Notes under the pieces: generated by a model
Databases searched by the model: none
The model's input: the letters and a program-made list of their open reading frames with translations, nothing else
Told to the model about the DNA's origin: nothing
Virus record (IMG/VR): IMGVR_UViG_3300041411_000080
Span: 248,001 to 312,000 of that record
Direction: 5' to 3' (one strand)
Length of the DNA stretch: 64,000 nt
Shown here: piece after piece, positions 1-64,000 of the stretch
Layout: each line of letters starts with the position of its first letter
Numbering within the stretch: position 1 is the first letter of the stretch
Position numbers and translations under genes: made by a program

Positions 1-214
1 CTACGTTGGTCCCCGGATGTTTAGCCCGCTCGATGTTAGGGTTCTCAGCCAATCGATCCCAGATCTCTCTGGAGGTCGATACAGTGACATACTTCAAATC
101 AAGACGTGGTTGATGTGCACAGATAGCGGTATCGTAAGCTGCGAGCAAGTCTTCACCTTTAATACCGAAGTGACGACGTAGCATAGCGATCTTACTAAAA
201 GCGGCATGACGCAT
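1..214 (-). CDS. hypothetical protein, partial (MRHAAFSKIAML...), runs off window
   Basis: ATG at 214 with AAGGAG RBS; open frame to window edge. Confidence 0.7.
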   Translation of the reverse strand, partial: MRHAAFSKIAMLRRHFGIKGEDLLAAYDTAICAHQPRLDLKYVTVSTSREIWDRLAENPNIERAKHPGTNV

Positions 215-228
215 ATTAAACTCCTTTA

Positions 229-258
229 GGGCATAAAGCCCCTCCCGAAGGAGGGACC
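229..258 (-). terminator. hairpin terminator with TTTATGCC tail
   Basis: CCCTCC-TTCG-GGAGGG stem-loop followed by GCTTTATGCCC on minus strand, after ORF 264. Confidence 0.8.
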
Positions 259-263
259 ACTAT

Positions 264-1559
264 TTAAGCAACGATGGTTTCCAGAGGATGAGCAATACTC
301 ATCGCTTCGGTTACCAGAGTTTGTCGATCGATCGACATGTTGTTTTTCAAGACAGCAGCACGAACTTGTGCAACGATCTCTGCGTGTTTCTCACCTTGCA
401 GATCATCAGGCAGAAGATCCGGGGTGATGTAACGAGCCAGTGCGTTGTCGAGGTTCTGTTCGAAAGCAGCTTGACGTTCTTCGTTGGTCAGCTCCACCGC
501 CGGAACATCCATGTGCAATAGTGGTGAGGTGAGACCACGACCTAATACAGCAGACGTAATTGGTTCTTCGGCTTGATCCTTCACTTCGCGACTAACACGT
601 TCTACGATCGGAGCAGATGGGTCGGCTTTAGCTTGCATAGCGTTCAGCAGGTTAGCTTGATAGTCAGGCAGTTTCTCACCCGATGCCAGCTCTACGAAGT
701 CTGCCAGTGGGATCTCTTTCAACAGACTACGTTTGTAGCTGTCTTGAGTATCCTGTTGAACCTTACCCAGCATGTTCAGGATGGTAGCACCCAGGACACG
801 TTTGGTACGTGCGTTGCGCATGTTCGGCAGGTGGTTGGACTTAGGCTTGGACTTCTTACGCTTGACCTTACGCTTGGAATCACCATTGTAGTCAGCAACA
901 GTCATCTTGTGCTTTGTAGCGTCAACATTTACCTGACCCGCGGCTTCAATCAGTTCAGCCAGTTCTTGGGTGCCTGGAGTTTCAGGAACGGTCAAGGCGT
1001 CACCCATTTTGTTGTTATGCGACGAGATGATTGAAATTTCACCGCGACGCTCACCGCCGAATACACCATGCTCTTTAGCTTGGGTAAGTTTAGCGATTTG
1101 CTCAGATTGTTCAGTAAATAGGGTCATGATGCCTTTTTCCTTGAGGGATTGTTGGACTGCGAAAGAACCCATTAGTTTTGTTCTTTCTTGAAATTGAATA
1201 TGCCGTACGGCGCCTAAAGTTTTGTACAGCTCAGTAAGGTTTTCCTCGTGTTCATCGTAAAGCTCACGAGCAAGATCCATTACTTCTTGGGAGTCCATGT
1301 GTTGACTTGGGACTGAACCCGAAAAGGAGCTATAGAGCATCTTCAGGTTAGGATCGCCAATCAACTCCCATACCCGACTGTGTACTTGATGCTGATGGAT
1401 ATCGTTATTCAAGGTGGCATACTTCAGCATCGAAGGTTTCATACCCAAGGTGCAAAGCGTGCTACCGGACATGGGCTGGAAGATCTCTTGACAGAGGTTG
1501 TTACCCCGAATACGCTCTGCGTCAGTCCAGGTGTCAGTCTTATACGGGTGCGGCAACAT
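264..1559 (-). CDS. mosaic hypothetical protein carrying terminase-, helicase- and RNAP-like motif fragments
   Basis: long ORF; GGAGG RBS before MLPHP start at 1559; contains LGRGLTSPLLHMD, GGERRGE, ADYNGD and a basic KRKVKRKKSK tract. Confidence 0.85.
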   Translation of the reverse strand: MLPHPYKTDTWTDAERIRGNNLCQEIFQPMSGSTLCTLGMKPSMLKYATLNNDIHQHQVHSRVWELIGDPNLKMLYSSFSGSVPSQHMDSQEVMDLARELYDEHEENLTELYKTLGAVRHIQFQERTKLMGSFAVQQSLKEKGIMTLFTEQSEQIAKLTQAKEHGVFGGERRGEISIISSHNNKMGDALTVPETPGTQELAELIEAAGQVNVDATKHKMTVADYNGDSKRKVKRKKSKPKSNHLPNMRNARTKRVLGATILNMLGKVQQDTQDSYKRSLLKEIPLADFVELASGEKLPDYQANLLNAMQAKADPSAPIVERVSREVKDQAEEPITSAVLGRGLTSPLLHMDVPAVELTNEERQAAFEQNLDNALARYITPDLLPDDLQGEKHAEIVAQVRAAVLKNNMSIDRQTLVTEAMSIAHPLETIVA

Positions 1560-1935
1560 TAGCAACCTCCAACAGTCGATCTCGATGATCACATTCAGCG
1601 TGGATATCCGATGTAACTTTGGTCATCAGTGCGCTGATATTCTCAGCGTGTAGCGCATTAACTCGTTTGATGTACTCGTCACGTGGAAGCACTACCTCAA
1701 CATTATTGAAACCACCGTTGAAGGAGCCGTAGCACGTTTCCTGTGTGGATGGTTCACCAATGTCGTTCAGAATGTTGCTCTGGACACAATAGTCCACGCG
1801 CACAGAATGAATCACCCCCGGATATTCTTTATCCTTAGAGATGTGGTATTCCGGTTTCATGTCAGCAAAGTTCGTGAAGACACATTCGTCTCCCTGACGC
1901 ATCAAACGGGTATTGCCAGTTCTTACCTTATCCAT
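1540..1935 (-). CDS. hypothetical protein
   Basis: 131-aa ORF coupled to neighbours. Confidence 0.75.
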   Translation of the reverse strand: MDKVRTGNTRLMRQGDECVFTNFADMKPEYHISKDKEYPGVIHSVRVDYCVQSNILNDIGEPSTQETCYGSFNGGFNNVEVVLPRDEYIKRVNALHAENISALMTKVTSDIHAECDHRDRLLEVANVAAPV

Positions 1936-2486
1936 CAGTTATCTTCACTCAGTTTGTGTACGGTATGGTTGTGGTCTTCAGACAGGATTACCCAGTCACC
2001 CGGTTTCAGATGGGTCTTAACCTTAGTGAGTGGATGCACGAAGTCAAAGGTAGCGTAGTCATAAGCACCGAAGTGTTCTGACCAATCCATGACTTTAGTT
2101 TGGAGGATGTGTTCACGTGCCCATTCCAGGCAACCACCCAGAGTATGAACCGGAGTACCGTCAAGCTCACCGTCGCCACAACGCTCTGCAAAGCCGATAC
2201 GGATGGCACCGAAGACTTTGTGATGTGGGTTAGGGATCTTGGAGTAAGCTTCCATAAACGCTTGCAGACCAGCTTCAGTGATGGTCCAGCACTTGTCTTC
2301 ATCACCATTGAAACGAACCCATGCATTCTGTACCAGTTCCTGCATGTGAACCTTAGAAGGGATCTCACCAGCTTCACGTGGGTCGTTTACTACCAGCTGA
2401 TACAGATTGTCATAGACACCACCATCCATCTGTAGTGGGGTCATCATTTCCTTTAGCTTTTCTACATCAGTTTGCATTTGCTGCAT
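1935..2486 (-). CDS. hypothetical protein with winged-helix-like N-terminal domain
   Basis: WTITEAGLQAF wing-like motif, similar to upstream ORF. Confidence 0.6.
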   Translation of the reverse strand: MQQMQTDVEKLKEMMTPLQMDGGVYDNLYQLVVNDPREAGEIPSKVHMQELVQNAWVRFNGDEDKCWTITEAGLQAFMEAYSKIPNPHHKVFGAIRIGFAERCGDGELDGTPVHTLGGCLEWAREHILQTKVMDWSEHFGAYDYATFDFVHPLTKVKTHLKPGDWVILSEDHNHTVHKLSEDN

Positions 2487-2679
2487 CCTCTAATATCTTA
2501 GTGCCAGCGGTAGTTATACGGAAGAACTTTTCATCGCCTTGGAATTCATGCTCGATCAAACCCAATTGAACGCCATGAGCCGTACCACCCCATGTACTAC
2601 ATTTGAATAGAGGTAAAGGTCCTTCGGCTTTAAGTTGTATTAGTGCACGATGTACGTTATCAGGTAAGACTTCTGTCAT
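2467..2679 (-). CDS. small winged-helix-like protein
   Basis: LGLIE...FRITTAGTKIL typical wHTH C-terminal pattern. Confidence 0.55.
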   Translation of the reverse strand: MTEVLPDNVHRALIQLKAEGPLPLFKCSTWGGTAHGVQLGLIEHEFQGDEKFFRITTAGTKILEDAANAN

Positions 2680-2846
2680 CGCAACATCCCGATATAGTCG
2701 CAGGTGAATGGCCTCGCGTTACACCGATCAATCTCGGCTTGGGTCATGGTAGGCGCTTTAGCCGTAATGATCACCACTTTGTTATTACCGGTAAACTTAC
2801 GCATACGTTCGAAAAGTTGTTTGATCTCAGAATCATTCTTAGACAT
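2676..2846 (-). CDS. 56-aa protein (MSKNDSEIKQLFERMRKF...CDYIGMLR), not in ORF track
   Basis: GAGG RBS, ATGA overlap with next gene, first gene after promoter at 2899. Confidence 0.7.
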   Translation of the reverse strand: MSKNDSEIKQLFERMRKFTGNNKVVIITAKAPTMTQAEIDRCNARPFTCDYIGMLR

Positions 2847-2898
2847 GTTAACCTCAAGACGGAATAGATGCTAACGCATCGGTTTAGGATACGTTAGC

Positions 2899-2926
2899 AT
2901 GATATAAACTTAAAAGGGGTTCTATT
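2899..2926 (-). promoter_or_regulatory. early promoter variant
   Basis: AATAGAA-N13-TATATCAT, same spacing as the TATATTAC promoters; followed by hairpin 2868-2900. Confidence 0.6.
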
Positions 2927-3116
2927 AACCTAGGGCTTTTAGCACCATGGCTTCAAAGTCTTCTTCGCTCAACCCTACGAGATTAGGTCCCAACTCACGT
3001 ACTAGCTTAAGTACGCGTGTAGCCGACTCAATAGCTGACCAGCTGCAATCATCAAGACCTAAGCCTATCCCGATACCATCAATAACACTGTCAATTTTAT
3101 CTTTCATTTTATTCAT
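2925..3116 (-). CDS. hypothetical protein, paralog of 3322-3513
   Basis: shared AI..[AV]TR.L...R....N....SE....A pattern. Confidence 0.7.
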   Translation of the reverse strand: MNKMKDKIDSVIDGIGIGLGLDDCSWSAIESATRVLKLVRELGPNLVGLSEEDFEAMVLKALG

Positions 3117-3121
3117 TCTTA

Positions 3122-3322
3122 TTATCCCTTCTTGATGAACGTATGATCGAAAGCAAATTCATTTACTACATCAACAAAACTACCATCCATACGAGTTACA
3201 TTGTAAGAGTTAACCGCGTTGGCCTCCTCAAGGAACTTGACGGTCTTGCAAGTATCGGAAGAATCCATTACCCAATTGACTGGCCATTCAAGGCCTTCCA
3301 GCTTGACTGCGACAATATACAT
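3122..3322 (-). CDS. hypothetical protein
   Basis: 66-aa coupled ORF. Confidence 0.65.
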   Translation of the reverse strand: MYIVAVKLEGLEWPVNWVMDSSDTCKTVKFLEEANAVNSYNVTRMDGSFVDVVNEFAFDHTFIKKG

Positions 3323-3513
3323 TAGCTAATCACCTCATGTAGTAAAGCTTGAATGTTACCTTCAGATGTATACTCGATGTTCATGGCATCGTCTCTTAGG
3401 TATTCGAGGAGGCGAGTTACTTTCGTGATCGCCTCCATATTGATACCCATGCCACTAATACAGTCGTCGAGTTTGTCGCACAGGTCGGTTATATCTTCTT
3501 CGAATGTTTTCAT
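3322..3513 (-). CDS. hypothetical protein, paralog of 2925-3116
   Basis: 63-aa ORF directly after DNA polymerase. Confidence 0.7.
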   Translation of the reverse strand: MKTFEEDITDLCDKLDDCISGMGINMEAITKVTRLLEYLRDDAMNIEYTSEGNIQALLHEVIS

Positions 3514-3517
3514 TGGC

Positions 3518-5677
3518 TTAGTAGAAGTCCGAGATGAGACGGGTGTTCTTCTTATCCTGAAGCATGATACCCAAGGATTCCATGATCAGATAGAAGCTAC
3601 CCATCGTGTTAGCGATAGTTTGACGTACGTTTGCTACGCGGGTGATAACCTCAGGAATACCATGGTTCTCAACTACGGACATTGGTACGTGGAAGTTGGT
3701 AATGCCTTTCTTATTGTTCTCGAGTGCCCACTTCTTCAAACGCATAACCAAAGCTTTATCTTCGATCGTATCAAGCCATGCTTCAAAGCGAGTACGGTTG
3801 TCGATAGTCACAGAGATCTTAACGAAGGAATACGGTGGTGCTTCCAAGAAGCCAAACGATGGTTCGAATACTTCTTTCCAGAACTTGTACTTGGCATAGG
3901 TAGCGTTAGTCTCAGACTTGTATGCATCAAGCTTCTTCACTTTACCAGTCGTCAGGTATTCTGCCTTACCAGTATAGATCGAGGTCATGATGTTACGCTC
4001 AATGTCACCAATCTGTTTAAGCATTGCTGGTAAGTCGAGGGTTTCTTCGCGCTTGATTGTAGTGATGACGTGTTCCATCATCTTCTTAGCAGCTTTGTTG
4101 ATACGAGGTGGAACTTTAGAATCTCGTAGCCCAACACCTTTAACTTCCATACGTGCCTTAGCGAACATGATACCCTCTACCGCATCCTGAGACGCGTAGT
4201 AGTGTTTCGATCGGGTAGTCAGGCTCAGTACTGCGAAGTAGTATTCGTTCTTCATAGCAAGCAGGCGGAGCTTCTTGGATGTAACACCCATGTTGATCGA
4301 CTGCAATGCCAGAATGTGCATAACCACTTCGGACACCAAGAACACCAAAGCAAATACCAATCGCTTGGCTTCATCACTAAAGGTCACACGACCAAAGAAT
4401 TCTTCCACCCAGTATTGCATGGTGAACATAGTCGAGTCTGTGTCGGAGATTACTGCTGCACGGCGATAAGCCGTAGGGAACGCGTGGATACTTGGAGGTA
4501 CGTTCTTAGTCAAGAACAAAGCCTTGATAAACAGAATGTACTTATTCAACACTTGGGAGATATTGTTACCGGTAGCGTAGATCAGATCAAACACTTCCGG
4601 GTTTTCTTCAGCGAGCTTCTCGTTGTTACGACCTTTGATCGTATTGAAGTTGATGAAGCTTGCCAGCAACTGCATGTCGCCATCGTATTTGTTGTATTCG
4701 TCTTTAGAGACAACTTGATCTGGTGTACCTACACGAGACAACTCATTCAAGAACCCTTTAACGAGGTCTGGGTTGTATTTGTAAGTGTGGTATAGATCAC
4801 CAACGTACATAATAGCTGCACGGCCAATCGGGGACATACCCGCTGCGAGTTTACGCAGCTGTGCAGTGTATTCAGGGTTGGACCAGTAGTGGGTAGTCGA
4901 ATAGAGGATCATGTCAATGATCTCATCGGCTGTAGGGTAATGCATATTGAAACGCTGCATGCAGTCTTCAAGCATCTTAAGGTCGGTGTTATTGACCAGA
5001 CTGAGCATATTAGCTTTAGTCACTTCTGGGGAGTAGTAGTGACGGTTACCCATGATGAACTTCTCATTGTTTGCGTTAGCATAAGAAGTTGCAGTACGAC
5101 AAGTAGATGTCAGACTCGAGTGGGTAGACTTGTAATAGAGAATCGTTGCAGCACTAACGGTGGCTCCTGAGTAGGAGTTATTGTTAATTTTGAAGTTCTC
5201 TTGTTCGCCTTTACGAACCTGTGCTAATTCGAGTGCTTCAGCTGTACCCTCACCTTCCAACCGCATTTGCTCTTTCTTAACCGCTTTACGGTTAGCAACG
5301 CCTTCTTCAATGTACTTGGCATGAGTAGATGCTCGGATTTCTTCTGGTAGATAAACAGTCATGCTCGGACTGAGCAGCAGTTTCTGCTTCTTTACACGAC
5401 CAAGGTATTGACTGAATCGGACAACCTTCTTCTCCCGATCGCCATTCTCACCTTTGTCCAGAATCATCGTCTTAGGATCGTTGAGTTCGAACTGACCACC
5501 GGGGGCCATAGTCGACTGTACATAAGCCAAGCATTTATCCAGATCATCTCCGGTCATGCTAGAAAGGTACAGCGCTGTGTCACGCATCAGTGGGTTAACA
5601 ATCTCGAGTTCACGCTGATATTCAGAAATGTCTTGGTAAAAGGGATTTGGTTTTACATCGGTGTGAGTTTGTTCCAT
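3518..5677 (-). CDS. family B DNA polymerase, polymerase subunit of split enzyme (phiKZ gp50-like)
   Basis: motif B QENFKINNNSYSG, motif C ISDTDSTMF, KHYY and EVKGV motifs; no exonuclease domain seen. Confidence 0.92.
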   Translation of the reverse strand: MEQTHTDVKPNPFYQDISEYQRELEIVNPLMRDTALYLSSMTGDDLDKCLAYVQSTMAPGGQFELNDPKTMILDKGENGDREKKVVRFSQYLGRVKKQKLLLSPSMTVYLPEEIRASTHAKYIEEGVANRKAVKKEQMRLEGEGTAEALELAQVRKGEQENFKINNNSYSGATVSAATILYYKSTHSSLTSTCRTATSYANANNEKFIMGNRHYYSPEVTKANMLSLVNNTDLKMLEDCMQRFNMHYPTADEIIDMILYSTTHYWSNPEYTAQLRKLAAGMSPIGRAAIMYVGDLYHTYKYNPDLVKGFLNELSRVGTPDQVVSKDEYNKYDGDMQLLASFINFNTIKGRNNEKLAEENPEVFDLIYATGNNISQVLNKYILFIKALFLTKNVPPSIHAFPTAYRRAAVISDTDSTMFTMQYWVEEFFGRVTFSDEAKRLVFALVFLVSEVVMHILALQSINMGVTSKKLRLLAMKNEYYFAVLSLTTRSKHYYASQDAVEGIMFAKARMEVKGVGLRDSKVPPRINKAAKKMMEHVITTIKREETLDLPAMLKQIGDIERNIMTSIYTGKAEYLTTGKVKKLDAYKSETNATYAKYKFWKEVFEPSFGFLEAPPYSFVKISVTIDNRTRFEAWLDTIEDKALVMRLKKWALENNKKGITNFHVPMSVVENHGIPEVITRVANVRQTIANTMGSFYLIMESLGIMLQDKKNTRLISDFY

Positions 5678-5736
5678 GAGAACCTCCAGAAATACATATT
5701 AGGAGGCTGTCAAGTAAAAAAAGAAAGAAGGGAAAT

Positions 5737-5757
5737 GGGCTACCCGAAGGTAGCCCG
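5737..5757 (-). terminator. hairpin terminator
   Basis: GGGCTACC-TTCG-GGTAGCCC followed by T-rich run on minus strand. Confidence 0.75.
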
Positions 5758-5764
5758 AATGGGT

Positions 5765-6085
5765 TTACAGATACTTCGAGTAAAGCTTTTCGTTGTAGGC
5801 ATTCAACTCCGCATGATGCACGCCACTGAAGAGGTGGGTGATATCGTTAGCGATGTTGTAGTGCACACCTTTGACGATTTCCTTACGGGTATCGTCATTG
5901 ATGTTGATGGCCTCGAGGTGCTTGTAGCGCTCATCCATAGAACGCTTGAACGCCGTGAGGTCAACGTGGTGGGTATGGACCTGCACGTTCTCACGCTTGG
6001 CCTTTACCGCAATCCATACCGATGCTCCAACAATCAACGTCGTAGCAGTGGCAACACCAGCGAGTACGTAGTTGTTAATTTCCAT
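5765..6085 (-). CDS. early membrane-anchored hypothetical protein
   Basis: AGGAG RBS, N-terminal hydrophobic helix, own early promoter. Confidence 0.8.
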   Translation of the reverse strand: MEINNYVLAGVATATTLIVGASVWIAVKAKRENVQVHTHHVDLTAFKRSMDERYKHLEAININDDTRKEIVKGVHYNIANDITHLFSGVHHAELNAYNEKLYSKYL

Positions 6086-6132
6086 GGTATTACTCCTGAA
6101 AAGGAAGGGATTTGTGTACGTATTGCACAAGA

Positions 6133-6160
6133 GTAATATAGGGATTAAACCGGTTCTAAT
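6133..6160 (-). promoter_or_regulatory. early (virion RNAP) promoter
   Basis: ATTAGAA-N13-TATATTAC; TATATTAC is the phiKZ early promoter motif. Confidence 0.8.
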
Positions 6161-6170
6161 AAAAAAGAAA

Positions 6171-6202
6171 GGGCATAAAACCCTCTCCGAAGAGAGGGCT
6201 TT
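6171..6202 (-). terminator. hairpin terminator with TTTTATGCC tail
   Basis: CCCTCTC-TTCG-GAGAGGG then TTTTATGCCC. Confidence 0.8.
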
Positions 6203-6204
6203 AG

Positions 6205-6612
6205 TTAAACAAAAGTAACCGAGGTAGGATTCTCACCTTGGGCTTTGACTGCGGCCAAGATACGGTCCTTACGAGTTTCATCAAAGTCGTCGAACACCAT
6301 AGTCAGACGTTTACCGTTATGCACCGATAGGGTCCCAGTACGAATCCATGGAATACCAAGGATCTGAGTTTCCCCAGAACTGAAACGGATCTGGAAATAG
6401 TTGTACTGGGTTGGATCTACCGGCGTACCCGATGGGAGTGACTGGTAAACGTTTTGGTTAGCGCCTACTACGTCGAAGCCGAGCATCCGGGCAATGCCAG
6501 CATCGAACACGGCTGTAAGGGTTACGGCTTTAAAGTTGTTACCGTACTGTGCAGATGGGTATACCTCAAAGGAGATTACTGTGCCGATTGGGATCTCTTG
6601 AATAGTTGCCAT
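6205..6612 (-). CDS. conserved phiKZ-family protein (gp49-like by position)
   Basis: 135 aa, next to DNA polymerase, ILGIPWIR motif; homolog number from recalled synteny. Confidence 0.6.
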   Translation of the reverse strand: MATIQEIPIGTVISFEVYPSAQYGNNFKAVTLTAVFDAGIARMLGFDVVGANQNVYQSLPSGTPVDPTQYNYFQIRFSSGETQILGIPWIRTGTLSVHNGKRLTMVFDDFDETRKDRILAAVKAQGENPTSVTFV

Positions 6613-6627
6613 GGTGATACCGATTGT

Positions 6628-7083
6628 TTATGGATTCATATCTTTGGGGATAACTACGAATCCAAACGTTCCTTCGAAGTCCAAAGGCATCATGGTAACG
6701 ACTGTTACATTAGGGTGAGTCTTATAGAACTCAGTAAGGATTTCTTTAACCGATACGGCATCAGCATCCTCAAAGAACTCGTCTGGGTAATGAGCATCAC
6801 GAAAGTACTGACGGTAAGTATCACGAATCTCGTACTGAAATGAATCGAAGAATGAGACAGCAACTGTTGTTAACTCAATTGCCAACTCAGCCTTCGTCTT
6901 ACATTTAGCCATTCGACTATAGATACTGAAGTCACCCCTTGGTTCTGAATGAAACTTAAGGCGTAACTCGTAATCCTCGAGTACTCGTCCAGTGGCGTCA
7001 TTAAGATCTATCTTCCAGCGTTCAGCTAGGATAGGTCCCGCCCAAGGGACCATGGTGATAAAGCTATACTTTGGGATGTCCAT
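6628..7083 (-). CDS. hypothetical protein, tandem paralog of 7064-7489
   Basis: C-terminal PNVTVVTMMPLDFEGTFGFVV. Confidence 0.8.
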   Translation of the reverse strand: MDIPKYSFITMVPWAGPILAERWKIDLNDATGRVLEDYELRLKFHSEPRGDFSIYSRMAKCKTKAELAIELTTVAVSFFDSFQYEIRDTYRQYFRDAHYPDEFFEDADAVSVKEILTEFYKTHPNVTVVTMMPLDFEGTFGFVVIPKDMNP

Positions 7084-7489
7084 TTGTAACCGCCTTAACT
7101 ACGAAACCGAAGGTGCCTTTGAGATCCAATGGAATCAAACTCTGTACCGTAAAGTTAGGTTCGTTCTTCTGGAACTCAGTTACGATCTTAATAACGTCGT
7201 GCATGTCGGGTGTCTCATTACCTTCGATCAACTGCTCAACCAGATCATCATCGTAGAATGTCATGGCGTAGTGATCGAACGTATCAATAACCTTGCGCTG
7301 GAACTTTCTCAGATCTAGGCCGTTAGCTAAAACATGGTCGATAATCCTTAGGACAGCTGGATCTTCTGGACAATCCTCATTGGCATGCATCTCTTTTTTA
7401 TGTTGCTCGAACTCATCGATGAATCGCTGAGCTATGAGGGGACCATTAGTAGGTTCCCCTACAATGAATAGGTTTGTGACTGCCATCAT
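7064..7489 (-). CDS. hypothetical protein, tandem paralog of 6628-7083
   Basis: C-terminal PNFTVQSLIPLDLKGTFGFVV. Confidence 0.8.
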   Translation of the reverse strand: MMAVTNLFIVGEPTNGPLIAQRFIDEFEQHKKEMHANEDCPEDPAVLRIIDHVLANGLDLRKFQRKVIDTFDHYAMTFYDDDLVEQLIEGNETPDMHDVIKIVTEFQKNEPNFTVQSLIPLDLKGTFGFVVKAVTNGHPKV

Positions 7490-8301
7490 ATTAGTCCGTG
7501 CTCCGGGAATATAGCTGGTAGCATTACTACGGGGGCTTCAGCGAGAGTAGTTACTGTATCCTTGATACCATTGAAGGTTACGCGGGGCGCCATGTTACGA
7601 TAACGACTCTCGAACGTGGGGTTAGCGATCTCTTCTACCATAGCTTTATTAAGGGCTTGAGAATATACACCCCATGCTTGGTTAGTTTCTTGTTCTCGCA
7701 GTTCTTTCTTCCTCATCTCCCAACGAGCTAGGACTTCAGGTGAATCATTAATGATCATACCCTTAAGGTCATCTTCCTTAGGATCGTACGACTCAGCATT
7801 CTCTGGGCTTTCACCGAATACCAAGTAGTACGACTCATTGGTGTTGAGGGTATAAGATTCAACCTTCTCGATAGACTGACCTGCACGAGACAGGTCCTCT
7901 ATTACTGGAGAGAGCATCCCAGCCAAGTTACCGCACGCCATTGCAAACAGAGCCGATAAGTAACTCAGGGTTTGTGGGTTCTCGTTGATGTGATCCTGTA
8001 TAAGTTTGAATGAGTCATTTAGATAGTAGCTGAACTCAATAGCTTTTGGGTTCTGCATACCAGCATTGAATTGTAGGTAGTGTTCCAGTGCATCTTTGAG
8101 CAGTCCTTTAATAGACAACTCATCGTACGCCGTTAGAGTTCCTGTCTCATCGAAGAACTCAAGGTGTTGCGGATGACCGACTGGATAACGTGCTGTAGCA
8201 ACTTTGTATGCAGCATTACGAATCACGTCAGCCATCTGTGTTAACGTGTGTTCGATTTCATGATGGTTGATCATCATTCCGATTGTGCGTGATTGATTCA
8301 T
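7486..8301 (-). CDS. hypothetical protein with C-terminal tail-sheath-like peptide
   Basis: 271 aa; NMAPRVTFNGIKD resembles the sheath N-terminus. Confidence 0.85.
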   Translation of the reverse strand: MNQSRTIGMMINHHEIEHTLTQMADVIRNAAYKVATARYPVGHPQHLEFFDETGTLTAYDELSIKGLLKDALEHYLQFNAGMQNPKAIEFSYYLNDSFKLIQDHINENPQTLSYLSALFAMACGNLAGMLSPVIEDLSRAGQSIEKVESYTLNTNESYYLVFGESPENAESYDPKEDDLKGMIINDSPEVLARWEMRKKELREQETNQAWGVYSQALNKAMVEEIANPTFESRYRNMAPRVTFNGIKDTVTTLAEAPVVMLPAIFPEHGLI

Positions 8302-8309
8302 ATTACACC

Positions 8310-8771
8310 TTAAGGAATTATTGGAGCGTCAGTACTAAGTAAAACCCGGAGGACTCTGTTTTCATAGCCTAGTACTTGCACAGTATTTATTTTCCTAGCT
8401 TGGAATTGTATTCTACGTAGCACAACTCCAATCTCTTCATTAAAGGCATCTATTATTAGTTCGACCAATTCATCGTATCGAGCCTTAGTACTGATAACCG
8501 TACCATCGTCATTCATTACACGGCTAATGAACTTACGGGGGTCATGACAATCTAGGTCTTCAACGTGATCAGTCTGGTTGAGCACCGCCGATAGATAAGC
8601 TTCGTCGTAGTAGGCTCTTGTCAGGGAAGGTAGGTTACCTTCGTAATAACGGATAGCGTATTGTAAAGCTGACCCATACTCCTGAACGATGTAGTCGACC
8701 ATCTTCCGGTCATCATTAGGAGATAGGTGCCGGTTGAATCTAGTCGCATCGAAGGTCAGTAGCGTGTTCAT
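8310..8771 (-). CDS. hypothetical protein
   Basis: start placed at MNTLL to limit overlap with upstream gene. Confidence 0.75.
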   Translation of the reverse strand: MNTLLTFDATRFNRHLSPNDDRKMVDYIVQEYGSALQYAIRYYEGNLPSLTRAYYDEAYLSAVLNQTDHVEDLDCHDPRKFISRVMNDDGTVISTKARYDELVELIIDAFNEEIGVVLRRIQFQARKINTVQVLGYENRVLRVLLSTDAPIIP

Positions 8772-9111
8772 CAATTGTCCCGATGACATAGAAGCCATCT
8801 TTGATAGTCCGGGAGTAACGCAAAGACTGTATCGGTCCCGGTACATAGGAACCGATTTCCACCATCTGGGCTTGAACGGCATAAAGCACAGAGTACCCCA
8901 CGGAGTCACCCATGAAGTACTGCTGTACGAATTCGCTATCGTCTAATGAGTGACATCCATTAAACCATTGATACTCAATATAAGCTATCATGGCGTCATT
9001 TATATCACTCACCGATAAACCAACACGATCACCTAATAGTTCAACCAGATGTAGTGATGGCCCGTATACCACTTCCGGGGACAGTCTGATCAGGATATTC
9101 TTTATCATCAT
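8740..9111 (-). CDS. hypothetical protein
   Basis: 123-aa ORF in operon. Confidence 0.7.
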   Translation of the reverse strand: MMIKNILIRLSPEVVYGPSLHLVELLGDRVGLSVSDINDAMIAYIEYQWFNGCHSLDDSEFVQQYFMGDSVGYSVLYAVQAQMVEIGSYVPGPIQSLRYSRTIKDGFYVIGTIDEHATDLRCD

Positions 9112-9508
9112 GATGTTTGATTATCAGATACAGGTCTTCATATTCAGGAGAGGTCACAAAGGAGTGCAGAGCGAGTGTGCCATTGTCCGGCAGGTATGGA
9201 CGTATCGCTTTATGACAGTCAAGCAGATAGGAGACAACGGCTTGTCGGTCATCATCGGAGAGATCCTCTGGTGGTGGATGTTCTTCGTCTGGATCATCAA
9301 GCCTTCTACCAATAAGTTCCTCTGCTGTTTCAGTAATTGTTTCAACATACGTTTCGCCGAGTTCTTTAACTGGGTTGATAACGGCAATCGTAGCGATCGC
9401 GTTTAGGAACTTACCACGGGGTCCGAAGAACCACGAGGCAGTAGCCCAGTGGTCGCTTCCGAACGCTGTTGCATTCCAGTGATCTAATGCAATAAGGATG
9501 GTTTTCAT
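9041..9508 (-). CDS. hypothetical protein
   Basis: 155-aa ORF, ATGA overlap. Confidence 0.75.
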   Translation of the reverse strand: MKTILIALDHWNATAFGSDHWATASWFFGPRGKFLNAIATIAVINPVKELGETYVETITETAEELIGRRLDDPDEEHPPPEDLSDDDRQAVVSYLLDCHKAIRPYLPDNGTLALHSFVTSPEYEDLYLIIKHHDDKEYPDQTVPGSGIRAITTSG

Positions 9509-10563
9509 TGGCTAAGGTTAAGTACCTGTTGGGGACGCTCGATATATAGACGCTCCGCGATTACCCGTTCTTTGTCCGGGAGATAGTCATTACGAATGAA
9601 AGCACGCAGTAGGTCTTCTTCATACTTTTCAGTCAGCGAGGTAAATTGTTTCTTGAAGATAGCCAAGATGTTGGTACCGCGATAGTATTCCAACGTATAG
9701 CTTTCGTCTTTCTTGATACTGCTACCCAGCCAACCCAGACCAAAGGCAATGATCAGTTTCGATACCACATCAGATTGGAACTTCTCAAGATCATGGATGT
9801 TCAACATCTTAAGGAGAATACCACTCATCCGAGGTGCTGCTGTCTGAGCCAGTTCGATCTGAGGGTTAACCTTGATCAGTGTGTCGCAGAAGATTCCAGA
9901 GATGAACTCCGATGGATCAGCAAAGAAGTCCGAGATAACCTTACGCCAGAACGGATCAATCTCCACCATTGGGTTCTGTACGTGTGCCATCAGGGCAGCC
10001 ATGTTACCACCGTAACGTAGTTTGAACTGATTGTACAGATAGTTGATCGGGTTGCAGCAGTTTACAGTTACCACCGCTTCGTCATCAGTACTCAGAGCTT
10101 TCGCTTCTTTGTGGTACTCGGTAATGCGATGGTCTTCACCTTCATGCAATGCAATCAGTGTACCTACCTTAACGGCATTCCAATCCGTCCAGCTACCCAC
10201 AGTTACATACCGGTTGATCTGCAACCCGATTTCATAGACCGCACCTTGGAACAGGCTATGACCTTTAATTTCACGGAACATGTCAGTATGAGCTTTAGTC
10301 AGCTTGTTCTTTGGGATACCCCAGAGAATAGACATGACCATCTCAGCGTTGGCTGGATCACCGAGCTTGTGTTCCAGTAGCGCATCCAGCTCATCACGAA
10401 CGACGAAGTAAAGGATGTTAGTAGCTTCACGTTGAGTGATTGTTTTCAGGCCAAGTTGTGGAGCCGTGAGTGCAAGGTGTTCCACGAGTTGTTTGATGAC
10501 ACCTGCTTGGTCTTGAATTTCAAGCACAATAAAACGTTTAGATCCAGACATTTCTTCTACCAT
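9505..10563 (-). CDS. hypothetical protein
   Basis: 352-aa coupled ORF. Confidence 0.85.
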   Translation of the reverse strand: MVEEMSGSKRFIVLEIQDQAGVIKQLVEHLALTAPQLGLKTITQREATNILYFVVRDELDALLEHKLGDPANAEMVMSILWGIPKNKLTKAHTDMFREIKGHSLFQGAVYEIGLQINRYVTVGSWTDWNAVKVGTLIALHEGEDHRITEYHKEAKALSTDDEAVVTVNCCNPINYLYNQFKLRYGGNMAALMAHVQNPMVEIDPFWRKVISDFFADPSEFISGIFCDTLIKVNPQIELAQTAAPRMSGILLKMLNIHDLEKFQSDVVSKLIIAFGLGWLGSSIKKDESYTLEYYRGTNILAIFKKQFTSLTEKYEEDLLRAFIRNDYLPDKERVIAERLYIERPQQVLNLSQ

Positions 10564-10985
10564 TAATACTTAGGAACTGCGAGGAAGATCGTGTCATTAA
10601 TCCGTTGATAATGAGCGTACATTCCTGCATGTTCGGGTTGGAATATAAGGCATCGGTACAAAGCCGACCAAGCGAGATGACAAGTTTCGAATGCACGTTG
10701 CTCGTCATATGTGATATTTCTCAGGTTACGGTGAACCCAAGTATGTTCGAACGAATTGATAGCCCGACAGATCAGGTCATCGATTACGTTCTCACGGTGC
10801 ACTCGGATCTTTTGGTCTCCTATTGAACCTTGCTTAATAAGGAAGGCATGATCAGGGTTATGACCAATCTCCTTTAAGTATCGCGTCTGTGCGATATGGT
10901 TAATAAAGGATAGATCCAGCAGCGGTAATACGGGACGTATGTCGAAGGTCAACATTACGTGGGGGAGAACAGGCTGGTTATACAT
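10563..10985 (-). CDS. hypothetical protein
   Basis: GAGGA RBS, first gene after promoter variant at 11013. Confidence 0.8.
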   Translation of the reverse strand: MYNQPVLPHVMLTFDIRPVLPLLDLSFINHIAQTRYLKEIGHNPDHAFLIKQGSIGDQKIRVHRENVIDDLICRAINSFEHTWVHRNLRNITYDEQRAFETCHLAWSALYRCLIFQPEHAGMYAHYQRINDTIFLAVPKY

Positions 10986-11012
10986 CAGTGATTCCTCAAT
11001 TCGTACACCATC

Positions 11013-11040
11013 ATGATATAGATTCCAAATAAAATGTATT
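11013..11040 (-). promoter_or_regulatory. early promoter variant
   Basis: TATATCAT core with AT-rich upstream. Confidence 0.5.
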
Positions 11041-11128
11041 AAATGCTTCCCCTCGTATAGTATACCCCTTGCGAGTATTGTTACACGGGCGGGAAGGCCT
11101 CTGAAATGCGATATAGGACGTTTTCGAC

Positions 11129-11959
11129 ATGAGCGCTATCCAATATGCGATTAACTATATCCGACCCCGTATTCCGCGTCAGATTCTGGAACAGGTTTTT
11201 GTTAGTAGTAACAACGCTGACCAGAATGCGATGCTTGCACCTCTAACAGGATGTGGTGCAAACGTCTCTATGGAATACCGGATTCGTGAAGCAGTTATCG
11301 AGTCACGTATTAAACCTGATCTGGAGATCATCGGGGGTACGAAGACATTCATTCCTCTGGACTATCCGGTTCGTGCACAATACGTCGATCCGTATACCAC
11401 TATCTACTACGTCCCAGACGAGTATACCCAAGGTCGTCCGATCGTACAGCTTTACAGTATCCACTTTGGGGTACTGGGTTATCAGAACTCTGGCTATGCC
11501 ATGCACTTTAACGAGTCGTCTATGAACTCTGCTACTCGTCAAGTGTTGGATGCAGCTAAGAAGGTTCCTGTGGCACAGACCAGTTACTTGGGTTTGATTA
11601 ACCACAACTCTTTTATGGTTCGCTTTATCTTCATGCCTTCGGCTACTGCTTTCCTAAGCTGTCGTCTAGGTAACGATGAAGAACTGAACAACATTCGTCA
11701 ACCTAGTTACCCAGCGTTTGCTAAGCTGGTGGAATACGCTGTTCAAGCACACTGCTACAATGAGATGTTCATCAGTATGGGTGAGGCTCAATTGAGTGGT
11801 GGTCAAGAACTCGGTGTGTTCCGTGATAAGATCTACGAGTGGGCTGATGCTAACGAGAAATACGATGAACAACTAAGACGTGTTCAGAAGATCCTTCGTT
11901 GCTTTAATGATCCAGAGGGTAACCGCTCTCATATTCGGACCATCACTGCGAGTCAGTAA
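11129..11959 (+). CDS. conserved virion structural protein (phiKZ gp42-like)
   Basis: [17 protein letters not shown] and LSGGQELG motifs recalled for this family; isolated plus-strand position. Confidence 0.65.
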
Positions 11960-11978
11960 AAAAGAAAGGTCATATTGC

Positions 11979-12005
11979 CCAGCCATCACGGCTGGGCTTT
12001 ATGCT
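11979..12005. terminator. terminator between convergent genes
   Basis: GCCCAGCC-ATCAC-GGCTGGGC-TTTATGC. Confidence 0.75.
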
Positions 12006-12006
12006 G

Positions 12007-12255
12007 TTACTTGACTTCTACGCATTTACGGACAGTGGATACCGTAGACCAACCCATTTTGGAATGCTGAATGATAGCAGTCTCATCAAGGCGTGTACTC
12101 TCGGTTAACGCCCTTGAAGAGTCAGGGTTATTTTGAAGGTGATCGATGTACTTAATACAATCAGCCATCTTACCGGGAACAACTGTCTCAGTGAGGGTAG
12201 CCGATTGCATACCGAATATACCAAACGCCATGGTTACGGTTTTAAGCCAGATCAT
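12007..12255 (-). CDS. small exported-type protein, two Cys
   Basis: hydrophobic N-terminus, C...C pair. Confidence 0.65.
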   Translation of the reverse strand: MIWLKTVTMAFGIFGMQSATLTETVVPGKMADCIKYIDHLQNNPDSSRALTESTRLDETAIIQHSKMGWSTVSTVRKCVEVK

Positions 12256-12482
12256 AGTCCTCTCCCCGCCACTTTATTACAAGCCATGATTTGTTCAGGG
12301 GTAGCTGTACCATGTTCACCAGCCACGGTAGTAATGCAGAACCGGAAAGCAAACTCCGGTGTAGCCTGCCATGCTTTTAACTCAAGTTGCTCTTGCTTCT
12401 TAGCATCGAACTCTTTGCTACTGCAATTGGCGATCGAAGCGATAGCAACAATTGCGAAGGCCCATGGCCAACTAAATTTCAT
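12252..12482 (-). CDS. small membrane/lipoprotein-like protein
   Basis: signal-like N-terminus ending IANC; FCITTVAG...QIMAC motif. Confidence 0.65.
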   Translation of the reverse strand: MKFSWPWAFAIVAIASIANCSSKEFDAKKQEQLELKAWQATPEFAFRFCITTVAGEHGTATPEQIMACNKVAGRGL

Positions 12483-12696
12483 ATCCAGTTTCCTTTTGAC
12501 AAGCTTGCATTTGGTCCAGTGAAGTTACTCCAACTGATCCAGCTTTAGCGCGGATACATCCTCGATAGTTAAGCTCGATTTGGGTTGGTACCGATTTATG
12601 TTCAACAGGCTTATGCCGGATGTCGTATGACAATTTCCCGAAGTACACTGTTGCCCCAATGGCTACCGCTAATGCTAACCCGGTTGTTACTTTCAT
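12472..12696 (-). CDS. small membrane-anchored protein, paralog of 12252-12482
   Basis: N-terminal TM; GCIRAKAG...QMQAC motif. Confidence 0.65.
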   Translation of the reverse strand: MKVTTGLALAVAIGATVYFGKLSYDIRHKPVEHKSVPTQIELNYRGCIRAKAGSVGVTSLDQMQACQKETGYEI

Positions 12697-12777
12697 TCTG
12701 CTTGGTTCTCTTACTTATCTCGAGGAGCAGCTCATAAGCGTCAAACTTAACTTGCTCAATGAGCGCTTTGGTATCCA

Positions 12778-13056
12778 TTAGTTAGACTCTACAGCTTTCT
12801 CTAGCCCGAACAAGATCAGCGACAAGATCGGGGTACTACAGTTAGGGATCACCATACCGTTCAACGTACCATCTTTCTCCAGCATAGCGAAGCCTAGATC
12901 GATGCTCTGACCTTTGACCTTATGCGTCAATCGAATACGTTCGTTATGCCGCTTAACATTGAGGCTATTGAATTGATCCAACGACGTGCAAGTCTCAGGT
13001 AGATCCAGATCCAACCAGTCTCGCATGTTCTTGTGCAGCTGTTCTTTGCGATGCAT
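12778..13056 (-). CDS. hypothetical protein
   Basis: GAGGA RBS, 92 aa. Confidence 0.7.
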   Translation of the reverse strand: MHRKEQLHKNMRDWLDLDLPETCTSLDQFNSLNVKRHNERIRLTHKVKGQSIDLGFAMLEKDGTLNGMVIPNCSTPILSLILFGLEKAVESN

Positions 13057-13065
13057 GCTAAGTCC

Positions 13066-13443
13066 TCACTCGTACCAGATATCTTTCATGGCTTTAACAG
13101 CCAGATCAAAACAGTTTGACATAATGTTTTCATTGTCATCACTTGGTGTATCGAGCAAGCGGACTACACCTTCATCATCGATGAGTTGCGAAAGCTCAAT
13201 TCTGAGACCGCTGCCATCCAGTGGGGTACGTACTACATACACCACTTTGTCACCATTAAGGGCTTCGAAGGTATAGCGTAGGAACAGGTCACCATTCTCA
13301 CCGTCGAGATCCAGACGTTCAAAGGACATTTTCCCCAGAGAACCTTTGTCTACGGTCAAGCCATCGAAGTGGTTACCGTTAACCAAATGGATCTCGATCA
13401 ATGAGGTAAACAGATCATCCCAAAACTTGAGCTTATAGTTCAT
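13066..13443 (-). CDS. hypothetical protein
   Basis: 125-aa ORF in operon. Confidence 0.75.
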   Translation of the reverse strand: MNYKLKFWDDLFTSLIEIHLVNGNHFDGLTVDKGSLGKMSFERLDLDGENGDLFLRYTFEALNGDKVVYVVRTPLDGSGLRIELSQLIDDEGVVRLLDTPSDDNENIMSNCFDLAVKAMKDIWYE

Positions 13444-13888
13444 ATTGAATTTTCCTACGATGGAATAGAAGAGGTTTGGCCCTAAGACCCATGACTAGTT
13501 CAGGTACAACCATTGAAGTTACACATTGCGTGAGATTGCCGGTCTCGAATGGCAGGCGTCTATCAAACTCGGATACCGATTTCAGTTTGATCGGAGTGAG
13601 TGTATGACCACATGCCACGTAATAGCGTTTATAGAACTTCTTATTCAGTCGCTCCTCAATAACAGGATGCGACTGGAACTTAGGTAACTTGATTCGCATC
13701 CCATTAATTTCACGCCAGAGTGGTAGCAGATCGTAATGGACTATTTCTCCGACTTCATAAGCGAAGAGTAATGCCAGTACAGGATCTGGGTTCTCGGCAA
13801 TCTCCCGTATCGTTGTGGTATGGGTTGAAAGTACAAGACCTAAGTCCCCTGCAACGGCACTATCTATCCGTGCTTTGGACTTAGACAT
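13433..13888 (-). CDS. hypothetical protein
   Basis: GAGGTG RBS, 151 aa. Confidence 0.75.
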   Translation of the reverse strand: MSKSKARIDSAVAGDLGLVLSTHTTTIREIAENPDPVLALLFAYEVGEIVHYDLLPLWREINGMRIKLPKFQSHPVIEERLNKKFYKRYYVACGHTLTPIKLKSVSEFDRRLPFETGNLTQCVTSMVVPELVMGLRAKPLLFHRRKIQYEL

Positions 13889-13897
13889 ACTACACCT

Positions 13898-14056
13898 CTA
13901 AAGAGCTGACCCTAGCATCGTTGCTATGGTACATACAACAAAGGACCACTGCCATTTACAGGTAGGGTCGCCCTCCACCCAACATCCGAACCAACAGATG
14001 GCGGTGAAGATCATTCCAATGATTCCCCAGAAAGAGAGGAAATAGGCTAGTGTCAT
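13898..14056 (-). CDS. 52-aa two-TM membrane protein (MTLAYFLSFWG...), not in ORF track
   Basis: fills operon gap, ATGA overlap, two hydrophobic segments. Confidence 0.6.
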   Translation of the reverse strand: MTLAYFLSFWGIIGMIFTAICWFGCWVEGDPTCKWQWSFVVCTIATMLGSAL

Positions 14057-14253
14057 GCTAAACCTTCTGGAAGGATGGCCGGTACAACGTCTTCATTAGT
14101 ACGGGCTGGATTGTTCTTCTCTTTCTCCAGACGCACAGCAAAGTCGCGTTCTACGTTGTGGTAAGCAGCAGACATCTTTTTCATCTGACGCTTGGTCAAA
14201 CGAGTGTCACCTACGATCTGTGCATTGGTACCTTTGAACTTGGTCTTCTTCAT
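14053..14253 (-). CDS. small basic hypothetical protein
   Basis: 66 aa, ATGA overlap. Confidence 0.65.
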   Translation of the reverse strand: MKKTKFKGTNAQIVGDTRLTKRQMKKMSAAYHNVERDFAVRLEKEKNNPARTNEDVVPAILPEGLA

Positions 14254-14711
14254 TTGTTAGCATCCTGTAGGCGTTGTTGAATTTGTGGATGATCAAAGAT
14301 CGCCCGTTTCAAAGTATAGTAGACGTGAGTATTATGCGCATCAAAGAAACCCACGGTGTAGTTCAACGAGAAGTCTCGTTTGTACCCAAGGTAGTCAATC
14401 ATGAACTTTGCACACGCTGGACTACGTGATACACCTGCGGCACAGTGCACCATAATGTCTTCACCCGGATACTTATCCAAGAAGGTGAGGATCTTTATAG
14501 CATCGATATAATCGAATACACGATAGCTATTGTCTGGCGCTTCGGTGACGTCATCACAGAAGATTCGTTGCACGTCTTTGTGGTGGGTACCGAGAGGATA
14601 AGTGTGTCGCTCGTTAGGAGCTAAGCCGTTCCACTCGTTGAAGCTGACCACTGGCACCGGAGGTTCATACGTCTCGGCTGCCCAACAGTTAAGGACAGTT
14701 ACTTTAGCCAT
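14250..14711 (-). CDS. Cys-based (PTP/dual-specificity-type) phosphatase
   Basis: VHCAAGVSRS = CX5R catalytic loop. Confidence 0.85.
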   Translation of the reverse strand: MAKVTVLNCWAAETYEPPVPVVSFNEWNGLAPNERHTYPLGTHHKDVQRIFCDDVTEAPDNSYRVFDYIDAIKILTFLDKYPGEDIMVHCAAGVSRSPACAKFMIDYLGYKRDFSLNYTVGFFDAHNTHVYYTLKRAIFDHPQIQQRLQDANK

Positions 14712-14713
14712 GA

Positions 14714-15031
14714 CTACCTCGCATAGTTTACATTTGGAAGCATTACCAGAGTTTGTTCGTCATCACGGATAATGATATCGAAATTATTATATTGATGACC
14801 ACTGAACAAAGGTAGCTTGAGGGATAACATTACGTTATCAGTGCCTTCGAACTTATGCATGGTGAAATCATCATCGACTCCCCTACCGCCAATAGTGGCA
14901 TGTCCACGGACGACTACTTCACCATCGCCGAGCAGAACGATTGTGTACCGAAGACCCTTCTGGAGGGTAGGTGCTTCAAATACATCAGGGTTGATGTAGT
15001 AAAACCCTTCGCCTCTTTTACAGTTAGACAT
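14714..15031 (-). CDS. hypothetical protein
   Basis: GAGG RBS, 105 aa. Confidence 0.7.
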   Translation of the reverse strand: MSNCKRGEGFYYINPDVFEAPTLQKGLRYTIVLLGDGEVVVRGHATIGGRGVDDDFTMHKFEGTDNVMLSLKLPLFSGHQYNNFDIIIRDDEQTLVMLPNVNYAR

Positions 15032-15049
15032 AGAAACCTCAAATACGGA

Positions 15050-15080
15050 ATAAAGCCCTACCCGAAGGTAGGGCGTTTTA
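15050..15080 (-). terminator. hairpin terminator after phuZ
   Basis: GCCCTACC-TTCG-GGTAGGGC-TTTATT. Confidence 0.8.
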
Positions 15081-15081
15081 T

Positions 15082-16056
15082 TTAGACTACCATGCCATCG
15101 TCATCGATGCTGTCGTCTGGATCGAGCAGCGGGTTACGCTGTACGAACATTGCTTGCTTACGGACTTGTTCGGTGCGGGTATCAGCGATACCCTTCATGA
15201 TTTCCACAACGCCTACGGAGTTGATCACGAAGTGCATTTGGTCATCAGTCACATCGGTATCATCAGCTTTCATAATACCGGCAGTGCGAACGATAGGGTT
15301 ACCGAAAGCGTATTCCTTGGACTCATCCAGATACAGGCTGGCTGTAGCGATTGGTTCAGGGATTGCTTCAGCATCTTTACGGCTGGTCTCGATATGCAGC
15401 TCACATACCTGAGGAGCCAGTTCCTTATGCTTGTCAGTGAACCGTACCCAGTTCGATACGTCATGCACATCAAGACGTACATGATTACCGTTGGTCAGGC
15501 ATACCACACGACGGATGTTCTCTGCGACGCTACGGTTAATAGCATCGAAGGTAATACCGTTTACGTTCGGGGTGTAGTTAACAACGATCGGCAACTTCAT
15601 ACGCATGGAAATGGCTTCAAGCGATTTCATGGTATCGATATCGTTTTGCAGAACCTCAGGAGATTCGGTTGCACCGATTACGAAGCTTACGAACGAAGCA
15701 CCGCGTTGAGCCAATTGGTTGGTGATCAATGGAGCAAGAGTAGAGCCCGAGCCACCACCCAACGAATAACCGAGGATGTAGAAGTCAGCTTCTGGCAGGG
15801 TTGCCATGAAGTCCTTGATCTGATCACGGATCAGAGGCAGGATGTACTTACGGTTCTTACCAGCACCACGAGTACCCTTAGTCAGGAACACGTTGGTTTT
15901 CTTGTGAGCGTCAACCAGGTTCTTGTCGCAGGTATCAACACAGTGGACGTTAGGCAAGTCCACCAAATGGGTAGCGATGTTAAGACCAGCACCACCAGCA
16001 AAGATCAAGCAGGTTTTTACTGGATCAGTGGATTTTTCAAAATCGTAAGGTGTCAT
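15082..16056 (-). CDS. phuZ: phage tubulin PhuZ
   Basis: GGAGLNI (T1), GAGKNR (T3), GGGSGS (T4), LDVHD (T7), acidic C-terminal tail DDDGMVV. Confidence 0.95.
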   Translation of the reverse strand: MTPYDFEKSTDPVKTCLIFAGGAGLNIATHLVDLPNVHCVDTCDKNLVDAHKKTNVFLTKGTRGAGKNRKYILPLIRDQIKDFMATLPEADFYILGYSLGGGSGSTLAPLITNQLAQRGASFVSFVIGATESPEVLQNDIDTMKSLEAISMRMKLPIVVNYTPNVNGITFDAINRSVAENIRRVVCLTNGNHVRLDVHDVSNWVRFTDKHKELAPQVCELHIETSRKDAEAIPEPIATASLYLDESKEYAFGNPIVRTAGIMKADDTDVTDDQMHFVINSVGVVEIMKGIADTRTEQVRKQAMFVQRNPLLDPDDSIDDDGMVV

Positions 16057-16113
16057 CTAGTAAAGCTCCGAGCAATTGATTAGTGAAACATATGGTTCTA
16101 CAACTGAGTAGAC

Positions 16114-16404
16114 TTAAGCCAACAGGTCTACGATTTCAGATCCGTTACGATCTTTCAGGAAACTGGCAAGGTACTCTGCATCGTCCTTCGCCAATGCACC
16201 CAGCTGCCACTTATGTTCTTCGCCCTCGACGATGACTGCACCGCTCTCCGGGCCAGCATTACGAACAATAGCAAGCGCTAGGTTATTAAAACCCTTCAGC
16301 GTATTCACGCCAGTTTCTTTCATCAGCGTATCGATCGATTCCCGATTGAAGCACACTACGGTGTTACGGGAGAAAGCATACTTAATTGGAGATGGAGTAG
16401 TCAC
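16114..16404 (-). CDS. hypothetical protein
   Basis: 96 aa, GAGGA RBS. Confidence 0.7.
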   Translation of the reverse strand: MTTPSPIKYAFSRNTVVCFNRESIDTLMKETGVNTLKGFNNLALAIVRNAGPESGAVIVEGEEHKWQLGALAKDDAEYLASFLKDRNGSEIVDLLA

Positions 16405-16904
16405 GCAGATAGATCCTCGGGGAAGAATTCATAACGAGATTTTACCTTACCATTCATACGTAAGGTGAAGGTCAGTACACGGTGGTTATTGAAACGCTCA
16501 TAGCTGCCGCCATCACGGATGTGAGATTCGATCAGGCTATACATCAACTTAATTTCAATACGGTCTTTATGGTAACCGATATCGTTAAACCAATGTTGAA
16601 TCACAGACCGTGAAGGGATCTTACGGGTAGGATCAATCTCCGGGAGAGTTAGGTTGATGTTGTGCGTAACCAACCCTTCCGAAGTATAGAACGTGAAGAC
16701 CGTACCTTTACCGAACAGCTTGTTGTTCATGGTGTAGAAACCCTTAAGGTCAATACACTCACGAGAGATTCGTTCGATCTCACGAGCTTGATGGTTAGTC
16801 AATGGAATACCATCTAGATGACATGCTTCCAACAACTGGCCCATATCAATCACTGTGGTCATTGCACCCAAAGCTTCAACCATTACATCTGGTTTAACGG
16901 ACAT
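16401..16904 (-). CDS. hypothetical protein
   Basis: start MSVKP with AGGAG RBS. Confidence 0.75.
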   Translation of the reverse strand: MSVKPDVMVEALGAMTTVIDMGQLLEACHLDGIPLTNHQAREIERISRECIDLKGFYTMNNKLFGKGTVFTFYTSEGLVTHNINLTLPEIDPTRKIPSRSVIQHWFNDIGYHKDRIEIKLMYSLIESHIRDGGSYERFNNHRVLTFTLRMNGKVKSRYEFFPEDLSA

Positions 16905-17052
16905 CCGTAGTCTCCTCTTCTTTAGGGGTTTCGATCGACAGTCGGGAGAACTTAGTGCCCACGGTAAGGACCACTTGCTTACCCGCGTCAATAGCGTCTT
17001 GCAGATCGGCGTTCAGATTACTATGCTTTTGATTAGTTTTGAAAGTTGGCAC
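16894..17052 (-). CDS. 52-aa hypothetical protein (GTG start, PTFKTNQKHS...), not in ORF track
   Basis: AAGGA upstream; fills operon gap. Confidence 0.5.
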   Translation of the reverse strand: MPTFKTNQKHSNLNADLQDAIDAGKQVVLTVGTKFSRLSIETPKEEETTDVR

Positions 17053-17320
17053 GGCATGAATTTCCTTGATTAAAGAATGGGTCGCTAGCGATTTGAAGTG
17101 CGATGGTTTGCAAAGGATTCTTAACTAGGCCGCCGGTGGTATGGGCAGCGTAACTAACCGATTGACTGCGTGCAGTTACAATGGCTTCAATCTTGGCTTT
17201 GAGAGCGAGTAACTCGTCAGTGCGTAGAAGACCGAGTGAAGAATCACTGTAACTCTGTTTACCACACGTGCAAGGATTATCCCAGCACGCACCACAGTTA
17301 CCTAAAGACAAGTTACTCAT
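17033..17320 (-). CDS. Cys-rich small protein
   Basis: CGACWDNPCTCG putative metal-binding motif; GAGG RBS. Confidence 0.7.
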   Translation of the reverse strand: MSNLSLGNCGACWDNPCTCGKQSYSDSSLGLLRTDELLALKAKIEAIVTARSQSVSYAAHTTGGLVKNPLQTIALQIASDPFFNQGNSCRANFQN

Positions 17321-17331
17321 GTTAATACCTC

Positions 17332-19083
17332 TTAATGCATTTCGATATTGAAGAAGCCTTTGTTGAAACGAACTGTAGCCAAAGGACGATAGCCACCACG
17401 TGCCTGGCGCAGTACACGGAAGACATTAGCTTCAGCAGCATCGACCATGAATGAACGACGCACACCTTGATACTCGAGATGTGGAGTCAACACAGCACCG
17501 ATTTGAGAACCGATAGCACACCGGTTAGCAGCGTAGATCTTGTCGAAGTGGTCACGGTCATACGCGGATGGAGTAACAGTGTTCAACTGCTCTTCATCAC
17601 AACGTGCCAAGAACTGAAGAAACTTATCGTGAATGTTGTGAACATCACAATCAATCACGAGACGGCTTTCTTTCGCACGTCTTGCCTCAGCAAAGATTTT
17701 CGAAAAGGTTGGCCAGATCTCACCATTGACTAGCGCTGGTTCCGACACAGTAGCTTCTTCTACTTCAGTCGCTTCAGGTTTATCGCCAGTGGCGAGTTCT
17801 TCAAGACCGATCAATGCTGCTTCAAGATGACCTTTACTAAACTTCAACGAATCCACAATACGTTGCAACTCAGGTGGGACAATGTCCTTAGCCGATTTGA
17901 CGTAGTTAGGGATCAACGTCGCGATGATCTCGTCGTATTGATCCAGAGGGAAGTTCTTCTTAACGAATTGAATCAATCGTTGAGTGATCTCTTCATCGCT
18001 CTTACCGGTATTGGAACCTTTCAAGATAACACCTTTGATGGTTGGTACTCCGATTGCAGGTTCAGCGACCGGGTAAGTCGCAATCGAGTAATCACCCTCA
18101 TTGCTATTACGGATAACGGTTTTGGTTTTACCGTCCTCATTGTAGAAGTACTTAACTGTTTCCTTGAAGTTAGGACTACGGCTAATATTCGCAGTACGGC
18201 TAGCCTCAAACAGGAAGTCCTCGACTTTACCGATGTTACCATCTTCCAGCCACAGCTCGTAAGCGGTTTTCTCTTGCACAGGTGGGTTCACATTGGTCCT
18301 CAGCATTTGCCAATCTTTACCGAACATGTTAGTACAGATTTGATTGATGATCTCTAGAGATTTACTTTTAGCCAGAAAGTAATCCTCGTACTTTGGAATT
18401 CTAAGTTTCATGGAGAGTCCACTGTTAGGTAATGGTACAGTAATGCCAACCTCTTCAGGGGTCTTCACAGTTTGTGGTTCCAGCGCTTCACTGAATGTGT
18501 CTACGCGCTTAGCGATAACTGGATCAGCTGATCGAGCTAACTGCATACGACGACTACGTTCATCCAGTGCATCGGTATCAACGACCTGCTTACCATCAAC
18601 TACCTTAACGATCTCTGGTAAGACTTGTGGATTAGCATCCTTAGGATGATATCCGATATTGGCTTGATCAGTTCCACGTACAGGGAAGAATAGATCAGCA
18701 AAGACTCTATGGAGCATTGGAGATTCAGACACTTTACATTTATCCTTGGGGAATAGGGATGGAATGATTACGTTGTTATAGTAATCTTGATGTAACTGCG
18801 TTCGTGAACGTAATTGCTCACGATAGTCAGGTAACGCTGTTTGGTACAGCTTATTGACTGCAAGAGTAATCTCTTCTACGTTGTCTGCATTCATCGATAG
18901 TAATAACCAATCGATGGTAGCTTTCACATCACTTGGAATATGGAGTCGCTGTAGCACTCCACGACCATTTACTTCACCAATCAGATCGTCCCCATACTCA
19001 GCTACGACCTTATCCCAGTCACAGTAAGTGTGTAATGTAGATACACGACCATTTGCACGCTTAACGCGATAGTAGTGCTGCAT
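17332..19083 (-). CDS. large mosaic hypothetical protein
   Basis: start MQHYY with GGAGG RBS; contains TAYELWLEDGNIGKVEDFL and GSNTGKS segments. Confidence 0.85.
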   Translation of the reverse strand: MQHYYRVKRANGRVSTLHTYCDWDKVVAEYGDDLIGEVNGRGVLQRLHIPSDVKATIDWLLLSMNADNVEEITLAVNKLYQTALPDYREQLRSRTQLHQDYYNNVIIPSLFPKDKCKVSESPMLHRVFADLFFPVRGTDQANIGYHPKDANPQVLPEIVKVVDGKQVVDTDALDERSRRMQLARSADPVIAKRVDTFSEALEPQTVKTPEEVGITVPLPNSGLSMKLRIPKYEDYFLAKSKSLEIINQICTNMFGKDWQMLRTNVNPPVQEKTAYELWLEDGNIGKVEDFLFEASRTANISRSPNFKETVKYFYNEDGKTKTVIRNSNEGDYSIATYPVAEPAIGVPTIKGVILKGSNTGKSDEEITQRLIQFVKKNFPLDQYDEIIATLIPNYVKSAKDIVPPELQRIVDSLKFSKGHLEAALIGLEELATGDKPEATEVEEATVSEPALVNGEIWPTFSKIFAEARRAKESRLVIDCDVHNIHDKFLQFLARCDEEQLNTVTPSAYDRDHFDKIYAANRCAIGSQIGAVLTPHLEYQGVRRSFMVDAAEANVFRVLRQARGGYRPLATVRFNKGFFNIEMH

Positions 19084-19187
19084 ATCCCCTCCATAGGGCA
19101 TATTCGTGCAGACATAGTCTACACTAAGAATAAGGAATATTATTCGAGGGCCCCTACGGCCCCCTCTCATAATATACTATTTATATC

Positions 19188-19272
19188 TAAGTAATTCATT
19201 TAAAAAGCAAATTACAAAAGCTCTTTAGTAAACAAGTTTACTGTTGTAAATTGCTTCTCCTAGAATTACTTA
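19188..19272. repeat. AT-rich nested inverted repeat (long imperfect palindrome)
   Basis: TAAGTAATTC/GAATTACTTA, AAGCAAATTACAA/TTGTAAATTGCTT (12/13), AGTAAAC/GTTTACT. Confidence 0.85.
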
Positions 19273-19863
19273 TGCGGCGGGCGGGGTCACCAGCATCCCG
19301 CTGACCAGCCGATCGAATTTCTCGTCATCGAATACATCAAGCGTTTTGGGACAGGTCTCGGCGATGTCGAGATCCTTTATGCATTCAAGGCTACCTTTGG
19401 CGTATATCCTACCCGATGCACTATGCTCATGATTAAAGCCGCCACATGGAACACGGTAAAAATCAGCTTCAATGTCATAAGCAATGATCTTACCGGGTAG
19501 ACCCTCCAATTTAGGCTTATCGCGCATGATGGTCAGATGAACTGGGTTATCTAGAGTCTCGATCGAAATGAATGTCTCTACGTCAAACTCAGTATCTAGC
19601 TTACGACAACCATCATAGTAACCTTTGTTCGGACGCTCATACAGGTAAGGGCTTGCCAGATGCTCGTCCATCCTCTTTCTGAACCGAGCTACACGATCAA
19701 CTACCTTTGGATCTTCCATTTGAATAAGCCACTTATTTACAGTAGCTTTAAATTCTGGAGACGGTTCAAAGAACCAGAAGGTAGCATTACGGAATGAAAT
19801 GATATTCCAAACGTCGTACAGAGCCCACAGGTGCTTTAACTTACCTTTGCTGATGCGTGACAT
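19270..19863 (-). CDS. hypothetical protein, RISKGK N-terminal family
   Basis: MSRISKGKLKHL. Confidence 0.8.
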   Translation of the reverse strand: MSRISKGKLKHLWALYDVWNIISFRNATFWFFEPSPEFKATVNKWLIQMEDPKVVDRVARFRKRMDEHLASPYLYERPNKGYYDGCRKLDTEFDVETFISIETLDNPVHLTIMRDKPKLEGLPGKIIAYDIEADFYRVPCGGFNHEHSASGRIYAKGSLECIKDLDIAETCPKTLDVFDDEKFDRLVSGMLVTPPAA

Positions 19864-20032
19864 TCAATACGTCCTCAATGAGCTTACGATGCGTTGGAAG
19901 GTCTTCTGACGCTACACCTGGAGTCACCGATAGTAAAGCTAGTCCGGCAAAGTACCGAACCCGCATATCCTGAACGGTATTGGCTGTAGACTGATATGGA
20001 AACGACAAACTAATGGCTGGAAGATTAGACAT
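19841..20032 (-). CDS. small hypothetical protein
   Basis: start MSNLP overlapping previous stop. Confidence 0.5.
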   Translation of the reverse strand: MSNLPAISLSFPYQSTANTVQDMRVRYFAGLALLSVTPGVASEDLPTHRKLIEDVLNVTHQQR

Positions 20033-20357
20033 CGGTCGGACCCTTCTCAGTGAATAGTGTAACCATAGGTAACCCATGACGAGGTTGTCCAGTACTCTTG
20101 TCGACCTCAACCACACGTTGTCGTCTAACTGGAACATCCAACGCTAGGTAAGATTCAGGTATACCCATTTCAACCATGAGCTTATTAGCATTCTCAGTTA
20201 ACCTGCGGCGAAAATCCAACCGTTTGGCATTTAAAGCTTTAAGCTGTGAATGCGTAAGAACTGGTTGGCTGAACACCTCACGGAGTTTACCGAGTTGCAT
20301 CAGACCACGGTATACCTGAACTAGATACTGACGCTTACCCTTGGATACTCTGGCCAT
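20025..20357 (-). CDS. hypothetical protein, RISKGK N-terminal family
   Basis: MARVSKGKRQYL. Confidence 0.8.
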   Translation of the reverse strand: MARVSKGKRQYLVQVYRGLMQLGKLREVFSQPVLTHSQLKALNAKRLDFRRRLTENANKLMVEMGIPESYLALDVPVRRQRVVEVDKSTGQPRHGLPMVTLFTEKGPTDV

Positions 20358-20601
20358 TAGACTGGTACCCCTCTAATATTTCATTTCTGATCTTTTGGAG
20401 AATTGCTTCTGTTGCAGCAGATGGTTTAACGAAAGGTTTAATTTCTACATTTCGTGAATTAGTGCAGAGTGTGGTACTTAAGCTCTGTGCCTTCGCAGCT
20501 AAAGCAAAAAGATCTATTTTACCGTTACGGATAAACTTGTCACGAAATACCATAGCGGCAATATGGTCAACCAGAAACTTTCTTTTACCTTTACTAATCA
20601 T
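20335..20601 (-). CDS. hypothetical protein, RISKGK N-terminal family
   Basis: MISKGKRKFL. Confidence 0.75.
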   Translation of the reverse strand: MISKGKRKFLVDHIAAMVFRDKFIRNGKIDLFALAAKAQSLSTTLCTNSRNVEIKPFVKPSAATEAILQKIRNEILEGYQSNGQSIQG

Positions 20602-20977
20602 CTATCCAGTCCTCATCGTCTAGTGACGGGTTAACACAATTTTCAGAACGTTTGCGGTGCCACGCATTATCTCGGATGGCAGCTTCTTCGAAGAAGGTTG
20701 TGTAACCACCTACCCCTTCGTAATCACGTTCCCCGGCCTTACCCCATAGGTTCATTCCGGTACGACGATATTCAGCAGCGTCTTCATGACCACCCACCTC
20801 AGTACGGCGATCAGATTCAACTGGATCATTACGTGCCACGGTCTCATCACGGAAGTAGTTATGTGACCATTCACACCCCATTCCGTTAGATGCTGTTCTT
20901 ACTTGTTCGTAACACCGATATTTGTAGCGCTTGAGACCTCGGTTAAGCCCCCGGAAGAGAGTTACTGATGATGACAT
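20594..20977 (-). CDS. hypothetical protein
   Basis: start MSSSV with AGGAG RBS. Confidence 0.7.
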   Translation of the reverse strand: MSSSVTLFRGLNRGLKRYKYRCYEQVRTASNGMGCEWSHNYFRDETVARNDPVESDRRTEVGGHEDAAEYRRTGMNLWGKAGERDYEGVGGYTTFFEEAAIRDNAWHRKRSENCVNPSLDDEDWIDD

Positions 20978-21131
20978 AGCACGCTCCTGTGTAAACCACC
21001 GCTGAGGCAATGTAGAGTACCCGGCGATCTTTAGCATCCCAGTTAGGACTCAGACTACCCAACATGAAAACGTAGCTGGCAAGAACAACACTAATGGTCA
21101 AGCAAACAATACCGATAATAACCCAAGGCAT
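20943..21131 (-). CDS. small two-TM membrane protein
   Basis: two hydrophobic stretches, AAGGA RBS. Confidence 0.65.
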   Translation of the reverse strand: MPWVIIGIVCLTISVVLASYVFMLGSLSPNWDAKDRRVLYIASAVVYTGACYVIISNSLPGA

Positions 21132-21141
21132 GATCTAATCC

Positions 21142-21357
21142 TTATTTGCAGAAACTGAAGAGTTGGCCGAGCGATGGAGTAGCTGGCTTTGGAGCAGGTT
21201 CATCTGGTTGGTAATTAAGCATCCCATTACTATCGGTAAGCTTAAAACCTTTAACCTCATTAGCCTTGGCAGCTTCTTGTTTGAGTGCGTACTGACGATT
21301 GTGTTCGGCGGTTGCTGCAATCTTACGGATACGGTGGAAACTATTCTTTTTAGCCAT
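21142..21357 (-). CDS. small basic hypothetical protein
   Basis: GAGG RBS, 71 aa. Confidence 0.7.
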   Translation of the reverse strand: MAKKNSFHRIRKIAATAEHNRQYALKQEAAKANEVKGFKLTDSNGMLNYQPDEPAPKPATPSLGQLFSFCK

Positions 21358-21358
21358 G

Positions 21359-21568
21359 TTACGCCTCGAAGTGATAATTAATTGTTACGGTGGCACCTGT
21401 AACATCATAGGGTTTATTTTCACAACCTACCGGATACATGTTCGTGTACATCTTACCACGGTGATATCCAGTGAGAAGACCAGTCTTGAGATTTTCACAC
21501 AATACAAAATCACTGTAACCGAATAGGTCACGGAGATAACGGAACTTACCTTTAGATATTCGTGCCAT
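21359..21568 (-). CDS. hypothetical protein, RISKGK N-terminal family
   Basis: MARISKGKFRYL. Confidence 0.75.
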   Translation of the reverse strand: MARISKGKFRYLRDLFGYSDFVLCENLKTGLLTGYHRGKMYTNMYPVGCENKPYDVTGATVTINYHFEA

Positions 21569-21873
21569 TAGTTTCCACCATGGTCGTTATTAGGATGCCA
21601 GCGATCCCGAGTGTTGGAGTTAGATCGAGCATCACCACGGAACCAAAGATTTGTTTCAGCATTGGGACTAGCTTCAAGGACCAAGATGTTACCATCGGTA
21701 CCACGTCTCACCCGTCCTGCATACCAACAACATTCTGCATCTCTTTCTTCTCGATAATGCAAAACAGCTTGACGATTAGTATACATAACGAAACGACTTG
21801 GATCTCGTCCCATCATAACTCCATCACGCTGTCCGTGGTAACTAGCAGTTTTTAAATCATGACGTACGCCCAT
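21568..21873 (-). CDS. hypothetical protein
   Basis: start MGVRH with GAGG RBS, first gene after promoter variant 21903. Confidence 0.7.
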   Translation of the reverse strand: MGVRHDLKTASYHGQRDGVMMGRDPSRFVMYTNRQAVLHYREERDAECCWYAGRVRRGTDGNILVLEASPNAETNLWFRGDARSNSNTRDRWHPNNDHGGN

Positions 21874-21902
21874 GTGAGCCTCGTTAATGAAGATACCCAA
21901 CC

Positions 21903-21930
21903 ATGATATAAATTTGAAATAAATTGTGTT
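21903..21930 (-). promoter_or_regulatory. early promoter variant
   Basis: TATATCAT core with AT-rich upstream, immediately after a terminator. Confidence 0.5.
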
Positions 21931-21932
21931 GA

Positions 21933-21963
21933 CGACATAAACCCCTACCCGAAGGTAGGGGCT
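21933..21963 (-). terminator. hairpin terminator with TTTATGTC tail
   Basis: CCCCTACC-TTCG-GGTAGGGG-TTTATGTC. Confidence 0.8.
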
Positions 21964-21967
21964 ATTA

Positions 21968-22327
21968 TTACGCTGCGGGGAGCCACACACTCAAGTCATA
22001 CACACCGGGCTGCGCTTTAAAGATGTAGGCTGTTACAGATTCAGCATCTGTACCTTCACCTGGCCGCAGACCGATTACAACGGTATCTTCCCCATTCAAC
22101 AGTAGACGTTGTGTACGTACTGTCTCAAGGCTAACACCGTCGGCGTCGACGACTGGAGTAAACGCTTTAGATTCTTCAACGAAATGAATCTTGTCTGGGA
22201 TCGTAGTAAACGGAGCCATGTTAAACAGCTTCATAACCAAACGCTTCATTACAGCAAGGGGAAGCATTTTAGCAGTAGCTACAGCAGCTAAGTCATACTC
22301 GAATTTGTCAGCAATTGAAAAAGCCAT
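21968..22327 (-). CDS. hypothetical protein
   Basis: start MAFSI with AAGGA RBS. Confidence 0.7.
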   Translation of the reverse strand: MAFSIADKFEYDLAAVATAKMLPLAVMKRLVMKLFNMAPFTTIPDKIHFVEESKAFTPVVDADGVSLETVRTQRLLLNGEDTVVIGLRPGEGTDAESVTAYIFKAQPGVYDLSVWLPAA

Positions 22328-23123
22328 TCTGTGGTCCTTTCGTAGTAAAGTACGTGTGGTATGCGCGAAGGATTGGGTTATCCAAATCCATCTCCTGATA
22401 ACGGATGCGTACCTCAGTATCAGTGGAGTGGTCACGGTAGGCAACCCCTACAATCGTGAACCGTTTCAGGTCTTCAAGTTCTTCGTTTTCAATGCGAAGG
22501 AACTTAACCCCGATCTTACGGAAGCGCTTCAACAGTACATCTGTACCATAGGCCACTTTCGAAACGATATCGGGAAGTTGGATAGGCATGTCGCTATAGA
22601 AATCATTCCATTGATCTTTCGTCATCGGTTCAGCATGACGGAATGTCGGTAGGTAATCGGTTTGGAATACGATAACCCCCAGATCTTCTTGTATGGGTTT
22701 GTGAATCACATGAGACTTCATCGGTACACGAGACAACTTGTACAATGTAGTCGTATTCGTTTCTTCCATGGCCTCTAGGAGGTCCTCCATGGCACGATTA
22801 ACGCCACGGTTATACACGAGTTCTCTGAAGCGCCAATCGCGCTCAAAAGCTTGCTCAGGAGATTCCTTGGTGAATTCCTTAGTCACACTGTATTCGATTG
22901 TTTCGCCAGTAATGTTATCAGTCACAATGAACGCATAAGTCATTGCATCTATACCGGTCCACTGAACTTTGAATTGTTCAGGCTTGCATGGTACTACACC
23001 TGCACGCTCGTCTTTCAAATAGACAAACATATCTTTCAGGTGAGCCCAAGTGTCACAAGGGCATCCGAGATACTCAAACGGAATGTTTGAATCTGGGACT
23101 CCTCTAGGGTTGCAACAACTCAT
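22308..23123 (-). CDS. hypothetical protein
   Basis: start MSCCN with GAGG RBS, about 271 aa. Confidence 0.8.
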   Translation of the reverse strand: MSCCNPRGVPDSNIPFEYLGCPCDTWAHLKDMFVYLKDERAGVVPCKPEQFKVQWTGIDAMTYAFIVTDNITGETIEYSVTKEFTKESPEQAFERDWRFRELVYNRGVNRAMEDLLEAMEETNTTTLYKLSRVPMKSHVIHKPIQEDLGVIVFQTDYLPTFRHAEPMTKDQWNDFYSDMPIQLPDIVSKVAYGTDVLLKRFRKIGVKFLRIENEELEDLKRFTIVGVAYRDHSTDTEVRIRYQEMDLDNPILRAYHTYFTTKGPQNGFFNC

Positions 23124-23180
23124 GGTTACAGACCTCGATAAAGTTATTGGATACAAATGATAAAAGAAAAAAGAAAGCTA

Positions 23181-23203
23181 ACCCCCTCCATTACGGAGGG
23201 GGC
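23181..23203 (-). terminator. hairpin terminator
   Basis: CCCCCTCC/GGAGGGGG stem, T-rich run downstream on minus strand. Confidence 0.75.
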
Positions 23204-23208
23204 TATTA

Positions 23209-23925
23209 TTACGCGGCTTCTTTCTTACGTTCGGATACGATGTTACGGATCTTGTAAATCATCTCCGAAGGGCAACGCAGTGTTGGAGTACCTTCTGGTA
23301 CCCGTTGCGCAACCCACTCCTCGACCATGTCCCATTGCACCAACCCACTAGTAGGGTTAATGTACAGAACCTTCACGCCGTTAATGACGTGAATCAGAGG
23401 AGATACCCAGAGTTGATATTTGGCAATAGTGCCGATCATCTTCGATGGACCACCCGTGTCCTGCTTGTAAGTCCAACCTTCTTTAACGACTTCGTCATAC
23501 AGACGATGAACTTCGTAGCTGGAGTTGATCTGCACTACCAGATCTACCGAACTGTAGTCCTTACCGTCTTCTGGACTTTCAATGCGGATGACCTCCTCAG
23601 GTAATGCTTCGTAACCGATCGGCATACCGAGCAACCAGCGAAGAGCGGCATTGATTTGACTGGGCAGATCCTTTTGTGGAAACACCGACTCCAGCACCTT
23701 GGCTTCACCGAGGTAGAAAGCCAGCTGCATGTTGACGTGTTGTACACTTACTTCTACCCAGCGATCACCCAGCTTGTATACCAAGCAACGATCACCGATA
23801 TTGGTGAGGATAGTGTGGTAAACATCCATACCGTCGATATCTACCTTCTTTGCCGTACGGACGAAACGGTCATGGAACGCCATTACTTCTGCCATTACAA
23901 CCGAACCATCAACTAAAAGTGCCAT
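23209..23925 (-). CDS. hypothetical protein
   Basis: AAGGA RBS, 238 aa. Confidence 0.8.
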   Translation of the reverse strand: MALLVDGSVVMAEVMAFHDRFVRTAKKVDIDGMDVYHTILTNIGDRCLVYKLGDRWVEVSVQHVNMQLAFYLGEAKVLESVFPQKDLPSQINAALRWLLGMPIGYEALPEEVIRIESPEDGKDYSSVDLVVQINSSYEVHRLYDEVVKEGWTYKQDTGGPSKMIGTIAKYQLWVSPLIHVINGVKVLYINPTSGLVQWDMVEEWVAQRVPEGTPTLRCPSEMIYKIRNIVSERKKEAA

Positions 23926-23948
23926 GTTTGTATTCCTTACAGTAAGAG

Positions 23949-24398
23949 TTATTGTTTATCGAATTCTGAATAGTCCAAGCGAGCGATGCCCACTTGATCC
24001 AGTTGTGCGTGACGTACTTCATCGGGTGTACCTGGAACCTTCGCCACCGCTTCTTGTTGAAGCTTCTTCCGACTTGCCTCATAAAGAGCTTCACGCTCCA
24101 ACAAGGTAAGTGGTCGGGCGATAAAACTATGGACGATGAACTTTGCAGCTCGCTCAACTTCCTTGGTCCTCATCGGATAAACCGCGTGACCATACGCCGT
24201 CGTGACGCTAACACTAATGCCATCGTTATTAGCTTCCAGGCGGATCGTCCGGGCCATATTGGCGCGCCTGTAACTAATACCGTTCGCCACGTGATAAGCG
24301 TCGAGGTCAAAATCCATTGACCCCATCAATTCAACAACCCGTTCAGAAACAACTTGAACGGCCATGTTCACGGTATGATAAGTAACCTTACCCATCAT
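23949..24398 (-). CDS. hypothetical protein
   Basis: 149 aa, ATGA overlap. Confidence 0.75.
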   Translation of the reverse strand: MMGKVTYHTVNMAVQVVSERVVELMGSMDFDLDAYHVANGISYRRANMARTIRLEANNDGISVSVTTAYGHAVYPMRTKEVERAAKFIVHSFIARPLTLLEREALYEASRKKLQQEAVAKVPGTPDEVRHAQLDQVGIARLDYSEFDKQ

Positions 24399-24733
24399 AC
24401 CACCTCTTCGATTACAGATGGATCAAAGCTATCTTCCAGAAAGCCGATAATCTCATCAGTGATCTGCTTCAGGTCTTTACGGTCGTAGTCTTTATACGTA
24501 ATGACCGCATCCTTGGTAGCGTTGTTGACGTAAGTAACCCGCGCTAAGCCACCCTTGATGTGTCGTACCGTAATTTCTTTAAAGCGTGCCATGGTGTTGA
24601 AGGCCAACCCATCTTCGATGATGTCTACGAACACCCGCTTGTACGGCATATCGTTACAGCTACCTTCATGGTTGAGGGCGGCCAACAATTGTTCGTTGAA
24701 GCTGAATACGGGAGACGGCATGAATCTTAACAT
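24395..24733 (-). CDS. hypothetical protein
   Basis: AAGGA RBS, 112 aa. Confidence 0.75.
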   Translation of the reverse strand: MLRFMPSPVFSFNEQLLAALNHEGSCNDMPYKRVFVDIIEDGLAFNTMARFKEITVRHIKGGLARVTYVNNATKDAVITYKDYDRKDLKQITDEIIGFLEDSFDPSVIEEVV

Positions 24734-24750
24734 TTCAAAGTCCTTTAGGT

Positions 24751-25440
24751 TTATTGGAATACGCCACGAGCAACTGGTTCTTCGATCGATTCACCATACA
24801 TCAGCTCGAAGGTTACAGCGTTGACTTGCGGAGCATAGGTAGTCTTACCACCGGACTTCGGATCTTCGATAACAACGATCACGTCATCCAGTTCGGTAAA
24901 TACAGACAACACCTCGTCTTCGCCAACCGTTGCATTGCGAGTAGCCAGATAGGCGTAAACCGCATTGGTGCTGATGTGGGGTGCCGGAAGAACCTTCGGA
25001 GTGATCTCCAGAATGTACATCCGATTTGCTACATACAACGTTTGGGTGATAGGGTGGATGAAGTAGCGACTTTCCGGTGTAGTCGGATTAGTAGCGTACT
25101 TGTTACCGGGACCACCGGGACGAACGATCTTTGCAATGACCTTTTGGGCCGTATGCAGGAAGGTAGTCCACTCGGGGTATTCCTTACCGAACTCTAGCGC
25201 TTCGATGGAGGTGATCTCTTTCATCTCACGACGATCGATCTGGCCATGGATGCGATAGATCAGCGAATGCGTATCCGCAGCACCATCGGTTGGGATCAGG
25301 TTAACCCAGTCCTTGATCTGATACATACGGAACTTGGAGAATCGACCACCGATCCCACAATCCATAAACGCCTGAGCGAAGATCTTGAGGGTACCTTTAG
25401 AAAAGGCATTCAGTGCAGTTTTAGAAACGGTAGCTTCCAT
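24751..25440 (-). CDS. hypothetical protein
   Basis: AAGGA RBS, 229 aa. Confidence 0.8.
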   Translation of the reverse strand: MEATVSKTALNAFSKGTLKIFAQAFMDCGIGGRFSKFRMYQIKDWVNLIPTDGAADTHSLIYRIHGQIDRREMKEITSIEALEFGKEYPEWTTFLHTAQKVIAKIVRPGGPGNKYATNPTTPESRYFIHPITQTLYVANRMYILEITPKVLPAPHISTNAVYAYLATRNATVGEDEVLSVFTELDDVIVVIEDPKSGGKTTYAPQVNAVTFELMYGESIEEPVARGVFQ

Positions 25441-25465
25441 GGTTAAATTCCTTTAAGGATAAGGG

Positions 25466-25675
25466 TTAGAGGCCGAGGGATTTAGAAGCAAAACCTACAG
25501 CGTCACGTACAATCTCAGTCAGGTCAGGTTGACGAGTGAGTTCGCCAGCGGTATAAGCACGGTTATGCTCACGGGCCAGCATACGCTTGCGTTCTTTGTT
25601 GGACATAGGTGGGAGATAATCGACATCTTCGATGATGTCATGATGTGCTTCTTTTGGGATTGCATTCGGGTTCAT
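25466..25675 (-). CDS. small early hypothetical protein
   Basis: start MNPNA with AAGGA RBS, first gene after early promoter. Confidence 0.7.
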   Translation of the reverse strand: MNPNAIPKEAHHDIIEDVDYLPPMSNKERKRMLAREHNRAYTAGELTRQPDLTEIVRDAVGFASKSLGL

Positions 25676-25710
25676 TGGAACGTCCTTTAGAGTTGGGCTA
25701 ATACACAGAT

Positions 25711-25738
25711 GTAATATACTCCTTAAACGCCTTCTAAT
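25711..25738 (-). promoter_or_regulatory. early promoter
   Basis: ATTAGAA-N13-TATATTAC. Confidence 0.8.
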
Positions 25739-25783
25739 AATACATCTATACCCAATCATCTGATTAATCAAGAGGCTATAGCC

Positions 25784-27028
25784 ATGGCTAAACAAACAAT
25801 GCGGGAGGTAATGGATGAACATTTCAAAGATGTTAAATTCGATACAGCCCTATGCAAACGGATTATCGAGTATTCGATTCGTTTCATGAACCGTAACGAA
25901 GACCACTCTGCTTTCTTCGGTGGTGTGCTGATGGGTGTGAACCCTGTCTACTTCTACGACACAGACCGAGAGATTTGGTTTGATGACGTATTGAAGGTTG
26001 ACGAAGATCTACTGCAACACGACTTCCAGAAAGCTGAAGGCGTAGACCCTAAGAACCAGAAGGTAGCATCAGACGTGATGAACTACACTCCTGGTTACGT
26101 AGCTATGCGACTGATGAAGCAAGACGACATTCCCCTCAAAACGCGCGAGGAGGCGTGCAAGCATGCGTTCCAGGTCCTACACTACAAGTACATCACATCG
26201 TTGCTTGTACGACGTTTCAAGTACCCTGCTCGCCGTGAAGTAGCTGAAGCTTCTTTCGCTGCACTGAATTACAAGTTCGATATCAAGACAATCGGTAGTT
26301 GGGGTGCTCTAGTACGTGATCGTGCTGAAGGTATCATGTCACGGGAATCGATCTATCATGACGTACTGACAGAGAAACCCGGTGTTGATTACGACTACTG
26401 GACTCGTCGGATTGTAACCGATACTCAGACTCGTATTCGTGAGCTGATCAACAAGTACTACTCCGTATACATCGCTACCCTTAATGCTGGCCACACTATC
26501 CGTACAACTTCGGATATCATGGTTAACACTGATGGTGAGATGGCACTGCGAGATAAGGTGAATGGTTATCGTACCTACCTGACTTACATGCACGCTGTGT
26601 GTACTAACAAGGATAACCTGATTAAGCTTGAGCTGTTACCGATTGTTAGTTCTGCTATGCACACCATGCCAGAAGAACAACTGATTAAGTCTCTGGAGTT
26701 CTTGGCTCGTAACTTTAACCAGCCTAAGTCTAAGGACCTGACCAAGTTTGTGGATGAGTCGTTGCTTTACTGCTTCGAATATATGCAGTCGATTAAACAG
26801 TCTGTTGCACGTCAGAACGATCTTAAAGAACTGGTAACCCGTTTGCGTCTACTGTTGATGGCTCCTAAGTCTTCTGACCCACGAGTGTTGTTGATTCGCG
26901 ATATGGGCGACCAGATTGTTAAGAATGCCACTAACTCTCGACATGCTGGTCAAATCGCAGCTACTCGTACAGGCTTGGTCCTTTACCTGATTCTTCGGGC
27001 AATGACGAAACAGTACTATACGAGATAA
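25784..27028 (+). CDS. conserved virion structural protein (phiKZ gp32-like)
   Basis: H..FFGG.LMGV and ATRTG..LY.ILR motifs recalled for this family; position beside tail genes. Confidence 0.65.
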   Translation: MAKQTMREVMDEHFKDVKFDTALCKRIIEYSIRFMNRNEDHSAFFGGVLMGVNPVYFYDTDREIWFDDVLKVDEDLLQHDFQKAEGVDPKNQKVASDVMNYTPGYVAMRLMKQDDIPLKTREEACKHAFQVLHYKYITSLLVRRFKYPARREVAEASFAALNYKFDIKTIGSWGALVRDRAEGIMSRESIYHDVLTEKPGVDYDYWTRRIVTDTQTRIRELINKYYSVYIATLNAGHTIRTTSDIMVNTDGEMALRDKVNGYRTYLTYMHAVCTNKDNLIKLELLPIVSSAMHTMPEEQLIKSLEFLARNFNQPKSKDLTKFVDESLLYCFEYMQSIKQSVARQNDLKELVTRLRLLLMAPKSSDPRVLLIRDMGDQIVKNATNSRHAGQIAATRTGLVLYLILRAMTKQYYTR

Positions 27029-27086
27029 TACTCAGCGGGACATGATGTGTAGCAATATCGCTACACTACTACTAGAAGGCAATAAG

Positions 27087-27647
27087 ATGTACTCTATCAA
27101 AATCATGTCCCGTGAGAATATGCCAGACGCTGATGTCGGCAAAGGTTTTAAAATGATCCTTGTTGACGCAGGGGATACATTTGAGTTCGGTCATAATGAC
27201 CAAGGTGAACCGATTGTTACCGTCAGTGTTAACAAGGGTGAAGAGAGTAGCTGTATTGAATATCCAGTTACAGGCAATGCCTACGTAATGAGTGAGACAG
27301 GTAAGACTGTAGCATCATTCTGGGCGCGTAACAAACAGACCGTTCGAGTTACCATTGATCCACGTGATCCTGAACCAGAACGAACCGTAAGTGCTATTCA
27401 AGCCGTCGTACGTGAATATAGCGCTGACGGTAAATCGGCATCGCTTGGTCCAGTCGGTCGGGATTCGTATCAAGTTGCAGTCGATCGATTTACTGTTGCC
27501 GATGAGGCGATCACTGACACTACCGATGTAACGACATACAACGCCGAACAACGGTGTATGATCTACCGTACTCGTGTAGGTGTACGTATGAGAAACGGTG
27601 CAACGCAGGCAGAAGCCATGGCTGCTGAGGCACGTTGGATTCAATAA
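27087..27647 (+). CDS. hypothetical protein
   Basis: start MYSIK; AYVMSETGKTV motif; C-terminal IDPRDPEPERT segment. Confidence 0.75.
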   Translation: MYSIKIMSRENMPDADVGKGFKMILVDAGDTFEFGHNDQGEPIVTVSVNKGEESSCIEYPVTGNAYVMSETGKTVASFWARNKQTVRVTIDPRDPEPERTVSAIQAVVREYSADGKSASLGPVGRDSYQVAVDRFTVADEAITDTTDVTTYNAEQRCMIYRTRVGVRMRNGATQAEAMAAEARWIQ

Positions 27648-27654
27648 AACGCAG

Positions 27655-27690
27655 CATAAAGCCCCGGCCTTTCGGTCGGGGTCTTATGTT
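27655..27690. terminator. bidirectional hairpin terminator
   Basis: CATAAAGCCCCGGCC-TTTC-GGTCGGGG-TCTTATG between convergent genes. Confidence 0.8.
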
Positions 27691-27694
27691 GTCT

Positions 27695-27928
27695 TTAAGC
27701 GTAAGCGCTGTTGGCTTCGACTGGTCGAGACCGAACACCGTCTGGCTCGTAACTATCACTGGTGACTGCACTGGCAGACTGGTTGAGTTGATAGAACAAC
27801 CCAACGTCTTCACCTGCGGCTTGGAAGCCTAGCATATTTTTGTATGCGTCAGCTTGATCCGTAACCGCCGATGGAGACTTACCTGTGTATTGGGTTTGCA
27901 CCCTTTGCAGCGGATACGTATTAGCCAT
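27695..27928 (-). CDS. small protein co-transcribed with tail tube
   Basis: TAATG coupling to tube stop. Confidence 0.65.
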   Translation of the reverse strand: MANTYPLQRVQTQYTGKSPSAVTDQADAYKNMLGFQAAGEDVGLFYQLNQSASAVTSDSYEPDGVRSRPVEANSAYA

Positions 27929-28803
27929 TAGTCAACCCCGTTGTAAGTCACACGGTTAGTAGCAGAACGCTCAAGTTGTTGCTTGAGGCCGATGTTCGCA
28001 GCATTAACGTTGGCACTGATGCCTTCGGTCCAAGTGCGTTGATCGTTAGGGTTCATACCACGGATGTTCATACGCTGGAACAGTTCACGAGCATACATGA
28101 TCACGCCTTCCGATACGTCAGTCATAGCAGCGAACTCAATAGAGAGGTCGAGGTTCTGACCAATCTGGGAAGCATCCTTACGGGACTCCCATGGACCGGT
28201 AGACATTGGGAACATGTTAGTGCAGAGATATGCACTAGTTACGTCTTGGAAGGTTGGGTCCGGTTCGATGAACAGTACAGTAGCACCGTAGAAGGTGGCA
28301 TCGTACTTCTCTACTGGAACGTTACCTTCAGCAACGATACGTGGAACTTTGGTGTTCTCGTCAGCGATACCGTAGGTGATCCACCAGCGAAGGAAACGCT
28401 GAATGGCACGACCTTGCAGTTCCCAGCAACCCAGCGAAGGGTTAGAACGTGCACGGGTAACGTTGGTAGCTACCTGAATAGCTTCACCCGAACCACCCCA
28501 AGGGGCGTCCGCGGTATCAACCTGAATGGTTTGTTGCAGACCATCAATAGTCCGAACGTGGTTTTCAATCAGGGCTTTGAGAGAACGAACCAGTTGCTTT
28601 GGATCTTTCGCATATTGGAAGAACCGAGGTGCCTCCAACAGGAAAGGAATAACGTTCCGACTTACGTACGGAGTGTTACTCGCAAGGTTAGCCAGGTCTG
28701 GACGGAATACGTCTGTACCTGCCTGACTCAAGTTAATGGTGTTCTTCGCCCCACCCGCGCCGTAACCAGTGACGGGCGCCATTGGATCATTATAGCGTTT
28801 CAT
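27928..28803 (-). CDS. tail tube protein (phiKZ gp30-like)
   Basis: 291 aa directly after sheath; LFIEPDP...AYLCTNMFP motif. Confidence 0.8.
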
Positions 28804-28843
28804 TCTTTATTCCTCTAGTAGAGTGCTGTGAGGGAGTTGCCAC

Positions 28844-30952
28844 TTATACAGTGGCAACAGTACCTTCAGTAGCAGCTTCACGACGAACAGTTTCCAGCTT
28901 GAAGTTCATGACCGTACGTGGGTTGTTAGCCGCTACGGTTACGGTGCAAGTCCAGCTGAAGCCGTTGTTGTCATCGGTTGGGGTGATCTCAGTACGAGGA
29001 GTGATATCTACACGACCGCCGAAGAGGTCACGGGTGATATCCAGAATCTCCTGGTCGCAGCGCTCTACAAGTTGTTCTTTAGTCAGGGAAGCGTTACCCG
29101 AGAACTTGGCGTGGATTCTGTGGATCAGGCGCATGATTACGCAGCAGATGTTCACAGTAACCGGCGAGAGCAATACCGAAGTATCGTCAAGCATAACCGA
29201 GCGGTGGCAAGCGTAGTACTGACGACGCTTATTGTAGGTAGTCGATGTGGTTGCACCGTTAACCCACAGGTTCGAAGCAACACGAGCATTGAAGAACGGA
29301 ACGTTCAACGACTTAACGAAGTTAACCTCGTTATTCGGAGATTGGTCCATTTCCATACCCGGACGCAGGATACCGTTACCAGCACCAGCATACTTAGCCC
29401 AAGCCATTGCAACGTCAAGCACTTGTGGAACACGCTTGTTATAGTTGCTACCCATCAACTTACCAGATTGCAGAACAATAGATGCCCGGCAAACAGGGGT
29501 ACCGTAAAGGGTCGACTCAGGGAAAGCTTTCAGACGAGTCATGATCGCGATGCAACGAGAAACTTCGTCACTGGTGGACAGGCCACGGGTGTCGGTTTCA
29601 ACGAAGCTGGTGAACATGCAGTACAGGTCACGACGTGCGCCCAGAACTTGCATCATCTTGTACTTGGATGCCAGAGGCAAACCGGTATCGTAGATGAAGC
29701 CGAACTGATAACGCGCGATGTCTTCGTACTGATCTTCCAGTTGACCGAAGTTGGTGTTCTCCAGGTCAGTCAGGGCGACATAGTTCTCGAAGCTAGTAGT
29801 ACCATCGGAACCGCCGGTTGCAAACACAGTAGCGTTCTTACCAAGCAGTACACCGCCATCCAGAGCGCCCAGCAGTTGGACGGTCATGTACGGATCACCA
29901 TCCAGATTCAGCATGGTCAGGAAGTCGATTTGACCCGGACCTTTAACCTGATCACCGAAAGCTGGGTTAGCCAGCAATTCCGAATCCCAGACAAGCTGTT
30001 GAACCATGGAGATGTTTTCGCGATAAACGAAAACTTGGCTGAAAGGCGAGAACATAGGAGTCAAGCCGTTTTCGATACCGTCATCTTCGTACTGAGCAAT
30101 CAACACTTCGTCGATGGTCAGGTCACGGTCAGTAGACTCAGAGTAAACGCCTTCATCGAAGGATACGTTAACGTAGTCTTCACCCAGTGCAGTCTTGATG
30201 ATCTGCGGGGTGTTCAAACCGTTCATCAGTTCTACGAACTGAACGCGATACATACGGGTATCGAACTGGTCGGTAGCTTGTTCATCGTAGCCTTCGATAT
30301 CCAGAGCAGTAGGTGCCCAGATACGCATACCAAGGTTATTACCCAGAGCACCGAAGAAACTGGTTGGCAGTTCCATCAGAGGATACATAGTCGACTGAGT
30401 GCCATCGATACTCGAAACCATGGTACCAGGCAGAACGCGCTGCATACCGATCTCGGTGTCGTTGTCTTCAATCAAAACGATACGAGCTTTCAGACCTTCT
30501 ACAGTGACGTCAGCCAGTGTGCTTACGCCACCGCTACCAGCCAGAGTAGTTGTTTCAGGATACAGGAAACCGCTCAGGCGAGTTACAGCCTTAGGTACCA
30601 TATCACGAACGATGTCGATTGCCAGAATCAAACGTGCCGAGTTACCAGCATCTTCTGGACGCAGACGTTTTACATAGAAACCATTACCCTGACCCAAGAG
30701 GTTCAGAGCAAGAAGCGATTGTTGGTTAAAGTACTTGCTACGTGGATCGAGCGACATCTGACCATAGATGCCAGCAAAGCCATCATCGGTATCGCCAACG
30801 TAAGTGGTGGCGGTCGGACCAGTCTCAGTGAAGAGACGCAGCAAGGGGGTGTGTTGAGCGTAGGTTTCATCTGGACGAATCAACGCCCGACGACTACGAT
30901 CGCGAATCCCGTTAAATACTACACGCGGGACCGCATTAGTGAAAGTTGCCAT
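28844..30952 (-). CDS. contractile tail sheath protein (phiKZ gp29-like)
   Basis: 702 aa; GGSDGT, IYDTG and [13 protein letters not shown] motifs; precedes tube. Confidence 0.88.
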
Positions 30953-31082
30953 CTTTTGGTTCTCCCAAGTATGGAGCTTTGAACTCGATGTTATGAGTGT
31001 TAACTAACAGTCAATCATATTTATTAAACACGATTGATCACACTAGTTAAATTTTACGACCTTCAATAAAGGAGATTCGGTA

Positions 31083-32024
31083 ATGCACACGCTACCGTAT
31101 CAGACTAAAATCTGTAGCATTTATCCACAAAGTCAGCAGGATAAACTTCGACGTGAAGTGAACAAGGCTGCCCTTAGTGTTCCATTCCCTCAGGTAAAGA
31201 CCACAGCTCAATACCTGCTTAAGAATTGCCATTTCGTTACTCCGTTGCCAGAACACGAAGACATCCCTATGTTCACCCAGTATATTGATATTGGGACTCC
31301 TGGGGAACCTAAGTTGCTGGTCGACGGACGACAGTTCATGAAGTATGAACCACGCTCTGGTACATATCGTCTGGTAGCAAACAATGACTGGACTTTCCAA
31401 TGCATTCGAATGGCTTTGAATACTCGGTTGCTGAAAGGCGACGAGACGATGTTCAGTCGTTTGGGTGACATGCCAGCTAAGGTATTTAACCGCTGGGTGA
31501 GTGGTCCGGTAATCTCTAAGTTTGGTCTGCCAATCGAATCGCAGATGGCGCTTTACGTAATTACCGCCTACTACTATTACGCAATGTGCATGCCTGAATT
31601 GCAAGAAACCGATATCGAGAGCCGTACTGAATTCGCTCCGGTCATTTCTCGTATTACTGGTGTACCACCTGATTTCGTTATTAACGTTATTGCAGATGTA
31701 GGTCCGCTGCGTAATGCTGAAGATCTGGCAGAAGCCATGTCGACTAAGTCTTATCAGGAACGTACTGGTAAACTGAAGTTCCAAGACATCTACATTCTGT
31801 TGGCTAACTCGTGGTTCGGTGTACACGCACGTGAGAACGTTGGCGTTGCATTGGAACACTTGCCTACGTACGTTGCAATGCTCTACATGGCGATTGCTGA
31901 CCGTAGTTATCGTAAGACTGTTATTACCCAGCGTGCGGACACAGTTGCTCGTCCACACGAACTGAAAACCTTTACGGATCTTGTGTTCCGTCAAGTGAGC
32001 GAGCAATACGAAAACTTTGAGTAA
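31083..32024 (+). CDS. virion structural protein (phiKZ gp28-like)
   Basis: divergent from sheath; VALEHLPT motif. Confidence 0.65.
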   Translation: MHTLPYQTKICSIYPQSQQDKLRREVNKAALSVPFPQVKTTAQYLLKNCHFVTPLPEHEDIPMFTQYIDIGTPGEPKLLVDGRQFMKYEPRSGTYRLVANNDWTFQCIRMALNTRLLKGDETMFSRLGDMPAKVFNRWVSGPVISKFGLPIESQMALYVITAYYYYAMCMPELQETDIESRTEFAPVISRITGVPPDFVINVIADVGPLRNAEDLAEAMSTKSYQERTGKLKFQDIYILLANSWFGVHARENVGVALEHLPTYVAMLYMAIADRSYRKTVITQRADTVARPHELKTFTDLVFRQVSEQYENFE

Positions 32025-32036
32025 GGGTGTGACCAA

Positions 32037-34679
32037 ATGGATAACTATCTCTTGCGCTACGCAATTGATAATGTCTGGTGTAACCCAACGCAAGATAAGC
32101 AGTTCACGTACGCTCTACAGAAACTTACCCCGCGCTACGGCATCCGGGGTAATTACGTTGTAGAGCAGACTCGGTATTTCATGCCGACGAACAACAACCG
32201 TGACTACTATCATATCTTCCAGATTGGCCAAGTGATCCCAGCGAATATCGGCATGCCGAAGACGAAGGACACTTGGTTTAACCTGACGACACTTGCGAAG
32301 GATCATCTGACATTAGCCCACGTATACCCAGTCAATGGTGTACGTTACAGCATGTCTGAAACATACGTGATGGTTACCTCTCGGCAGAACCTTTTGGTTG
32401 CTGTTAAGATTAACGATCGTTTCCCTGATTTGGAAGACCAACCGATCTTTATGCACCTTTACCATAATGCCTTCTATGACTCAGAACGCAGTGGTGCAGT
32501 TAATCGTCGTTGGCTACATGCTGAATCTATCGTGGCTGCTAACACAGAAGCCATTCGTCAGTTCCAAATCCGCAACGCTGACCGTATTGCCGCTGATGGC
32601 GGAGTCGGTATGTATTTCGTTAACGGTAAACCAGTTAATGAGATTAGTGTTGTAACAGCTGTACCCGGAGATCACTGTGATTTCATCTTGGACCCAACCA
32701 TTAAGAAAGTGGTTGACTTTAAGATCCAAGATCTCCAAACGTTTAACAGTACTCTAGACACCGAACGTAAATACATCCTGCACTATCCGGGACAAACAGA
32801 CGTAATCGATTTCTATGATGACTGCACAGCATTGTTGGTTAAGCGCGGCCCTACCCCTGATCAATTCAAGGGACTTACGTACCACCACAACAAAGGTACT
32901 TGGCTGAGACAACTGACCCACAAGGATTACAGTATCTCGGTAAGTAACATCCAGGAGTTTATTGCAATGACTCCTGAGTGGTCTGGTCTGGATGACATGT
33001 ACGTTAAGTTGTACATTCGGGATGGTGGCTATAACCGACCTCTGGTTGCAGACTCTCATCGGATCTGGGAACTGTATCGACTGACCTCTGCTCAAATCCT
33101 TCAGAACATGACGGGTGTTGATGCCACTAACCCATTGTGGCGTGCAGAGAACCTTGAACGTTCTTATTACGTTCAGTTCATGTCAGCTCAACCTAGCTTT
33201 GTGTATCCAATCACCTACAACGATCCGGCACTTAATAGTGAGGGTAAAGTAGAAGCACAAAACTTTGCAGCAGAAGTCTTCGGTTATCACGAATGTGCTA
33301 AGCTCATGAACGATAACCCTGCTAAGGTCGTCGTAGACCCCAATACGGGCGTTCGTATGGCACAACTGGCGTTCTACTACTGGCGCAATGCAACGTGCTT
33401 TGAATACGACGATAAGGGCGTTCTGTTGGAATACCATTATCACGTAGGTGGTAAGGTGTATGTCCCTAAGAATCCTAATTGCGCAATGGTTGAATGCGTA
33501 ACCGGTAAAGGTTCTGATAACTTGAACGGTTATTACGGTAACAACGAAGTAGCCTTGAAGTATGGCTATAACTTCCGCGTTTACGTAACAAAGGTTTGGG
33601 GTGGGGTTCCATCGAGTGAATGGCAAGACATTACCGATCTACCGAACCGTGGTGATTGGGGTTACTTCGTAGACGATCTGTATGCTCCTAAGTGGGTATG
33701 GACTGTTCCTGAATCTCAGTGGATGGGTTACCTGCGTACCGATGAATATTTCTACCTTAAGGAATTCGTCTTCAATGACGATCCGGGTGTTATTCGGTTA
33801 GCAATCTCTGCATGGGAACAACAAGGTGGTCAACTGGTTAACAAAACCATGGAGATCCCTTTTGGTCAGCTCGATACGTTCTTTAACTATCGACCTATTA
33901 TCCAAGGGCTGGATTATCTCATCGACGGTGAGTTGGTTGGTATCCATAACCTCGAGTACCGTGAAAACGGATTGCAAAAGGTTCTGTTGCGGGGTACTGG
34001 GTTCTGTTCTCCAGACATGAAACGGTACGATCCAGCTGAGTTTGGTTTCGTTGAATACGGGGTGCTGTCTAACGATTCGGACTACCATATCCACTCGCAC
34101 AAAATGCAGCGGATTATCGTAGATGGTCACTACAAAGACTATCGCGATGTGGTATTCGAAGAAGACCGTAATGGACGGGTAGTTGAGGGCGAACGTAATG
34201 GTTCACCTTATCAGATTCAAACACCACAGGTAACTTTGAAGACCGTCTTTAAAGACGATAAGAAAGCCCGCGTGGAAGATGACCTGAGAGATCAACAAAC
34301 TAGTGAAGCTATGGGTTTCTATTTCCCTAAACGGGATCGACCTAACCCGGACGTGTTCACTAACCATTACCATGTCTATTCCGCGTTCTCGAACAAAGTC
34401 GTGCAGGATATGCTGAAGGGGCGACTGAAACCTCCTTTTACAAATGGTCGCTACACTGACATGGATATCGTGAACACAATGAAGTCGTACGAGTGGCTAC
34501 AACCACTTGACATCCTTAATCACGATTACAACACCAACCATGTGAAAGTATATCCACATTGGAACTCTAGTCCCATCGGGCTGACGCAGGATCAATACGA
34601 CTTCTATCGTCGTGTTCTGAAACTGTATCTACGCCAAGATATGGAACTGTCTCCATTCTTCTTCATCACGGGGGCTTAA
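32037..34679 (+). CDS. virion structural / putative baseplate protein (phiKZ gp27-like)
   Basis: 880 aa; NVWCNP.QD.Q and RQLTHKDYS motifs; synteny. Confidence 0.7.
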   Translation: MDNYLLRYAIDNVWCNPTQDKQFTYALQKLTPRYGIRGNYVVEQTRYFMPTNNNRDYYHIFQIGQVIPANIGMPKTKDTWFNLTTLAKDHLTLAHVYPVNGVRYSMSETYVMVTSRQNLLVAVKINDRFPDLEDQPIFMHLYHNAFYDSERSGAVNRRWLHAESIVAANTEAIRQFQIRNADRIAADGGVGMYFVNGKPVNEISVVTAVPGDHCDFILDPTIKKVVDFKIQDLQTFNSTLDTERKYILHYPGQTDVIDFYDDCTALLVKRGPTPDQFKGLTYHHNKGTWLRQLTHKDYSISVSNIQEFIAMTPEWSGLDDMYVKLYIRDGGYNRPLVADSHRIWELYRLTSAQILQNMTGVDATNPLWRAENLERSYYVQFMSAQPSFVYPITYNDPALNSEGKVEAQNFAAEVFGYHECAKLMNDNPAKVVVDPNTGVRMAQLAFYYWRNATCFEYDDKGVLLEYHYHVGGKVYVPKNPNCAMVECVTGKGSDNLNGYYGNNEVALKYGYNFRVYVTKVWGGVPSSEWQDITDLPNRGDWGYFVDDLYAPKWVWTVPESQWMGYLRTDEYFYLKEFVFNDDPGVIRLAISAWEQQGGQLVNKTMEIPFGQLDTFFNYRPIIQGLDYLIDGELVGIHNLEYRENGLQKVLLRGTGFCSPDMKRYDPAEFGFVEYGVLSNDSDYHIHSHKMQRIIVDGHYKDYRDVVFEEDRNGRVVEGERNGSPYQIQTPQVTLKTVFKDDKKARVEDDLRDQQTSEAMGFYFPKRDRPNPDVFTNHYHVYSAFSNKVVQDMLKGRLKPPFTNGRYTDMDIVNTMKSYEWLQPLDILNHDYNTNHVKVYPHWNSSPIGLTQDQYDFYRRVLKLYLRQDMELSPFFFITGA

Positions 34680-34683
34680 CACA

Positions 34684-36345
34684 ATGGCTGATTTTGACAA
34701 CTCGAACTTTTATAACCCGGATCGAGGTTTTCGTACTTGGCTCAAATCGGATATCCTGCTTGAAGCAGGGCAAACGAATAAATGGGTTGCCAACGTCAAT
34801 GACTTGGTAATCAACTACGACAAAGGTTTCGAACGTGTAATCGATGTCGAGTTCGGTACATGGGTTCCTACCCTTGAGGATTGGGAACCTAAGAAACACA
34901 CTGATCCAGACGGTGAAGAAAACGTACTGGTTGGAGTTGGCCCAGGCTATAGCTCCGAGTCGTATCGTTGCTTTATCGACACTTCCGTTACCCCACACGT
35001 TCTTGCACCCGATGCACGTCTCCATTTCTATGGTTCGATGATTGCCTCGTATGCGGTGTTTAAAGGTAGTGACATTGACAGAGACACTGGGGAAATGATT
35101 TCGGCCTTCTACGACCCCTCTGGGAACTTCGTAGGGCCATTCATTCCCGTTGAGTCCGCTACTATCACAGGTCAGGTAGTTTCGACTATCAAATCTCCGA
35201 TGGTTGGCTTCTCTACAGTTGACTTGGAAGATGGCGAACGTGTAACACTGGTTGCTTACGACAGTAAAGAAGGCGTGGTTAGCTACGCTCAATTGCTGGT
35301 CATGAACACTCAGGTATTGCGTCAGACTGACCAATCGAAACGTTACGTTGAAGGTATTCAGATTGATACTCCTTTCCTCTCGGCTTCTGATCCTAAGGTT
35401 ATTGAATTCCCATTGAACGTAATGGTGAAGTCTCTGCCGATGCAAGGGTTGGTCAAGTATCGTGGTGGTAAGCAGGTGCGTCTGGACGTAGGTATCCCAC
35501 CAATGAGTATTCTTGGGTTGGAGAACTACGTAGCTACAGCAGAGGGCCAAGAGTTCCCAATGACTCTTCGCTACCAACTTGCAGCTGACGAGATCAGTTA
35601 CAAGAACGTACCTACTGTCGACCGTGCTATTACCGAAGAGTATATCGCTCGAACCGTACCAGCAGACAATGCTTATAGCTGCCGTCTGTTTGTATACCCT
35701 ACTTGGGTCAACGCAGCCATTGGCTACCGTCTGGAGTTCTGGCTGTACAACTTGGATCGTCAACGCTACTACAACGTTACACCTTACGTTGAACTGGGTG
35801 TTAACTCCGCTCCATATCGTCCACGTGCTTACGGTGAGCTTCAAACGCTGACCTACGCTATCAACCTGAATAAGGTAGATGGTCGATTTGCACCATTCCG
35901 GTATGTGAGTGAATTCCAGATTGCATTGCTTAACTCCGGTGAAGGTAACGCTAACTGGGAAGTCTACCCACGTCCTAACGTTGATGCTGCTTATGGCCGG
36001 GATCTGAAAGCAGATGTCGATTACGTAGCTACCAACATGTGGGATCTTCGTTTGGCTAACGGTGCACAGTCTAAGACTCAGTGGCTGCAACGTATGTACT
36101 ACAATGCAGAACCTTTGGTCAATACTGAGGTAGAAGAGTTCCCTCCTGAGCCTACCCACTTCATCCTGCACTTCTTGCATAACCAATACAAGTTCAGTGT
36201 AGATCAGTGGCAAGACATTCTGCGAGTGAACAACGATTTGAACAACGGTGAACTCATGGGTATCCAATGGGTTCGTGAAATGTTCGATACCGATCTTCAA
36301 CTGGCTTACACGGGAGTACCAATCTTCCGTCGTTCTAATCCGTAA
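34684..36345 (+). CDS. virion structural / putative baseplate protein (phiKZ gp26-like)
   Basis: 553 aa; LFVYP.W...GYRL...LYNLDR motif; synteny. Confidence 0.7.
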   Translation: MADFDNSNFYNPDRGFRTWLKSDILLEAGQTNKWVANVNDLVINYDKGFERVIDVEFGTWVPTLEDWEPKKHTDPDGEENVLVGVGPGYSSESYRCFIDTSVTPHVLAPDARLHFYGSMIASYAVFKGSDIDRDTGEMISAFYDPSGNFVGPFIPVESATITGQVVSTIKSPMVGFSTVDLEDGERVTLVAYDSKEGVVSYAQLLVMNTQVLRQTDQSKRYVEGIQIDTPFLSASDPKVIEFPLNVMVKSLPMQGLVKYRGGKQVRLDVGIPPMSILGLENYVATAEGQEFPMTLRYQLAADEISYKNVPTVDRAITEEYIARTVPADNAYSCRLFVYPTWVNAAIGYRLEFWLYNLDRQRYYNVTPYVELGVNSAPYRPRAYGELQTLTYAINLNKVDGRFAPFRYVSEFQIALLNSGEGNANWEVYPRPNVDAAYGRDLKADVDYVATNMWDLRLANGAQSKTQWLQRMYYNAEPLVNTEVEEFPPEPTHFILHFLHNQYKFSVDQWQDILRVNNDLNNGELMGIQWVREMFDTDLQLAYTGVPIFRRSNP

Positions 36346-36364
36346 GAACGCAAAAAAAAATAAG

Positions 36365-36401
36365 GCATAAGCCCTCTCCAATCGGAGAGGGCGTTATGTC
36401 G
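36365..36401. terminator. bidirectional hairpin terminator
   Basis: GCATAAGCCCTCTCC-AATC-GGAGAGGGC-GTTATGTCG. Confidence 0.8.
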
Positions 36402-36402
36402 T

Positions 36403-36570
36403 TTAGCAGTAGATCGACATGTAAGCTCGATTCTGTCGGTCCATGAATCCTGACAGATGAAGTTGACGTGCTCGGATGATAGCACGACGAGTGATAGCCA
36501 TATCTTGCGCAGCCTCACCCACGATACGAATCAGATACTTCCGCTTATTTTTATTAAGCTTATTTGCCAT
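36403..36570 (-). CDS. 55-aa basic protein (MANKLNKNKRKYL...), RISKGK-like N-terminus, not in ORF track
   Basis: GAGGA RBS; last gene before terminator. Confidence 0.7.
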   Translation of the reverse strand: MANKLNKNKRKYLIRIVGEAAQDMAITRRAIIRARQLHLSGFMDRQNRAYMSIYC

Positions 36571-36586
36571 CTTTTAAATCCTCAGG

Positions 36587-36928
36587 CTAATACGGTTGTT
36601 GATATTGCAGCTCACGCTTGAAGTACGGTTGATACTCAGCCATCAACGATACGAGTCGGTTGTGCCGAGAACGAACTACAGCTGCATGACGTTTTGACCC
36701 TTGGCTCACTGCGCGATCTAGATCACAGAAGCTCAGAAGAAATGTGGAATAAACGACGTCATTCTCATCCTTCTTAAATAAGCGATTGATCACCCGACGT
36801 TTCCGATAGTACTCCAGTCGCTTTAACCAGATCCCACCTGTCTCAGGGAAGAATTTAATAATACCCAGTGCAACGATAAGAGCGAACGCAGTTAAAGCAA
36901 TCAGGTGGTAGGGGATGGTTCCGAGCAC
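36587..36928 (-). CDS. membrane-anchored hypothetical protein
   Basis: N-terminal TM helix. Confidence 0.7.
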   Translation of the reverse strand: MLGTIPYHLIALTAFALIVALGIIKFFPETGGIWLKRLEYYRKRRVINRLFKKDENDVVYSTFLLSFCDLDRAVSQGSKRHAAVVRSRHNRLVSLMAEYQPYFKRELQYQQPY

Positions 36929-37170
36929 GGCAGTGGTTCCGAATAGATGTGAAGTTCAGGTGAACCCGAATCGCTTTCACGAAAAGAGAATTGACCTTGT
37001 TCCAAACCGAGATGCATAACGACCATAACCATCTCGGCCATATCAAGTTTACGTGGTAATCCGATACGCCACTCACGACGATTACCAGTAGCTACGGGAT
37101 TCCATTCAAGTGAATCAATGGAGACACGTAGTTTACTAATGAGGTCGGGGTGATCAGAGAGCATACCCAT
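36901..37170 (-). CDS. hypothetical protein
   Basis: start MGMLS right after upstream stop. Confidence 0.6.
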   Translation of the reverse strand: MGMLSDHPDLISKLRVSIDSLEWNPVATGNRREWRIGLPRKLDMAEMVMVVMHLGLEQGQFSFRESDSGSPELHIYSEPLPCSEPSPTT

Positions 37171-37171
37171 A

Positions 37172-37708
37172 TTAATCCACCGGCAGATTGATGCGCGAAA
37201 TAACAGTGAAAGCCCTTTGAAGGATTTCACGCTGGAGACCTTTTTCAGACAAAGAGTACAGTTGATCCAACCGTGCCACATCTGCCCATTCGGTGATTAC
37301 TCGACCACTAACCTTCATCACCTGAACCGAACTAGCCGCTTGGTAGACCCGCACATTGATTTTTTCGGGCTGGCGGCTGATCTGGTTATCGTGCATGAAG
37401 TCAAACGAATCGACCTGCTCAATAAGATCTGATTCACCATCTTCCCACTGCAAACTGATCGCGTTGGCGTAGGGGTAGACCTTCTTAGTAACTGAAGTAT
37501 CCACAGTCACAGACATTTTGAAGTTACGCATCGCGGTTGCAAAGTCTGGTACATGTACAGAGACTGTAGGCTGGTTGCCAGGGAACGCATCGAACAAAGC
37601 CACGTGTGGCAGCAAATTGCAGTCAAGTTTAGGTGTAATCAAAATGAGATAATCTTTTTCCATGTCAGATATCGCCTTCAGCTTTGTAATAGTCTTTTGG
37701 GGCATCAT
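37172..37708 (-). CDS. hypothetical protein
   Basis: 178-aa ORF. Confidence 0.75.
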   Translation of the reverse strand: MMPQKTITKLKAISDMEKDYLILITPKLDCNLLPHVALFDAFPGNQPTVSVHVPDFATAMRNFKMSVTVDTSVTKKVYPYANAISLQWEDGESDLIEQVDSFDFMHDNQISRQPEKINVRVYQAASSVQVMKVSGRVITEWADVARLDQLYSLSEKGLQREILQRAFTVISRINLPVD

Positions 37709-38069
37709 GTTGATTCATGTAAGCGTAGTGCTCAATCATGTTACGATGATTCTTGGTGTACTCGGAGCAGAACGATTCTGTAATACCACGCATGTCTTCA
37801 GCCCACTTATCGTAGCTGATCTCACCCGGCTTAATCCCCGAAAGGATCTCATTCAATCGAGGGATGATTTCCGAGACATATTCACATTTAATGAACGGTA
37901 ACCATGGAAGATCATCGTACAGCTGGGTGATCATGTTCATGGACGCTTCTAAGCTGTACTCTTCAGCATCGAATACACTCACAAGACCAGCATAGCAACT
38001 ACCATGACGATCGAACGACACCAGTGCGAAGTCACGCCTTATTTTGAACGAGTCTACTTTAATCGACAT
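37665..38069 (-). CDS. hypothetical protein
   Basis: start MSIKV with AAGGGA RBS. Confidence 0.7.
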   Translation of the reverse strand: MSIKVDSFKIRRDFALVSFDRHGSCYAGLVSVFDAEEYSLEASMNMITQLYDDLPWLPFIKCEYVSEIIPRLNEILSGIKPGEISYDKWAEDMRGITESFCSEYTKNHRNMIEHYAYMNQHDAPKDYYKAEGDI

Positions 38070-38079
38070 TGCATGTCCC

Positions 38080-38331
38080 TTAGTGCTGATATTGATAGTG
38101 CATGATACGCGGTTCAGTTTCGGCTTCGAAAGCGTCACCGATGCAATGCCATTCCCAGTCATTGTCACGAGGGTCCATCTCAATCGGGCAACCGCCGCCA
38201 TCACGGAGAGCCTGATCTTGATTGAACCCATGCATGAGTTGTTCACACTTACTTTGAGTTGGGGCACACATGAGAACCATGGTCACCATACCCGAACTTT
38301 GGTCATCACGTTTAGCGAGAAACAATCTCAT
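38080..38331 (-). CDS. hypothetical protein
   Basis: AAGGA RBS, 83 aa. Confidence 0.65.
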   Translation of the reverse strand: MRLFLAKRDDQSSGMVTMVLMCAPTQSKCEQLMHGFNQDQALRDGGGCPIEMDPRDNDWEWHCIGDAFEAETEPRIMHYQYQH

Positions 38332-38341
38332 TATTGAATCC

Positions 38342-38548
38342 TTAGTTATTATGATCGAGTGCAGCCAGAACCATCTGACGACCTACGTGTGCACCGGCTT
38401 GATACATGCCATCACACCATGCCTTGTCAAACGGATTAGTAATTTTGTGCAGTCCCATGTAATCATAGAACTGTTGACCCCAACGAGTACCGAGCGCCTT
38501 GTCATAGACGAATCGATAGTACGTTGAGGCCGGGACAGTCATCGCCAC
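38342..38548 (-). CDS. hypothetical protein
   Basis: AAGGAG RBS, RWGQQFY motif. Confidence 0.7.
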   Translation of the reverse strand: MAMTVPASTYYRFVYDKALGTRWGQQFYDYMGLHKITNPFDKAWCDGMYQAGAHVGRQMVLAALDHNN

Positions 38549-38558
38549 TTTTAACTCC

Positions 38559-38810
38559 TTAGAAGTAGAAACCTACACGGTTATCGCGGATGGTGACATT
38601 CTTCCAGCCAGCCAGAATGATCATCTCTTTAACCAACTCTACTTCTCTTGAATCGAGGTGAACTACCAGATTAGTAATCACCTCATCACCCTGATCGAAC
38701 TCAAGGTCCGTCAGACGGGTAAGGCGAATCGACCGATTGATCTCTTCGAGTGCAGTCTTGCAATCGGCGGTCAACAGTTGTTCCAGTTTCTGGTTACGTT
38801 GAATAAGCAT
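38559..38810 (-). CDS. hypothetical protein
   Basis: coupled ORF. Confidence 0.7.
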   Translation of the reverse strand: MLIQRNQKLEQLLTADCKTALEEINRSIRLTRLTDLEFDQGDEVITNLVVHLDSREVELVKEMIILAGWKNVTIRDNRVGFYF

Positions 38811-39022
38811 TAGCGGATAGCCTCGTATTGAGTGATAGCTTTGTGACCGTGACGTTTTACTTTGCGTTCGAGTTCATGGCTAGAACAGCCCACGACCCAG
38901 AACTCACCGTCACGACAGTCGTCCATATTTACGTTGAAGCCTTGTTGCATCAACTGAGTGATGGTGCAACCCAGTAGTTTAACGCGCCAGCTAAAGTTCA
39001 TGTTCCTACTCCTTATTTGCAA
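38810..39022 (-). CDS. hypothetical protein
   Basis: coupled ORF; true start probably MNFSW. Confidence 0.65.
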   Translation of the reverse strand: MQIRSRNMNFSWRVKLLGCTITQLMQQGFNVNMDDCRDGEFWVVGCSSHELERKVKRHGHKAITQYEAIR

Positions 39023-39201
39023 TATTTTTGATAGAGGGTGTCAACTTCACGAGCGTACCACTCATGAACGATTTCTCGCTCACGAGTCATCAGCCCACGC
39101 CGGTTATTTACCCAGCGTTCTTGCGACACCTTTCTAAGACGACGTTCATACTCGCGGCGAAGCCAGTAGCTTAGCCAAGCGTACTGCAACTCTTTCCACA
39201 T
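39013..39201 (-). CDS. hypothetical protein
   Basis: AAGGAG RBS. Confidence 0.65.
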   Translation of the reverse strand: MWKELQYAWLSYWLRREYERRLRKVSQERWVNNRRGLMTREREIVHEWYAREVDTLYQKYCK

Positions 39202-39458
39202 TTCTTTTTCTCCTTGAGCGAATCACGATAAGCTTTTTGATGATCACGAATGTTCATGCAAACCATGCCCAACGCCACGATGATGATACCCGGAGACAAT
39301 ACGGCTCCGAGCAAGGCGTACTCCAGCTCAATACCCACGAGGTCACCCCGGATAATGGGAGTGACTTTGAACAGCAGGGTATTGAGGTTGAGGAGGCTGG
39401 CCAACATACAGAAGGCGAAACCCGCGGTAAACCAAGCTTCTTTCCAAGACGTTTTCAT
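39171..39458 (-). CDS. two-TM membrane protein
   Basis: two hydrophobic helices, basic C-terminal tail. Confidence 0.7.
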   Translation of the reverse strand: MKTSWKEAWFTAGFAFCMLASLLNLNTLLFKVTPIIRGDLVGIELEYALLGAVLSPGIIIVALGMVCMNIRDHQKAYRDSLKEKKKCGKSCSTLG

Positions 39459-39463
39459 GTAAC

Positions 39464-40261
39464 TTAACCCTTCGCTGCGGTCATCGATACATCGAAGGCT
39501 TTACTGGCCTCTTCGTTCGATTTATAACCATCGTTGACCATCTGGTTGAACTCGACGTCAGTCAAGTCATCGTTATGTTTAATACGTTCACGAATGGTCT
39601 CCATGGATTCCTCGTGAACTACCATACCGTCTTTGAAGACAGTCTTGAGTCCAGACGTATCGCAATTCACACCAACCCCAGATGCCTTAACGGCGTGTAA
39701 ACTGTGGTCCAGCGTATAATCACGATAGCCCTCACTCATGAACGACTGGAGTTCTTCAACAGCAGTGGGTACATCAACTTCAGTCACTGGTTCCTTTGCC
39801 ATTGCTTCACGCAGGTAGTCAGCGAGGGTTTTATCAGCGGCAACATCAGCGCACACGGACTGTGCATCGTCCATTGCATGGTTATCACCATTCGCCTGAT
39901 CAGCGACCATCTGGTTCCAACGTTCCCCTTCAAGATCATGATCTTCGAAAGGGATTTCGTCAGCACGCCGACGACCTTCTTCAGCGATCATTGCGATGTC
40001 CCAGGAGTCCATCAGGTCTTCTTCCAGATCACGATCGAACACATCCATAACGCGATGTCCCGTTACTGTCCAATCTTGATACTCTGTATCGGAATACCAC
40101 GATTCACGGAAAGGCGCATGTGCAATCACGCAATAGTTGATCGTGTCATCTTCTTCGATTACACGGTAGGTACCTTCGGCCGAACGAGTCTTACTCTGGT
40201 AGAACTCCAGGTAATTCAGTTCAGCGATGAAGTTAGACAGCGGAAGCTTTTTGTTAGTCAT
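39464..40261 (-). CDS. acidic hypothetical protein
   Basis: 265 aa, GAGGA RBS. Confidence 0.8.
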   Translation of the reverse strand: MTNKKLPLSNFIAELNYLEFYQSKTRSAEGTYRVIEEDDTINYCVIAHAPFRESWYSDTEYQDWTVTGHRVMDVFDRDLEEDLMDSWDIAMIAEEGRRRADEIPFEDHDLEGERWNQMVADQANGDNHAMDDAQSVCADVAADKTLADYLREAMAKEPVTEVDVPTAVEELQSFMSEGYRDYTLDHSLHAVKASGVGVNCDTSGLKTVFKDGMVVHEESMETIRERIKHNDDLTDVEFNQMVNDGYKSNEEASKAFDVSMTAAKG

Positions 40262-40288
40262 TTTAAGATCCTCTAATTAACGCGGGGG

Positions 40289-40528
40289 TTATTGGAATTT
40301 GATGCACTCTACAGTGCGTTCAACGTTTGCAGTGTTAACCTTCTTGGTACTCACCGTAGCGCCACCAGCAACAACTGGATTGCTGAGGGACATTACAGTT
40401 TTAGCCCGATCACACTCAATGTGTGATTGTGGGCCTTCGAACCAGATATGCATCTGATCCACATTGACAACCGAACCCCCGTTAACAGGCGCGCCAGCTA
40501 ACAGGGTAGAGATCAACAAAGCTTTCAT
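40289..40528 (-). CDS. small exported-type protein, two Cys
   Basis: MKALLISTLL signal-like start; C...C pair. Confidence 0.65.
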   Translation of the reverse strand: MKALLISTLLAGAPVNGGSVVNVDQMHIWFEGPQSHIECDRAKTVMSLSNPVVAGGATVSTKKVNTANVERTVECIKFQ

Positions 40529-41232
40529 CGGGCTTTACCTACAGATGTGCTGAGTTTGATTACATGTTTCTCGACATTACTGTGCATGTCGACTTCTGAG
40601 ATCTCCCAGAATTCCAGCGATTGAGCTTTAGGGTAAACCTTAACGCCCCAACGACTATTGTTGTTGTCTTTCACGGTGGTGCGATAAACATCTTCGCCCA
40701 TCTTTTCAAACAACTTCGAACTACCCAGTTCAACCACCATTGCGATTGCGTCCTGAAGCACAGAGTTAACACCCTGTTCAATCTCGGTAGCAATGCCTCG
40801 CTTATCCTGATTAATCCGCGTAACCAGTTTGTTGATGTTGTTGAGGTCACTCCCTTCCTTATTACGGCCAGTTACTGGATTCTCTTGGAACCAAGTATAG
40901 GCCTGATGCAAACTACGAAGATCACCGACCATAACACCATGTTGCCGGATGAAGTTATGTTCTGTCATCAGGGTCAACATCGGGCGAACTTCGATCTTGC
41001 CGGGCAACTCGATGATAGGACCGAGGGTATCAGTATTCACATCGTGATACTGAGAGAAATTAGCCCAGTCTTCCTGACCCAGTGTTACATCGACATCACC
41101 GGTACTGGTGTTGAGACCATGTACTACCATGGCGGTACCGAAGGTGAGGAACCAACGGTCTACAGGAATACCATAGACGGTTGCCAACGATTCAATGATG
41201 TTACGGACTTTAGGGCGGTTGTAATGTTGCAT
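40525..41232 (-). CDS. putative nucleotidyltransferase (Pol-beta superfamily)
   Basis: FGTAMVVHG...TGDVDV = hG[GST]-x(n)-DhD signature. Confidence 0.6.
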   Translation of the reverse strand: MQHYNRPKVRNIIESLATVYGIPVDRWFLTFGTAMVVHGLNTSTGDVDVTLGQEDWANFSQYHDVNTDTLGPIIELPGKIEVRPMLTLMTEHNFIRQHGVMVGDLRSLHQAYTWFQENPVTGRNKEGSDLNNINKLVTRINQDKRGIATEIEQGVNSVLQDAIAMVVELGSSKLFEKMGEDVYRTTVKDNNNSRWGVKVYPKAQSLEFWEISEVDMHSNVEKHVIKLSTSVGKAR

Positions 41233-41241
41233 GATAAAACC

Positions 41242-41637
41242 TTATTCGGTAGGGTAGACGATTTTGTTGCCTTCGGAATCGTAGGTACAGAGCAGTTCAG
41301 AAACCACGGTGAGCATGTCTGCCAACAATGGTGCTGTTACCAGGTGTTCGTTGTACTGGATGGTAAGACGATCAACAAAGTTATCTTGTGTTCCATCGTA
41401 ACATTTATTGCGACCGAATTTCACCATCCAGCTGAAAGGACCTTTGTATTCAATGGTCCAATCACCCTCAGATTTACTGATCACAAAAAATCCGTTAGGT
41501 AGAGGAATTTCTTTACCCACGAGCTTTTCGAGACAGTCGGTGTAACCGTCATCAAACAGACGGCTAAATACTGCCCGGTGGATGTCGTTCAGAATCCATT
41601 GTTTCTTACGGCTAATTGCTTCAGCTTTGGTATTCAT
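41242..41637 (-). CDS. hypothetical protein
   Basis: start MNTKA with AAGGAG RBS. Confidence 0.7.
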   Translation of the reverse strand: MNTKAEAISRKKQWILNDIHRAVFSRLFDDGYTDCLEKLVGKEIPLPNGFFVISKSEGDWTIEYKGPFSWMVKFGRNKCYDGTQDNFVDRLTIQYNEHLVTAPLLADMLTVVSELLCTYDSEGNKIVYPTE

Positions 41638-41647
41638 AGTTAACTCC

Positions 41648-42253
41648 TTAGTTTTTAATGTAGACCCACCAGGTGTCCCAGATACCGTGCCAACGGATAT
41701 GGTCAGCATGGAAGAGTTTATCCACCGCAGAAACACGACGGAAGTGTGTATCCAGGTATTCATGGAACTTGTCGCAACCAGTGCAACCGCCGTCCCCTTC
41801 ACCCTGATAGATCAGACGTTGACCAGAAACCATTTTACGAGCAACTCGGTATGCGAGGTTCTCGTTATAGTTAGGCCACGTCATTACGATACAGTCAGCT
41901 TTCTTAAGGTTAACGTTAAAGCAACCTTTACGAGTGAACCCGTAGTTAGGACGCTTAGTACGTGCCCAATGAGAACGGCATGGATCGTAAGCGCGATAGT
42001 TGCGACCCAACCCGGAAGCTTCACGGAGATGGGAGGCGATATAACCCGTGCCAGCGAATACTTCAATGACGGTATTGAACTGCTGTAGGAATCGACCAAT
42101 ACGTTTAGCTGTTTCCTCAGTGAGGATACACCACGCGTGTTCTTGAACATGATCCCTTCGGGCCGTCCAAGAACATTCCCAATCCCTTTCTTTAAAGCGT
42201 CTTTCCCATACTGCTTTTGACTCTAGTGCTGGAGCGATATTACCCAAACGCAT
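41648..42253 (-). CDS. class I SAM-dependent methyltransferase
   Basis: VIEVFAGTGY motif I, AYD motif II, MTWP, IYQGE...GCTG. Confidence 0.75.
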   Translation of the reverse strand: MRLGNIAPALESKAVWERRFKERDWECSWTARRDHVQEHAWCILTEETAKRIGRFLQQFNTVIEVFAGTGYIASHLREASGLGRNYRAYDPCRSHWARTKRPNYGFTRKGCFNVNLKKADCIVMTWPNYNENLAYRVARKMVSGQRLIYQGEGDGGCTGCDKFHEYLDTHFRRVSAVDKLFHADHIRWHGIWDTWWVYIKN

Positions 42254-42270
42254 ACTAAATTCCCTATTAC

Positions 42271-42390
42271 TTATTCAGAAGCCCAGCTGAGAAAATTCCA
42301 TACGCATACAACAACGACTACTGCTAGGACTACACCGCATACCACTTCAGTAGTTGATTGTTCGCGACCAAGTTCTTCATTGTAGTACAT
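42271..42390 (-). CDS. 39-aa single-TM early peptide (MYYNEELGRE...), not in ORF track
   Basis: AAGGA RBS, first ORF after early promoter, Val-rich TM. Confidence 0.6.
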   Translation of the reverse strand: MYYNEELGREQSTTEVVCGVVLAVVVVVCVWNFLSWASE

Positions 42391-42424
42391 TTTAAATTCC
42401 TTTAAAGAGATTAGATTCATGTAA

Positions 42425-42452
42425 GTAATATAGGCTTATATTAGCTTCTAAT
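42425..42452 (-). promoter_or_regulatory. early promoter
   Basis: ATTAGAA-N13-TATATTAC. Confidence 0.8.
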
Positions 42453-42497
42453 ACTTACCCTATGAGACTATACTTCAATAACCATAGGTAATTTTCA

Positions 42498-44693
42498 ATG
42501 GATATGCTGCTTTTTGCTTCTGACTGGGACAGGTTCCATACCGCCCGAGCAGACTTTAATACGAAGAACACAACCTTCTTAAAACTCGCTCACTTGTATC
42601 GTGACGAACTTAAGATTAAGAATTGGAAGTTCCATCTGGCTCTGATGCAACCTGAACTATCGGGTGTCGATCCTTATGATGAGACCTTAGATATCACAAC
42701 GAAAGCTAAGATTGCTTTTGAATGTAAATGGAACCCATGGTATTACTTCCGTGAGGTATCCCGTATTCCCCAAGTCGGTTCGGTACCATCCCCGTTCTTG
42801 GCTAACCGTGGTAACATCGCGTTGTACTGGAGTTTCTTTAACCACATTAACTTCGGTCTACTGCAACCACGTCAAACTGGTAAGTCTGTATCAACGGACG
42901 TTCTGATGGTTGGCCTGATGTTCATCTGGGGCTTCAAGACAACTATTAACTTGATCACTAAAGACTCGAAACTGCGAGACGCCAACATTGAGCGACTCAA
43001 GGAGATGAGGGAACTCTTACCTGACTATATCGACATGGTTGACCGTAACGATGCGGACAACTCTGAGATGATGACTTGCACTCGTTTGGGTAACCGTTAT
43101 AAAACTTCGGTAGCTCGTAACGATAAGATCGCTGCGGATAAACTCGGTCGTGGTTTGACCGTACCTATCATGCAGTTCGACGAATTTGCATACATCAGTC
43201 GTATTGAGACTTCCCTGCCGGTAGCACTAGCTGCCGGATCTGCTGCCCGTGATAACGCCCGTAAAGCTAAACAGTTCTTCGGTAACATCTTCACTACAAC
43301 TGCTGGTGACATTACTACCCGAGATGGTAAGTACGCGCACGGCTTCATGACAGGTGGAGCTATCTGGTCTGAGACTTACTTTGACCTTCCTACTCAAGCT
43401 GCGGTTGAACTCGTGGTAGAGAAAGGGACTACAGGTAAGACGCCTCTGATCTACGGTGCATTTAACCACCGTCAGCTGGGCCGTGACGATCTATGGTTGT
43501 TCCGTACGCTGCGTGAATCTAGTTCCTTTGGTGAGATTGCTGACCGAGACTTCTTTAATATCTGGACTGTGGGTGGTGAAGGTTCTCCTCTGACACTTGA
43601 ACAGAAGAAGATCCTTAAAGAAGGTATGCGTGAGCCTAAGCACATCGAACAAAACGATGATGGTTACATCATGCGTTGGTACATCCCACAAAACGAGATC
43701 GCTTCTCGTATGGCTAACTGCCGTGTGGTAATGGGTTGTGACCCTAGTGAACTCCTCGGCGAAGATAACGACGCCACAGGTCTAGTAGGTATCGATACTG
43801 AAACTCACGAGATTCTGTTTGCTGGTCGTTATAATGAAACCAACGTAGCTACTCTGGCTAACTACATTGCTGACATCATTCTCAAGTATCCGGGTGTAAC
43901 ATGGGTACCAGAACGTAAGTCTACCGGTATTAGCTTGATCGACATCGTGATCCTGATTCTGCACTCAAGAGGCATCGACCCATTTCGTCGTATCTTCAAC
44001 CGTGTAGTCGACGAAGCACAACTCATGGAATCGGAATACGAAACTATCCGGGCAACTCCGGTTACTCAACGTACTCCACAGTTCTACGATCGATTCAAAC
44101 GTCACTTCGGATTCAACACCGCAGGTAGTGGTCGTTACTCGCGTAATGCTCTCTACAAAGATTCGCTGGGTAGTTCCGTGGATCTTGGTGGTCGGACTAT
44201 GAACGACAAACAACTCATTACTGAGATGCTCGCCCTTACGATTAAGAACGGTCGTATTGACCACAACAACGACGCACACGACGACATGTGTGTATCGATG
44301 CTGTTGGCTCACTGGGTATGTATCCGTGGTGAGAACTTGGACTTCTACGGTATCAACTCTAAGACGATCTTCTCTCGGGCTACTACACGAGATGTTGAGC
44401 AGACTAACGTTGAGATCTATCGTGACTCGCAATCACGTAAGTATAAAGAAGAGTTCGATATGCTGGTCGAGAAGCTTAAAGGTGAATCCAACAAAATGGT
44501 TATCACCAAACTCGAAATGCGTATCCGTGCTATTTCTCGTTGGATTGATGTGTCTGATGCTGGCGGCGTTGGTATCGATGCCTTGATTCGACAGGTCCAT
44601 GATGAACGTGTTCGTAAGGTTCGTTCTAACCGCTTCGGTGACGTAGTGCGTGAACAGAACCAACGCTTCCGTGGTAACGCTGTAATGATGTAA
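42498..44693 (+). CDS. terL: terminase large subunit (phiKZ gp25-like)
   Basis: Walker A PRQTGKS, Walker B IMQFDE, TTT coupling motif, nuclease GCDPSE and HDD. Confidence 0.92.
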   Translation: MDMLLFASDWDRFHTARADFNTKNTTFLKLAHLYRDELKIKNWKFHLALMQPELSGVDPYDETLDITTKAKIAFECKWNPWYYFREVSRIPQVGSVPSPFLANRGNIALYWSFFNHINFGLLQPRQTGKSVSTDVLMVGLMFIWGFKTTINLITKDSKLRDANIERLKEMRELLPDYIDMVDRNDADNSEMMTCTRLGNRYKTSVARNDKIAADKLGRGLTVPIMQFDEFAYISRIETSLPVALAAGSAARDNARKAKQFFGNIFTTTAGDITTRDGKYAHGFMTGGAIWSETYFDLPTQAAVELVVEKGTTGKTPLIYGAFNHRQLGRDDLWLFRTLRESSSFGEIADRDFFNIWTVGGEGSPLTLEQKKILKEGMREPKHIEQNDDGYIMRWYIPQNEIASRMANCRVVMGCDPSELLGEDNDATGLVGIDTETHEILFAGRYNETNVATLANYIADIILKYPGVTWVPERKSTGISLIDIVILILHSRGIDPFRRIFNRVVDEAQLMESEYETIRATPVTQRTPQFYDRFKRHFGFNTAGSGRYSRNALYKDSLGSSVDLGGRTMNDKQLITEMLALTIKNGRIDHNNDAHDDMCVSMLLAHWVCIRGENLDFYGINSKTIFSRATTRDVEQTNVEIYRDSQSRKYKEEFDMLVEKLKGESNKMVITKLEMRIRAISRWIDVSDAGGVGIDALIRQVHDERVRKVRSNRFGDVVREQNQRFRGNAVMM

Positions 44694-44703
44694 AAAAGAA
44701 ACA

Positions 44704-44741
44704 GCATAAAGCCCCTGCGATTAAGCAGGGGCGATATGTCG
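44704..44741. terminator. bidirectional hairpin terminator
   Basis: GCATAAAGCCCCTGC-GATTAA-GCAGGGGC-GATATGTCG. Confidence 0.8.
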
Positions 44742-45197
44742 TTAAAGGTTGTACTCTCGGGTGAGGAGATCTTTGATCGCAGCAGGAGAGGGCTTTGTAG
44801 GCTGTTTGACCAGACGGTACAGAGTAACTCCAATCTCAATAGCTTTACGACGTGCAGGATTAACCCCAGCAACTTTCATTGACTCAAAGAAGATCTCATC
44901 GACCTCTTTACGATTCAACTTCCGTTTGGTAGTTTCCCAAGTCTCACAAAGCTTATCGTGAACGACAGCACATTGACCATGTTTACCCCAGACTGGAATC
45001 AACCACTGTAGGAACTTAGGTACACTAGCACCATCTGACAGATAACCTCTTGGGATGATAACCTTTTCAGTGTGGTCGTTATCCAAGTAATATTCAAACC
45101 CCGGATCAACCCACTTATAGTCACCACCTAAAATCTTAGAGGCTTCGTCAGCGTCGTGTGTTTGGAGTTCCCCTGAGAACCGCGTGAATGAAGACAT
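44742..45197 (-). CDS. DUF1353-family protein
   Basis: IP.GY.SDGASVP...AVVHD.L...R...D..F.E.M signature. Confidence 0.8.
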   Translation of the reverse strand: MSSFTRFSGELQTHDADEASKILGGDYKWVDPGFEYYLDNDHTEKVIIPRGYLSDGASVPKFLQWLIPVWGKHGQCAVVHDKLCETWETTKRKLNRKEVDEIFFESMKVAGVNPARRKAIEIGVTLYRLVKQPTKPSPAAIKDLLTREYNL

Positions 45198-45247
45198 GAT
45201 GCATTCCTTAGTTGGTTAGATACGAGAGAGCCTAAGCCCTCAACATA

Positions 45248-45811
45248 TCATTTCCGCTTAAGGTGGAAGAACTCAAACAGTTCATTACCAGTTTCACCAT
45301 CAAGACACGGCCAAGACTCCTTGACTTCCCAAGGAGGAATTACGGTATCGTGATGAGTGTAGGTCTCGAAGTTATAATCGAAATAAACCTTTTGATCTTC
45401 TGGGGTTGTGTTGTTATCACTAAGAGTACACCAGTTCATCTCGGACAGGTATACTTCATCTACGATCTTAACAGCTTCTTCGTAGATAGCCTTACCACCA
45501 ATGAAGATCAGCTCTTCAACCCCGTGTAGCTTACACCATTCTACTGCATCTGTAATGCTGGGTGAAACACAAGCTACACCATCCATACACTCAGTAGCGA
45601 GGTTTTGAGGGTTAGCCGTGATAACGATGTTCATCCGATTAGGGAGCGGTTTCTTAGGAAGAGATTCCCAAGTCTTCCGGCCCATTGCTATCGCCTTACC
45701 TTTAGTGATATCTTTGAAGTTGACCAGATCAGCTGGACACTTCCATGGGAGTTCATTGTTAATCCCAATGACGTTATCCATAGAACGAGCCAAGATCATA
45801 CTAAGCTTCAT
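45248..45811 (-). CDS. folA: dihydrofolate reductase
   Basis: VIG..NELPW..PADL..FK, MGRKTWESLP.KPLPNR.NIVIT, IGG. Confidence 0.95.
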   Translation of the reverse strand: MKLSMILARSMDNVIGINNELPWKCPADLVNFKDITKGKAIAMGRKTWESLPKKPLPNRMNIVITANPQNLATECMDGVACVSPSITDAVEWCKLHGVEELIFIGGKAIYEEAVKIVDEVYLSEMNWCTLSDNNTTPEDQKVYFDYNFETYTHHDTVIPPWEVKESWPCLDGETGNELFEFFHLKRK

Positions 45812-46355
45812 TCGATGCACCCTCATGGCTGTGCAGGGTGTAGCCAGTAGGACTATAGGTGAAGGTGTAGGACATATCGAACGTACCAGCTACGTCTTTG
45901 AACTCTGGACGCTGACCAGAGATAACTCGACTCAAGCTGAACTGCTGAATGAAATCGAACCCACCCAATGCAAAGGTGAACTCCTTATCCACACTACCCT
46001 CACGACGCAGAACGCCTTCTAGACGTACTGTACGAGCTTGGTGAAGTACGCTGATGCTGTACTCGATAACAGCCCAACCATCCAGACCCATAGTTACCAG
46101 ATCATCGATCCCATAAGCAGTTACGAGGTATTGGAGTGGAGTGATGTGAGGAGTTTCACGTTTGAGGTCAAGGATATTAACCAGACCATCCATCTGCTCA
46201 AAGGTAACGTCATGGATAACACCTTCTTCAGTCACCACTTTAAACGAACGTCTCAGCAACGTCTCGTTAGGGTTCTCAGAAGGGATCAGCAGATCACGGG
46301 CGATGTCATTCAGGATCTCAGAGTCGGCTACAACTGGTTTGGTAATCAGGGTCAT
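45801..46355 (-). CDS. probable phage-nucleus-associated protein ChmB (gp2-like)
   Basis: 184 aa directly upstream of DHFR, matching the recalled position and size of gp2/ChmB; not confirmed by alignment. Confidence 0.5.
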   Translation of the reverse strand: MTLITKPVVADSEILNDIARDLLIPSENPNETLLRRSFKVVTEEGVIHDVTFEQMDGLVNILDLKRETPHITPLQYLVTAYGIDDLVTMGLDGWAVIEYSISVLHQARTVRLEGVLRREGSVDKEFTFALGGFDFIQQFSLSRVISGQRPEFKDVAGTFDMSYTFTYSPTGYTLHSHEGASNEA

Positions 46356-46714
46356 GCGATGGGTTCCTTGTATGGGCCATAAAAGAATTCGAAGAGTTGT
46401 TGCTTATACACACTATACCCGAGGATACGTCCATTCTCACGGTAGTGAGTTACAATGTAATCTCCCGGACATACTTCACGGTCAGTGTCAGTTGGATGGT
46501 AGTAAACTGTACTGTTAATCATCCCATGCTCACCCATGTGTTTACTACAGATGGGACATACCAGCAGTGAGTCACTATGCGGTTTAAAGGTAGGATGACG
46601 CTGTACTATGCGTCCTGTGTTGATACGGTTGATTGTACGGTCTTCTGGATGGTCTCCATTACGGAACCATTGGTTAGCTTCCATTACTGGAAGTAAAGCG
46701 GAATAAAGAGCCAC
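46352..46714 (-). CDS. hypothetical protein with CxxC...HG motif
   Basis: QWFRNGDHP, CPICSKHMGEHG, VCPGDYI. Confidence 0.75.
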   Translation of the reverse strand: MALYSALLPVMEANQWFRNGDHPEDRTINRINTGRIVQRHPTFKPHSDSLLVCPICSKHMGEHGMINSTVYYHPTDTDREVCPGDYIVTHYRENGRILGYSVYKQQLFEFFYGPYKEPIA

Positions 46715-46768
46715 CTAGCGATACTCCAAAAATATCATTACATAAACTTAGTACAGCTGGGTATTCTG

Positions 46769-47362
46769 TTATTTCATTGGAGAGTAACTATCGAACGTTA
46801 CAACCGTCTTACTCGCAATGTTATCGCCTGAACCATGATGTTCTTGAATCACAGTACCAGCACCGAAGACTTGGTCATGAACAGCTTGCTGAAGATTAGT
46901 ACGAATACCATCTTTAATAATATCCATCATCTCACCAGCTAACTTCTTAGCCGCCTGTTCACATTCAGCCAGCTCCTTAGCGTAGTCCTTAGTGAAGATC
47001 TCTTGGATCATATCAGGCATGTGATCCATATTGCCCTCAAGATCCAACCAGCTCACGATAGGGGCTTTAGTCTCATCATCCCACTTAACCCCCAGACCCA
47101 TCACTTGGAAGAGCTTGGCTGCAAGTGTATAGCGTTCAACAGTTTCAGGAGGCGTCTTACGAAGACTATCCATGATCATGTCGTACATGAGCATCGTTTG
47201 ACCACTATTGCGGGGATAAACGTTACCGAGATGAAACGACTGGAGTGAACCACCGTTCAGACGTTCATCGGTTATGAACTTACCTGAAGGAATATCGAGC
47301 AATGCTCCAGCATTGAATTTAGGAGCTAGATGCTTTACGTGTTTCGCCAATTCTTTATTCAT
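46769..47362 (-). CDS. hypothetical protein resembling a degenerate UvsX/RecA fragment
   Basis: FNAGALLDIPSG..LNGG, WLDLEGN, FDSYS; GGAG RBS after early promoter. Confidence 0.7.
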   Translation of the reverse strand: MNKELAKHVKHLAPKFNAGALLDIPSGKFITDERLNGGSLQSFHLGNVYPRNSGQTMLMYDMIMDSLRKTPPETVERYTLAAKLFQVMGLGVKWDDETKAPIVSWLDLEGNMDHMPDMIQEIFTKDYAKELAECEQAAKKLAGEMMDIIKDGIRTNLQQAVHDQVFGAGTVIQEHHGSGDNIASKTVVTFDSYSPMK

Positions 47363-47399
47363 GATAACTCCAAAGTCATATTAAGGGAACTACACCAGT

Positions 47400-47427
47400 G
47401 TAATATAAATCTCAAATAAAATCTGCT
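47400..47427 (-). promoter_or_regulatory. early promoter
   Basis: TATATTAC core with AT-rich upstream. Confidence 0.7.
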
Positions 47428-47532
47428 AAACCTTATGCAAGAGGAAAGGATTCTAAAATATACTGACTGTTCAAAGACTATGTTAGAATCTATTTCAATC
47501 AAAACCATCAACACTAAAACTGGAAGTAAGAA

Positions 47533-49824
47533 ATGATCGAAACCATTATCAAACTGGACGGAACCGAAGAAGCCTTCAACGCCGCCAAGCCTAACCGCTG
47601 GATGGAATGGGGGGCTGAGAAACTTAAGGATAAGGTGGATTGGACTTCCATCGTAATGGAGGTAGCGGGTTCCTCCCCTAAGAAAGTAACTTCGCAAGTA
47701 TTCCAGATGTCTTTGATCGAACGTACATTGGCTGGTCGCACGTGGTCTCACTACATGTTGGCGGGTAAACTGTACGCAGCGTGGATTCACAAACACCTGT
47801 ATGGTTCTGACGGCATCCCTACCGTTAAAGCGTTGCACACTCGCATGCAACAAGACCGCTTGATGGTGAAACTGAATTACACCACCCAAGACTACATGAA
47901 GATCCAGAAGTTCATTAACCATGACCTGGACTTTGATCAACCACACTTCGCTCTTCACCAGATCCGCAAGAAATATGCTCTGGGTAACCGAGTTACAGGT
48001 AAAGAATATGAGTCGCCTCAATTTACGTACATGCGCATGGCAATGGCGCTTGCTGAGAACGAGCCTAAAGCAAACCGCATCCAAGTGGTTCGTGACTACT
48101 ACGAACTCTTTGCGCACAAGATGCTATCGGCACCTACCCCTAACTATATCAACCTCGGTACTGTACATCGGGGCTTCGCTAGCTGCTGCCTATTCGCATC
48201 TGGCGATAACGGTACTTCTCTGGCGATCGGGAACTTCATCGGCGACAAAATGACCCAGATGTCTGCGGGCATCGGCGTTAACATCATGACCCGATCCGTA
48301 GGCGATGCTGTACGTAACGGTCTGTTCCTGCACCACGGTAAGAAGAAGTATTACGATGCAATGGGTAAATCCATTGTGGCCAACATTCAAGCTGGTCGTG
48401 GTGGTGCTGTTACTTGCTTCTTTGAAGCATTCGATCAAGAAGTTGAGTTGATCCAAGCCCTGCGTAACCCACGTTCGACCGAAGACCGTCGTAACCGTGA
48501 TATGCACTTCGCTATGCTGGCTAACCGTCTGTTCGCTAAGAAAGCAGCTAAGGGTGAAGATATCTTCGCATTCAACCCGTACACTGCACCTGATCTGCAC
48601 GAAGCCTTCTACGGTAAAGACGTAGAACTGTTCGAAACACTTTACGCTAAATACGAAGCAGACGAGAAGTTCGTTAAGCATTACGCTTCGGCTCGTGAAG
48701 TTCTGAAGACCATGCTGAAAGAAGCTCAGGAAACTGGCGTAGCTTACGTGGGTCAGATTGACGAGATGAACCGTCACACCCCGTTCAAAGATCCTATCCG
48801 CAGTTCTAACCTGTGCATGGAAATCGCTGAGCCTACCGCTCCGTACTACGAGATGCCTGACCTGTTCTCTTCGGAAGACCATGGTCGTGGTGAGATCGCT
48901 ACTTGTTCGCTTGCAGCTGTATCGGTTGAGAACATCCCAGATCTGGCTACCTATAAGAAGGTTTGCTACTACGCTCTGAAGATGATCGACTACTGCATCC
49001 TGAATAGCTCTTACGTGTTCCCTCACTTGGAGTTCACCGCTAAGCAACGTATGAGTGCTGGCGTCGGTATCATGGGTCTGGCTACTCACCTGGCTAAGAA
49101 TGGTCTGAACTATACTTCGGACGCTGGTAAAGATGAGATGCACTTCATTGCTGAACGTCACATGTTCTGCTTGATCGAAGCTTCCCTGAAGATTTCGAAA
49201 GAACGTGGTCTGGCTCCATGGATGCATAAGACTCGCTGGCCTGAAGGTTGGTTGCCAATCGACACCTACAAGAAAGCTGTTGATACCATTAAGTCTGACG
49301 GTACTACATTCAGCAACCTGTTCAAGTGGGAAGACCTGCGCGCCCAGATCATCGAGAACGGCGGTATTGGTCACTCCGTACTGGCAGCTTACATGCCGGG
49401 TGAATCCAGCTCTAAAGCGCTTGGAGGAGCTAACAGCATCTATCCTGTACGTCGTCTGACTCTGTCTAAGAACGATCAGAACAATCACCTGTACTGGGCT
49501 GCTCCGTATGGTGATGATCCTGAAGTTAAGTACCAGTTCGCTTGGGATATTCCAACCAAGGACATGATCGACTGCTACGCTATCTTCCAGAAGTTCACAG
49601 ACCAAGCAATCTCTGCTGACCTGTATCGTCGTATCGTGGGTAACACCCAGATCGATATTAACGAACTGCTGAAAGAATACTTCTACATGGTTAAGATGGG
49701 GATGAAGTCTCGTTACTACTACAACACTGAAACCTCGTTGAACCTGTCGTTGGAAGCTATGGAATCTGCACACAGTAACATTACCGAAGACACTGACTGC
49801 GGTAGTGGTGCCTGCAAGATGTAA
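47533..49824 (+). CDS. nrdA: ribonucleotide reductase class Ia alpha subunit
   Basis: ESPQ..YMR, PTP, SCC, SNLCMEI, GVGIMGLA, YY, C-terminal CGSGAC. Confidence 0.95.
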   Translation: MIETIIKLDGTEEAFNAAKPNRWMEWGAEKLKDKVDWTSIVMEVAGSSPKKVTSQVFQMSLIERTLAGRTWSHYMLAGKLYAAWIHKHLYGSDGIPTVKALHTRMQQDRLMVKLNYTTQDYMKIQKFINHDLDFDQPHFALHQIRKKYALGNRVTGKEYESPQFTYMRMAMALAENEPKANRIQVVRDYYELFAHKMLSAPTPNYINLGTVHRGFASCCLFASGDNGTSLAIGNFIGDKMTQMSAGIGVNIMTRSVGDAVRNGLFLHHGKKKYYDAMGKSIVANIQAGRGGAVTCFFEAFDQEVELIQALRNPRSTEDRRNRDMHFAMLANRLFAKKAAKGEDIFAFNPYTAPDLHEAFYGKDVELFETLYAKYEADEKFVKHYASAREVLKTMLKEAQETGVAYVGQIDEMNRHTPFKDPIRSSNLCMEIAEPTAPYYEMPDLFSSEDHGRGEIATCSLAAVSVENIPDLATYKKVCYYALKMIDYCILNSSYVFPHLEFTAKQRMSAGVGIMGLATHLAKNGLNYTSDAGKDEMHFIAERHMFCLIEASLKISKERGLAPWMHKTRWPEGWLPIDTYKKAVDTIKSDGTTFSNLFKWEDLRAQIIENGGIGHSVLAAYMPGESSSKALGGANSIYPVRRLTLSKNDQNNHLYWAAPYGDDPEVKYQFAWDIPTKDMIDCYAIFQKFTDQAISADLYRRIVGNTQIDINELLKEYFYMVKMGMKSRYYYNTETSLNLSLEAMESAHSNITEDTDCGSGACKM

Positions 49825-49839
49825 ACAAAAAAAGAAACA

Positions 49840-49878
49840 ACATAAGACCCCTACCCGAAGGTAGGGGCTTTATGCCGT
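49840..49878. terminator. bidirectional hairpin terminator
   Basis: CATAAGACCCCTACC-CGAA-GGTAGGGG-CTTTATGCCG. Confidence 0.85.
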
Positions 49879-49883
49879 ATCAG

Positions 49884-50315
49884 TTATTCAACAATGCGGA
49901 GACTATCCTTATTGTTTTTGATCAGCATCCCGATCATCTGATCGAATGCCCCGACCACCATGGCACGTTCCATGATGAATGGTGTAACGCCACGCGCCAG
50001 CAGCGGAGCCACTTCTTTAAAGTAGTGCTCGGTGCCATCGACTTCAGCCAGCTCAGCTACGAGCTTGGTGAATTCACCGGTGGTATCGTATTCGTTGAAA
50101 GGACTTTCCCGGTTGGCCTTCATCAAGATGGCATGCCATGTTGGATAGTCAGGCTTTTCCTTGACCATTTCGATCATGGAGTCGTACATGTCCGCACTGA
50201 TTTGGCGCAGTGTACGGACGAGCGGAAGATCCTTTTCATCAAGGGCTTTCTGAATCAGCTTAGCACCGATGGCGCTTGCACGGTTGTTCAGATCGGCGAA
50301 GGCTTGAGCAGACAT
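49884..50315 (-). CDS. early helical protein, paralog family A
   Basis: AGGAG RBS; own early promoter; Y.TW...D.TG...L...DG pattern. Confidence 0.8.
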   Translation of the reverse strand: MSAQAFADLNNRASAIGAKLIQKALDEKDLPLVRTLRQISADMYDSMIEMVKEKPDYPTWHAILMKANRESPFNEYDTTGEFTKLVAELAEVDGTEHYFKEVAPLLARGVTPFIMERAMVVGAFDQMIGMLIKNNKDSLRIVE

Positions 50316-50368
50316 TGTGTAACTCCTGTAGATAAAGTTGAGGTGATATCCGTTTGAATATCACCTTT

Positions 50369-50396
50369 GTAATATAGCGTTTAAAACGATTCTAAT
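50369..50396 (-). promoter_or_regulatory. early promoter
   Basis: ATTAGAA-N13-TATATTAC, followed by hairpin 50341-50366. Confidence 0.8.
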
Positions 50397-50403
50397 GCAA
50401 GCT

Positions 50404-50856
50404 TTATTTCTGAGCGCGCTCACGCATCAGTTCGATAGCCTGATCCAGATTGTTCAGCTCATTGATGTAATGGGCACGTACTTCATCTACCGATACCACA
50501 CCGTAGAAAGGTGTCACGTAGGTGTCGTAGTACTTCTGTCCATCAAACTTAGCGAGCATATCCATAACCTGCAACAACACGCCAGTCTGATCGAACTTCA
50601 ACAATTCGATCTGGTGATTGGTGTAGTTACTGAAGCTGAACCACGTCAGGTAATCGTAACGCTTGCCGAGGATCTCCACGAGAGCATCACGGGAAGTTAC
50701 CACGTCTGCACGCAGCGCTTCCATGAAAGCTACATCGTTTGCACGGATAGCGGTATCCGACATCTCGGTACTGAAATGCATAACGAAGGACATCGCGTCC
50801 ATGTAGTTGTGAATGTCAGCAACGTTGGTAACTGGGGTATCGGTGAATTTGAACAT
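50404..50856 (-). CDS. early helical protein, paralog family A
   Basis: leader TTATCTACAGGAGTTACA shared with the 49884 gene. Confidence 0.8.
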   Translation of the reverse strand: MFKFTDTPVTNVADIHNYMDAMSFVMHFSTEMSDTAIRANDVAFMEALRADVVTSRDALVEILGKRYDYLTWFSFSNYTNHQIELLKFDQTGVLLQVMDMLAKFDGQKYYDTYVTPFYGVVSVDEVRAHYINELNNLDQAIELMRERAQK

Positions 50857-50943
50857 GTTGTAACTCCTGTAGATAACATTGACGGTAGCACTCACCATTG
50901 AGCACTACCTTTTAGTTACAGCGTTTTAGGCTGTGGGCGTAGT

Positions 50944-51393
50944 TTACTGCTTTTCTTCTGGTACCGCAATACCTTTTTCTTTGTCTTCCTCGGCCCAGAT
51001 CTCACACATCATTACATGCTGTTCCGCCAGCTCGAGGACGTCTTTATCCAGTTGTTCTAGGTTGAGGTACGGAACTACGATGGTATCGAAATACTCATGT
51101 AGGTCCAGATTGCTCAATTCGGTGTGCAGTGCCATCAACGCTGCCAGTTCGGATTCACTGAAGAATTCCTTACCACCGATGTTGGCACTGACGTCCAGGA
51201 AGTAATCGCGCCATGCATCAAAGGTAATACCTTCTTTGACCATATCACGAATCTTGGCAACAACCTCACTACCACGAGTCATGGCGGCGAGCATGAAATC
51301 ACGCTCTTTATCGGTGCCCATCAGTTCAGCCATTTTAGAGCCGAAGATGTGACCGGACGCAGCACAGATTTCATTAACGCGTTGAGCAGTCAT
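50944..51393 (-). CDS. early helical protein, probable paralog family A
   Basis: MVKE...F.AW...L...D...YFDT.V.P. Confidence 0.75.
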   Translation of the reverse strand: MTAQRVNEICAASGHIFGSKMAELMGTDKERDFMLAAMTRGSEVVAKIRDMVKEGITFDAWRDYFLDVSANIGGKEFFSESELAALMALHTELSNLDLHEYFDTIVVPYLNLEQLDKDVLELAEQHVMMCEIWAEEDKEKGIAVPEEKQ

Positions 51394-51413
51394 GTAACTT
51401 TCCTTCAAGGAGA

Positions 51414-51773
51414 TTAAATTGTGGTTTCGCCTTCGGTCATTGCTTGACCAAAGTACATCAACATCAGGCCGCCAGCAATAGCCAGTTCGTCACGATTGCA
51501 ATCACCGAATGCGTAACTGCGCACACCATTGAGATTAGTCAGCGAACGAATGGAACACCATTCGAAAGACAGACTTTTCTTACCGACGCGCATGTCGATC
51601 TTGTACTGACCTTTCTCACGATCGATTGGAATGACTTCGATCTGACGATCGTTTTCCCAGATGTTCATGGCTGGGATATCTTTACCGCATTCAACCCAGA
51701 CTTCACCCATCAGTTCGTTGATGATGGTCATGAGACCCTTTTCCATTGCATCTGTTACCGGACATATCGACAT
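51414..51773 (-). CDS. hypothetical protein
   Basis: 119-aa ORF in operon. Confidence 0.7.
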   Translation of the reverse strand: MSICPVTDAMEKGLMTIINELMGEVWVECGKDIPAMNIWENDRQIEVIPIDREKGQYKIDMRVGKKSLSFEWCSIRSLTNLNGVRSYAFGDCNRDELAIAGGLMLMYFGQAMTEGETTI

Positions 51774-51775
51774 TT

Positions 51776-52210
51776 TTAAAACTCGTATTTAGCTTTGATC
51801 CATGGGAAGTATTGATCGTAGGTACGGATAGGACCGACGACCGTAATAGCTTGAATGTTCTGACGACGACTGAGACGACTTACCGCCGCAACCGTACGTT
51901 GATCACGACGAATGATCCGAGCTGGAATGGCATGATAACCACTGACTGGCCAGCTCACGAACATGTCATTGTTTGCATCCACCTGAAAAGTGAAGAACGT
52001 GAACTTCTCAGGACTTTTAAGCTGTGCTCGACGTTTAGCCAGGAAACCAGCGATGCTATCGACGTAAGCTTTCATTGGCTCTTCGAGAATGACCTCTGCA
52101 TTGCAGTCAGTATCGACTGGCATTTGATCATCAGGGATAACCTGAACGGCCACGCCCTTACCGACCAGAGTCGTATCAAGGTGCAGACGATAATCAGGAT
52201 CAAGTTGCAT
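51776..52210 (-). CDS. hypothetical protein
   Basis: AAGGAG RBS. Confidence 0.75.
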   Translation of the reverse strand: MQLDPDYRLHLDTTLVGKGVAVQVIPDDQMPVDTDCNAEVILEEPMKAYVDSIAGFLAKRRAQLKSPEKFTFFTFQVDANNDMFVSWPVSGYHAIPARIIRRDQRTVAAVSRLSRRQNIQAITVVGPIRTYDQYFPWIKAKYEF

Positions 52211-52221
52211 GGTGCTACTCC

Positions 52222-52587
52222 TTATTTACAGAGATCGATTACACGGTCGACGTTAACGATCTTCGCTACACGCCACAGTTTGAAGTATTCACGAATGTGC
52301 TTCTTGGTGCAGTGGATCAGACCACCAAAGTGGACATCACCTACAATCACCACATTACAATTCTCACCGTCGCGCAATACCAGCTCCGAGAAGTTATCAT
52401 CTTCATCAAAGCGCAGTTCGAATTGCGGACGAACCAACTGTTCGAATTCAAAGATGATGTCGCCAGCGTTGGCACGTTCGACCATGTGGTTAATAATCCC
52501 TACGGCGTAGAGTGCAGCCTCATGGCTTTGCTTACCAGTGAACAGATCACGGGTAATACGTTTGATATCGAGTTTCTTCAGTTTCAT
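52222..52587 (-). CDS. hypothetical protein
   Basis: AAGGA RBS, first gene after early promoter. Confidence 0.75.
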   Translation of the reverse strand: MKLKKLDIKRITRDLFTGKQSHEAALYAVGIINHMVERANAGDIIFEFEQLVRPQFELRFDEDDNFSELVLRDGENCNVVIVGDVHFGGLIHCTKKHIREYFKLWRVAKIVNVDRVIDLCK

Positions 52588-52621
52588 TACAAAAGTCCTT
52601 TAAGGGTTATGATTCACAAAA

Positions 52622-52649
52622 GTAATATAGGCTTTAAACGGGTTCTAAT
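52622..52649 (-). promoter_or_regulatory. early promoter
   Basis: ATTAGAA-N13-TATATTAC. Confidence 0.8.
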
Positions 52650-52710
52650 ACAAAGATTACTCTGCAAGCGTATGTATTGTAGACAAACACACATCACTTA
52701 AAGGTCCATC

Positions 52711-53874
52711 ATGTCCAAAGTAGATCTCCCGATTAAAATCTTCAATGCTAACAAAACCGACTACGACTCCAAAGAGATCATTCTGGGTCAAGAACCGGGG
52801 CTGTTCGATTCGATCAACAATCACCACCCCGTACTCTTCAACCTTTATAAGCGTTTGAAGATGATGGACTGGGATGAGAACGAATTCCCTTATGCTGACT
52901 GCCTGCATGAGTTTGAGACTTGTGACCGTACGTCTTACGAGATGATGATCAAGACTCTGGCTTGGCAATGGGAAGCTGACGCTACTGCTTCACGTTCGAT
53001 CATTAACGTGTTGGCTCCAGTACTAACTGACTCGCGTGTATTCGCGGGCTACAGTCTGATCACCAGTAACGAATGTCTGCATGCTCTGACTTATTCGGAG
53101 ATCGTGCGTAACTCGTTTAAGAATCCTCAAGTGATTCTGGATGAGATCCTGAAAGTACAAGAAGCTCAAGAGCGTCTGGTAACTGTAGCTAAGGTAATGG
53201 GTGAAGCACACGACGCTTCTCATGCTTACGCTTGCGGCACTATCCCGAATGATCAAGCTCTGTACAACAAGATCTTCAAGTTCCTGCTGGCTCTGTACTA
53301 CCTTGAGCGTGTTCAGTTCATGGCATCGTTTGCTGTGACCTTCGCCTTCGGTAAGATGGGTCGCTTCCAACCGATCGTAATGGGCGTTCAGAAGATCGCT
53401 ATCGACGAGTTCGAAGTACACGCTCAGTTCGGTCAAGAAGTTATCAAGGCTCTGCTGAAAACAGAACGTGGCCGTCTGGCTTACGAACAAACCAAAGAAG
53501 AAGGCACTAAGCTGTTCTGGGAAGTTCTGATGTCGGAAGTTCGCTGGTTGATGTACCTGTTCTCTGAAGGTCGTGAGCTGCCGGGTGTAACGCTGAAGAA
53601 GATGATCCAATGGGTCCTGTTCAACGGTAATGCTGCTGGTACCTTCACTGGCCACAAAGACATGCTGACTGAAGAGCATGCCGCTGAGTTCTTGGCGATC
53701 ACTGGTTTCGAACTGGAATGGCCTGAGAAGAACCCACTCCCGTACATGACCGAATACCTCGATCTTGCTGCAAACCAAACCAGTCCTCAAGAAGTAGACA
53801 ATAACCAGTACATGGTTAACGCTCTGGACACTTCCAACGAACAAGCAGAATTCGAAGTCGACTTCCTCGATTAA
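52711..53874 (+). CDS. nrdB: ribonucleotide reductase class Ia beta subunit
   Basis: di-iron ligands D, ECLH..TYS (radical Tyr), LE..F..SF, IAIDE..H; C-terminal SPQE...Y. Confidence 0.95.
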   Translation: MSKVDLPIKIFNANKTDYDSKEIILGQEPGLFDSINNHHPVLFNLYKRLKMMDWDENEFPYADCLHEFETCDRTSYEMMIKTLAWQWEADATASRSIINVLAPVLTDSRVFAGYSLITSNECLHALTYSEIVRNSFKNPQVILDEILKVQEAQERLVTVAKVMGEAHDASHAYACGTIPNDQALYNKIFKFLLALYYLERVQFMASFAVTFAFGKMGRFQPIVMGVQKIAIDEFEVHAQFGQEVIKALLKTERGRLAYEQTKEEGTKLFWEVLMSEVRWLMYLFSEGRELPGVTLKKMIQWVLFNGNAAGTFTGHKDMLTEEHAAEFLAITGFELEWPEKNPLPYMTEYLDLAANQTSPQEVDNNQYMVNALDTSNEQAEFEVDFLD

Positions 53875-53875
53875 C

Positions 53876-53898
53876 ATACTTTCTTGTAATAGTATGTA
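53876..53898 (+). promoter_or_regulatory. promoter-like element shared with tRNA cluster
   Basis: ATACTTTCTTGTAATAGTATGTA, 21/24 identical to 61883-61906; contains late motif TATG. Confidence 0.7.
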
Positions 53899-54010
53899 AC
53901 GGAAGCGATAACGTTACTCCATTAGCTCCCTTGTGGAATGCATGATGGTTCTCCTTTAGTGTTGGTTTGTGGGTTGGTAAAGTTCCTCCCTTCGGGGAGG
54001 ACTTTATTTT
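53896..54010 (+). ncRNA. candidate anti-Shine-Dalgarno small RNA
   Basis: promoter-like element, two 5' hairpins, CTCC motifs, complementarity to nrdB/nrdA leaders, terminator, no plausible ORF. Confidence 0.6.
53979..54010 (+). terminator. hairpin terminator
   Basis: AAAGTTCCTCCC-TTCG-GGGAGGACTTT-ATTTT. Confidence 0.85.
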
Positions 54011-54034
54011 GCCTCGAGCTTTAAGGATTCAAAA

Positions 54035-54259
54035 ATGATTGTTATTAGCGAAGACCGATTAGCCCTACAGCAAGGAATCTATGACGATGTATTGTCAGAT
54101 ATCCTACCTGTGGTTAAGGCTAAGTGTAAAGGTGTTGCTCGGATCATAGTAGTCAAGCGAAAGCTTACTCCTACTGAAACTGAGTTCACTTGGATATTCA
54201 AAGGCACCAACAACGAAACCGAAGTTTACCATACATTCACAATTGAAGGAATGCAATAA
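54035..54259 (+). CDS. hypothetical protein
   Basis: AAGGA RBS. Confidence 0.7.
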   Translation: MIVISEDRLALQQGIYDDVLSDILPVVKAKCKGVARIIVVKRKLTPTETEFTWIFKGTNNETEVYHTFTIEGMQ

Positions 54260-54510
54260 TGACCCGTAATGAACAACTGATTAATACCATCCGTGACCTG
54301 CTGGGTGATGCCGACATTACATGGCAGGAACTGTTGCAGAAGATCCACACCAGCCACAGTGATATCAAACATGTCTATGGTATCCGTGACCATCAGGCAG
54401 ATATCTTGTCGTTGTCTATTAAGTGCAATGATCGTACCTTGATTACCTGTAACTTTGTACGTGAACCAATCGAACCGCCTCAAAGCTGGACGCTACCAGT
54501 CGAGCTGTAA
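54259..54510 (+). CDS. hypothetical protein
   Basis: TAATG coupling. Confidence 0.7.
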   Translation: MTRNEQLINTIRDLLGDADITWQELLQKIHTSHSDIKHVYGIRDHQADILSLSIKCNDRTLITCNFVREPIEPPQSWTLPVEL

Positions 54511-54516
54511 GACGAA

Positions 54517-54550
54517 ATAAACCCCTCCCGTTAAGGAGGGGCTTTATGAC
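54517..54550. terminator. bidirectional hairpin terminator
   Basis: ATAAACCCCTCC-CGTTAA-GGAGGGG-CTTTATGAC. Confidence 0.8.
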
Positions 54551-54551
54551 G

Positions 54552-55787
54552 TTATGGAACGAGTTCCAATACTGGACGCCAACCGTAACCGGAAGTCGGA
54601 GGAGTTGTATCACTAATAGCCCACGAAGTCTGGATACTAGTAAACCCTCGGGTCGTACCACCGTAAACATGCGTGAGAACACCTGGTCGTACAGCACCAT
54701 TTGCAACGCATAGGTCAGTGTTATTATAAGCTGCCCAGAAGTTGGTGTTAACAACAACGGTAGAGTTATCGTAAACCGAGTACATGTAACGGTTCCACTC
54801 GGCATCCGTCATCAGACGGCACTTGTAGTTCTTACCTCCGATAGTAACCAACTTACCATCCGCTGTGTTACTGATACCAGCAGCGTTAAGTACCGAGCGG
54901 TTAATACCATCGCGGAAACTCTTCTGCGCGATGTAGAGTTCTTTACCGTTCTCTACAAACTTCATCCACGCGCCAGCGCCGGATACTACAGTACCGACAG
55001 TCACGCCAGCTAAGGTCGACAGATCAGCTACGTTGATCAGTTCCTCGGGTTGTACCAGTCCTTTATACGGGGTTACTGGAACTGGCGGCGTGGTACCTTT
55101 CTCAACCAACATCGGACGCCAACCGTAGTACATCTCGGTATTGTTGTCACTAGTGTACCAAACACCCATGACGTTAGGAACGTTGTTAGTGATAGGGTAG
55201 CACAAACCACGAACAGCGTGTCCAGTATTGGTGACAATTTCCTTCATGTAGGACATGCCACCCGGTGGGAAAGTATTGATCGCCTGAGTTTCTGAGATAA
55301 GTGGGATACCCAACATCTTCTCAGTATAACTACCCCAGTTCTCACGAGTAGCTGGAAGTTGGTTAGCCCGTTCACCAGCATAAACGTTGTAGATGTAACG
55401 ATCCCAAGCACCGCCACCGTTAGCATTGGATGCAGCTAGGTTATTAGCTTTCATACCAGTCATGAATTCAACGAGGAATGTCTTCCCACCGATAATGATT
55501 TCTTTACCAGTCTGAGCTGTGTTAATAGCTGGCCATGTTAATGCAGCGCGTAGCGGTTTCTTGGCGATGTAGATATTGTATCCGTTGTCTTCAACAAAGT
55601 GTAGCCACCCGGCATCACTGTTAATAGATACACCAGCGGTTAAACCTATTTGGCTTGCTAACTGCGAACCGGTAATGAAGTTCTTAGCGCTCACCACCCC
55701 TTTAAATGGCGTCCCAGCCGGAAAGGGTAAATTACTGTCATCCGAAGCGGGGGCCTGATTTCCAGACACTAAGAGTTGTTCTAGCAT
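54552..55787 (-). CDS. virion/tail-fibre-like protein with two tandem domains each ending GWRP.L
   Basis: repeated W.[HK]F......YIA.K..R, I..GGK, W.RY.Y and YGWRP motifs. Confidence 0.7.
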   Translation of the reverse strand: MLEQLLVSGNQAPASDDSNLPFPAGTPFKGVVSAKNFITGSQLASQIGLTAGVSINSDAGWLHFVEDNGYNIYIAKKPLRAALTWPAINTAQTGKEIIIGGKTFLVEFMTGMKANNLAASNANGGGAWDRYIYNVYAGERANQLPATRENWGSYTEKMLGIPLISETQAINTFPPGGMSYMKEIVTNTGHAVRGLCYPITNNVPNVMGVWYTSDNNTEMYYGWRPMLVEKGTTPPVPVTPYKGLVQPEELINVADLSTLAGVTVGTVVSGAGAWMKFVENGKELYIAQKSFRDGINRSVLNAAGISNTADGKLVTIGGKNYKCRLMTDAEWNRYMYSVYDNSTVVVNTNFWAAYNNTDLCVANGAVRPGVLTHVYGGTTRGFTSIQTSWAISDTTPPTSGYGWRPVLELVP

Positions 55788-55877
55788 GATAGGTTTCCTG
55801 AGGATATTTATATAAGCATAGGATTAAGCCAATACCTACCCGATTATGATATGTTTAAGATTATCTTTGGAGCGAGT

Positions 55878-58220
55878 ATGAATTCGCTAGACCTTTTGAT
55901 CCGTCGAATTAAAGACCGGATAACCGTTTCTAATGAAGATGCGGTTGATATAGTAAAGCAGTACTGGGATGACGCCGTAGATACAGTTAAGGGTTACTGG
56001 CAGGACGTTGACGAGGCGATCGTAGAAGAAACGGGCATTCCCCGAGCTTCTCTATCACAGCTCTTAGACGACAACCGGCAAGCTCATAGCTATGCTAACG
56101 TTGGCGGTAACTCAGGGGTAGCCAGTTACGATCTTGGAGATGATTGGTTTCTAGTGAACTTCACAACTGGTTCTCGATACCTCTACACCACCAAGTCTGC
56201 TACACGCGAACAGATTGAAGAAATGAAACGGTATGCTAATGATGGTAAAGGTCTGAACTCCTACATCATGCGTACTCTTAAAACCAATTATGCTGGACGA
56301 AACGTTAAAGGAGAGATCCTCATTAAACCGGGGATGGAACATTACTCTCGCCATGCATTTAAACGAATCGAACTATTAGAGGCATACCGAAGTACCATGA
56401 ACACACAAGTCGTAAGTACTGAAGGGTTGATTGCCGATATTAAGAAATTCTTCGGAGTATCGAACAAATCCGCTAGAAAACTCTTTATTGACAACACTTT
56501 CGGCTGGAGTGTAATAGAACACATTGAGCGCGATATCCTGAGACCAGAATGGTTGAAAGACCAAACCTACAACAAAGGTGAGGTTAGTGGTAAGAGCGTT
56601 CTGAAGTATATAGGTAAAAACGGTAAGGTTGATATCACTGGTGCAAATAAACAATTGGATGCTTTCCTTGCGGCGCGCATACGAGTTAAGAAAGCTACCG
56701 ATGACTGGCGCCGTAAAACTAAGCCAGTTGCCGATATACTGATGCAAAACGCTAGAAAGCTAACGCCTGAAGTCTATGCCAGTGCCAAAGCAGCCATGGA
56801 TAAAATCCCAGTCGAGAAATATGACGTGAACTATCCAACTACCCCAGTGGTGGGTAATGGTAAACGTCATGAGAATCCTAAGCGGGTAGATTTTGTTTAC
56901 ACACCAGTTGACCAGCCGATACCGGCACTCGATGAGGGTGAGGCTCTTAAATTAGCTGCGGATATCCAACGGTCGATTGACGAGTTTAAGAAAAACATGA
57001 CGGGTGCACCAGATGAATGGCCCGATATCATGCATGCCATGGTTTATACCATGCAACCCAAGAACTACGGTGGTGTTCCTTACGACGATTGGAATTCTCT
57101 TATTTGGGATATCCTTAGCCCAGACACTAACGAGACAACTCACTATAGCGGCATGATCGCAAACCGACTGTACTGGGATGCAATCGTGGGGTTAGTTCGA
57201 TATCTTGATGTATCAATCAAAGGGGACACTATTATTTCTGGTGAAAATTACACACCTTCGAATGTTAAAGAGGCTAATATGCATCGCACGCTGCTAAGAT
57301 ATAAAGACCAAATTAGTAAGGCCGGCCAAGACGGTCTTGATCCGGTGGCCAGACAGTTTATGTCGGTAGGTCTTGAGTCATTGGGTGGTGAACCATTGTC
57401 AACCCATGGTACCAATGCTCCAACCAATAGCTCTGAAGCGTTTAATGACCCAATGGTCCCCTCTATGGAAGACCTGCTTGGATCAATTAAGAAGTTCTTC
57501 ACTAAAGGTAAGGACACCGCTATCTACGATACCGTAGGTAAAGGCTTCCTTCAAGATCTCGTGCACGAAGTGAAGAAGTATACCGATCCTAACTGGGTTA
57601 AGACCCTAGGTGTAGTAGAACCTCAGAAAGTAAGCGTGGATGGTGCTAACCTTATTGCCGATTTTGACAAAGTCGTTCCAGAGTTTATTAAAGCCTGTCA
57701 AGCCAACCGCGTGGAACACCACAAAGTGACCGAGCAAGCATTCAGTAACATGGAAACCGTGATGGACATGGTCAAACGTAAACAGCTTGATAACTCAACT
57801 AACGTTGAGAAAGCCATTACGATCATGAAAGCTACTCGTCAACTGAAAGCTCCTAAGGTAGAAGTACCTAAGGTGACTATGCAGAAAGGTGAAGTCAAGA
57901 CCTTGAACGCTGAACAGATTGTTGATCACGCTAAGAAGGTACATGCCTTGTTCGATGTTCTGGGTGCCGATCTGACATTCGTTAAAAGGTGGAATGATAA
58001 CTTCATTAACACCCATGCTTGGATGGATTGGAAGTACGTAGGTAAGTCCAACTACAGCGAGCTGTATCAACAAGTAAAAGATCCTAAGTTTACTGAACTG
58101 TATCAGAAGGCAATGGAAAATGTTTACGACATGCATCGTGTAGGCGTGGAGTTCCATAAACTACAGCCTTACATCATGGCCGTATTCCAACTGATTGAGA
58201 AATCGGTTAAAGACAAGTGA
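55878..58220 (+). CDS. head (ejection-type) polyprotein with multiple prohead-protease sites and a KTSC-like N-terminal module
   Basis: SNE, STE, SGE, GLE and SME sites (S/A/G-x-E); NSGVASY...VNF..G..YLY...GLNSYI. Confidence 0.7.
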   Translation: MNSLDLLIRRIKDRITVSNEDAVDIVKQYWDDAVDTVKGYWQDVDEAIVEETGIPRASLSQLLDDNRQAHSYANVGGNSGVASYDLGDDWFLVNFTTGSRYLYTTKSATREQIEEMKRYANDGKGLNSYIMRTLKTNYAGRNVKGEILIKPGMEHYSRHAFKRIELLEAYRSTMNTQVVSTEGLIADIKKFFGVSNKSARKLFIDNTFGWSVIEHIERDILRPEWLKDQTYNKGEVSGKSVLKYIGKNGKVDITGANKQLDAFLAARIRVKKATDDWRRKTKPVADILMQNARKLTPEVYASAKAAMDKIPVEKYDVNYPTTPVVGNGKRHENPKRVDFVYTPVDQPIPALDEGEALKLAADIQRSIDEFKKNMTGAPDEWPDIMHAMVYTMQPKNYGGVPYDDWNSLIWDILSPDTNETTHYSGMIANRLYWDAIVGLVRYLDVSIKGDTIISGENYTPSNVKEANMHRTLLRYKDQISKAGQDGLDPVARQFMSVGLESLGGEPLSTHGTNAPTNSSEAFNDPMVPSMEDLLGSIKKFFTKGKDTAIYDTVGKGFLQDLVHEVKKYTDPNWVKTLGVVEPQKVSVDGANLIADFDKVVPEFIKACQANRVEHHKVTEQAFSNMETVMDMVKRKQLDNSTNVEKAITIMKATRQLKAPKVEVPKVTMQKGEVKTLNAEQIVDHAKKVHALFDVLGADLTFVKRWNDNFINTHAWMDWKYVGKSNYSELYQQVKDPKFTELYQKAMENVYDMHRVGVEFHKLQPYIMAVFQLIEKSVKDK

Positions 58221-58227
58221 GGTTAGC

Positions 58228-59217
58228 ATGTCTATCACTACCCTAACGAAATACAAAGACCAAATTAGTAAGGCTGGTCAAGATGGTCTTGATCCAGTGG
58301 CATGTCAGTTCATGCAAGCTGGTTTGGAGTCAATGTGTAATGTGTTGACAACATCATTGGAACATCAGGATGACAGTACCGCTACGCAGCGACTAGAAGC
58401 GATCGTTGACAAACAACTGGTGTCTAATGAAGGCATCTTCGATAACATCAAGAAATTGTTTGGCGGTAAACCAAAGCCTAAGGACGATGGTCCTGTTCCA
58501 GAAGCAGCTATCGAAATTAGTTCTGTCGATAAAGCTGAAGCATTTGTTAAGTCTACAGATACTGAAATCCCAGCCAAGACGGTAAGTAAAGGTTATAGTG
58601 CCTTGTTCCTTAAAGGCGGTAACTATAATCCTAATTGGCTTAAAGACCTAACCAAGGATTTGACTGAGTATGAGAAACTCATCCGCGCAACCGTTAACTA
58701 TGAAAAGGTAATGAAGCGTTGGCACGACAAATATAAATCGCAGCTGGACAACTTCGTTGGTGACACTGAGCGTCAACCAGAATTCCTGGCCGTACTTAAA
58801 CAATACGTGAAAGATCAACCCAAGCCATGGATCGAACTTTATCCATCAAATCACGACTACCTGATCTTCGGTAAACAGTTGGACGATGGTGAGGACTTCG
58901 ATCGGGATGTTCCTGGGTCCGCTGGAACCACCGCCGTAGATATTCCAGAACAATCAGCTACCCAAGTAAGGCAGGTCGTTAACAAAGTTGTGACGGTTTA
59001 CAATGATCTTTACAACGTGATCTACGATATGGGTTACTATGGTGCAGACTTCACCGATGCTCCTTTCCGTGGCTATGCGTTCGATGAGGAAGTGGTCGAG
59101 GAACTTAATAAGCTTCGCATTCACGCACATGCTAACAATAACCCAGTTGATTGCGCCAGTTCGATCGATAGTCGCCTGAGTACTATTCTCTCGTGCTTAG
59201 GTAACTATGTGAGTTAA
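58228..59217 (+). CDS. head protein with propeptide and protease sites
   Basis: GAGG RBS; GLE, SLE, SNE-GIFDNIKKLFG. Confidence 0.75.
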   Translation: MSITTLTKYKDQISKAGQDGLDPVACQFMQAGLESMCNVLTTSLEHQDDSTATQRLEAIVDKQLVSNEGIFDNIKKLFGGKPKPKDDGPVPEAAIEISSVDKAEAFVKSTDTEIPAKTVSKGYSALFLKGGNYNPNWLKDLTKDLTEYEKLIRATVNYEKVMKRWHDKYKSQLDNFVGDTERQPEFLAVLKQYVKDQPKPWIELYPSNHDYLIFGKQLDDGEDFDRDVPGSAGTTAVDIPEQSATQVRQVVNKVVTVYNDLYNVIYDMGYYGADFTDAPFRGYAFDEEVVEELNKLRIHAHANNNPVDCASSIDSRLSTILSCLGNYVS

Positions 59218-59223
59218 CTTAAC

Positions 59224-59250
59224 GCCTCCCTTCGGGGAGGCTTTATGTCG
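59224..59250 (+). terminator. hairpin terminator with TTTATGTCG tail
   Basis: GCCTCCC-TTCG-GGGAGGC-TTTATGTCG. Confidence 0.85.
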
Positions 59251-59337
59251 TCAAGGATTACTGACCTGTGAAATCGTACGTAGCAATCCCGCTACATTAA
59301 CTGATACCAAATCCCATTGGGGAACAGGATACAGAAA

Positions 59338-60192
59338 ATGATGAAGCTAAAAGAAGCAGAACCCGTTGACGAAGTTGTACACTATAACCCACACCACCTG
59401 ATCGAAGGTGATGCTGCGGAATATGATCCGAACTCTAAAGCTCGGAACGCGGGTCAATATAAATACCAACTGCTTGATGCACTATACCACTACTTCGATC
59501 CAGAGCCACACGGCGATAATGACGATCCAAAACCAGATACTGAAGGTGAGAGACCAGACTCATTGGTAGGTCACTCGGAAGCTATCGCAAAACTATTGGG
59601 CGGTGGGTTCTACCTAGACGCAGGTGATGATCCGCTGAATGCGTGTGCCCTCAGAACAGAAGTAGGTTTTACTCAGTTTCGAGATAGTACCACATTTATT
59701 GGTGGTGAGATCACCCGTGGACACCTACCTCAAATCCGACGTTGGTGCTACGCTCATCTCGGTAATGCCATTTATCTCGATGCAACTGGTTATTCGGATG
59801 AATGGGAAGTAGGTAAAGAGCAATCAGCATTTGAACAATTGATGTCTCTAGCTGGTCGTACCAAGGAAGTCATTGACGATGGGATCTGCAAGAACTGGCC
59901 AACGAATTCCAAAGCTGTGATGAACTTCATCAATGCTAACCAGACTGATCCGATCTACAGTATCAACCGCATCTACGAAGAGAGTGAACAGGTCGAAACG
60001 AAATGGCTTATCGAAGGGCGGTTCTTGGCAGAAGAACTAATCAAGATCCCAGGGTTCCAACAGAACTTTAACAAGCTGGTTATCTTCGGCGCGATGCGTT
60101 ATATCCTCGCAGGTGAGATAAACCTGAACAAGCTCTACCGCTTGATGGCTAAGCTTGGCCGTATCAATACCAAACTTTACTTCGTAGGTTAA
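59338..60192 (+). CDS. hypothetical protein
   Basis: about 284-aa ORF, AGGA RBS. Confidence 0.8.
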   Translation: MMKLKEAEPVDEVVHYNPHHLIEGDAAEYDPNSKARNAGQYKYQLLDALYHYFDPEPHGDNDDPKPDTEGERPDSLVGHSEAIAKLLGGGFYLDAGDDPLNACALRTEVGFTQFRDSTTFIGGEITRGHLPQIRRWCYAHLGNAIYLDATGYSDEWEVGKEQSAFEQLMSLAGRTKEVIDDGICKNWPTNSKAVMNFINANQTDPIYSINRIYEESEQVETKWLIEGRFLAEELIKIPGFQQNFNKLVIFGAMRYILAGEINLNKLYRLMAKLGRINTKLYFVG

Positions 60193-60194
60193 TC

Positions 60195-60455
60195 ATGATC
60201 CCAGTATTGGACTTAAAGAAACTTCGCGCAGCTGTTGAGAACCAATCTCCAGAAGAGCGTCGACGTAATCGACAACAGTCGCAAGAACTACTCAAAGCTG
60301 CTATTCGCTCGATTGATGAGTGCAAGCGAATCTGTGAAGAGAAAGGCATCCCCTACGTACCTTGCGTAGCTGCTGATCCATACGGGTCAACTTACTTCAC
60401 TGGTGCAACTCGTCGACCAACTCAGGTTCGACTAGGCGATATCTGGAATAAGTGA
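60195..60455 (+). CDS. hypothetical protein
   Basis: 86 aa coupled ORF. Confidence 0.7.
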   Translation: MIPVLDLKKLRAAVENQSPEERRRNRQQSQELLKAAIRSIDECKRICEEKGIPYVPCVAADPYGSTYFTGATRRPTQVRLGDIWNK

Positions 60456-60460
60456 TAATA

Positions 60461-60490
60461 GCCCCTACCTTCGGGTAGGGGCTTATGTCG
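60461..60490 (+). terminator. hairpin terminator with TTATGTCG tail
   Basis: CCCCTACC-TTCG-GGTAGGGG-CTTATGTCG. Confidence 0.85.
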
Positions 60491-60522
60491 CAATGTTATA
60501 GACTTTCAAACTGGTGAGTGTT

Positions 60523-61164
60523 ATGATCGAACTATTAATAGTTGAGGAAAAGATAGTAACTGGTCCTATTCCAGGTACTCCCACGCTTTTAGCGGGTAAC
60601 GATCAACTAGGTTGGTATGGTGAAGTGCCAGTAACAGATTTTATAAATGGTCCAGATCTAGCTACACGCGTGGGTCTAACTTTGGGTACTAGTCAAAACC
60701 CAACCGGAGCATGGCTAAAGTTTGCCTATCAAGGTAAAATACTTTTTATTGCTAAGCAAACATATCGCCACTCTATATCGATGGATGCTTTCCTCAATGC
60801 ACAGATTGCAACTGGCAATAGAACTGTAACCATAGGTGGTCGAACCTACCGGATAAGATTGATGACCGGTACTGACGGTGCAGGTGAACTGGTAACCGGT
60901 GGGGAATGGAATGCACTGATGTATCGCGTAGCTGCCGGTACACAAATTCCCGCTGAAGATAAGTGGGCGAACTACACCACATCTGAAATGAGTTATGGTT
61001 CAGGCGGCAATGGCTATATTACCTGGTGTCGTGAAGTTAGAGCCTCAGCAGGCGCTATATACGCCACACGTGGTAACGGCAGTATAACAGCCATCCATGG
61101 CTATACCAAAGCCACCGCATCTTTTCAATATGGTTGGCGACCAGTACTTGAGTTAGTTCCATGA
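60523..61164 (+). CDS. virion/tail-fibre-like protein, GWRPVLE family
   Basis: GWYGEV, WLKFAY, GEWNAL, YGWRPVLELVP. Confidence 0.75.
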   Translation: MIELLIVEEKIVTGPIPGTPTLLAGNDQLGWYGEVPVTDFINGPDLATRVGLTLGTSQNPTGAWLKFAYQGKILFIAKQTYRHSISMDAFLNAQIATGNRTVTIGGRTYRIRLMTGTDGAGELVTGGEWNALMYRVAAGTQIPAEDKWANYTTSEMSYGSGGNGYITWCREVRASAGAIYATRGNGSITAIHGYTKATASFQYGWRPVLELVP

Positions 61165-61171
61165 GGTTACT

Positions 61172-61879
61172 ATGATTGAATTAATGTTAACGGTCCCTAA
61201 GCCAGTGGTCAACCCTTGGCCGGCAGGTATCCCTGGACCGCAGACCATAGCTACAGGTGATCAGAATATCGGTTTCTTTGGTGAAGTGTCGGGTACTGAT
61301 TTTATTACTTACCCTGATCTACAAACCGCAGTTGGCTTTACAACTGGCAACGCGATGAACCCGACTGGTGGATGGCTAAAACTAGCTTATAAAGGGAACG
61401 TCCAGTTCATCTCTAAACTTAGTGTTAGGAACAACGTTTCTTGGGCAGCTATGAATACGCTGGGTATTGTATCAGCCGCTCAGAATAAATTGATTACTAT
61501 TAAAGGTAAGGTTTACCGTCTACGCCTGATAAATGGTGTCAATGTCGACCCGTATCCAGTTAACGCCGATGATGCCACTGGTGGACCATACACAACTGGT
61601 ACTGAATGGAACCATCTTATCTATGGATTGCTATCAACCGCAGTTGGTGCACAGAACCTAGAGGGTCCGGCGTTGGCCACCTACGGTACTACTGATTTGG
61701 GACTGTCTCCATTTGGCAACGGTACGAGTATCCTTGTTAAGGAACTGGGTCCGGGTCCAGTGTCTATGGTTCGTGGTAACGCTAGTGGTGCTGTGCGTGG
61801 ACTTTATCGTTATGCAGCGCTAGCTAACGCGGATACGATCCGTGGATGGAAACCTGTGCTGGAATACGTCAGCGGTTAA
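61172..61879 (+). CDS. virion/tail-fibre-like protein, GWRPVLE family
   Basis: GFFGEV, WLKLAY, TEWNHL, GWKPVLEYV. Confidence 0.75.
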   Translation: MIELMLTVPKPVVNPWPAGIPGPQTIATGDQNIGFFGEVSGTDFITYPDLQTAVGFTTGNAMNPTGGWLKLAYKGNVQFISKLSVRNNVSWAAMNTLGIVSAAQNKLITIKGKVYRLRLINGVNVDPYPVNADDATGGPYTTGTEWNHLIYGLLSTAVGAQNLEGPALATYGTTDLGLSPFGNGTSILVKELGPGPVSMVRGNASGAVRGLYRYAALANADTIRGWKPVLEYVSG

Positions 61880-61882
61880 ATA

Positions 61883-61906
61883 ATACTTTTGTTGCAATAG
61901 TATGTA
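61883..61906 (+). promoter_or_regulatory. promoter-like element of tRNA/ncRNA cluster
   Basis: ATACTTTTGTTGCAATAGTATGTA, near copy of 53876-53898. Confidence 0.7.
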
Positions 61907-61978
61907 GGACTATGAATCCTCAACGATTTCAGGAAGTTAGTAGATTGCTTAAATGTGATTAAAAGCTTCCGCTTATTT

Positions 61979-62065
61979 GGAGAGGTTCCCGAGCGGCTCA
62001 AAGGGACCAGACTGTAAATCTGGCGTCTATCGACTTCCAAGGTTCAAATCCTTGTCTCTCCACCA
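61979..62065 (+). tRNA. tRNA-Tyr(GTA)
   Basis: cloverleaf, anticodon arm CCAGA-CTGTAAA-TCTGG, long variable arm, encoded CCA. Confidence 0.95.
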
Positions 62066-62083
62066 AATACAGAGGTGTTTGAT

Positions 62084-62248
62084 ATGAAGGTTAAAATTAA
62101 TCCCCGCCCATTAGTCAACCATGGTCCAGCTGATTGTCGCTGTTGCTCACGGTTGAACTGGAAGGATCTTAAACTTGATAAGCAAATTCTCAAAGAAGCT
62201 GTAAACGATGCTGACTACGCCCTCAGCAAACGTGAACAGCGTGCATAG
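62084..62248 (+). CDS. 54-aa protein inside tRNA cluster (MKVKINPRP...CRCC...), not in ORF track
   Basis: GAGGTG RBS, clean ORF. Confidence 0.6.
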   Translation: MKVKINPRPLVNHGPADCRCCSRLNWKDLKLDKQILKEAVNDADYALSKREQRA

Positions 62249-62253
62249 TTACA

Positions 62254-62321
62254 TGATTCTTGCAGCGGCTGCGCCTGAGTAAATGCTGTCTTAACTTAAC
62301 GTTACGGCGTTAGGAGAATCA
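62254..62321 (+). ncRNA. structured three-way-junction RNA candidate
   Basis: TGATTCT/AGAATCA closing stem, GCAGCG/TGCTGT stem, UACG-capped hairpin. Confidence 0.45.
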
Positions 62322-62332
62322 CCCAGTTACAT

Positions 62333-62408
62333 TCCATGATAGCTCAGTTGGTAGAGCCCACCGCTGTTAACGGTGTTGTCCCTGGTTCGAGTCCAGGTCA
62401 TGGAGCCA
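62333..62408 (+). tRNA. tRNA-Asn(GTT)
   Basis: cloverleaf, CACCG-CTGTTAA-CGGTG, GTTCGAGTCC, CCA. Confidence 0.95.
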
Positions 62409-62412
62409 ATTT

Positions 62413-62436
62413 AAAAGAGAACTTCGGTTCTCTTTT
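62413..62436 (+). terminator. hairpin (terminator or processing signal) between tRNAs
   Basis: AAAAGAGAAC-TTCG-GTTCTCTTTT. Confidence 0.6.
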
Positions 62437-62448
62437 ATTCAGTGTTAC

Positions 62449-62524
62449 ACATGCCTAGCTCAATTGGCAGAGCAGCTGCCTCCAAAGCAGTTGGTTCCAA
62501 GTTCGATTCTTGGGGTGTGTGCCA
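62449..62524 (+). tRNA. tRNA-Trp(CCA)
   Basis: 76-nt cloverleaf, GCTGC-CTCCAAA-GCAGT, TTCGATT T-loop, CCA. Confidence 0.9.
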
Positions 62525-62526
62525 AA

Positions 62527-62624
62527 TTGAATGTAATGTAGAACTCGGGTTCAACTCCTGAGATTTGGACGGCCCGCCTAACAGGGCTATTAGCTTAAGC
62601 TGGTTAAAGCGGCATTACATTCGA
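62527..62624 (+). ncRNA. circularly permuted tRNA-like RNA (Y RNA/YrlA-like topology)
   Basis: 13-bp terminal stem enclosing T arm, closed acceptor-like stem, then D arm. Confidence 0.65.
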
Positions 62625-62645
62625 CTTAATCCCTGTGCACGGGGA

Positions 62646-62753
62646 TACAATGTTCATGTGGATTACGATAGTGTGAGCGCCTCGTAAGCGTGAGAAGACC
62701 CTAGGCCTCAGGACAGAGGGAAAAGACCCGTAGCCACCGGAGAGAACATTGTA
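62646..62753 (+). ncRNA. structured RNA candidate with anticodon-like loop
   Basis: 10-bp terminal stem TACAATGTTC/GAACATTGTA, inner 9-bp stem, CTCGTAA-loop hairpin. Confidence 0.5.
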
Positions 62754-62816
62754 GTGCGTATACTTGGACGTCCCTCCATCGAACTGAAGCGTAGTTGGGA
62801 AACCAGTGTGATATTT

Positions 62817-62844
62817 GAGAGTCCTTCGGGACTCTCTTATGTCG
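62817..62844 (+). terminator. terminator of tRNA/ncRNA cluster
   Basis: GAGAGTCC-TTCG-GGACTCTC-TTATGTCG. Confidence 0.85.
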
Positions 62845-62896
62845 TCTCAAGGATTACCAGACGGTATAGATGTATAGTTAACTAATCGAGGTGAGT

Positions 62897-63067
62897 ATGA
62901 TTACAGATAACCTGTTCGATAAAATCCTAGCTCAGATCGCCCCAACTCGGGAAGAACGCCTAGCTCAGGCAGCTGACCGTAGTCGAGTAATCAACGAGCG
63001 TCTAGCTAAACAACACGAAGCACAGCGAGTAACTCCCGAGCTATTAGCCAAGCGGTGTACGCTATGA
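62897..63067 (+). CDS. 56-aa helical protein (MITDNLFDKIL...), not in ORF track
   Basis: GAGGTG RBS, ATGA overlap with next gene. Confidence 0.65.
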   Translation: MITDNLFDKILAQIAPTREERLAQAADRSRVINERLAKQHEAQRVTPELLAKRCTL

Positions 63068-63300
63068 ATCTATTCAGCTTACTGGGTGTGACCAAAGACG
63101 AAGTTGCAAAAATTACATCTAAGCGTTTGAACGCAATGCGGGAAATATTGACTAAGTCCAATAAAGGTTACGTTAGCCACTCACGTGTAGATCAAGAGAC
63201 CTGTCCACACTCCGAGTGGGCTCCCGAAACGAAAGAAAACAACTGGCGCAGCTTCTGCCTTAAATGTGGCGTTAAAGCTCAGGGTAGTTGCCAAGCGTAA
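63064..63300 (+). CDS. small protein with Zn-ribbon-like motif
   Basis: CPH...CLKCG. Confidence 0.65.
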   Translation: MNLFSLLGVTKDEVAKITSKRLNAMREILTKSNKGYVSHSRVDQETCPHSEWAPETKENNWRSFCLKCGVKAQGSCQA

Positions 63301-63317
63301 TCCAAGGAATATTCAAT

Positions 63318-63575
63318 ATGTGCCAACCATGCTGTGATAACACGTACCAGAAATACATTACCGAAACCGGTGATGTGACAGAGACTTTCCTCCAACAGAA
63401 CTACGGCGATAATGCTAAAGTGGTTGCAGTTGAAGATACTACCTCCGAATTAGGTAAATGGATCTATAGTCGTGAACAACGTTATCCGGTCTACCATCAC
63501 GTCGAGGTAGGTACAGCTAAAAGAAAGATCTGTATGTGCGATTGCCATAAAGTCGGATCTAATATAATGCATTGA
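63318..63575 (+). CDS. small Cys-rich protein
   Basis: AAGGA RBS; C..CC...C.C.CH. Confidence 0.65.
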   Translation: MCQPCCDNTYQKYITETGDVTETFLQQNYGDNAKVVAVEDTTSELGKWIYSREQRYPVYHHVEVGTAKRKICMCDCHKVGSNIMH

Positions 63576-63582
63576 GGCGAGT

Positions 63583-63816
63583 ATGCAAGATTATCATCGG
63601 ACAATGGACCGTATCATAGCACGTGAGTTTCCTAGGCTATCGTCTAAGAAGCGCGTTTATATTCGGCACCGTGTTTGTCGCTACATCAAGAATTTCAAGA
63701 ATGATAACTACCACGTAGTAATCGGTGCTAATCCAGTATCTGCTGGACACTACACCAACGACGATATCATCTACGTCGGTTCAACTAAAATCTACATCAG
63801 CATATTGGTGGACTAA
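63583..63816 (+). CDS. small basic hypothetical protein
   Basis: GAGG RBS. Confidence 0.65.
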   Translation: MQDYHRTMDRIIAREFPRLSSKKRVYIRHRVCRYIKNFKNDNYHVVIGANPVSAGHYTNDDIIYVGSTKIYISILVD

Positions 63817-64000
63817 TGTCAGCCCTAAACCTTATCAAACGCTATACCGCCAAAGCTGCGGGTATCATTGTAGACCGTCACGCTCCAGCACCAACTGGGA
63901 AGCTCACAGAGGACCCACAAGGCGAATGGATGAAGTGGAACGACCTCGCTATCCTTTACAACAAAGGCATCCTGATCGAGAAGACAGAGGCCTTGGATGA
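63816..64000 (+). CDS. hypothetical protein, partial (MSALNLIKRY...EDPQGEWMKW...)
   Basis: TAATG coupling; open to window edge. Confidence 0.65.
   Translation, partial: MSALNLIKRYTAKAAGIIVDRHAPAPTGKLTEDPQGEWMKWNDLAILYNKGILIEKTEALD

What the first reader, a model, noticed from the sequence alone, without database searches (positions are those of the whole stretch)
264..1559. Accessory protein strung with degenerate signature motifs of essential phage enzymes (candidate immune decoy)
Seen: residues encoded at 507-545, LGRGLTSPLLHMD, align with the Walker B region of this window's own terminase, LGRGLTVPIMQFD-E (43143-43181): 8/13 identical, several codons synonymously different, catalytic Glu replaced by Val. 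The same protein carries GGERRGEISIISSHNNKMG (1002-1067), which from memory resembles the Walker A region of phiKZ-family DnaB helicases (GGxRRGE...HNxKS). It also has ADYNGD, resembling the RNAP catalytic loop NADFDGD, and LPDYQANLL, resembling a terminase Q-motif. Established: pattern-recognition defences such as Avs (STAND NTPases) sense terminase and portal, including active-site residues. Inference: an early-expressed protein presenting non-functional copies of such epitopes could titrate host sensors. Alternatively it modulates the phage's own complexes, or is recombination debris.
Basis: partly seen in the sequence, partly recalled or inferred. Interest (0 to 1): 0.85.

Follow-up and report, generated by a model that had tools for sequence, protein, structure and literature searches.

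The report
Mosaic phage protein with enzyme-motif relics
An uncharacterised protein of a nucleus-forming jumbo Pseudomonas phage joins a conserved helical core to short, non-catalytic look-alikes of active-site segments of the phage's own ribonucleotide reductase and terminase; the resemblance holds across the protein family, but nothing shows it acts as an immune decoy.

Summary
The ORF (264-1559, minus strand, 431 aa) is real. It belongs to a small family of about 50 proteins, all from Pseudomonas chimallivirus-like phages (201phi2-1 gp88, PhiPA3 gp49, Phabio gp75), none with a known function.

The terminase match sits at the stated coordinates. For this one sequence it is no better than chance. 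The island is, however, conserved in 13 homologs, and a profile built without the window's protein picks the terminase Walker B strand as top hit in two phage proteomes.

- an N-x-C-x-E...Cys island matching the ribonucleotide reductase (RNR) large-subunit catalytic loop;
- an RNR small-subunit-like helix;
- a possible DNA polymerase motif B;
- a module shared with a virion structural protein.

The DnaB and RNA polymerase (RNAP) resemblances stay within chance, and the terminase Q-motif resemblance is not supported.

The protein is predicted all-helical, with no P-loop or barrel fold. The islands lie in low-confidence or helical segments and come and go among homologs. They show no DNA-level similarity to their source genes. 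Only a basic-plus-four-helix core is universal.

Best reading: an ancient mosaic of captured gene fragments around a lineage-specific core. The decoy idea is untested, and published work showing that known sensors recognise folds, not linear motifs, argues against it.

The parts
264..1559 (-). Whole ORF, 431 aa (ATG at 1559, stop at 264-266). Member of the 201phi2-1 gp88 / PhiPA3 gp49 family.
   Evidence: Homologs.
1440..1517 (-). Residues 15-40. RNR large-subunit-like island: N-N-L-C-x-E-I-x-x-P, a variable loop, then C-T-L-G. It matches the catalytic N-x-C-x-E finger loop and the following Cys of the window's RNR alpha (47533-49824, residues 424-460).
   Evidence: Pfam Ribonuc_red_lgC E=0.022, the only hit. 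NCBIfam NrdE_NrdA is the top hit, E=0.029. Island profile scores 14.6 bits with 0 of 400 shuffles reaching it, and 14.1 bits in Viktualia. N, C and E are invariant in 20 of 20 homologs.
1257..1439 (-). Residues 41-101. Weak collinear continuation of the RNR-alpha-like stretch (RNR alpha about 460-521). It includes K-x-I-N-S-x-Y-S-G-A-T (residues 73-86, window 1302-1343), which equally resembles DNA polymerase motif B (K-I-N-N-N-S-Y-S-G-A-T, polymerase residues 163-176).
   Evidence: hhalign: 77 columns, P=1.2e-3 against RNR alpha; 14 columns, P=0.02 against the polymerase. Sliding profile scores 11.6 bits on the Viktualia polymerase. Which gene was the source is unresolved.
1122..1190 (-). Residues 124-146. 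RNR small-subunit-like helix (E-R-x-x-h-M-G-S-F-A-V...K-x-G), matching the window's RNR beta (52711-53874) at residues 198-218, including the Glu that would be an iron ligand.
   Evidence: Pfam Ribonuc_red_sm hit by 6 of 18 members, best E=0.0031. Island profile scores 8.8 bits with 1 of 400 shuffles reaching it, and 9.0 bits in Viktualia. hhalign: 42 columns, P=1.5e-3.
1002..1067 (-). Residues 165-186. GG-x-R-R-G-E-h-x-h-h...KMG island in a predicted disordered linker. Some homologs carry a complete GxxxxGKS here. It resembles the DnaB-like helicase Walker A context, but not above chance.
   Evidence: pLDDT below 50.
879..896 (-). Residues 222-227, A-D-Y-N-G-D. D[FY][DN]GDS is present in 5-6 homologs. 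The RNAP beta' DFDGD resemblance is weak.
594..878 (-). Residues 228-322. The universal core: an invariant basic patch (KRKKSKPKSxH) followed by four helices that include LPDYQANL. This is the only part shared by all of the roughly 50 family members.
   Evidence: Alignments A2, A3 and A5. Commonest-residue fraction 0.80 here against 0.26-0.56 elsewhere. AlphaFold2 pLDDT 82. No fold match in PDB or BFVD.
483..557 (-). Residues 335-359. TerL Walker-B-like island (L-G-R-G-L-T-S-P-L-L-H-M-D at 507-545) plus the conserved L-T-N-E-E-R-Q, in a predicted disordered segment. Absent from 201phi2-1, Viktualia and PhiPA3 homologs.
375..506 (-). Residues 352-395. C-terminal helical module (F-E-x-x-L-D-x-A-L-x-x-Y-I-T-P-D-L-L-P-D-D-L) homologous to residues about 695-768 of a 933-aa virion structural protein of phage Viktualia.
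   Evidence: BLASTP E=2.9e-4 for the window protein, best 8.9e-6 for a homolog, with 10 members hitting the region. Family HMM E=5e-7. Sliding profile 14.6 bits.
240..255 (-). Hairpin of 6 bp with a TTCG loop, 8 nt after the stop codon. Possible transcript end; the ORF is the last of a co-oriented gene run that starts at the DNA polymerase.
   Evidence: Read directly from the sequence. Not flagged by the terminator scan, which found a similar TTCG-loop hairpin at 5737-5756.

Best explanation
The gene encodes a chimallivirus-specific accessory protein that is an evolutionary mosaic.

**Core.** Its only universal part is a basic patch plus a four-helix core of unknown fold. I infer this part to be the functional heart, probably binding nucleic acid or another highly conserved partner, possibly inside the phage nucleus.

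**Fragments.** Around this core, different lineages carry different in-frame pieces, about 15-100 residues long, that descend from other phage genes. In this window they are:
- a relic of the RNR large subunit spanning its catalytic N-x-C-x-E loop;
- a helix like that of the RNR small subunit;
- a TerL Walker B piece;
- a module shared with a virion structural protein.

The pieces are ancient and have lost the parental fold, so they cannot catalyse anything. They are kept at the protein level as flexible or helical appendages.

**Shown:** the family, the core, the mosaic pattern, the above-chance matches, the absence of an enzyme fold, and the absence of DNA-level similarity.

**Inferred:** descent by fragment capture rather than convergence, a role for the core in the nucleus, and any present function of the appendages.
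For: - **Restricted family.** 17 hits among 5.8 billion proteins and 40 among 1.84 billion representatives, all of this phage group.
- **Universal core.** It is far more conserved than the rest and folds confidently as four helices with no known relative.
- **Above-chance matches to other genes.**
  - Island profiles built without the window protein hit RNR alpha, TerL and RNR beta first, in both the window and the Viktualia proteome.
  - The unbiased sliding scan gives 5 hits of at least 10 bits. Reversed or permuted controls give 1, 1, 0 and 0.
  - Two curated libraries independently put RNR alpha on top, and Pfam RNR beta is hit by 6 of 18 members.
  - hhalign against each of the 91 window proteins ranks TerL, RNR alpha and RNR beta first to third.
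- **Not only enzymes.** Family members share significant segments with virion structural proteins, another TerL region and a tail fibre.
- **Fragment-bearing ORFs recur in these genomes.** Examples are a DnaB piece at window 19270-19863, and a major-capsid piece and a TerL piece in Viktualia.
- **Dispensable pieces.** They are present or absent lineage by lineage.
- **No enzyme fold.** No strands are predicted, and the islands fall in low-confidence or helical segments.
- **Ancient and protein-level.** Nucleotide identity to the source genes equals the expectation from amino-acid identity alone.
- **Expression.** The PhiPA3 homolog was labelled by RecA-miniTurboID (PMC10643120).
Against: - **Each match is weak alone.** hhalign P ranges from 2e-4 to 2e-2 with probabilities of 2-46%. 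Pfam and NCBIfam scores are far below their thresholds. One shuffled-proteome scan threw up chance hits near 14 bits.
- **Conservation is unexplained.** Neutral debris should not keep N, C and E of the RNR loop invariant in 20 of 20 homologs while the x positions vary. Nor should it keep GRGLT...D. Something selects these residues, and the model does not say what.
- **One segment has two candidate sources** (RNR alpha or the polymerase).
- **The proximity-labelling hit is weak:** 1 of 3 trials.
- **Nucleic-acid binding by the core is a guess** from its charge and conservation.
- **The AlphaFold2 model of the full protein is poor** (mean pLDDT 57).
Confidence: 0.45

Rival explanations
1. Immune decoy or antagonist. 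The protein displays inactive copies of the most conserved motifs of essential phage proteins and so occupies host pattern-recognition sensors without triggering them.
For: - The islands copy exactly the residues the phage cannot change, and they keep them under protein-level selection.
- Several unrelated essential proteins are represented in one polypeptide.
- Bacterial STAND sensors are now known for terminase, polymerase, helicase/RecA and many structural proteins (PMC13581612).
- TerL weakly activates an anti-jumbo-phage Avs5.
Against: - The reported sensors recognise whole core folds, independently of catalytic residues. Here the islands are short and lie in disordered or helical context.
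- No RNR-sensing system turned up in the two papers read.
- The islands are patchily lost.
- A mimic of a trigger would be expected to activate a sensor, not silence it (inference).
- The PhiPA3 homolog was labelled next to RecA, which points to the nucleus rather than the cytoplasm where sensors act.
- There is no match in PHROGs or NCBIfam anti-defence families. PADLOC was not searched.
Confidence: 0.1
2. Modulator or dominant-negative mimic acting on the parent complexes, either the phage's own RNR, terminase and virion assembly, or those of a co-infecting related phage.
For: - The pieces derive from oligomeric machines (RNR alpha2-beta2, the TerL ring, virion proteins).
- Similar fragment-bearing ORFs exist for the capsid protein, TerL and DnaB.
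- Competition between co-infecting chimalliviruses is documented (my own knowledge).
Against: - The copied segments are buried active-site elements in the parents, not subunit interfaces (established structural knowledge of RNR and TerL; not tested here).
- No co-variation with the parent could be assessed.
- The islands are dispensable in many lineages.
Confidence: 0.12
3. Chance. The motif resemblances are coincidences picked out after the fact. The conserved Cys, Glu and Asn residues serve an unrelated role, such as metal binding in a small N-terminal domain.
For: - The single-sequence TerL match is at chance level.
- hhalign probabilities are low.
- Library hits fall below their thresholds.
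- A shuffled proteome produced hits near 14 bits.
- The DnaB, RNAP and LPDYQ claims fall within chance.
Against: - Five hits of at least 10 bits against about 0.5 expected from reversed or permuted controls on the same real proteome.
- The three best hits land on catalytic motifs of three annotated enzymes, in two proteomes.
- Two independent curated libraries agree on RNR alpha.
- The virion-protein module is significant by ordinary BLAST and HMM.
Confidence: 0.15
4. DNA-level role linked to mobile elements. The islands act as spare homing sites or landing pads for inteins, introns or homing endonucleases, or are leftovers of their ectopic insertion and later loss.
For: - In relatives, the very RNR-alpha codons copied in the island host two mini-inteins and a group I intron.
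- A related TerL has an in-frame insert at Walker A.
- Such elements target conserved catalytic motifs (established knowledge).
Against: - Nucleotide identity between islands and parents is no higher than amino-acid identity predicts, so an endonuclease site is not preserved.
- No intein, endonuclease or intron signature occurs in this ORF.
- No inserts were seen at TerL Walker B, the polymerase or RNR beta in 19, 30 and 7 relatives.
Confidence: 0.06
5. A highly divergent but active P-loop ATPase or RNR-like enzyme.
For: A few homologs have a complete GxxxxGKS and a Walker-B-like hhhhD[DE].
Against: - No strands are predicted.
- In the window protein, Walker A is degenerate and the catalytic Glu is Val.
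- Whole islands are deleted in homologs.
- The two motifs are separated by the helical core.
- There is no PDB or Pfam support.
Confidence: 0.02

Closest known systems
201phi2-1 gp88, PhiPA3 gp49 (YP_009217132.1), Phabio gp75, Viktualia CDS0277 (all annotated as hypothetical proteins)
   Same: True homologs. They share the core at 45-65% identity and the position downstream of the DNA polymerase gene.
   Different: Lengths range from 264 to 594 aa. 201phi2-1 and Viktualia lack the TerL-like and GG islands and carry a long C-terminal extension. PhiPA3 has a different N-terminus without the RNR-like island.
Class I ribonucleotide reductase large subunit (Pfam PF02867, NCBIfam TIGR02506)
   Same: The N-x-C-x-E loop, the following Cys, and a weak collinear stretch of about 77 columns.
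   Different: Scores are far below family thresholds. There is no barrel, no ATP cone and no other catalytic Cys or Tyr, and the protein is predicted all-helical. This is a relic or mimic, not a member.
Chimallivirus large terminase ATPase domain
   Same: L-G-R-G-L-T-x-P-h-h-x-F-D matches the family motif in register. The motif is invariant across chimallivirus TerLs.
   Different: Only about 14-24 residues match. There is no Walker A in register, no C-motif and no nuclease domain. The Glu is Val here and Asp or Glu in homologs.
Pseudoenzymes and integrated-decoy concepts (plant NLR integrated decoys; phage mimics such as Ocr)
   Same: Conceptually similar: retention of recognisable motifs of a functional protein without its activity.
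   Different: Those keep a folded domain or a mimicking surface. Here only short motifs remain, from several different parents, in one non-globular protein. No target is known. This comparison rests on my own knowledge.
Extein sequences flanking intein and intron insertion sites
   Same: The RNR-alpha island equals the junction sequence where relatives carry inteins and a group I intron.
   Different: No element is present in this ORF, and there is no DNA-level similarity. The coincidence may only reflect that both pick the most conserved motif.

Membership tests
gp88 / gp49 family of Pseudomonas chimalliviruses | Basic patch plus four-helix core (KRKKSKxKSxH...LGAxIL..LG.VQ...LP.YQ.NL) | tested here: met
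   E=1.8e-271 to 5e-37 against family members. Core aligned across 39 sequences.
gp88 / gp49 family of Pseudomonas chimalliviruses | Position a few small genes downstream of the divergent family B DNA polymerase, same strand | tested here: met
   Window and 201phi2-1, PhiPA3 and Viktualia.
Ribonucleotide reductase large subunit | Reaches the curated family score | tested here: not met
   Pfam 13.8 bits against a cut-off of 23.9. NCBIfam 12.8 against 341.
Ribonucleotide reductase large subunit | Catalytic N-x-C-x-E finger loop | tested here: met
   N, C and E invariant in 20 of 20 homologs. The profile hits the RNR-alpha loop first.
Ribonucleotide reductase large subunit | Ten-stranded alpha/beta barrel holding the loop | tested here: not met
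   The AlphaFold2 model has no strands; island pLDDT is 34-58. No RNR among Foldseek hits. The model is of low confidence, so this test is weak.
P-loop NTPase (TerL or DnaB type) | Walker A GxxxxGK[ST] | tested here: not met
   The window protein reads SSHNNKMG. Only some homologs have GANNTGKS or similar.
P-loop NTPase (TerL or DnaB type) | Walker B hhhhD followed by a catalytic Glu | tested here: not met
   LLHMD is followed by Val in the window protein; homologs have D, E or Q at that position.
P-loop NTPase (TerL or DnaB type) | Central parallel beta-sheet | tested here: not met
   No strands predicted. The islands are deleted in several homologs.
Anti-defence decoy of pattern-recognition sensors | Binds or inhibits a host sensor, and rescues a sensitive phage | not testable with these tools
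   No computational proxy. The literature read says sensors recognise folds.
Anti-defence decoy of pattern-recognition sensors | Expressed early, in the cytoplasm | not tested
   No transcript data. The only hint is labelling near RecA for the PhiPA3 homolog.
Intein / homing endonuclease | Hint splicing blocks or an endonuclease domain | tested here: not met
   No such Pfam, PHROG or NCBIfam hit in the ORF or its homologs. The same libraries did detect inteins in RNR relatives.

The most novel reading that the evidence does not exclude
The family is a selected, multivalent protein-level mimic. One polypeptide displays, on flexible arms around a conserved anchoring core, the least mutable peptide motifs of the phage's own essential machines (RNR alpha and beta, terminase, perhaps polymerase, helicase and RNAP). 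It would antagonise some factor that recognises those motifs, such as a host sensor or modifying enzyme, or a weapon of a competing phage. The fragment-bearing small ORFs for capsid, TerL and DnaB would then belong to the same strategy.
Probability: 0.12. Interest if true: 0.9.

Novelty: new variant of a known kind. Interest (0 to 1): 0.55.

Why it matters
If the islands are only fossils, the gene records how jumbo-phage accessory genes are assembled from pieces of essential genes. It also warns annotators that weak RNR, helicase or terminase hits in such ORFs do not indicate enzymes.

If the islands are selected, the case is stronger. The invariant N, C and E of the RNR loop, and GRGLT...D, are kept in proteins that cannot be enzymes. 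This would be a kind of mimicry not described so far: several active-site peptides from different machines carried on one scaffold.

It would give a concrete handle for asking what, in a Pseudomonas cell or in a rival phage, reads conserved linear motifs of phage enzymes.

The universal core is also a confidently predicted helical domain with no known relative, in a phage group whose nuclear proteome is under active study.

Tried and rejected
- **Family libraries.** Pfam, PHROGs and NCBIfam name no family for the protein or its homologs.
- **PDB by sequence.** The family profile finds nothing at E up to 10.
- **Fold searches.** Foldseek of the full model finds only gp88 in BFVD and nothing in PDB. 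Foldseek of the confident core model against PDB finds nothing.
- **ESM Atlas.** Scores of about 0.5, uninformative.
- **Short tblastn.** Residues 159-193 against all phages at E up to 10 give no match.
- **Degenerate ATPase.** Rejected on fold, motif decay and island deletions.
- **Recent gene conversion or a preserved endonuclease site.** Rejected, because nucleotide identity equals the expectation from amino-acid identity.
- **Intein link beyond RNR alpha.** No inserts in 19 TerL, 30 polymerase or 7 RNR-beta relatives. The one TerL insert found is at Walker A, not Walker B.
- **Terminase Q-motif reading of LPDYQANLL.** Not supported.
- **Literature.** A search for gp88 gave nothing relevant.
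Full report
**Setting.** The window comes from a metagenome-derived jumbo phage contig of 320,858 bp, IMGVR_UViG_3300041411_000080.
- It is related to Pseudomonas phages 201phi2-1 and Viktualia. The DNA polymerase gene is 78% identical in nucleotides and TerL 78% in protein.
- Relatives carry a nuclear shell protein and PhuZ, so this is a chimallivirus-type, nucleus-forming phage.
- The target ORF (264-1559, minus strand, 431 aa) is uninterrupted.
- It is the last gene of a co-oriented run that begins with the divergent family B DNA polymerase (3518-5677). A small TTCG-loop hairpin follows it.

**Family.**
- tblastn and the two large protein searches find only about 50 relatives, all from this phage group. 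Named members are 201phi2-1 gp88, PhiPA3 gp49 and Phabio gp75, all annotated as hypothetical.
- Lengths run from 264 to 822 aa.
- The one part common to all is residues 228-322: an invariant basic patch followed by helices.
- This core is much more conserved than everything else: commonest-residue fraction 0.80 against 0.26-0.56.
- With a 39-sequence alignment AlphaFold2 folds it as four helices at pLDDT 82, and Foldseek finds no relative in PDB.
- The full-length model is poor (mean pLDDT 57) and all-helical. It scores below 50 in residues 156-232 and 325-357, which hold the GG, DYNGD and TerL-like islands.

- The coordinates and strings are correct.
- As a single-sequence comparison the match is exactly what shuffled versions of the protein achieve against the window's proteome: 23.1 bits against 23.0 +/- 1.8.
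- With three GenBank homologs the island looked like a private insertion.
- With 17 to 50 homologs it proved to be a conserved motif, hGRGLTxxhhxhD[DE]xP followed by LTNEERQ. It is present in 13 members and absent from others.
- TerL carries LGRG[LMI]T..hh.[FI]DE throughout the chimalliviruses.
- A profile of the island built without the window's protein and its 96% twin hits TerL 216-229 at 14.3 bits. The next best is 2.1, and none of 700 shuffled proteomes reaches it.
- In the complete Viktualia proteome (466 ORFs, 102,000 residues) it hits TerL at 16.9 bits, next best 2.3.
- hhalign against a 9-sequence TerL alignment gave P=8.2e-5. Against an 18-sequence alignment it gave P=2.1e-4 over 24 columns.

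- The chimallivirus DnaB-like helicase really has the recalled Walker A context, with 12 of 29 identities. The family profile ranks it fifth, and 55 of 150 shuffles beat the top score.
- The DFDGD-like profile, built from three sequences, finds the two RNAP catalytic loops first, at scores that shuffles match.
- LPDYQANLL belongs to the invariant core and matches nothing above chance.

- *RNR alpha.* The only Pfam hit of the protein is the RNR large subunit (E=0.022, residues 13-39). The top NCBIfam hit is NrdE_NrdA over the same residues.
  - The family's N-terminus reads N-N-L-C-x-E-I-x-x-P, then a variable loop, then C-T-L-G. This parallels the RNR-alpha catalytic loop and the following Cys.
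  - N, C and E are invariant in 20 of 20 homologs while the x positions vary, as they do in the enzyme.
  - The island profile hits RNR alpha at 14.6 bits in the window (0 of 400 shuffles) and 14.1 bits in Viktualia.
  - hhalign extends the match weakly to 77 columns, P=1.2e-3.
- *RNR beta.* A second island (residues 124-146) resembles the RNR small-subunit helix. The evidence: Pfam hits in 6 of 18 members (best E=0.0031), 8.8 bits with 1 of 400 shuffles, 9.0 bits in Viktualia, and hhalign P=1.5e-3.
- *Polymerase motif B.* A third island (residues 73-86) resembles DNA polymerase motif B. It can equally be read as the continuation of the RNR-alpha stretch.
- *Virion protein.* The C-terminal module is homologous to part of a 933-aa virion structural protein.

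**Global control.** Sliding 18-column profiles across the family gave five independent hits of at least 10 bits in the real Viktualia proteome:

| Target | Bits |
|---|---|
| TerL | 19.9 |
| Virion structural protein (933 aa) | 14.6 |
| RNR alpha | 12.0 |
| DNA polymerase | 11.6 |
| Second virion structural protein | 11.2 |

- The same profiles reversed or column-permuted gave 1, 1, 0 and 0 such hits, with a maximum of 11.2.
- A caution: one scan of a threefold shuffled proteome produced two hits near 14 bits. Individual matches are therefore suggestive rather than proven, and the excess is the robust result.
- hhalign of the family against each of the 91 window proteins ranks TerL, RNR alpha and RNR beta first to third.

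**Nature of the similarity.**
- Nucleotide identity between islands and their presumed sources equals what random synonymous codon choice would give: 21 of 39 against 21.2 expected for RNR alpha, 27 of 45 against 25.4 for TerL.
- The resemblance is therefore old and held at the protein level. It is not the result of recent gene conversion or of a preserved nucleic-acid site.
- Other family members carry other pieces: TerL 324-358, another part of the virion protein, and a tail-fibre segment.
- Short shared segments are otherwise uncommon. Only 18 of 467 Viktualia proteins have a non-self hit of 70 residues or fewer at E below 1e-3.
- Several of those are of the same kind. One hypothetical protein carries 45 residues of the major capsid protein, another carries 38 residues of TerL, and the window's ORF 19270-19863 carries a piece of the DnaB-like helicase.

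**A coincidence worth recording.**
- In related RNR-alpha genes the codons of the copied loop are occupied by two mini-inteins, inserted immediately before the catalytic Cys (Pfam Intein_splicing above threshold).
- In a third relative a group I intron sits at the same place (Rfam RF00028 above threshold).
- A distant TerL has an in-frame insert at Walker A.
- No inserts were found at TerL Walker B, in the polymerase or in RNR beta among close relatives.
- Either mobile elements and this protein independently select the least mutable motifs, or element traffic helped move the fragments. The lack of DNA similarity leaves this open.

**Interpretation.**
- The protein cannot be an RNR, an ATPase or a polymerase. 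It has no strands, its motifs are degenerate, and whole islands are deleted in homologs.
- The best-supported account is a mosaic: a lineage-specific core, which carries the common function, plus captured pieces of other phage genes.
- The PhiPA3 homolog was biotinylated by RecA-miniTurboID in one of three trials and not by the shell-protein fusion (PMC10643120). That is weak evidence that the protein is made and may sit in the phage nucleus. Together with the basic patch, this is why I lean towards a nucleic-acid-associated role for the core. That step is inference.
- The mosaic account does not explain the strict retention of catalytic-equivalent residues.
- The decoy hypothesis would explain that retention, but it meets three obstacles. 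Avs-type sensors are reported to read whole folds irrespective of catalytic residues (PMC13581612). The islands are not folded like their parents. They are also dispensable in many lineages.
- I therefore keep the decoy as a minority reading (about 0.1). Alongside it stand a modulator or dominant-negative reading, a chance reading, and a mobile-element reading.

**Verdict.** The functional interpretation is untested. The feature is an unusual variant of modular phage protein evolution, of moderate interest. It would be of high interest if the motif retention proves to be functional mimicry.

Noticed in passing
L039:31-2934, L042:31-2676 and L038:1268-1496 (IMG/VR relatives of the window's RNR large subunit, 47533-49824): Two RNR-alpha homologs carry mini-inteins of about 145 aa, inserted just before the catalytic Cys of the N-L-C-x-E-I loop. 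A third carries a group I intron at the same codons. L036 and L039 also have a 56-62-aa in-frame insert after residue 451.
   Followed up: yes
window 19270-19863 (-): A 197-aa ORF whose residues about 69-118 are a fragment of the divergent DnaB-like helicase (Pfam divDNAB 33.4 bits, PHROG 3213). It matches Viktualia helicase residues 421-458. This is another fragment-bearing small protein.
   Followed up: partly
window 27042-27647 (+): A 201-aa ORF sharing a 31-residue segment (16 of 31 identities, E=2e-6) with residues 501-531 of the same 933-aa Viktualia virion structural protein that shares a module with the target.
   Followed up: partly
Viktualia PV037725.1 121138-122490 and 153381-153875 (in L014 and L015): One hypothetical protein contains 45 residues 51% identical to a segment of the major head protein (E=6e-9). 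Another contains 38 residues matching TerL 332-369 (E=1e-4), the same TerL region found in family member P0039.
   Followed up: partly
window 55851-58220 (+) and 58195-59217 (+): Two adjacent ORFs share a segment of about 31 residues (KDQISKAGQDGLDPVA...) with a Viktualia internal head protein. They look like paralogous modules among head proteins.
   Followed up: no
L100 (Serratia phage KpGz_1 TerL, MN871444.1 99841-102723): This TerL gene has an in-frame insertion of about 760 nt exactly after the Walker A Gly-Lys, probably an intein. It was not examined further.
   Followed up: partly
window 49872-52510: Five small ORFs with no Pfam match separate the RNR large and small subunit genes. I looked for homing endonucleases there and found none.
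   Followed up: partly
window 240-255 and 5737-5756: GC-rich hairpins with TTCG loops follow the target gene and sit just upstream of the polymerase gene. They may be the transcript-end or processing signals of this phage group.
   Followed up: no
window 1540-1935 (-) and 1935-2486 (-): The two genes upstream of the target overlap it and each other by 20 nt and 1 nt. They have no family assignment beyond an unknown-function PHROG (4365), which suggests translational coupling within the run.
   Followed up: no

What the first reader, a model, noticed from the sequence alone, without database searches (positions are those of the whole stretch)
7558..7596. Copy of the tail-sheath N-terminal arm on the C-terminus of an unrelated early protein
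Seen: NMAPRVTFNGIKD (7596-7558) versus sheath [13 protein letters not shown] (30937-30899): 9/13 identical plus K/R, yet most shared residues use different codons (CCC CGC..TTC AAT GGT ATC vs CCG CGT..TTT AAC GGG ATT), so similarity is held at protein level. Established: sheath terminal arms complete beta-sheets of neighbouring subunits. Inference: the peptide may cap or chaperone sheath subunits to prevent polysheath, tether tail assembly, or be another decoy epitope. This is a second in-window example of core-protein mimicry.
Basis: seen in the sequence. Interest (0 to 1): 0.75.

Follow-up and report, generated by a model that had tools for sequence, protein, structure and literature searches.

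The report
Sheath-arm peptide copied onto import factor Imp2
A jumbo phage carries near-copies of the 13-residue arm that links its tail-sheath subunits on two non-structural proteins, one a phage-nucleus import factor, and selection preserves them, which suggests an unrecognised link between tail assembly and the phage nucleus.

Summary
The window comes from a 321-kb phiKZ-like (Chimalliviridae) phage. ORF 7486-8301(-) is the ortholog of phiKZ gp47, known as Imp2. Imp2 is the adaptor needed to import the UvsX/RecA-like recombinase into the phage nucleus.

Residues 236-248 sit in a predicted disordered C-terminal tail that phiKZ Imp2 lacks. They match the sheath N-terminal extension at 9 of 13 positions. 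A bare 9/13 match is near chance, at about 0.4 pairs per shuffled window. The case rests on other evidence:
- All 8 members of the window's Imp2 clade keep the motif N-x-x-P-R-V-x-F-N-G-I-x-D-T. Mean identity is 0.73 in the motif and 0.17-0.26 in the flanks, and the changes are synonymous.
- The other 24 Imp2 homologs lack it.
- A third family outside the window, the 201phi2-1 gp236-like proteins encoded next to uvsX, carries the same motif in all 13 members.
- Profiles built separately from each family find only the other two in the proteome (E 1e-7 to 7.5e-5; the next hit has E>1).

Most likely the peptide docks by beta-strand addition into the arm-acceptor site of unassembled sheath. Binding is not shown, because the one complex prediction gave no verdict.

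The parts
7486..8301 (-). Imp2 ortholog (271 aa; equivalent to phiKZ gp47, 201phi2-1 gp79 and PhiPA3 gp44), the carrier of the motif
   Evidence: BLASTP against phiKZ gp47 gives 27% identity and E=4e-14. tblastn hits 201phi2-1 gp79 and PhiPA3 044. It matches phrog_17816 at 4e-45. The gp47-gp48-gp49 synteny is kept. Imp2 function is from bioRxiv 10.1101/2024.03.27.586873.
7807..8301 (-). Conserved Imp2 N-terminal domain (aa 1-165)
   Evidence: AF2 pLDDT is mostly 80-92. This is the only part shared with phiKZ gp47, which is 178 aa. It has no PDB fold match.
7624..7740 (-). Predicted long helix (aa 188-226) at the start of the C-terminal extension that phiKZ Imp2 lacks
   Evidence: AF2 secondary structure; pairwise alignment with phiKZ gp47.
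7555..7596 (-). Sheath-arm-like motif NMAPRVTFNGIKDT (aa 236-249) in a predicted disordered tail
   Evidence: pLDDT is below 50 for aa 230-262. P239, R240, F243, N244, G245, I246, D248 and T249 are invariant in 8/8 clade members, while flanks vary with indels.
7489..7524 (-). Second conserved island at the extreme C-terminus (MLPAIFPEHGLI); function unknown and unrelated to the sheath
   Evidence: P-A-I-F-P-E-x-G-L is invariant in 8/8 members. Its HMM finds nothing else in the proteome.
28844..30952 (-). Tail sheath (702 aa, phiKZ gp29 family)
   Evidence: Pfam phiKZ_gp29PR 1.7e-97 and phrog_3242. It matches the PDB phiKZ sheath 9xpf at E=0, and the motif residues are identical.
30890..30952 (-). 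Sheath N-terminal extension (aa 1-21), containing the motif [13 protein letters not shown] (aa 6-18, nt 30899-30937)
   Evidence: N-A-x-P-[RK]-[VI]-x-[FY]-x-G-I-x-D is kept in nearly all of 120 phiKZ-type sheaths down to 51% identity, with rare substitutions at single positions. The homologous phiKp24 extension M1-S21 binds the C-terminal domain of a subunit in the ring below. The same is described for phiKZ.
27928..28803 (-). Tail tube (291 aa). Its C-terminus NRVTYNGVD looks motif-like but is not a significant match
   Evidence: Pfam Phage_TTP_14 7.6e-97. The motif HMM gives only E=2.1.
7064..7489 (-). gp48-like (Imp4-like) gene directly downstream of Imp2, with a 4-nt overlap
   Evidence: Weak similarity to phiKZ gp48 (E=2e-5 over 29 aa) plus conserved gene order.
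6205..6612 (-). phiKZ gp49 ortholog (baseplate ring protein), which anchors the synteny
   Evidence: 52% identity, E=1e-46. The gp49 role is from PMC13250141.

Best explanation
The Imp2 ortholog of this phage clade has acquired a short linear motif in its disordered C-terminal tail. The motif reproduces the N-terminal 'handshake' strand of the phage's own tail sheath. A second non-structural family, the 201phi2-1 gp236-like proteins encoded next to uvsX, carries the same motif.

In the sheath, this strand leaves one subunit and completes a beta-sheet on the C-terminal domain of a subunit in the ring below. The copies keep exactly the positions that the sheath family keeps: N, P, R/K, V/I, F, G, I and D. 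The most economical reading is therefore that they dock by beta-strand addition into the same acceptor site. That site is free only on unassembled sheath protomers, on the growing top ring, and on the homologous site of the baseplate sheath initiator.

The consequence is inferred. There are two possibilities:
- The carriers cap or hold sheath protomers, limiting off-pathway polymerisation.
- The abundant late sheath pool titrates Imp2 and the gp236-like protein, coupling recombinase import to the onset of tail production. Sheath should vastly outnumber Imp2, so this direction is stoichiometrically more plausible.

Shown: the motif, its selection, its recurrence and the identity of the carriers. 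Inferred: binding to sheath and the physiological outcome.
For: - Motif conservation: mean pairwise identity among the 8 clade proteins is 0.73 in the motif, 0.26 upstream and 0.17 downstream. Eight positions are invariant amid indels.
- Purifying selection: between two complete genomes, 6 of the 9 conserved motif codons differ synonymously, with no replacements at those positions.
- Specificity: three independently built profiles each find only the other two families (E 1.1e-7 to 7.5e-5; next best E>1). Control profiles from other conserved islands of the same proteins find nothing.
- Replication: the DNA pattern hits the same three genes in G000 and G001, sheath plus gp236 in 201phi2-1, and sheath only in phiKZ, PhiPA3, Phabio and Viktualia. 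Reversed controls gave 0 hits.
- Depth: the gp236-like family keeps the motif in 13/13 members at 25-35% overall identity.
- Sheath motif: kept in nearly all of 120 sheaths.
- Accessibility: the motif lies in a predicted disordered tail, pLDDT below 50.
- Structural precedent: the terminator gp98 C-extension contacts the top sheath ring.
Against: - No binding evidence exists. The single complex prediction (sheath 21-702 with Imp2 226-271) scored 0.01, which the tool rates as no verdict.
- phiKZ Imp2 is imported into the phage nucleus, whereas sheath assembles in the cytoplasm. Contact would be limited to the time before import, or to a cytoplasmic fraction.
- Both non-sheath carriers are linked to the UvsX pathway. 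Imp2 is genetically required for UvsX import, and the gp236-like gene always sits next to uvsX. This hints at a partner other than sheath.
- No co-variation between a carrier's motif and its own sheath's motif could be demonstrated.
- E-values for 15-column profiles are approximate.
Confidence: 0.5

Rival explanations
1. Common third partner. The motif is a docking peptide for some other factor, such as Imp1/PicA or another nuclear-shell or import component, the UvsX pathway, or a host chaperone. The Imp2 tail and the gp236-like protein use it for that purpose. The sheath N-arm either also binds this factor before assembly or merely resembles its ligand.
For: Both non-sheath carriers are tied to the nuclear recombinase. 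Imp2 is uniquely required for gp152/UvsX import and is itself imported through Imp1. The gp236-like gene lies immediately downstream of uvsX in G000, in 201phi2-1 and in a third contig. Imp2 is nuclear and sheath is cytoplasmic.
Against: This reading needs an unknown partner. It also needs that partner's constraints to coincide, by chance, with those of the sheath handshake at 8 positions. UvsX itself carries no related segment, so this is not a BRC-like mimic of a recombinase polymerisation strand. phiKZ and PhiPA3 import UvsX through an Imp2 that has no such tail. Published work reports that phage-nuclear import does not use linear terminal signals.
Confidence: 0.22
2. Inherited patch with a different, local role. 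A short piece of the sheath or gp236-like gene was copied into the Imp2 tail. It is now kept for a reason unrelated to sheath, for example folding back onto Imp2's own domain or helix, or oligomerisation.
For: The motif appears only in one young Imp2 clade, 8 of 32 homologs. The tail already existed without it in 201phi2-1, Viktualia and Phabio. AF2 places two short strands within the motif.
Against: The same motif is kept in an unrelated family across 25-35% overall identity, and possibly in a fourth protein of a distant jumbo phage. This argues for a shared trans-acting partner. AF2 gives no confident intramolecular contact, with pLDDT below 50.
Confidence: 0.15
3. Decoy for a host immune sensor that recognises the sheath N-arm.
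Against: No defence-related gene or sensor is linked to the motif. Presenting a sensor's ligand earlier in infection would more likely trigger the sensor than blunt it. The carriers are an import factor and a uvsX neighbour.
Confidence: 0.04
4. Chance resemblance with no function.
For: A bare 9/13 match between two proteins of one window is expected about 0.4 times in shuffled proteomes.
Against: Conservation in 8/8 clade members with synonymous-only change; reciprocal profile hits with a clear gap to noise; a third family; replication in a second genome; zero hits with control patterns.
Confidence: 0.02

Closest known systems
Sheath N-terminal extension ('handshake' or mesh arm) of contractile tails: phiKZ gp29, phiKp24 gp118
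   Same: It shows the same 13-residue pattern, with the same conserved and variable positions. The sheath copy in this window is identical to phiKZ gp29 over the motif.
   Different: The copy is not at the N-terminus of a sheath protein. It is internal to the disordered C-tail of a non-structural import factor, and there is no sheath fold around it.
phiKZ gp47 / Imp2 (phage-nucleus import adaptor for UvsX-like gp152)
   Same: The N-terminal domain is homologous (E=4e-14), and the gp47-gp48-gp49-DNA polymerase gene order is the same.
   Different: phiKZ Imp2 is 178 aa and ends after the conserved domain. The window's protein has a roughly 100-aa extension (helix plus disordered tail) carrying the sheath-arm motif and a second conserved C-terminal island.
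Tail terminator and sheath initiator proteins (phiKZ gp98, gp62; T4 gp15, gp25) that complete or accept sheath arms at the tail ends
   Same: They are non-sheath proteins that engage the sheath's inter-subunit interface. The gp98 C-terminal extension reaches the top sheath ring.
   Different: They are virion components and show no sequence match to the arm motif in this genome, where only three genes match. Imp2 and 201phi2-1 gp236 are not flagged as virion proteins.
BRC repeats of BRCA2 mimicking the RAD51 oligomerisation strand (own knowledge, used as an analogy)
   Same: The concept is the same: a short peptide in a disordered region copies a polymer's inter-subunit beta-strand and so controls or exploits the unpolymerised protomer.
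   Different: It is a different polymer (sheath, not recombinase). The phage's UvsX-like protein has no related segment. Binding is not shown here.
201phi2-1 gp236-like family (uncharacterised)
   Same: It carries the same motif, N-x-x-P-[RKH]-[VI]-x-[FS]-x-G-[IVM]-x-D-G, in all 13 members.
   Different: Its sequence is otherwise unrelated. The motif is internal, and some members end in a CxxC...CxC zinc-ribbon-like segment. AF2 gives no confident fold.

Membership tests
Imp2 (phiKZ gp47) family | Sequence homology to phiKZ gp47 and PhiPA3 gp44 | tested here: met
   BLASTP gives E=4e-14 and 27% identity over 162 aa. tblastn hits PhiPA3 044 at 5e-18. phrog_17816 matches at 4e-45.
Imp2 (phiKZ gp47) family | Conserved position upstream of gp48 (Imp4), gp49 and DNA polymerase | tested here: met
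   The gp49 ortholog is 52% identical, and a gp48-like gene lies between.
Imp2 (phiKZ gp47) family | Required for import of the UvsX-like recombinase; itself imported through Imp1 | not testable with these tools
   Shown genetically only for phiKZ and PhiPA3.
Contractile-sheath N-terminal extension (handshake arm) | Matches the sequence profile of the arm | tested here: met
   A profile of 120 sheath arms hits the Imp2 tail at E=7.5e-5, and all 8 clade members at E 1.5e-5 to 0.046. The other 24 homologs score E>8.
Contractile-sheath N-terminal extension (handshake arm) | Is the terminal extension of a sheath-fold protein | tested here: not met
   The carrier has no sheath domain. The motif is at aa 236-249 of 271 in an Imp2 homolog.
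Contractile-sheath N-terminal extension (handshake arm) | Adds a beta-strand to the C-terminal domain of a neighbouring sheath subunit | tested here: inconclusive
   Complex prediction gave score 0.01, which the tool rates as 'no answer'. It is not evidence either way.
Short linear motif (SLiM) in a disordered region | Lies in a predicted disordered segment | tested here: met
   pLDDT is below 50 for aa 230-262.
Short linear motif (SLiM) in a disordered region | Is an island of conservation between fast-evolving, indel-rich flanks | tested here: met
   Mean identity is 0.73 in the motif against 0.26 and 0.17 in the flanks. Six of the nine conserved motif codons differ synonymously between the two genomes.
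Short linear motif (SLiM) in a disordered region | Has a defined binding partner | not tested
   No experiment exists; the structure prediction was uninformative.
BRC-like mimic of a recombinase polymerisation strand | The motif resembles a segment of the cognate recombinase | tested here: not met
   All three motif HMMs score the UvsX-like proteins of G000 and 201phi2-1 at E>25.

The most novel reading that the evidence does not exclude
The sheath handshake arm has been co-opted as a portable docking peptide. Through it, non-structural proteins of the phage-nucleus and recombination pathway (Imp2 and the uvsX-adjacent gp236-like protein) bind unassembled tail sheath. This would create a direct molecular coupling between late virion-protein accumulation and nuclear import or recombination, or a dedicated capping system that keeps sheath from polymerising off-pathway. 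No such link has been described for any contractile-tail phage.
Probability: 0.3. Interest if true: 0.85.

Novelty: new variant of a known kind. Interest (0 to 1): 0.7.

Why it matters
How nucleus-forming jumbo phages coordinate events inside the phage nucleus with virion assembly in the cytoplasm is an open question. What stops the very abundant sheath protein from polymerising without a baseplate and tube is also unknown.

A conserved copy of the sheath's inter-subunit strand sits on an import adaptor and on a recombinase-neighbour protein. This gives a concrete, cheap-to-test handle on both questions: one peptide, a few point mutants and one binding partner to check.

It also shows that Imp2 is modular. 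A conserved domain is followed by a fast-evolving tail that acquires motifs. This matters for understanding cargo selectivity of the phage nucleus.

If binding is confirmed, the 14-mer would be a natural inhibitor or probe of phiKZ-type sheath assembly.

Tried and rejected
- Complex prediction (sheath 21-702 with Imp2 226-271) scored 0.01, 'no answer', and its controls were not run. It is not evidence for or against binding. Short peptides and small interfaces rarely pass this test.
- An AF2 model of the gp236-like protein was poor (mean pLDDT 42) and gave no usable fold.
- A Foldseek search of the Imp2 model against the PDB found nothing at E<=0.001. A PDB sequence search with Imp2 and with the gp236-like protein also found nothing.
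- Idea: the gp236-like C-end (NPHTVASI) mimics the sheath C-arm region (NNPRTVMNF), which would make a complete 'cap'. Rejected. Its HMM does not find the sheath. In 201phi2-1 and P0159 the segment belongs to a CxxC...CxC zinc-ribbon-like end.
- Idea: the tail-tube C-terminus NRVTYNGVD is a further copy. It is not significant (E=2.1).
- Idea: the motif mimics a UvsX polymerisation strand, as BRC repeats do. Rejected.
- The Imp2 extreme C-terminal island and the gp236-like N-terminal island have no match elsewhere in the proteome. They served as negative controls.
- Relaxed scans of IMG/VR with degenerate motif patterns returned mostly random short frames. Only the gp236-like loci and one 374-aa ORF in a 264-kb phage looked real.
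- Literature searches for 201phi2-1 gp236 and for phiKZ gp29 polysheaths found nothing in the held library. My recollection that recombinant phiKZ gp29 self-assembles into polysheaths is unverified here.
- Expression timing ('early') was not tested.

Full report
**What the window is.** The window is positions 248,001-312,000 of a complete 320,858-bp virus record with direct terminal repeats. Its sheath, tube and replication genes place it among the phiKZ-like, nucleus-forming jumbo phages. The closest cultured relatives are Pseudomonas phages Viktualia and 201phi2-1, then Phabio, PhiPA3 and phiKZ.

**Observation check.**
- ORF 7486-8301(-) encodes 271 aa. Residues 236-248 are NMAPRVTFNGIKD, at nt 7596-7558.
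- ORF 28844-30952(-) is the 702-aa tail sheath (Pfam phiKZ_gp29PR, 1.7e-97). Residues 6-18 are [13 protein letters not shown], at nt 30937-30899.
- Nine of 13 residues are identical, plus a K/R pair. Only 2 of the 9 identical residues share a codon, and nucleotide identity is 22/39.
- Taken alone the match is weak. Ten shuffled versions of the window proteome (94 ORFs, 19,655 aa) gave 0-1 protein pairs with a 9/13 match, mean 0.4.

**Why it is nevertheless real.**
- A database search found 27 homologs of the 271-aa protein.
- The seven closest (70-77% identical, from different contigs and sources) all carry N-x-x-P-R-[VI/N]-x-F-N-G-I-x-D-T at the same place. P239, R240, F243, N244, G245, I246, D248 and T249 are invariant. 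The residues on either side vary freely and contain insertions of up to about 20 residues.
- Mean pairwise identity among the eight is 0.73 in the 14-residue motif, 0.26 in the 12 residues upstream and 0.17 in the 12 downstream.
- Between the two complete genomes of the clade, six of the nine conserved motif codons differ synonymously and none differs by replacement.
- The other 24 homologs, including 201phi2-1 gp79, Viktualia, Phabio and phiKZ gp47, have no trace of the motif. They score E>8 against E 1.5e-5 to 0.046 for the eight.

**A third carrier.**
- I built a 15-column HMM from the eight Imp2 tails only and searched a 441-gene proteome of the whole phage. Besides the query itself it found the sheath N-arm (E=1.1e-7) and one further protein (E=8.8e-5). 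The next hit had E=1.2.
- That protein lies outside the window at G000:C1:126661-127287(+). It is 208 aa and has NSAPRIVFDGIKD at aa 140-152.
- Its ortholog is 201phi2-1 gp236, 25% identical, which has [13 protein letters not shown].
- All 13 family members keep N-x-x-P-[RKH]-[VI]-x-[FS]-x-G-[IVM]-x-D-G, although overall identity falls to about 30%.
- Profiles built separately from this family and from 120 sheath N-termini each recover the other two families and nothing else (E 1.2e-6 to 7.5e-5; next hits E>1).
- Profiles from other conserved islands of the same proteins find no second protein, which serves as a negative control.
- A degenerate DNA pattern for the motif gave these hits, with reversed-pattern controls at zero everywhere:

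| Genome | Genes hit |
|---|---|
| This genome (G000) | sheath, Imp2, gp236-like |
| Second complete genome of the clade (G001, 324,912 bp) | the same three genes |
| 201phi2-1 | sheath, gp236 |
| phiKZ, PhiPA3, Phabio, Viktualia | sheath only |

- A wider scan of IMG/VR found a possible fourth carrier. It is a 374-aa ORF in a 264-kb phage whose sheath is only 28% identical. The ORF has KNALPRVNFCGIKDGDH near its N-terminus, and the phage's own sheath begins ...SSLPRTVFRGIKDES.

**What the carrier is.**
- The 271-aa protein is the ortholog of phiKZ gp47, with E=4e-14 and the same gp47-gp48-gp49-DNA polymerase gene order. It also matches PhiPA3 gp44.
- gp47 is Imp2. Escape mutations in orf47 abolish import of gp152 (Nlp1, a UvsX/RecA homolog) into the phiKZ nucleus. 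PhiPA3 orf44 behaves the same way. Imp2 is itself imported, in an Imp1-dependent manner (bioRxiv 10.1101/2024.03.27.586873).
- phiKZ Imp2 is 178 aa. The window's protein adds about 100 residues.
- AF2 models a confident N-domain (aa 1-165), a long helix (188-226) and a disordered tail (pLDDT below 50 for 230-262) that holds the motif.
- The gp236-like gene sits immediately downstream of the uvsX ortholog in every genome examined. Both non-sheath carriers are therefore connected to the same nuclear recombinase.

**What the sheath segment does.**
- The motif is kept in nearly all of 120 phiKZ-type sheaths down to 51% identity, with rare substitutions at single positions. It is identical in phiKZ gp29, for which full-length structures exist: 9xpf, 9xps and 9xqs.
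- The phiKZ atlas describes the same arrangement. It also describes a terminator (gp98) whose C-terminal extension reaches the top sheath ring, and a sheath initiator (gp62) at the bottom (PMC13250141).

**Mechanism.**
- The copies keep exactly the residues that the sheath family keeps, and they vary where the sheath varies. The simplest explanation is that they fit the same acceptor site by beta-strand addition.
- That site is unoccupied on free protomers, on the growing top ring and, in homologous form, on the initiator.
- I rate sheath binding at about 0.5.
- The direction of regulation is open. Alternatively the abundant late sheath pool could sequester Imp2 and the gp236-like protein, shutting down recombinase import when tail production begins. 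Expected stoichiometry favours this second direction.
- The main rival, at about 0.22, is a shared third partner in the import or recombination pathway. The UvsX link and the nuclear location of Imp2 suggest this.
- The phage's UvsX-like protein has no related segment, so a BRC-like mimic of the recombinase is excluded.

**Origin.** The Imp2 extension predates the motif, because 201phi2-1, Viktualia and Phabio have the extension without it. The gp236-like copy is older than the Imp2 copy. The Imp2 motif is equally close to the sheath copy and to the gp236-like copy (9/13 each), and synonymous sites are saturated. The donor therefore cannot be named, and patch transfer cannot be told apart from convergence.

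**Novelty.** Sheath arms and proteins that complete them at the tail ends are known, and so is mimicry of a polymer's inter-subunit strand (BRC-RAD51; own knowledge). My searches found no description of a sheath-arm copy on a non-structural protein, let alone on a phage-nucleus import factor. I class it as a new variant of a known kind.

Noticed in passing
outside the window: G000:C1:126661-127287 (+) = L005:4662-5288: A 208-aa protein (201phi2-1 gp236 family, directly downstream of uvsX) carries the same sheath-arm motif, NSAPRIVFDGIKD. The motif is kept in all 13 family members. AF2 gives no confident fold.
   Followed up: yes
L026:4684-5808 (-) in a 263,994-bp IMG/VR contig (G003); its sheath is at L035:1447-3540: This is a possible fourth carrier in a distant jumbo phage. 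A 374-aa ORF with no Pfam or PHROG match has KNALPRVNFCGIKDGDH at aa 29-45. That phage's own sheath starts ...SSLPRTVFRGIKDES. hhalign against the gp236-like family matches only the motif region (E=1.3e-4).
   Followed up: partly
window 7489-7524 (-): The extreme C-terminus of Imp2, MLPAIFPEHGLI, is a second invariant island (P-A-I-F-P-E-x-G-L). It is also present in a more distant homolog that lacks the sheath motif (P0012). It has no match elsewhere in the proteome, and its function is unknown.
   Followed up: partly
window 27931-27957 (-): The tail-tube C-terminus NRVTYNGVD resembles the motif core but lacks one residue. It is not significant by HMM (E=2.1).
   Followed up: yes
window 6628-7083 (-) and 7064-7489 (-): These are tandem paralogs that share ...PLD-x-x-GTFGFVV near their C-termini. 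The second is weakly similar to phiKZ gp48 (Imp4). This points to a duplicated Imp4-like gene next to Imp2.
   Followed up: partly
window 32037-34679 (+) and 27042-27647 (+): An 880-aa ORF and a 201-aa ORF share a 9/13 peptide (YPVNGVRYSMSET against YPVTGNAYVMSET). By itself it is at chance level.
   Followed up: no
window 55851-58220 (+) and 58195-59217 (+): Two adjacent ORFs share a run of at least 17 identical residues (YKDQISKAGQDGLDPVA). This is probably a duplicated module of neighbouring tail-fibre-like genes.
   Followed up: no
window 54552-55787 (-), 60514-61164 (+), 61172-61879 (+): These ORFs share conserved segments, for example ...YGWRPVLELVP at the C-terminus. They look like a small paralog family.
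   Followed up: no
L006:3001-3882 (201phi2-1 gp236) and P0159: Some gp236-like proteins end in a CxxC...CxC zinc-ribbon-like segment. The window phage's version has replaced it with ...NPHTVASI.
   Followed up: no

What the first reader, a model, noticed from the sequence alone, without database searches (positions are those of the whole stretch)
19270..21568. Shared N-terminal R(I/V)SKGK tag on otherwise unrelated early proteins
Seen: four genes of one operon start MSRISKGKLKHL (19863), MARVSKGKRQYL (20357), MISKGKRKFL (20601) and MARISKGKFRYL (21568). Their lengths (197, 110, 88, 69 aa) and downstream sequences are dissimilar. Codons differ (CGC ATC AGC / AGA GTA TCC / ATT AGT / CGA ATA TCT), so this is a peptide-level motif, not a DNA repeat. 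A variant, MANKLNKNKRKYL, begins the unannotated ORF 36403-36570. Inference: a docking or address tag sending different cargo domains to one target (phage-nucleus import machinery, ribosome/RNA, or a host hub), or a site for Lys modification.
Basis: seen in the sequence. Interest (0 to 1): 0.72.

Follow-up and report, generated by a model that had tools for sequence, protein, structure and literature searches.

The report
Shared N-terminal tag on early phage proteins
At least seven otherwise unrelated families of small early proteins in a group of nucleus-forming Pseudomonas jumbo phages begin with the same 12-16-residue peptide, a portable module that most likely docks them onto one common partner that is still unknown.

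Summary
[ILV]SKGK occurs four times in the six-frame translation of the 320,858-bp genome (about one expected). All four copies are at ORF starts, on one strand, within 1.7 kb, and each is followed by xx[YFH]L.

The 55-aa variant at 36570 is a degenerate member: its orthologues begin LSKGKRKHL and LTKGKRKYL.

Conservation is at the protein level. Ser switches between TCN and AGY, Leu and Gly codons vary, and there is no shared RNA fold.

Profile comparison finds similarity only in the first 12-45 columns. With the tag removed, probability is 2.3% or less.

A tag profile searched against 1.84 billion protein representatives found 17 hits. Sixteen are at residue 1 of small proteins of this phage clade (201phi2-1, Viktualia, Phabio, PhiPA3 and two metagenomic genomes). 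None was found in phiKZ or Noxifer.

The tag is separable from its cargo. The DnaB-helicase-fragment protein is tagged here and in Phabio but untagged in 201phi2-1 and Viktualia.

The operon carries the same promoter motif as chimallin, so early expression is likely.

AlphaFold2 places the tag at the start of an N-terminal helix, and the conserved residues lie on one helical face.

Best reading: a portable docking or address helix with an unknown partner. It is not the general nuclear-import signal and not a T4-type capsid-targeting sequence. I found no description of it in the literature.

The parts
21903..21945 (-). Phage promoter-like element (AT-rich upstream part plus TATATCAT) in front of the tagged operon
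   Evidence: TATATCAT occurs 13 times on the minus strand and never on the plus strand, with an extended consensus. The same motif precedes chimallin in this genome, and precedes the gp50-53 operon, the gp99-102 operon and chimallin in 201phi2-1.
21942..21961 (-). G+C-rich hairpin ending the upstream transcription unit, preceded by three stop codons in a row
21568..21873 (-). First ORF of the operon, 101 aa, untagged, no family match
21359..21568 (-). Tagged gene, 69 aa (family D). Tag codons are 21521-21568.
   Evidence: Orthologues are G002 67 aa, P0009, P0010 and P0012.
21142..21357 (-). Untagged 71-aa ORF, by position the counterpart of 201phi2-1 gp50
20943..21131 (-). Untagged 62-aa ORF with a hydrophobic stretch, a likely membrane protein
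   Evidence: sequence; no family match.
20594..20977 (-). Untagged ORF of about 127 aa. Its stop overlaps the start of the 88-aa tagged gene.
20335..20601 (-). Tagged gene, 88 aa (family C). Tag codons are 20560-20601. Conserved island G[KQ]IDLF.
   Evidence: Orthologues are G002 89 aa and P0022.
20025..20357 (-). Tagged gene, 110 aa (family B, orthologue of 201phi2-1 gp52). Tag codons are 20310-20357. Invariant C-terminal LPMVTLFTEKGP.
   Evidence: AlphaFold2 model: helices 6-28 and 36-63, disordered tail.
19841..20029 (-). Untagged 62-aa ORF. Its stop codon lies inside the GGT-AAG of the next tag.
19270..19863 (-). Tagged gene, 197 aa (family A, mosaic). Tag codons are 19816-19863.
19510..19659 (-). 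Segment of the 197-aa protein copied from a DnaB-like helicase (Pfam PF20307 positions 264-310 of 356)
   Evidence: It is 48% identical over 40 aa to the phage's own intact helicase.
36403..36570 (-). Variant-tagged gene, 55 aa (family E, orthologue of 201phi2-1 gp24). Tag codons are 36520-36570.
   Evidence: The orthologues carry LSKGKRKHL and LTKGKRKYL.

Best explanation
The motif is a portable N-terminal protein module of about 12-16 residues. Its consensus is M, then 0-3 residues (often x-R/K), then [ILV]-[ST]-K-G-K-x-x-[YFH]-L-x-x-[LVI]-[YF]. It heads at least seven unrelated families of small early proteins in the 201phi2-1 / Phabio / PhiPA3 group of nucleus-forming Pseudomonas jumbo phages.

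Shown here:
- It is real.
- It is found only at N-termini.
- It is kept by selection on the peptide, not on the DNA or RNA.
- It is separable from its cargo.
- The genes lie behind the chimallin-type promoter.

Inferred:
- Ser/Thr caps an N-terminal alpha-helix, and K-G-K forms its first turn.
- The conserved residues (I4, K8, Y11, L12, L15, Y16, with G7 at the edge) form one face of that helix.
- That face docks into one common partner, so the module would act as an adaptor or address tag bringing different small effector modules to the same place early in infection. One of these modules is a fragment of the phage's own replicative helicase.

The partner is unknown. The basic cap suggests an acidic or phosphate-rich target: a nucleic-acid machine, a membrane surface, or an acidic protein groove.
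For: Statistics and position: four copies against about 1 expected, and 0.01 expected for the extended motif; all are at ORF starts.

Protein-level selection: synonymous and six-fold codon switching occurs inside the tag. Between orthologues the tag is 58-83% identical against 26-54% for the rest. No conserved RNA structure was found.

Unrelated cargo: hhalign probabilities reach 95% with the tag, covering only the first 12-45 columns, and fall to 2.3% or less without it. One cargo is homologous to a helicase domain.

Portability:
- The helicase-fragment protein is tagged here, in G002, in Phabio gp39 and in several metagenomic proteins. It is untagged in 201phi2-1 gp53 and Viktualia.
- The middle module of Phabio gp39 exists untagged in this genome.

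N-terminal restriction and clade limits:
- 16 of 17 hits among 1.84 billion representatives start at residue 1; one starts at residue 7, just after an internal Met of an over-extended ORF call.
- The tag is present in 201phi2-1 (gp24, gp52, gp101), Viktualia (2), Phabio (2), PhiPA3 (1) and G002 (5). It is absent from phiKZ, Noxifer and an Erwinia relative.

Helix: AlphaFold2 starts a helix at residue 6 in both models. The helical-wheel angles of the conserved positions fall within about 180 degrees, and the variable positions lie opposite.

Early expression: the promoter motif is shared with chimallin. PMC11512511 associates this kind of AT-rich motif in 201phi2-1 with early genes.
Against: No partner was identified.

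The only complex prediction, the 110-aa protein with Pseudomonas DnaN, gave no answer.

The structural models have modest or poor confidence (pLDDT 63 and 43). In the 110-aa model the conserved face could pack against the protein's own second helix.

The residues just after the tag are not consistently amphipathic.

PhiPA3 carries only one tagged protein, so an assembly made only of different tagged proteins cannot be the essential function.

A shared N-terminal peptide could also act on translation or turnover rather than on binding.
Confidence: 0.45

Rival explanations
1. Compartment address signal: the tag sends these proteins to the phage nucleus, the early infection vesicle or the PhuZ spindle. 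This is a special case of docking, and it is the first reader's leading idea.
For: The genes are early and lie near phuZ and chimallin in relatives. A helicase fragment would be expected to act where the helicase is. The motif is N-terminal and portable.
Against: The review PMC12908238 states that cargo is targeted through surface residues of the folded protein, not a terminal signal. Whole-genome scans find no tag on any gene other than 1-5 small ORFs per phage. phiKZ has a nucleus, PicA and PhuZ but no tag. 201phi2-1 gp53 lacks the tag although its orthologues have it.
Confidence: 0.12
2. Translation-level element: the nascent N-terminal peptide tunes early elongation or initiation of these early messages.
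For: The motif always lies within the first 5-9 codons. In a defined E. coli system, synthesis of MVSKGK stalled or aborted at residues 4-5 and was about five times less processive than MVKYQK (PMC6920384). The tag core directly after Met is M-I-S-K-G-K.
Against: Conservation runs to residues 12-16 (Y, L, L, Y), beyond the codon 3-5 ramp. The register shifts by 2-3 codons between orthologues (M-ISKGK versus MAR-ISKGK) without loss of the motif. Invariance of specific residues across many families fits binding better than a yield effect.
Confidence: 0.12
3. Shared descent without a shared external partner: the families are extremely diverged or mosaic paralogues. They would keep an ancestral N-terminal helix for a generic job such as self-association or folding.
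For: Some family pairs align over 25-45 N-terminal columns, not just 12. Several families are predicted to be helical. The genes are clustered and shuffled.
Against: No similarity remains once 13 residues are removed. One cargo is clearly of separate origin, a helicase fragment. The tag is lost and gained independently of cargo. Near-invariance of K, G, K and L across all families is hard to explain by a generic structural role in different folds.
Confidence: 0.15
4. N-terminal degron: the tag marks early proteins for timed removal by a host AAA+ protease such as ClpXP or Lon.
For: N-terminal position and early genes. From memory, ClpX N-terminal recognition motifs (Flynn et al. 2003) are short, basic and polar, and one loosely fits I-S-K-G-K-x-K-x.
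Against: The match to those degenerate motifs is weak and fails in several families. Nothing was tested here. Degrons seldom keep an invariant Gly and a Y-L pair.
Confidence: 0.08
5. Capsid-targeting sequence like that of the T4 internal proteins: the tag loads the proteins into proheads for injection.
For: This is the best-known case of one short N-terminal peptide on divergent phage proteins (PMC9026906). Neighbouring genes (201phi2-1 gp48 and gp49, Phabio gp35 and gp36) are virion proteins by mass spectrometry.
Against: The promoter is the chimallin type. No conserved Glu-type protease site follows the tag. gp24, gp52, gp101 and Phabio gp39 are not flagged as virion proteins in records where their neighbours are.
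Confidence: 0.04
6. Nucleic-acid element: a translational operator, a coupling signal or a recombination site that happens to be translated.
For: K-G-K is mostly AAR GGT AAR. In several genes the upstream gene's stop codon lies inside the tag's coding sequence.
Against: GGT is the genome's usual Gly codon (65%), and GGG and GGA also occur. Ser and Leu switch codon families. The 201phi2-1 gp101 tag shares almost no bases with the others. No conserved RNA pairing was found.
Confidence: 0.02

Closest known systems
Capsid-targeting sequences of the T4 internal proteins (IPI, IPII, IPIII, Alt)
   Same: A 10-19-residue N-terminal peptide is shared by small, basic, otherwise divergent phage proteins. 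The cargo set varies between related phages, and the tag is portable to foreign cargo (PMC9026906).
   Different: No sequence relation. The T4 peptide is a propeptide ending in a prohead-protease site on late, virion-packaged proteins. Here the promoter is the chimallin (early) type, no protease site follows, and the proteins are not listed among virion proteins.
Cargo-loading peptides of encapsulins, and N-terminal trafficking modules of polymorphic effectors (own knowledge)
   Same: The logic is the same: one short conserved address on many unrelated cargo domains.
   Different: Different position or length, different sequences and different organisms. No shell or secretion partner has been identified here.
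N-terminal basic helix of phiKZ014, an early jumbo-phage protein that clamps 5S rRNA
   Same: It is an early protein of a related phage whose N-terminal helix uses basic and aromatic residues (R10, K15, W18, R23) to grip a host machine (PMC10914614).
   Different: No sequence similarity: the PhiPA3 homologue's N-terminus is unlike the tag. It is one protein family, not a tag shared by several.
PicA/Imp-dependent import into the phage nucleus
   Same: The same virus family, and the same general question of how small phage proteins are sorted.
   Different: Recognition is reported to use folded surface patches, not a terminal peptide. The whole-genome scans find no tag on any gene other than the small ORFs listed, and phiKZ has none.
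Short N-terminal translational ramps and the synthetic SKIK tag (the latter from own knowledge)
   Same: The first few residues after Met, rich in Ser, Lys and Ile, change protein output. MVSKGK was shown to stall early elongation.
   Different: Those effects involve codons 3-5 only. Here the register varies and conservation extends to residue 16.
Sliding-clamp-binding pentapeptides (QL[SD]LF) and the APIM motif (own knowledge)
   Same: The tag's [KR]-[YFH]-L-[LIV]-x resembles APIM. Conserved islands in three cargo families resemble QLxLF.
   Different: These are low-information matches. The complex prediction with DnaN gave no answer. Nothing ties them to a clamp.

Membership tests
T4-type capsid-targeting sequence | Short N-terminal peptide shared by otherwise divergent small proteins | tested here: met
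T4-type capsid-targeting sequence | Propeptide ends in a prohead-protease site (Glu-type) | tested here: not met
   No conserved Glu or S/A/G-x-E in positions 1-19 across 33 sequences.
T4-type capsid-targeting sequence | Protein is present in virions and expressed with head genes | tested here: not met
   Chimallin-type promoter. The orthologues are not flagged as virion proteins in records that flag their neighbours. This rests on annotation only.
Sec or Tat signal peptide | Hydrophobic core of 10 or more residues and a signal-peptidase site; twin arginine for Tat | tested here: not met
   The residues after the tag are mixed polar and hydrophobic (mean hydrophobicity about 0), and no RR is conserved.
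Ordinary paralogue family with one fold | Detectable similarity along the proteins outside the shared N-terminus | tested here: not met
   BLASTP. hhalign without the tag gives probability 2.3% or less for all 21 family pairs. Folds could not be compared because the models are weak.
DnaB-like replicative helicase (PF20307), for the 197-aa protein | Complete ATPase domain with its nucleotide-binding motifs | tested here: not met
   Only profile positions 264-310 of 356 are present. The intact helicase is elsewhere in the genome.
Cargo of PicA-dependent nuclear import | Localises inside the phage nucleus in a PicA-dependent way | not testable with these tools
   Needs microscopy. The literature says there is no terminal signal.
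Beta-clamp-binding protein | Motif docks in the clamp's hydrophobic cleft | tested here: inconclusive
   Complex prediction with DPO3B_PSEAE: score 0.01, verdict 'no answer'.
RNA or DNA regulatory element | Conservation of bases or base pairs rather than of residues | tested here: not met
   Codon table. RNAalifold found 0 pairs in 15 sequences.

The most novel reading that the evidence does not exclude
The tag is the first linear sorting signal of a nucleus-forming phage. It would be a short N-terminal peptide sufficient to deliver arbitrary cargo to one infection-specific structure (early infection vesicle, nascent nucleus or spindle) by a route separate from PicA's surface-patch recognition.
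Probability: 0.12. Interest if true: 0.85.

Novelty: new variant of a known kind. Interest (0 to 1): 0.6.

Why it matters
Most early genes of nucleus-forming jumbo phages have no known function. How their products are sorted among cytoplasm, infection vesicle, nucleus and spindle is an open question.

A 12-16-residue peptide shared by at least seven unrelated early protein families gives one handle on all of them. Finding its partner would assign a common site of action to a whole set of orphan genes. If the peptide is sufficient for targeting, it would be a ready-made tag for delivering probes during infection.

The finding also shows that these phages build small early proteins by shuffling modules: the tag, a helicase fragment and short conserved islands.

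Tried and rejected
- Pfam, PHROGs and PDB sequence searches of the tagged proteins and their neighbours gave nothing except the helicase fragment.
- The language-model atlas search of the tag region gave only low-scoring, uninformative hits.
- AlphaFold2 of the 197-aa family was too poor to use (pLDDT 43), so no fold search was run.
- The complex prediction of the 110-aa protein with two copies of P. aeruginosa DnaN returned 'no answer'. It counts neither way.
I used degenerate DNA patterns instead. Besides true hits these returned one non-coding chance match and two integrase-internal chance matches.
- Comparison with chimallin's termini, the PhiPA3 homologue of phiKZ014 and the helicase's own RKGKAYL hairpin gave no convincing relation.
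- Amphipathicity after the tag is inconsistent between families.
- Phyletic profile: 42 ORFs are shared by the tag-bearing phages only. Many are shadow ORFs, and no obvious receptor stood out.
- An MxTLFTE match in a 431-aa protein is not conserved in relatives, so I treat it as chance.
- Laying metagenome contigs on the operon showed related strains about 95% identical. The variant list was truncated and the runs are DNA, so they gave no information on expression.
- The literature searches found no description of the motif.
Full report
**What is there**

The window is bases 248001-312000 of a 320,858-bp phage genome with direct terminal repeats and 46.6% G+C. It was recovered from a rhizosphere metagenome.

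Its relatives are the nucleus-forming Pseudomonas jumbo phages 201phi2-1, Viktualia, Phabio and PhiPA3.

So does the 55-aa ORF at 36403-36570.

**Is it more than chance?**

[ILV]SKGK occurs exactly four times in the six-frame translation of the whole genome. All four copies are these ORF starts. Composition predicts 0.98 copies anywhere. It predicts 0.010 copies of the extended [ILV]SKGKxx[YFH]L.

**Peptide or nucleic acid?**

Across 17 tagged genes from six phages:
- Ser uses both TCN and AGY.
- Leu uses CTN and TTA.
- Lys uses AAA and AAG.
- Gly is mostly GGT, the genome's usual Gly codon at 65%, but also GGG and GGA.

Between orthologues the 12-residue core is 58-83% identical, while the rest of the proteins is 26-54% identical. 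Many codons differ while the residue stays the same.

An alignment of 15 start regions has no conserved base pairing. Selection therefore acts on the peptide.

**Are the cargoes unrelated?**

BLASTP finds nothing between the four proteins once the tag is removed. I grouped all tagged proteins into seven families:
- A: the 197-aa type
- B: the 110-aa type, 201phi2-1 gp52
- C: the 88-aa type
- D: the 69-aa type
- E: the 55-aa type, 201phi2-1 gp24
- F: 201phi2-1 gp101 and Viktualia 124 aa
- G: the PhiPA3 61-aa ORF

With the tag, profile-profile comparison matches every pair, but only over the first 12-45 columns (probability up to 95%). With 13 residues removed, no pair exceeds 2.3%.

Family A contains a stretch homologous to positions 264-310 of the divergent DnaB-like ATPase family. 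This stretch is 48% identical over 40 residues to the phage's own intact helicase. That cargo therefore has an independent origin.

**Portability**

The helicase-fragment protein carries the tag in this genome, in the 324,912-bp metagenomic relative G002, in Phabio gp39 and in several metagenomic proteins. Its orthologues in 201phi2-1 (gp53) and Viktualia start about 30 residues later, without a tag. They sit directly behind the tagged gp52-type gene.

Phabio gp39 has a middle module that exists as an untagged 62-aa ORF in this genome.

The 55-aa variant in the window (LNKNKRKYL) has orthologues with LSKGKRKHL and LTKGKRKYL. It is therefore a degenerate member.

**Distribution**

I searched a profile of 14 tag regions against 1.84 billion representative proteins. 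It gave 17 hits with E below 0.001. Sixteen lie at the very start of proteins of 51-232 aa that belong to the families above or are mosaics of them. The seventeenth is a repeat protein.

Whole-genome scans found the following:

| Phage | Tagged ORFs |
|---|---|
| This genome | 5 |
| G002 | 5, in the same layout |
| 201phi2-1 | 3 (gp24, gp52, gp101) |
| Viktualia | 2 |
| Phabio | 2 |
| PhiPA3 | 1 (unannotated 61-aa ORF) |
| phiKZ | 0 |
| Noxifer | 0 |
| Erwinia phage pEa_SNUABM_54 | 0 |

The tag is never internal. The residues between Met and the core number 0, 2 or 3, and this varies within families.

**Expression**

The nine genes from 21873 down to 19270 are packed or overlapping. A hairpin lies upstream at 21961-21942. 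It is followed by an AT-rich element ending in TATATCAT at 21910.

TATATCAT occurs 13 times on the minus strand and never on the plus strand. TATATTAC occurs 16 times on the minus strand and 3 times on the plus strand. Both have extended consensus flanks and sit 30-80 bases before ORFs.

The same element precedes chimallin in this genome. In 201phi2-1 it precedes the gp50-53 operon, the gp99-102 operon and chimallin.

A transcript-mapping study of 201phi2-1 links an AT-rich motif about 10 bp upstream of start sites to early genes (PMC11512511). [quoted passage not shown] I could not compare my motif with that paper's logo, because figures and supplements are not held. 'Early' is therefore a well-supported inference, not a measurement.

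**Structure**

AlphaFold2 with an 11-sequence alignment gives the 110-aa protein two helices (6-28 and 36-63). Its tail is disordered and carries an invariant LPMVTLFTEKGP (pLDDT 63, with 74-80 over the first 20 residues).

The 197-aa model is poor (pLDDT 43) but also starts a helix at residue 6.

On a helical wheel the conserved positions 4, 5, 7, 8, 11, 12, 15 and 16 fall within about 180 degrees. The variable positions 9, 10, 13, 14 and 17 lie opposite. Ser/Thr at position 5 is where a helix N-cap would sit.

This pattern fits a helix that presents one conserved face. Because the bodies behind it differ, a common external partner is the simplest reading.

**Mechanism and rivals**

I commit to a portable docking or address helix (0.45). 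The partner is unknown.

It is not the general nuclear-import signal. Published work finds that cargo is recognised through folded surfaces. The scans find the tag on only a handful of small ORFs per genome and on nothing else. phiKZ has none. A special sorting role remains possible (0.12).

It is not a T4-type capsid-targeting sequence. No protease site follows, the promoter is the chimallin type, and the orthologues are not listed as virion proteins although their neighbours are.

A translational role deserves a test. MVSKGK stalls early elongation in vitro (PMC6920384). However, the variable register and the conservation out to residue 16 argue against it.

A degron and a merely inherited helix are the other rivals.

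**What did not work**

The one complex prediction allowed tested whether the conserved tail or the tag of the 110-aa protein docks on Pseudomonas DnaN. It gave no answer.

Family, structure-sequence and atlas searches were empty.

A phyletic profile left 42 ORFs specific to tag-bearing phages, with no obvious receptor among them.

The literature searches found no description of the motif.

**Verdict**

The modular-tag interpretation is supported, its target is not known, and the feature appears undescribed.

It is a new variant of a known kind of thing: a shared N-terminal address or docking peptide. It is of moderate-to-good interest because it offers a single experimental handle on many orphan early genes of nucleus-forming phages.

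Noticed in passing
window 19510-19659 (-), inside the 197-aa gene: A 50-residue copy of the C-terminal strand-turn-strand region of the phage's own DnaB-like helicase. By analogy with DnaB, from my own knowledge, this is the motif H4 / arginine-finger region. It sits in a small early protein that has no ATPase core. It could be a helicase decoy or regulator. Relatives keep it with or without the tag.
   Followed up: partly
window minus strand: 52629, 50376, 47407, 42432, 25718, 6140 (TATATTAC); 21910, 11020, 2906 (TATATCAT): Two strand-specific promoter-like motifs with extended consensus flanks and a GTG about 4 bases downstream. The same type precedes chimallin here and in 201phi2-1, so they probably mark the early (virion RNA polymerase) regulon.
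   Followed up: partly
window 23179-23205 and 21942-21961: Two G+C-rich hairpins. On the minus strand each is preceded by GTAATAATAG, three stop codons in a row. Pieces of this region match several places on other contigs of related strains, so it looks like a repeated terminator cassette.
   Followed up: no
window 20335-20357 and 19841-19863: The upstream gene's stop codon is the TAA formed inside the tag's GGT-AAG (88-aa gene into 110-aa gene; 62-aa ORF into 197-aa gene), 20 bases after the downstream ATG. The same holds in G002. Elsewhere the stop falls in ATT-AGT or AGT-AAA of the tag. This means dual coding and possibly translational coupling.
   Followed up: partly
window 20025-20063 (C-terminus of the 110-aa protein); about 20506-20520 (88-aa protein); about 19315-19335 (197-aa protein): Conserved short islands outside the tag: LPMVTLFTEKGP in a predicted disordered tail, G[KQ]IDLF, and PKTL[DE]VF. 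They resemble sliding-clamp-binding pentapeptides, but the information content is low and the DnaN complex prediction gave no answer.
   Followed up: partly
window 19274-19412: In contigs from two other public runs that are about 95% identical elsewhere, the 3' end of the 197-aa gene is replaced by 291 or 50 unrelated bases. The C-terminal module of this mosaic gene varies between strains.
   Followed up: no
PhiPA3 NC_028999 108243-108428 (L024:1501-1686): A 61-aa ORF starting MASRISKGKRRYL lies in an unannotated gap between two annotated genes. It is probably a missed gene.
   Followed up: partly
Phabio MF042360 263658 (+): A second tagged ORF with a variant tag (MISRNKRKYLEREY, 102 aa) lies far from the phuZ-side locus. 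It may be an eighth cargo family.
   Followed up: no
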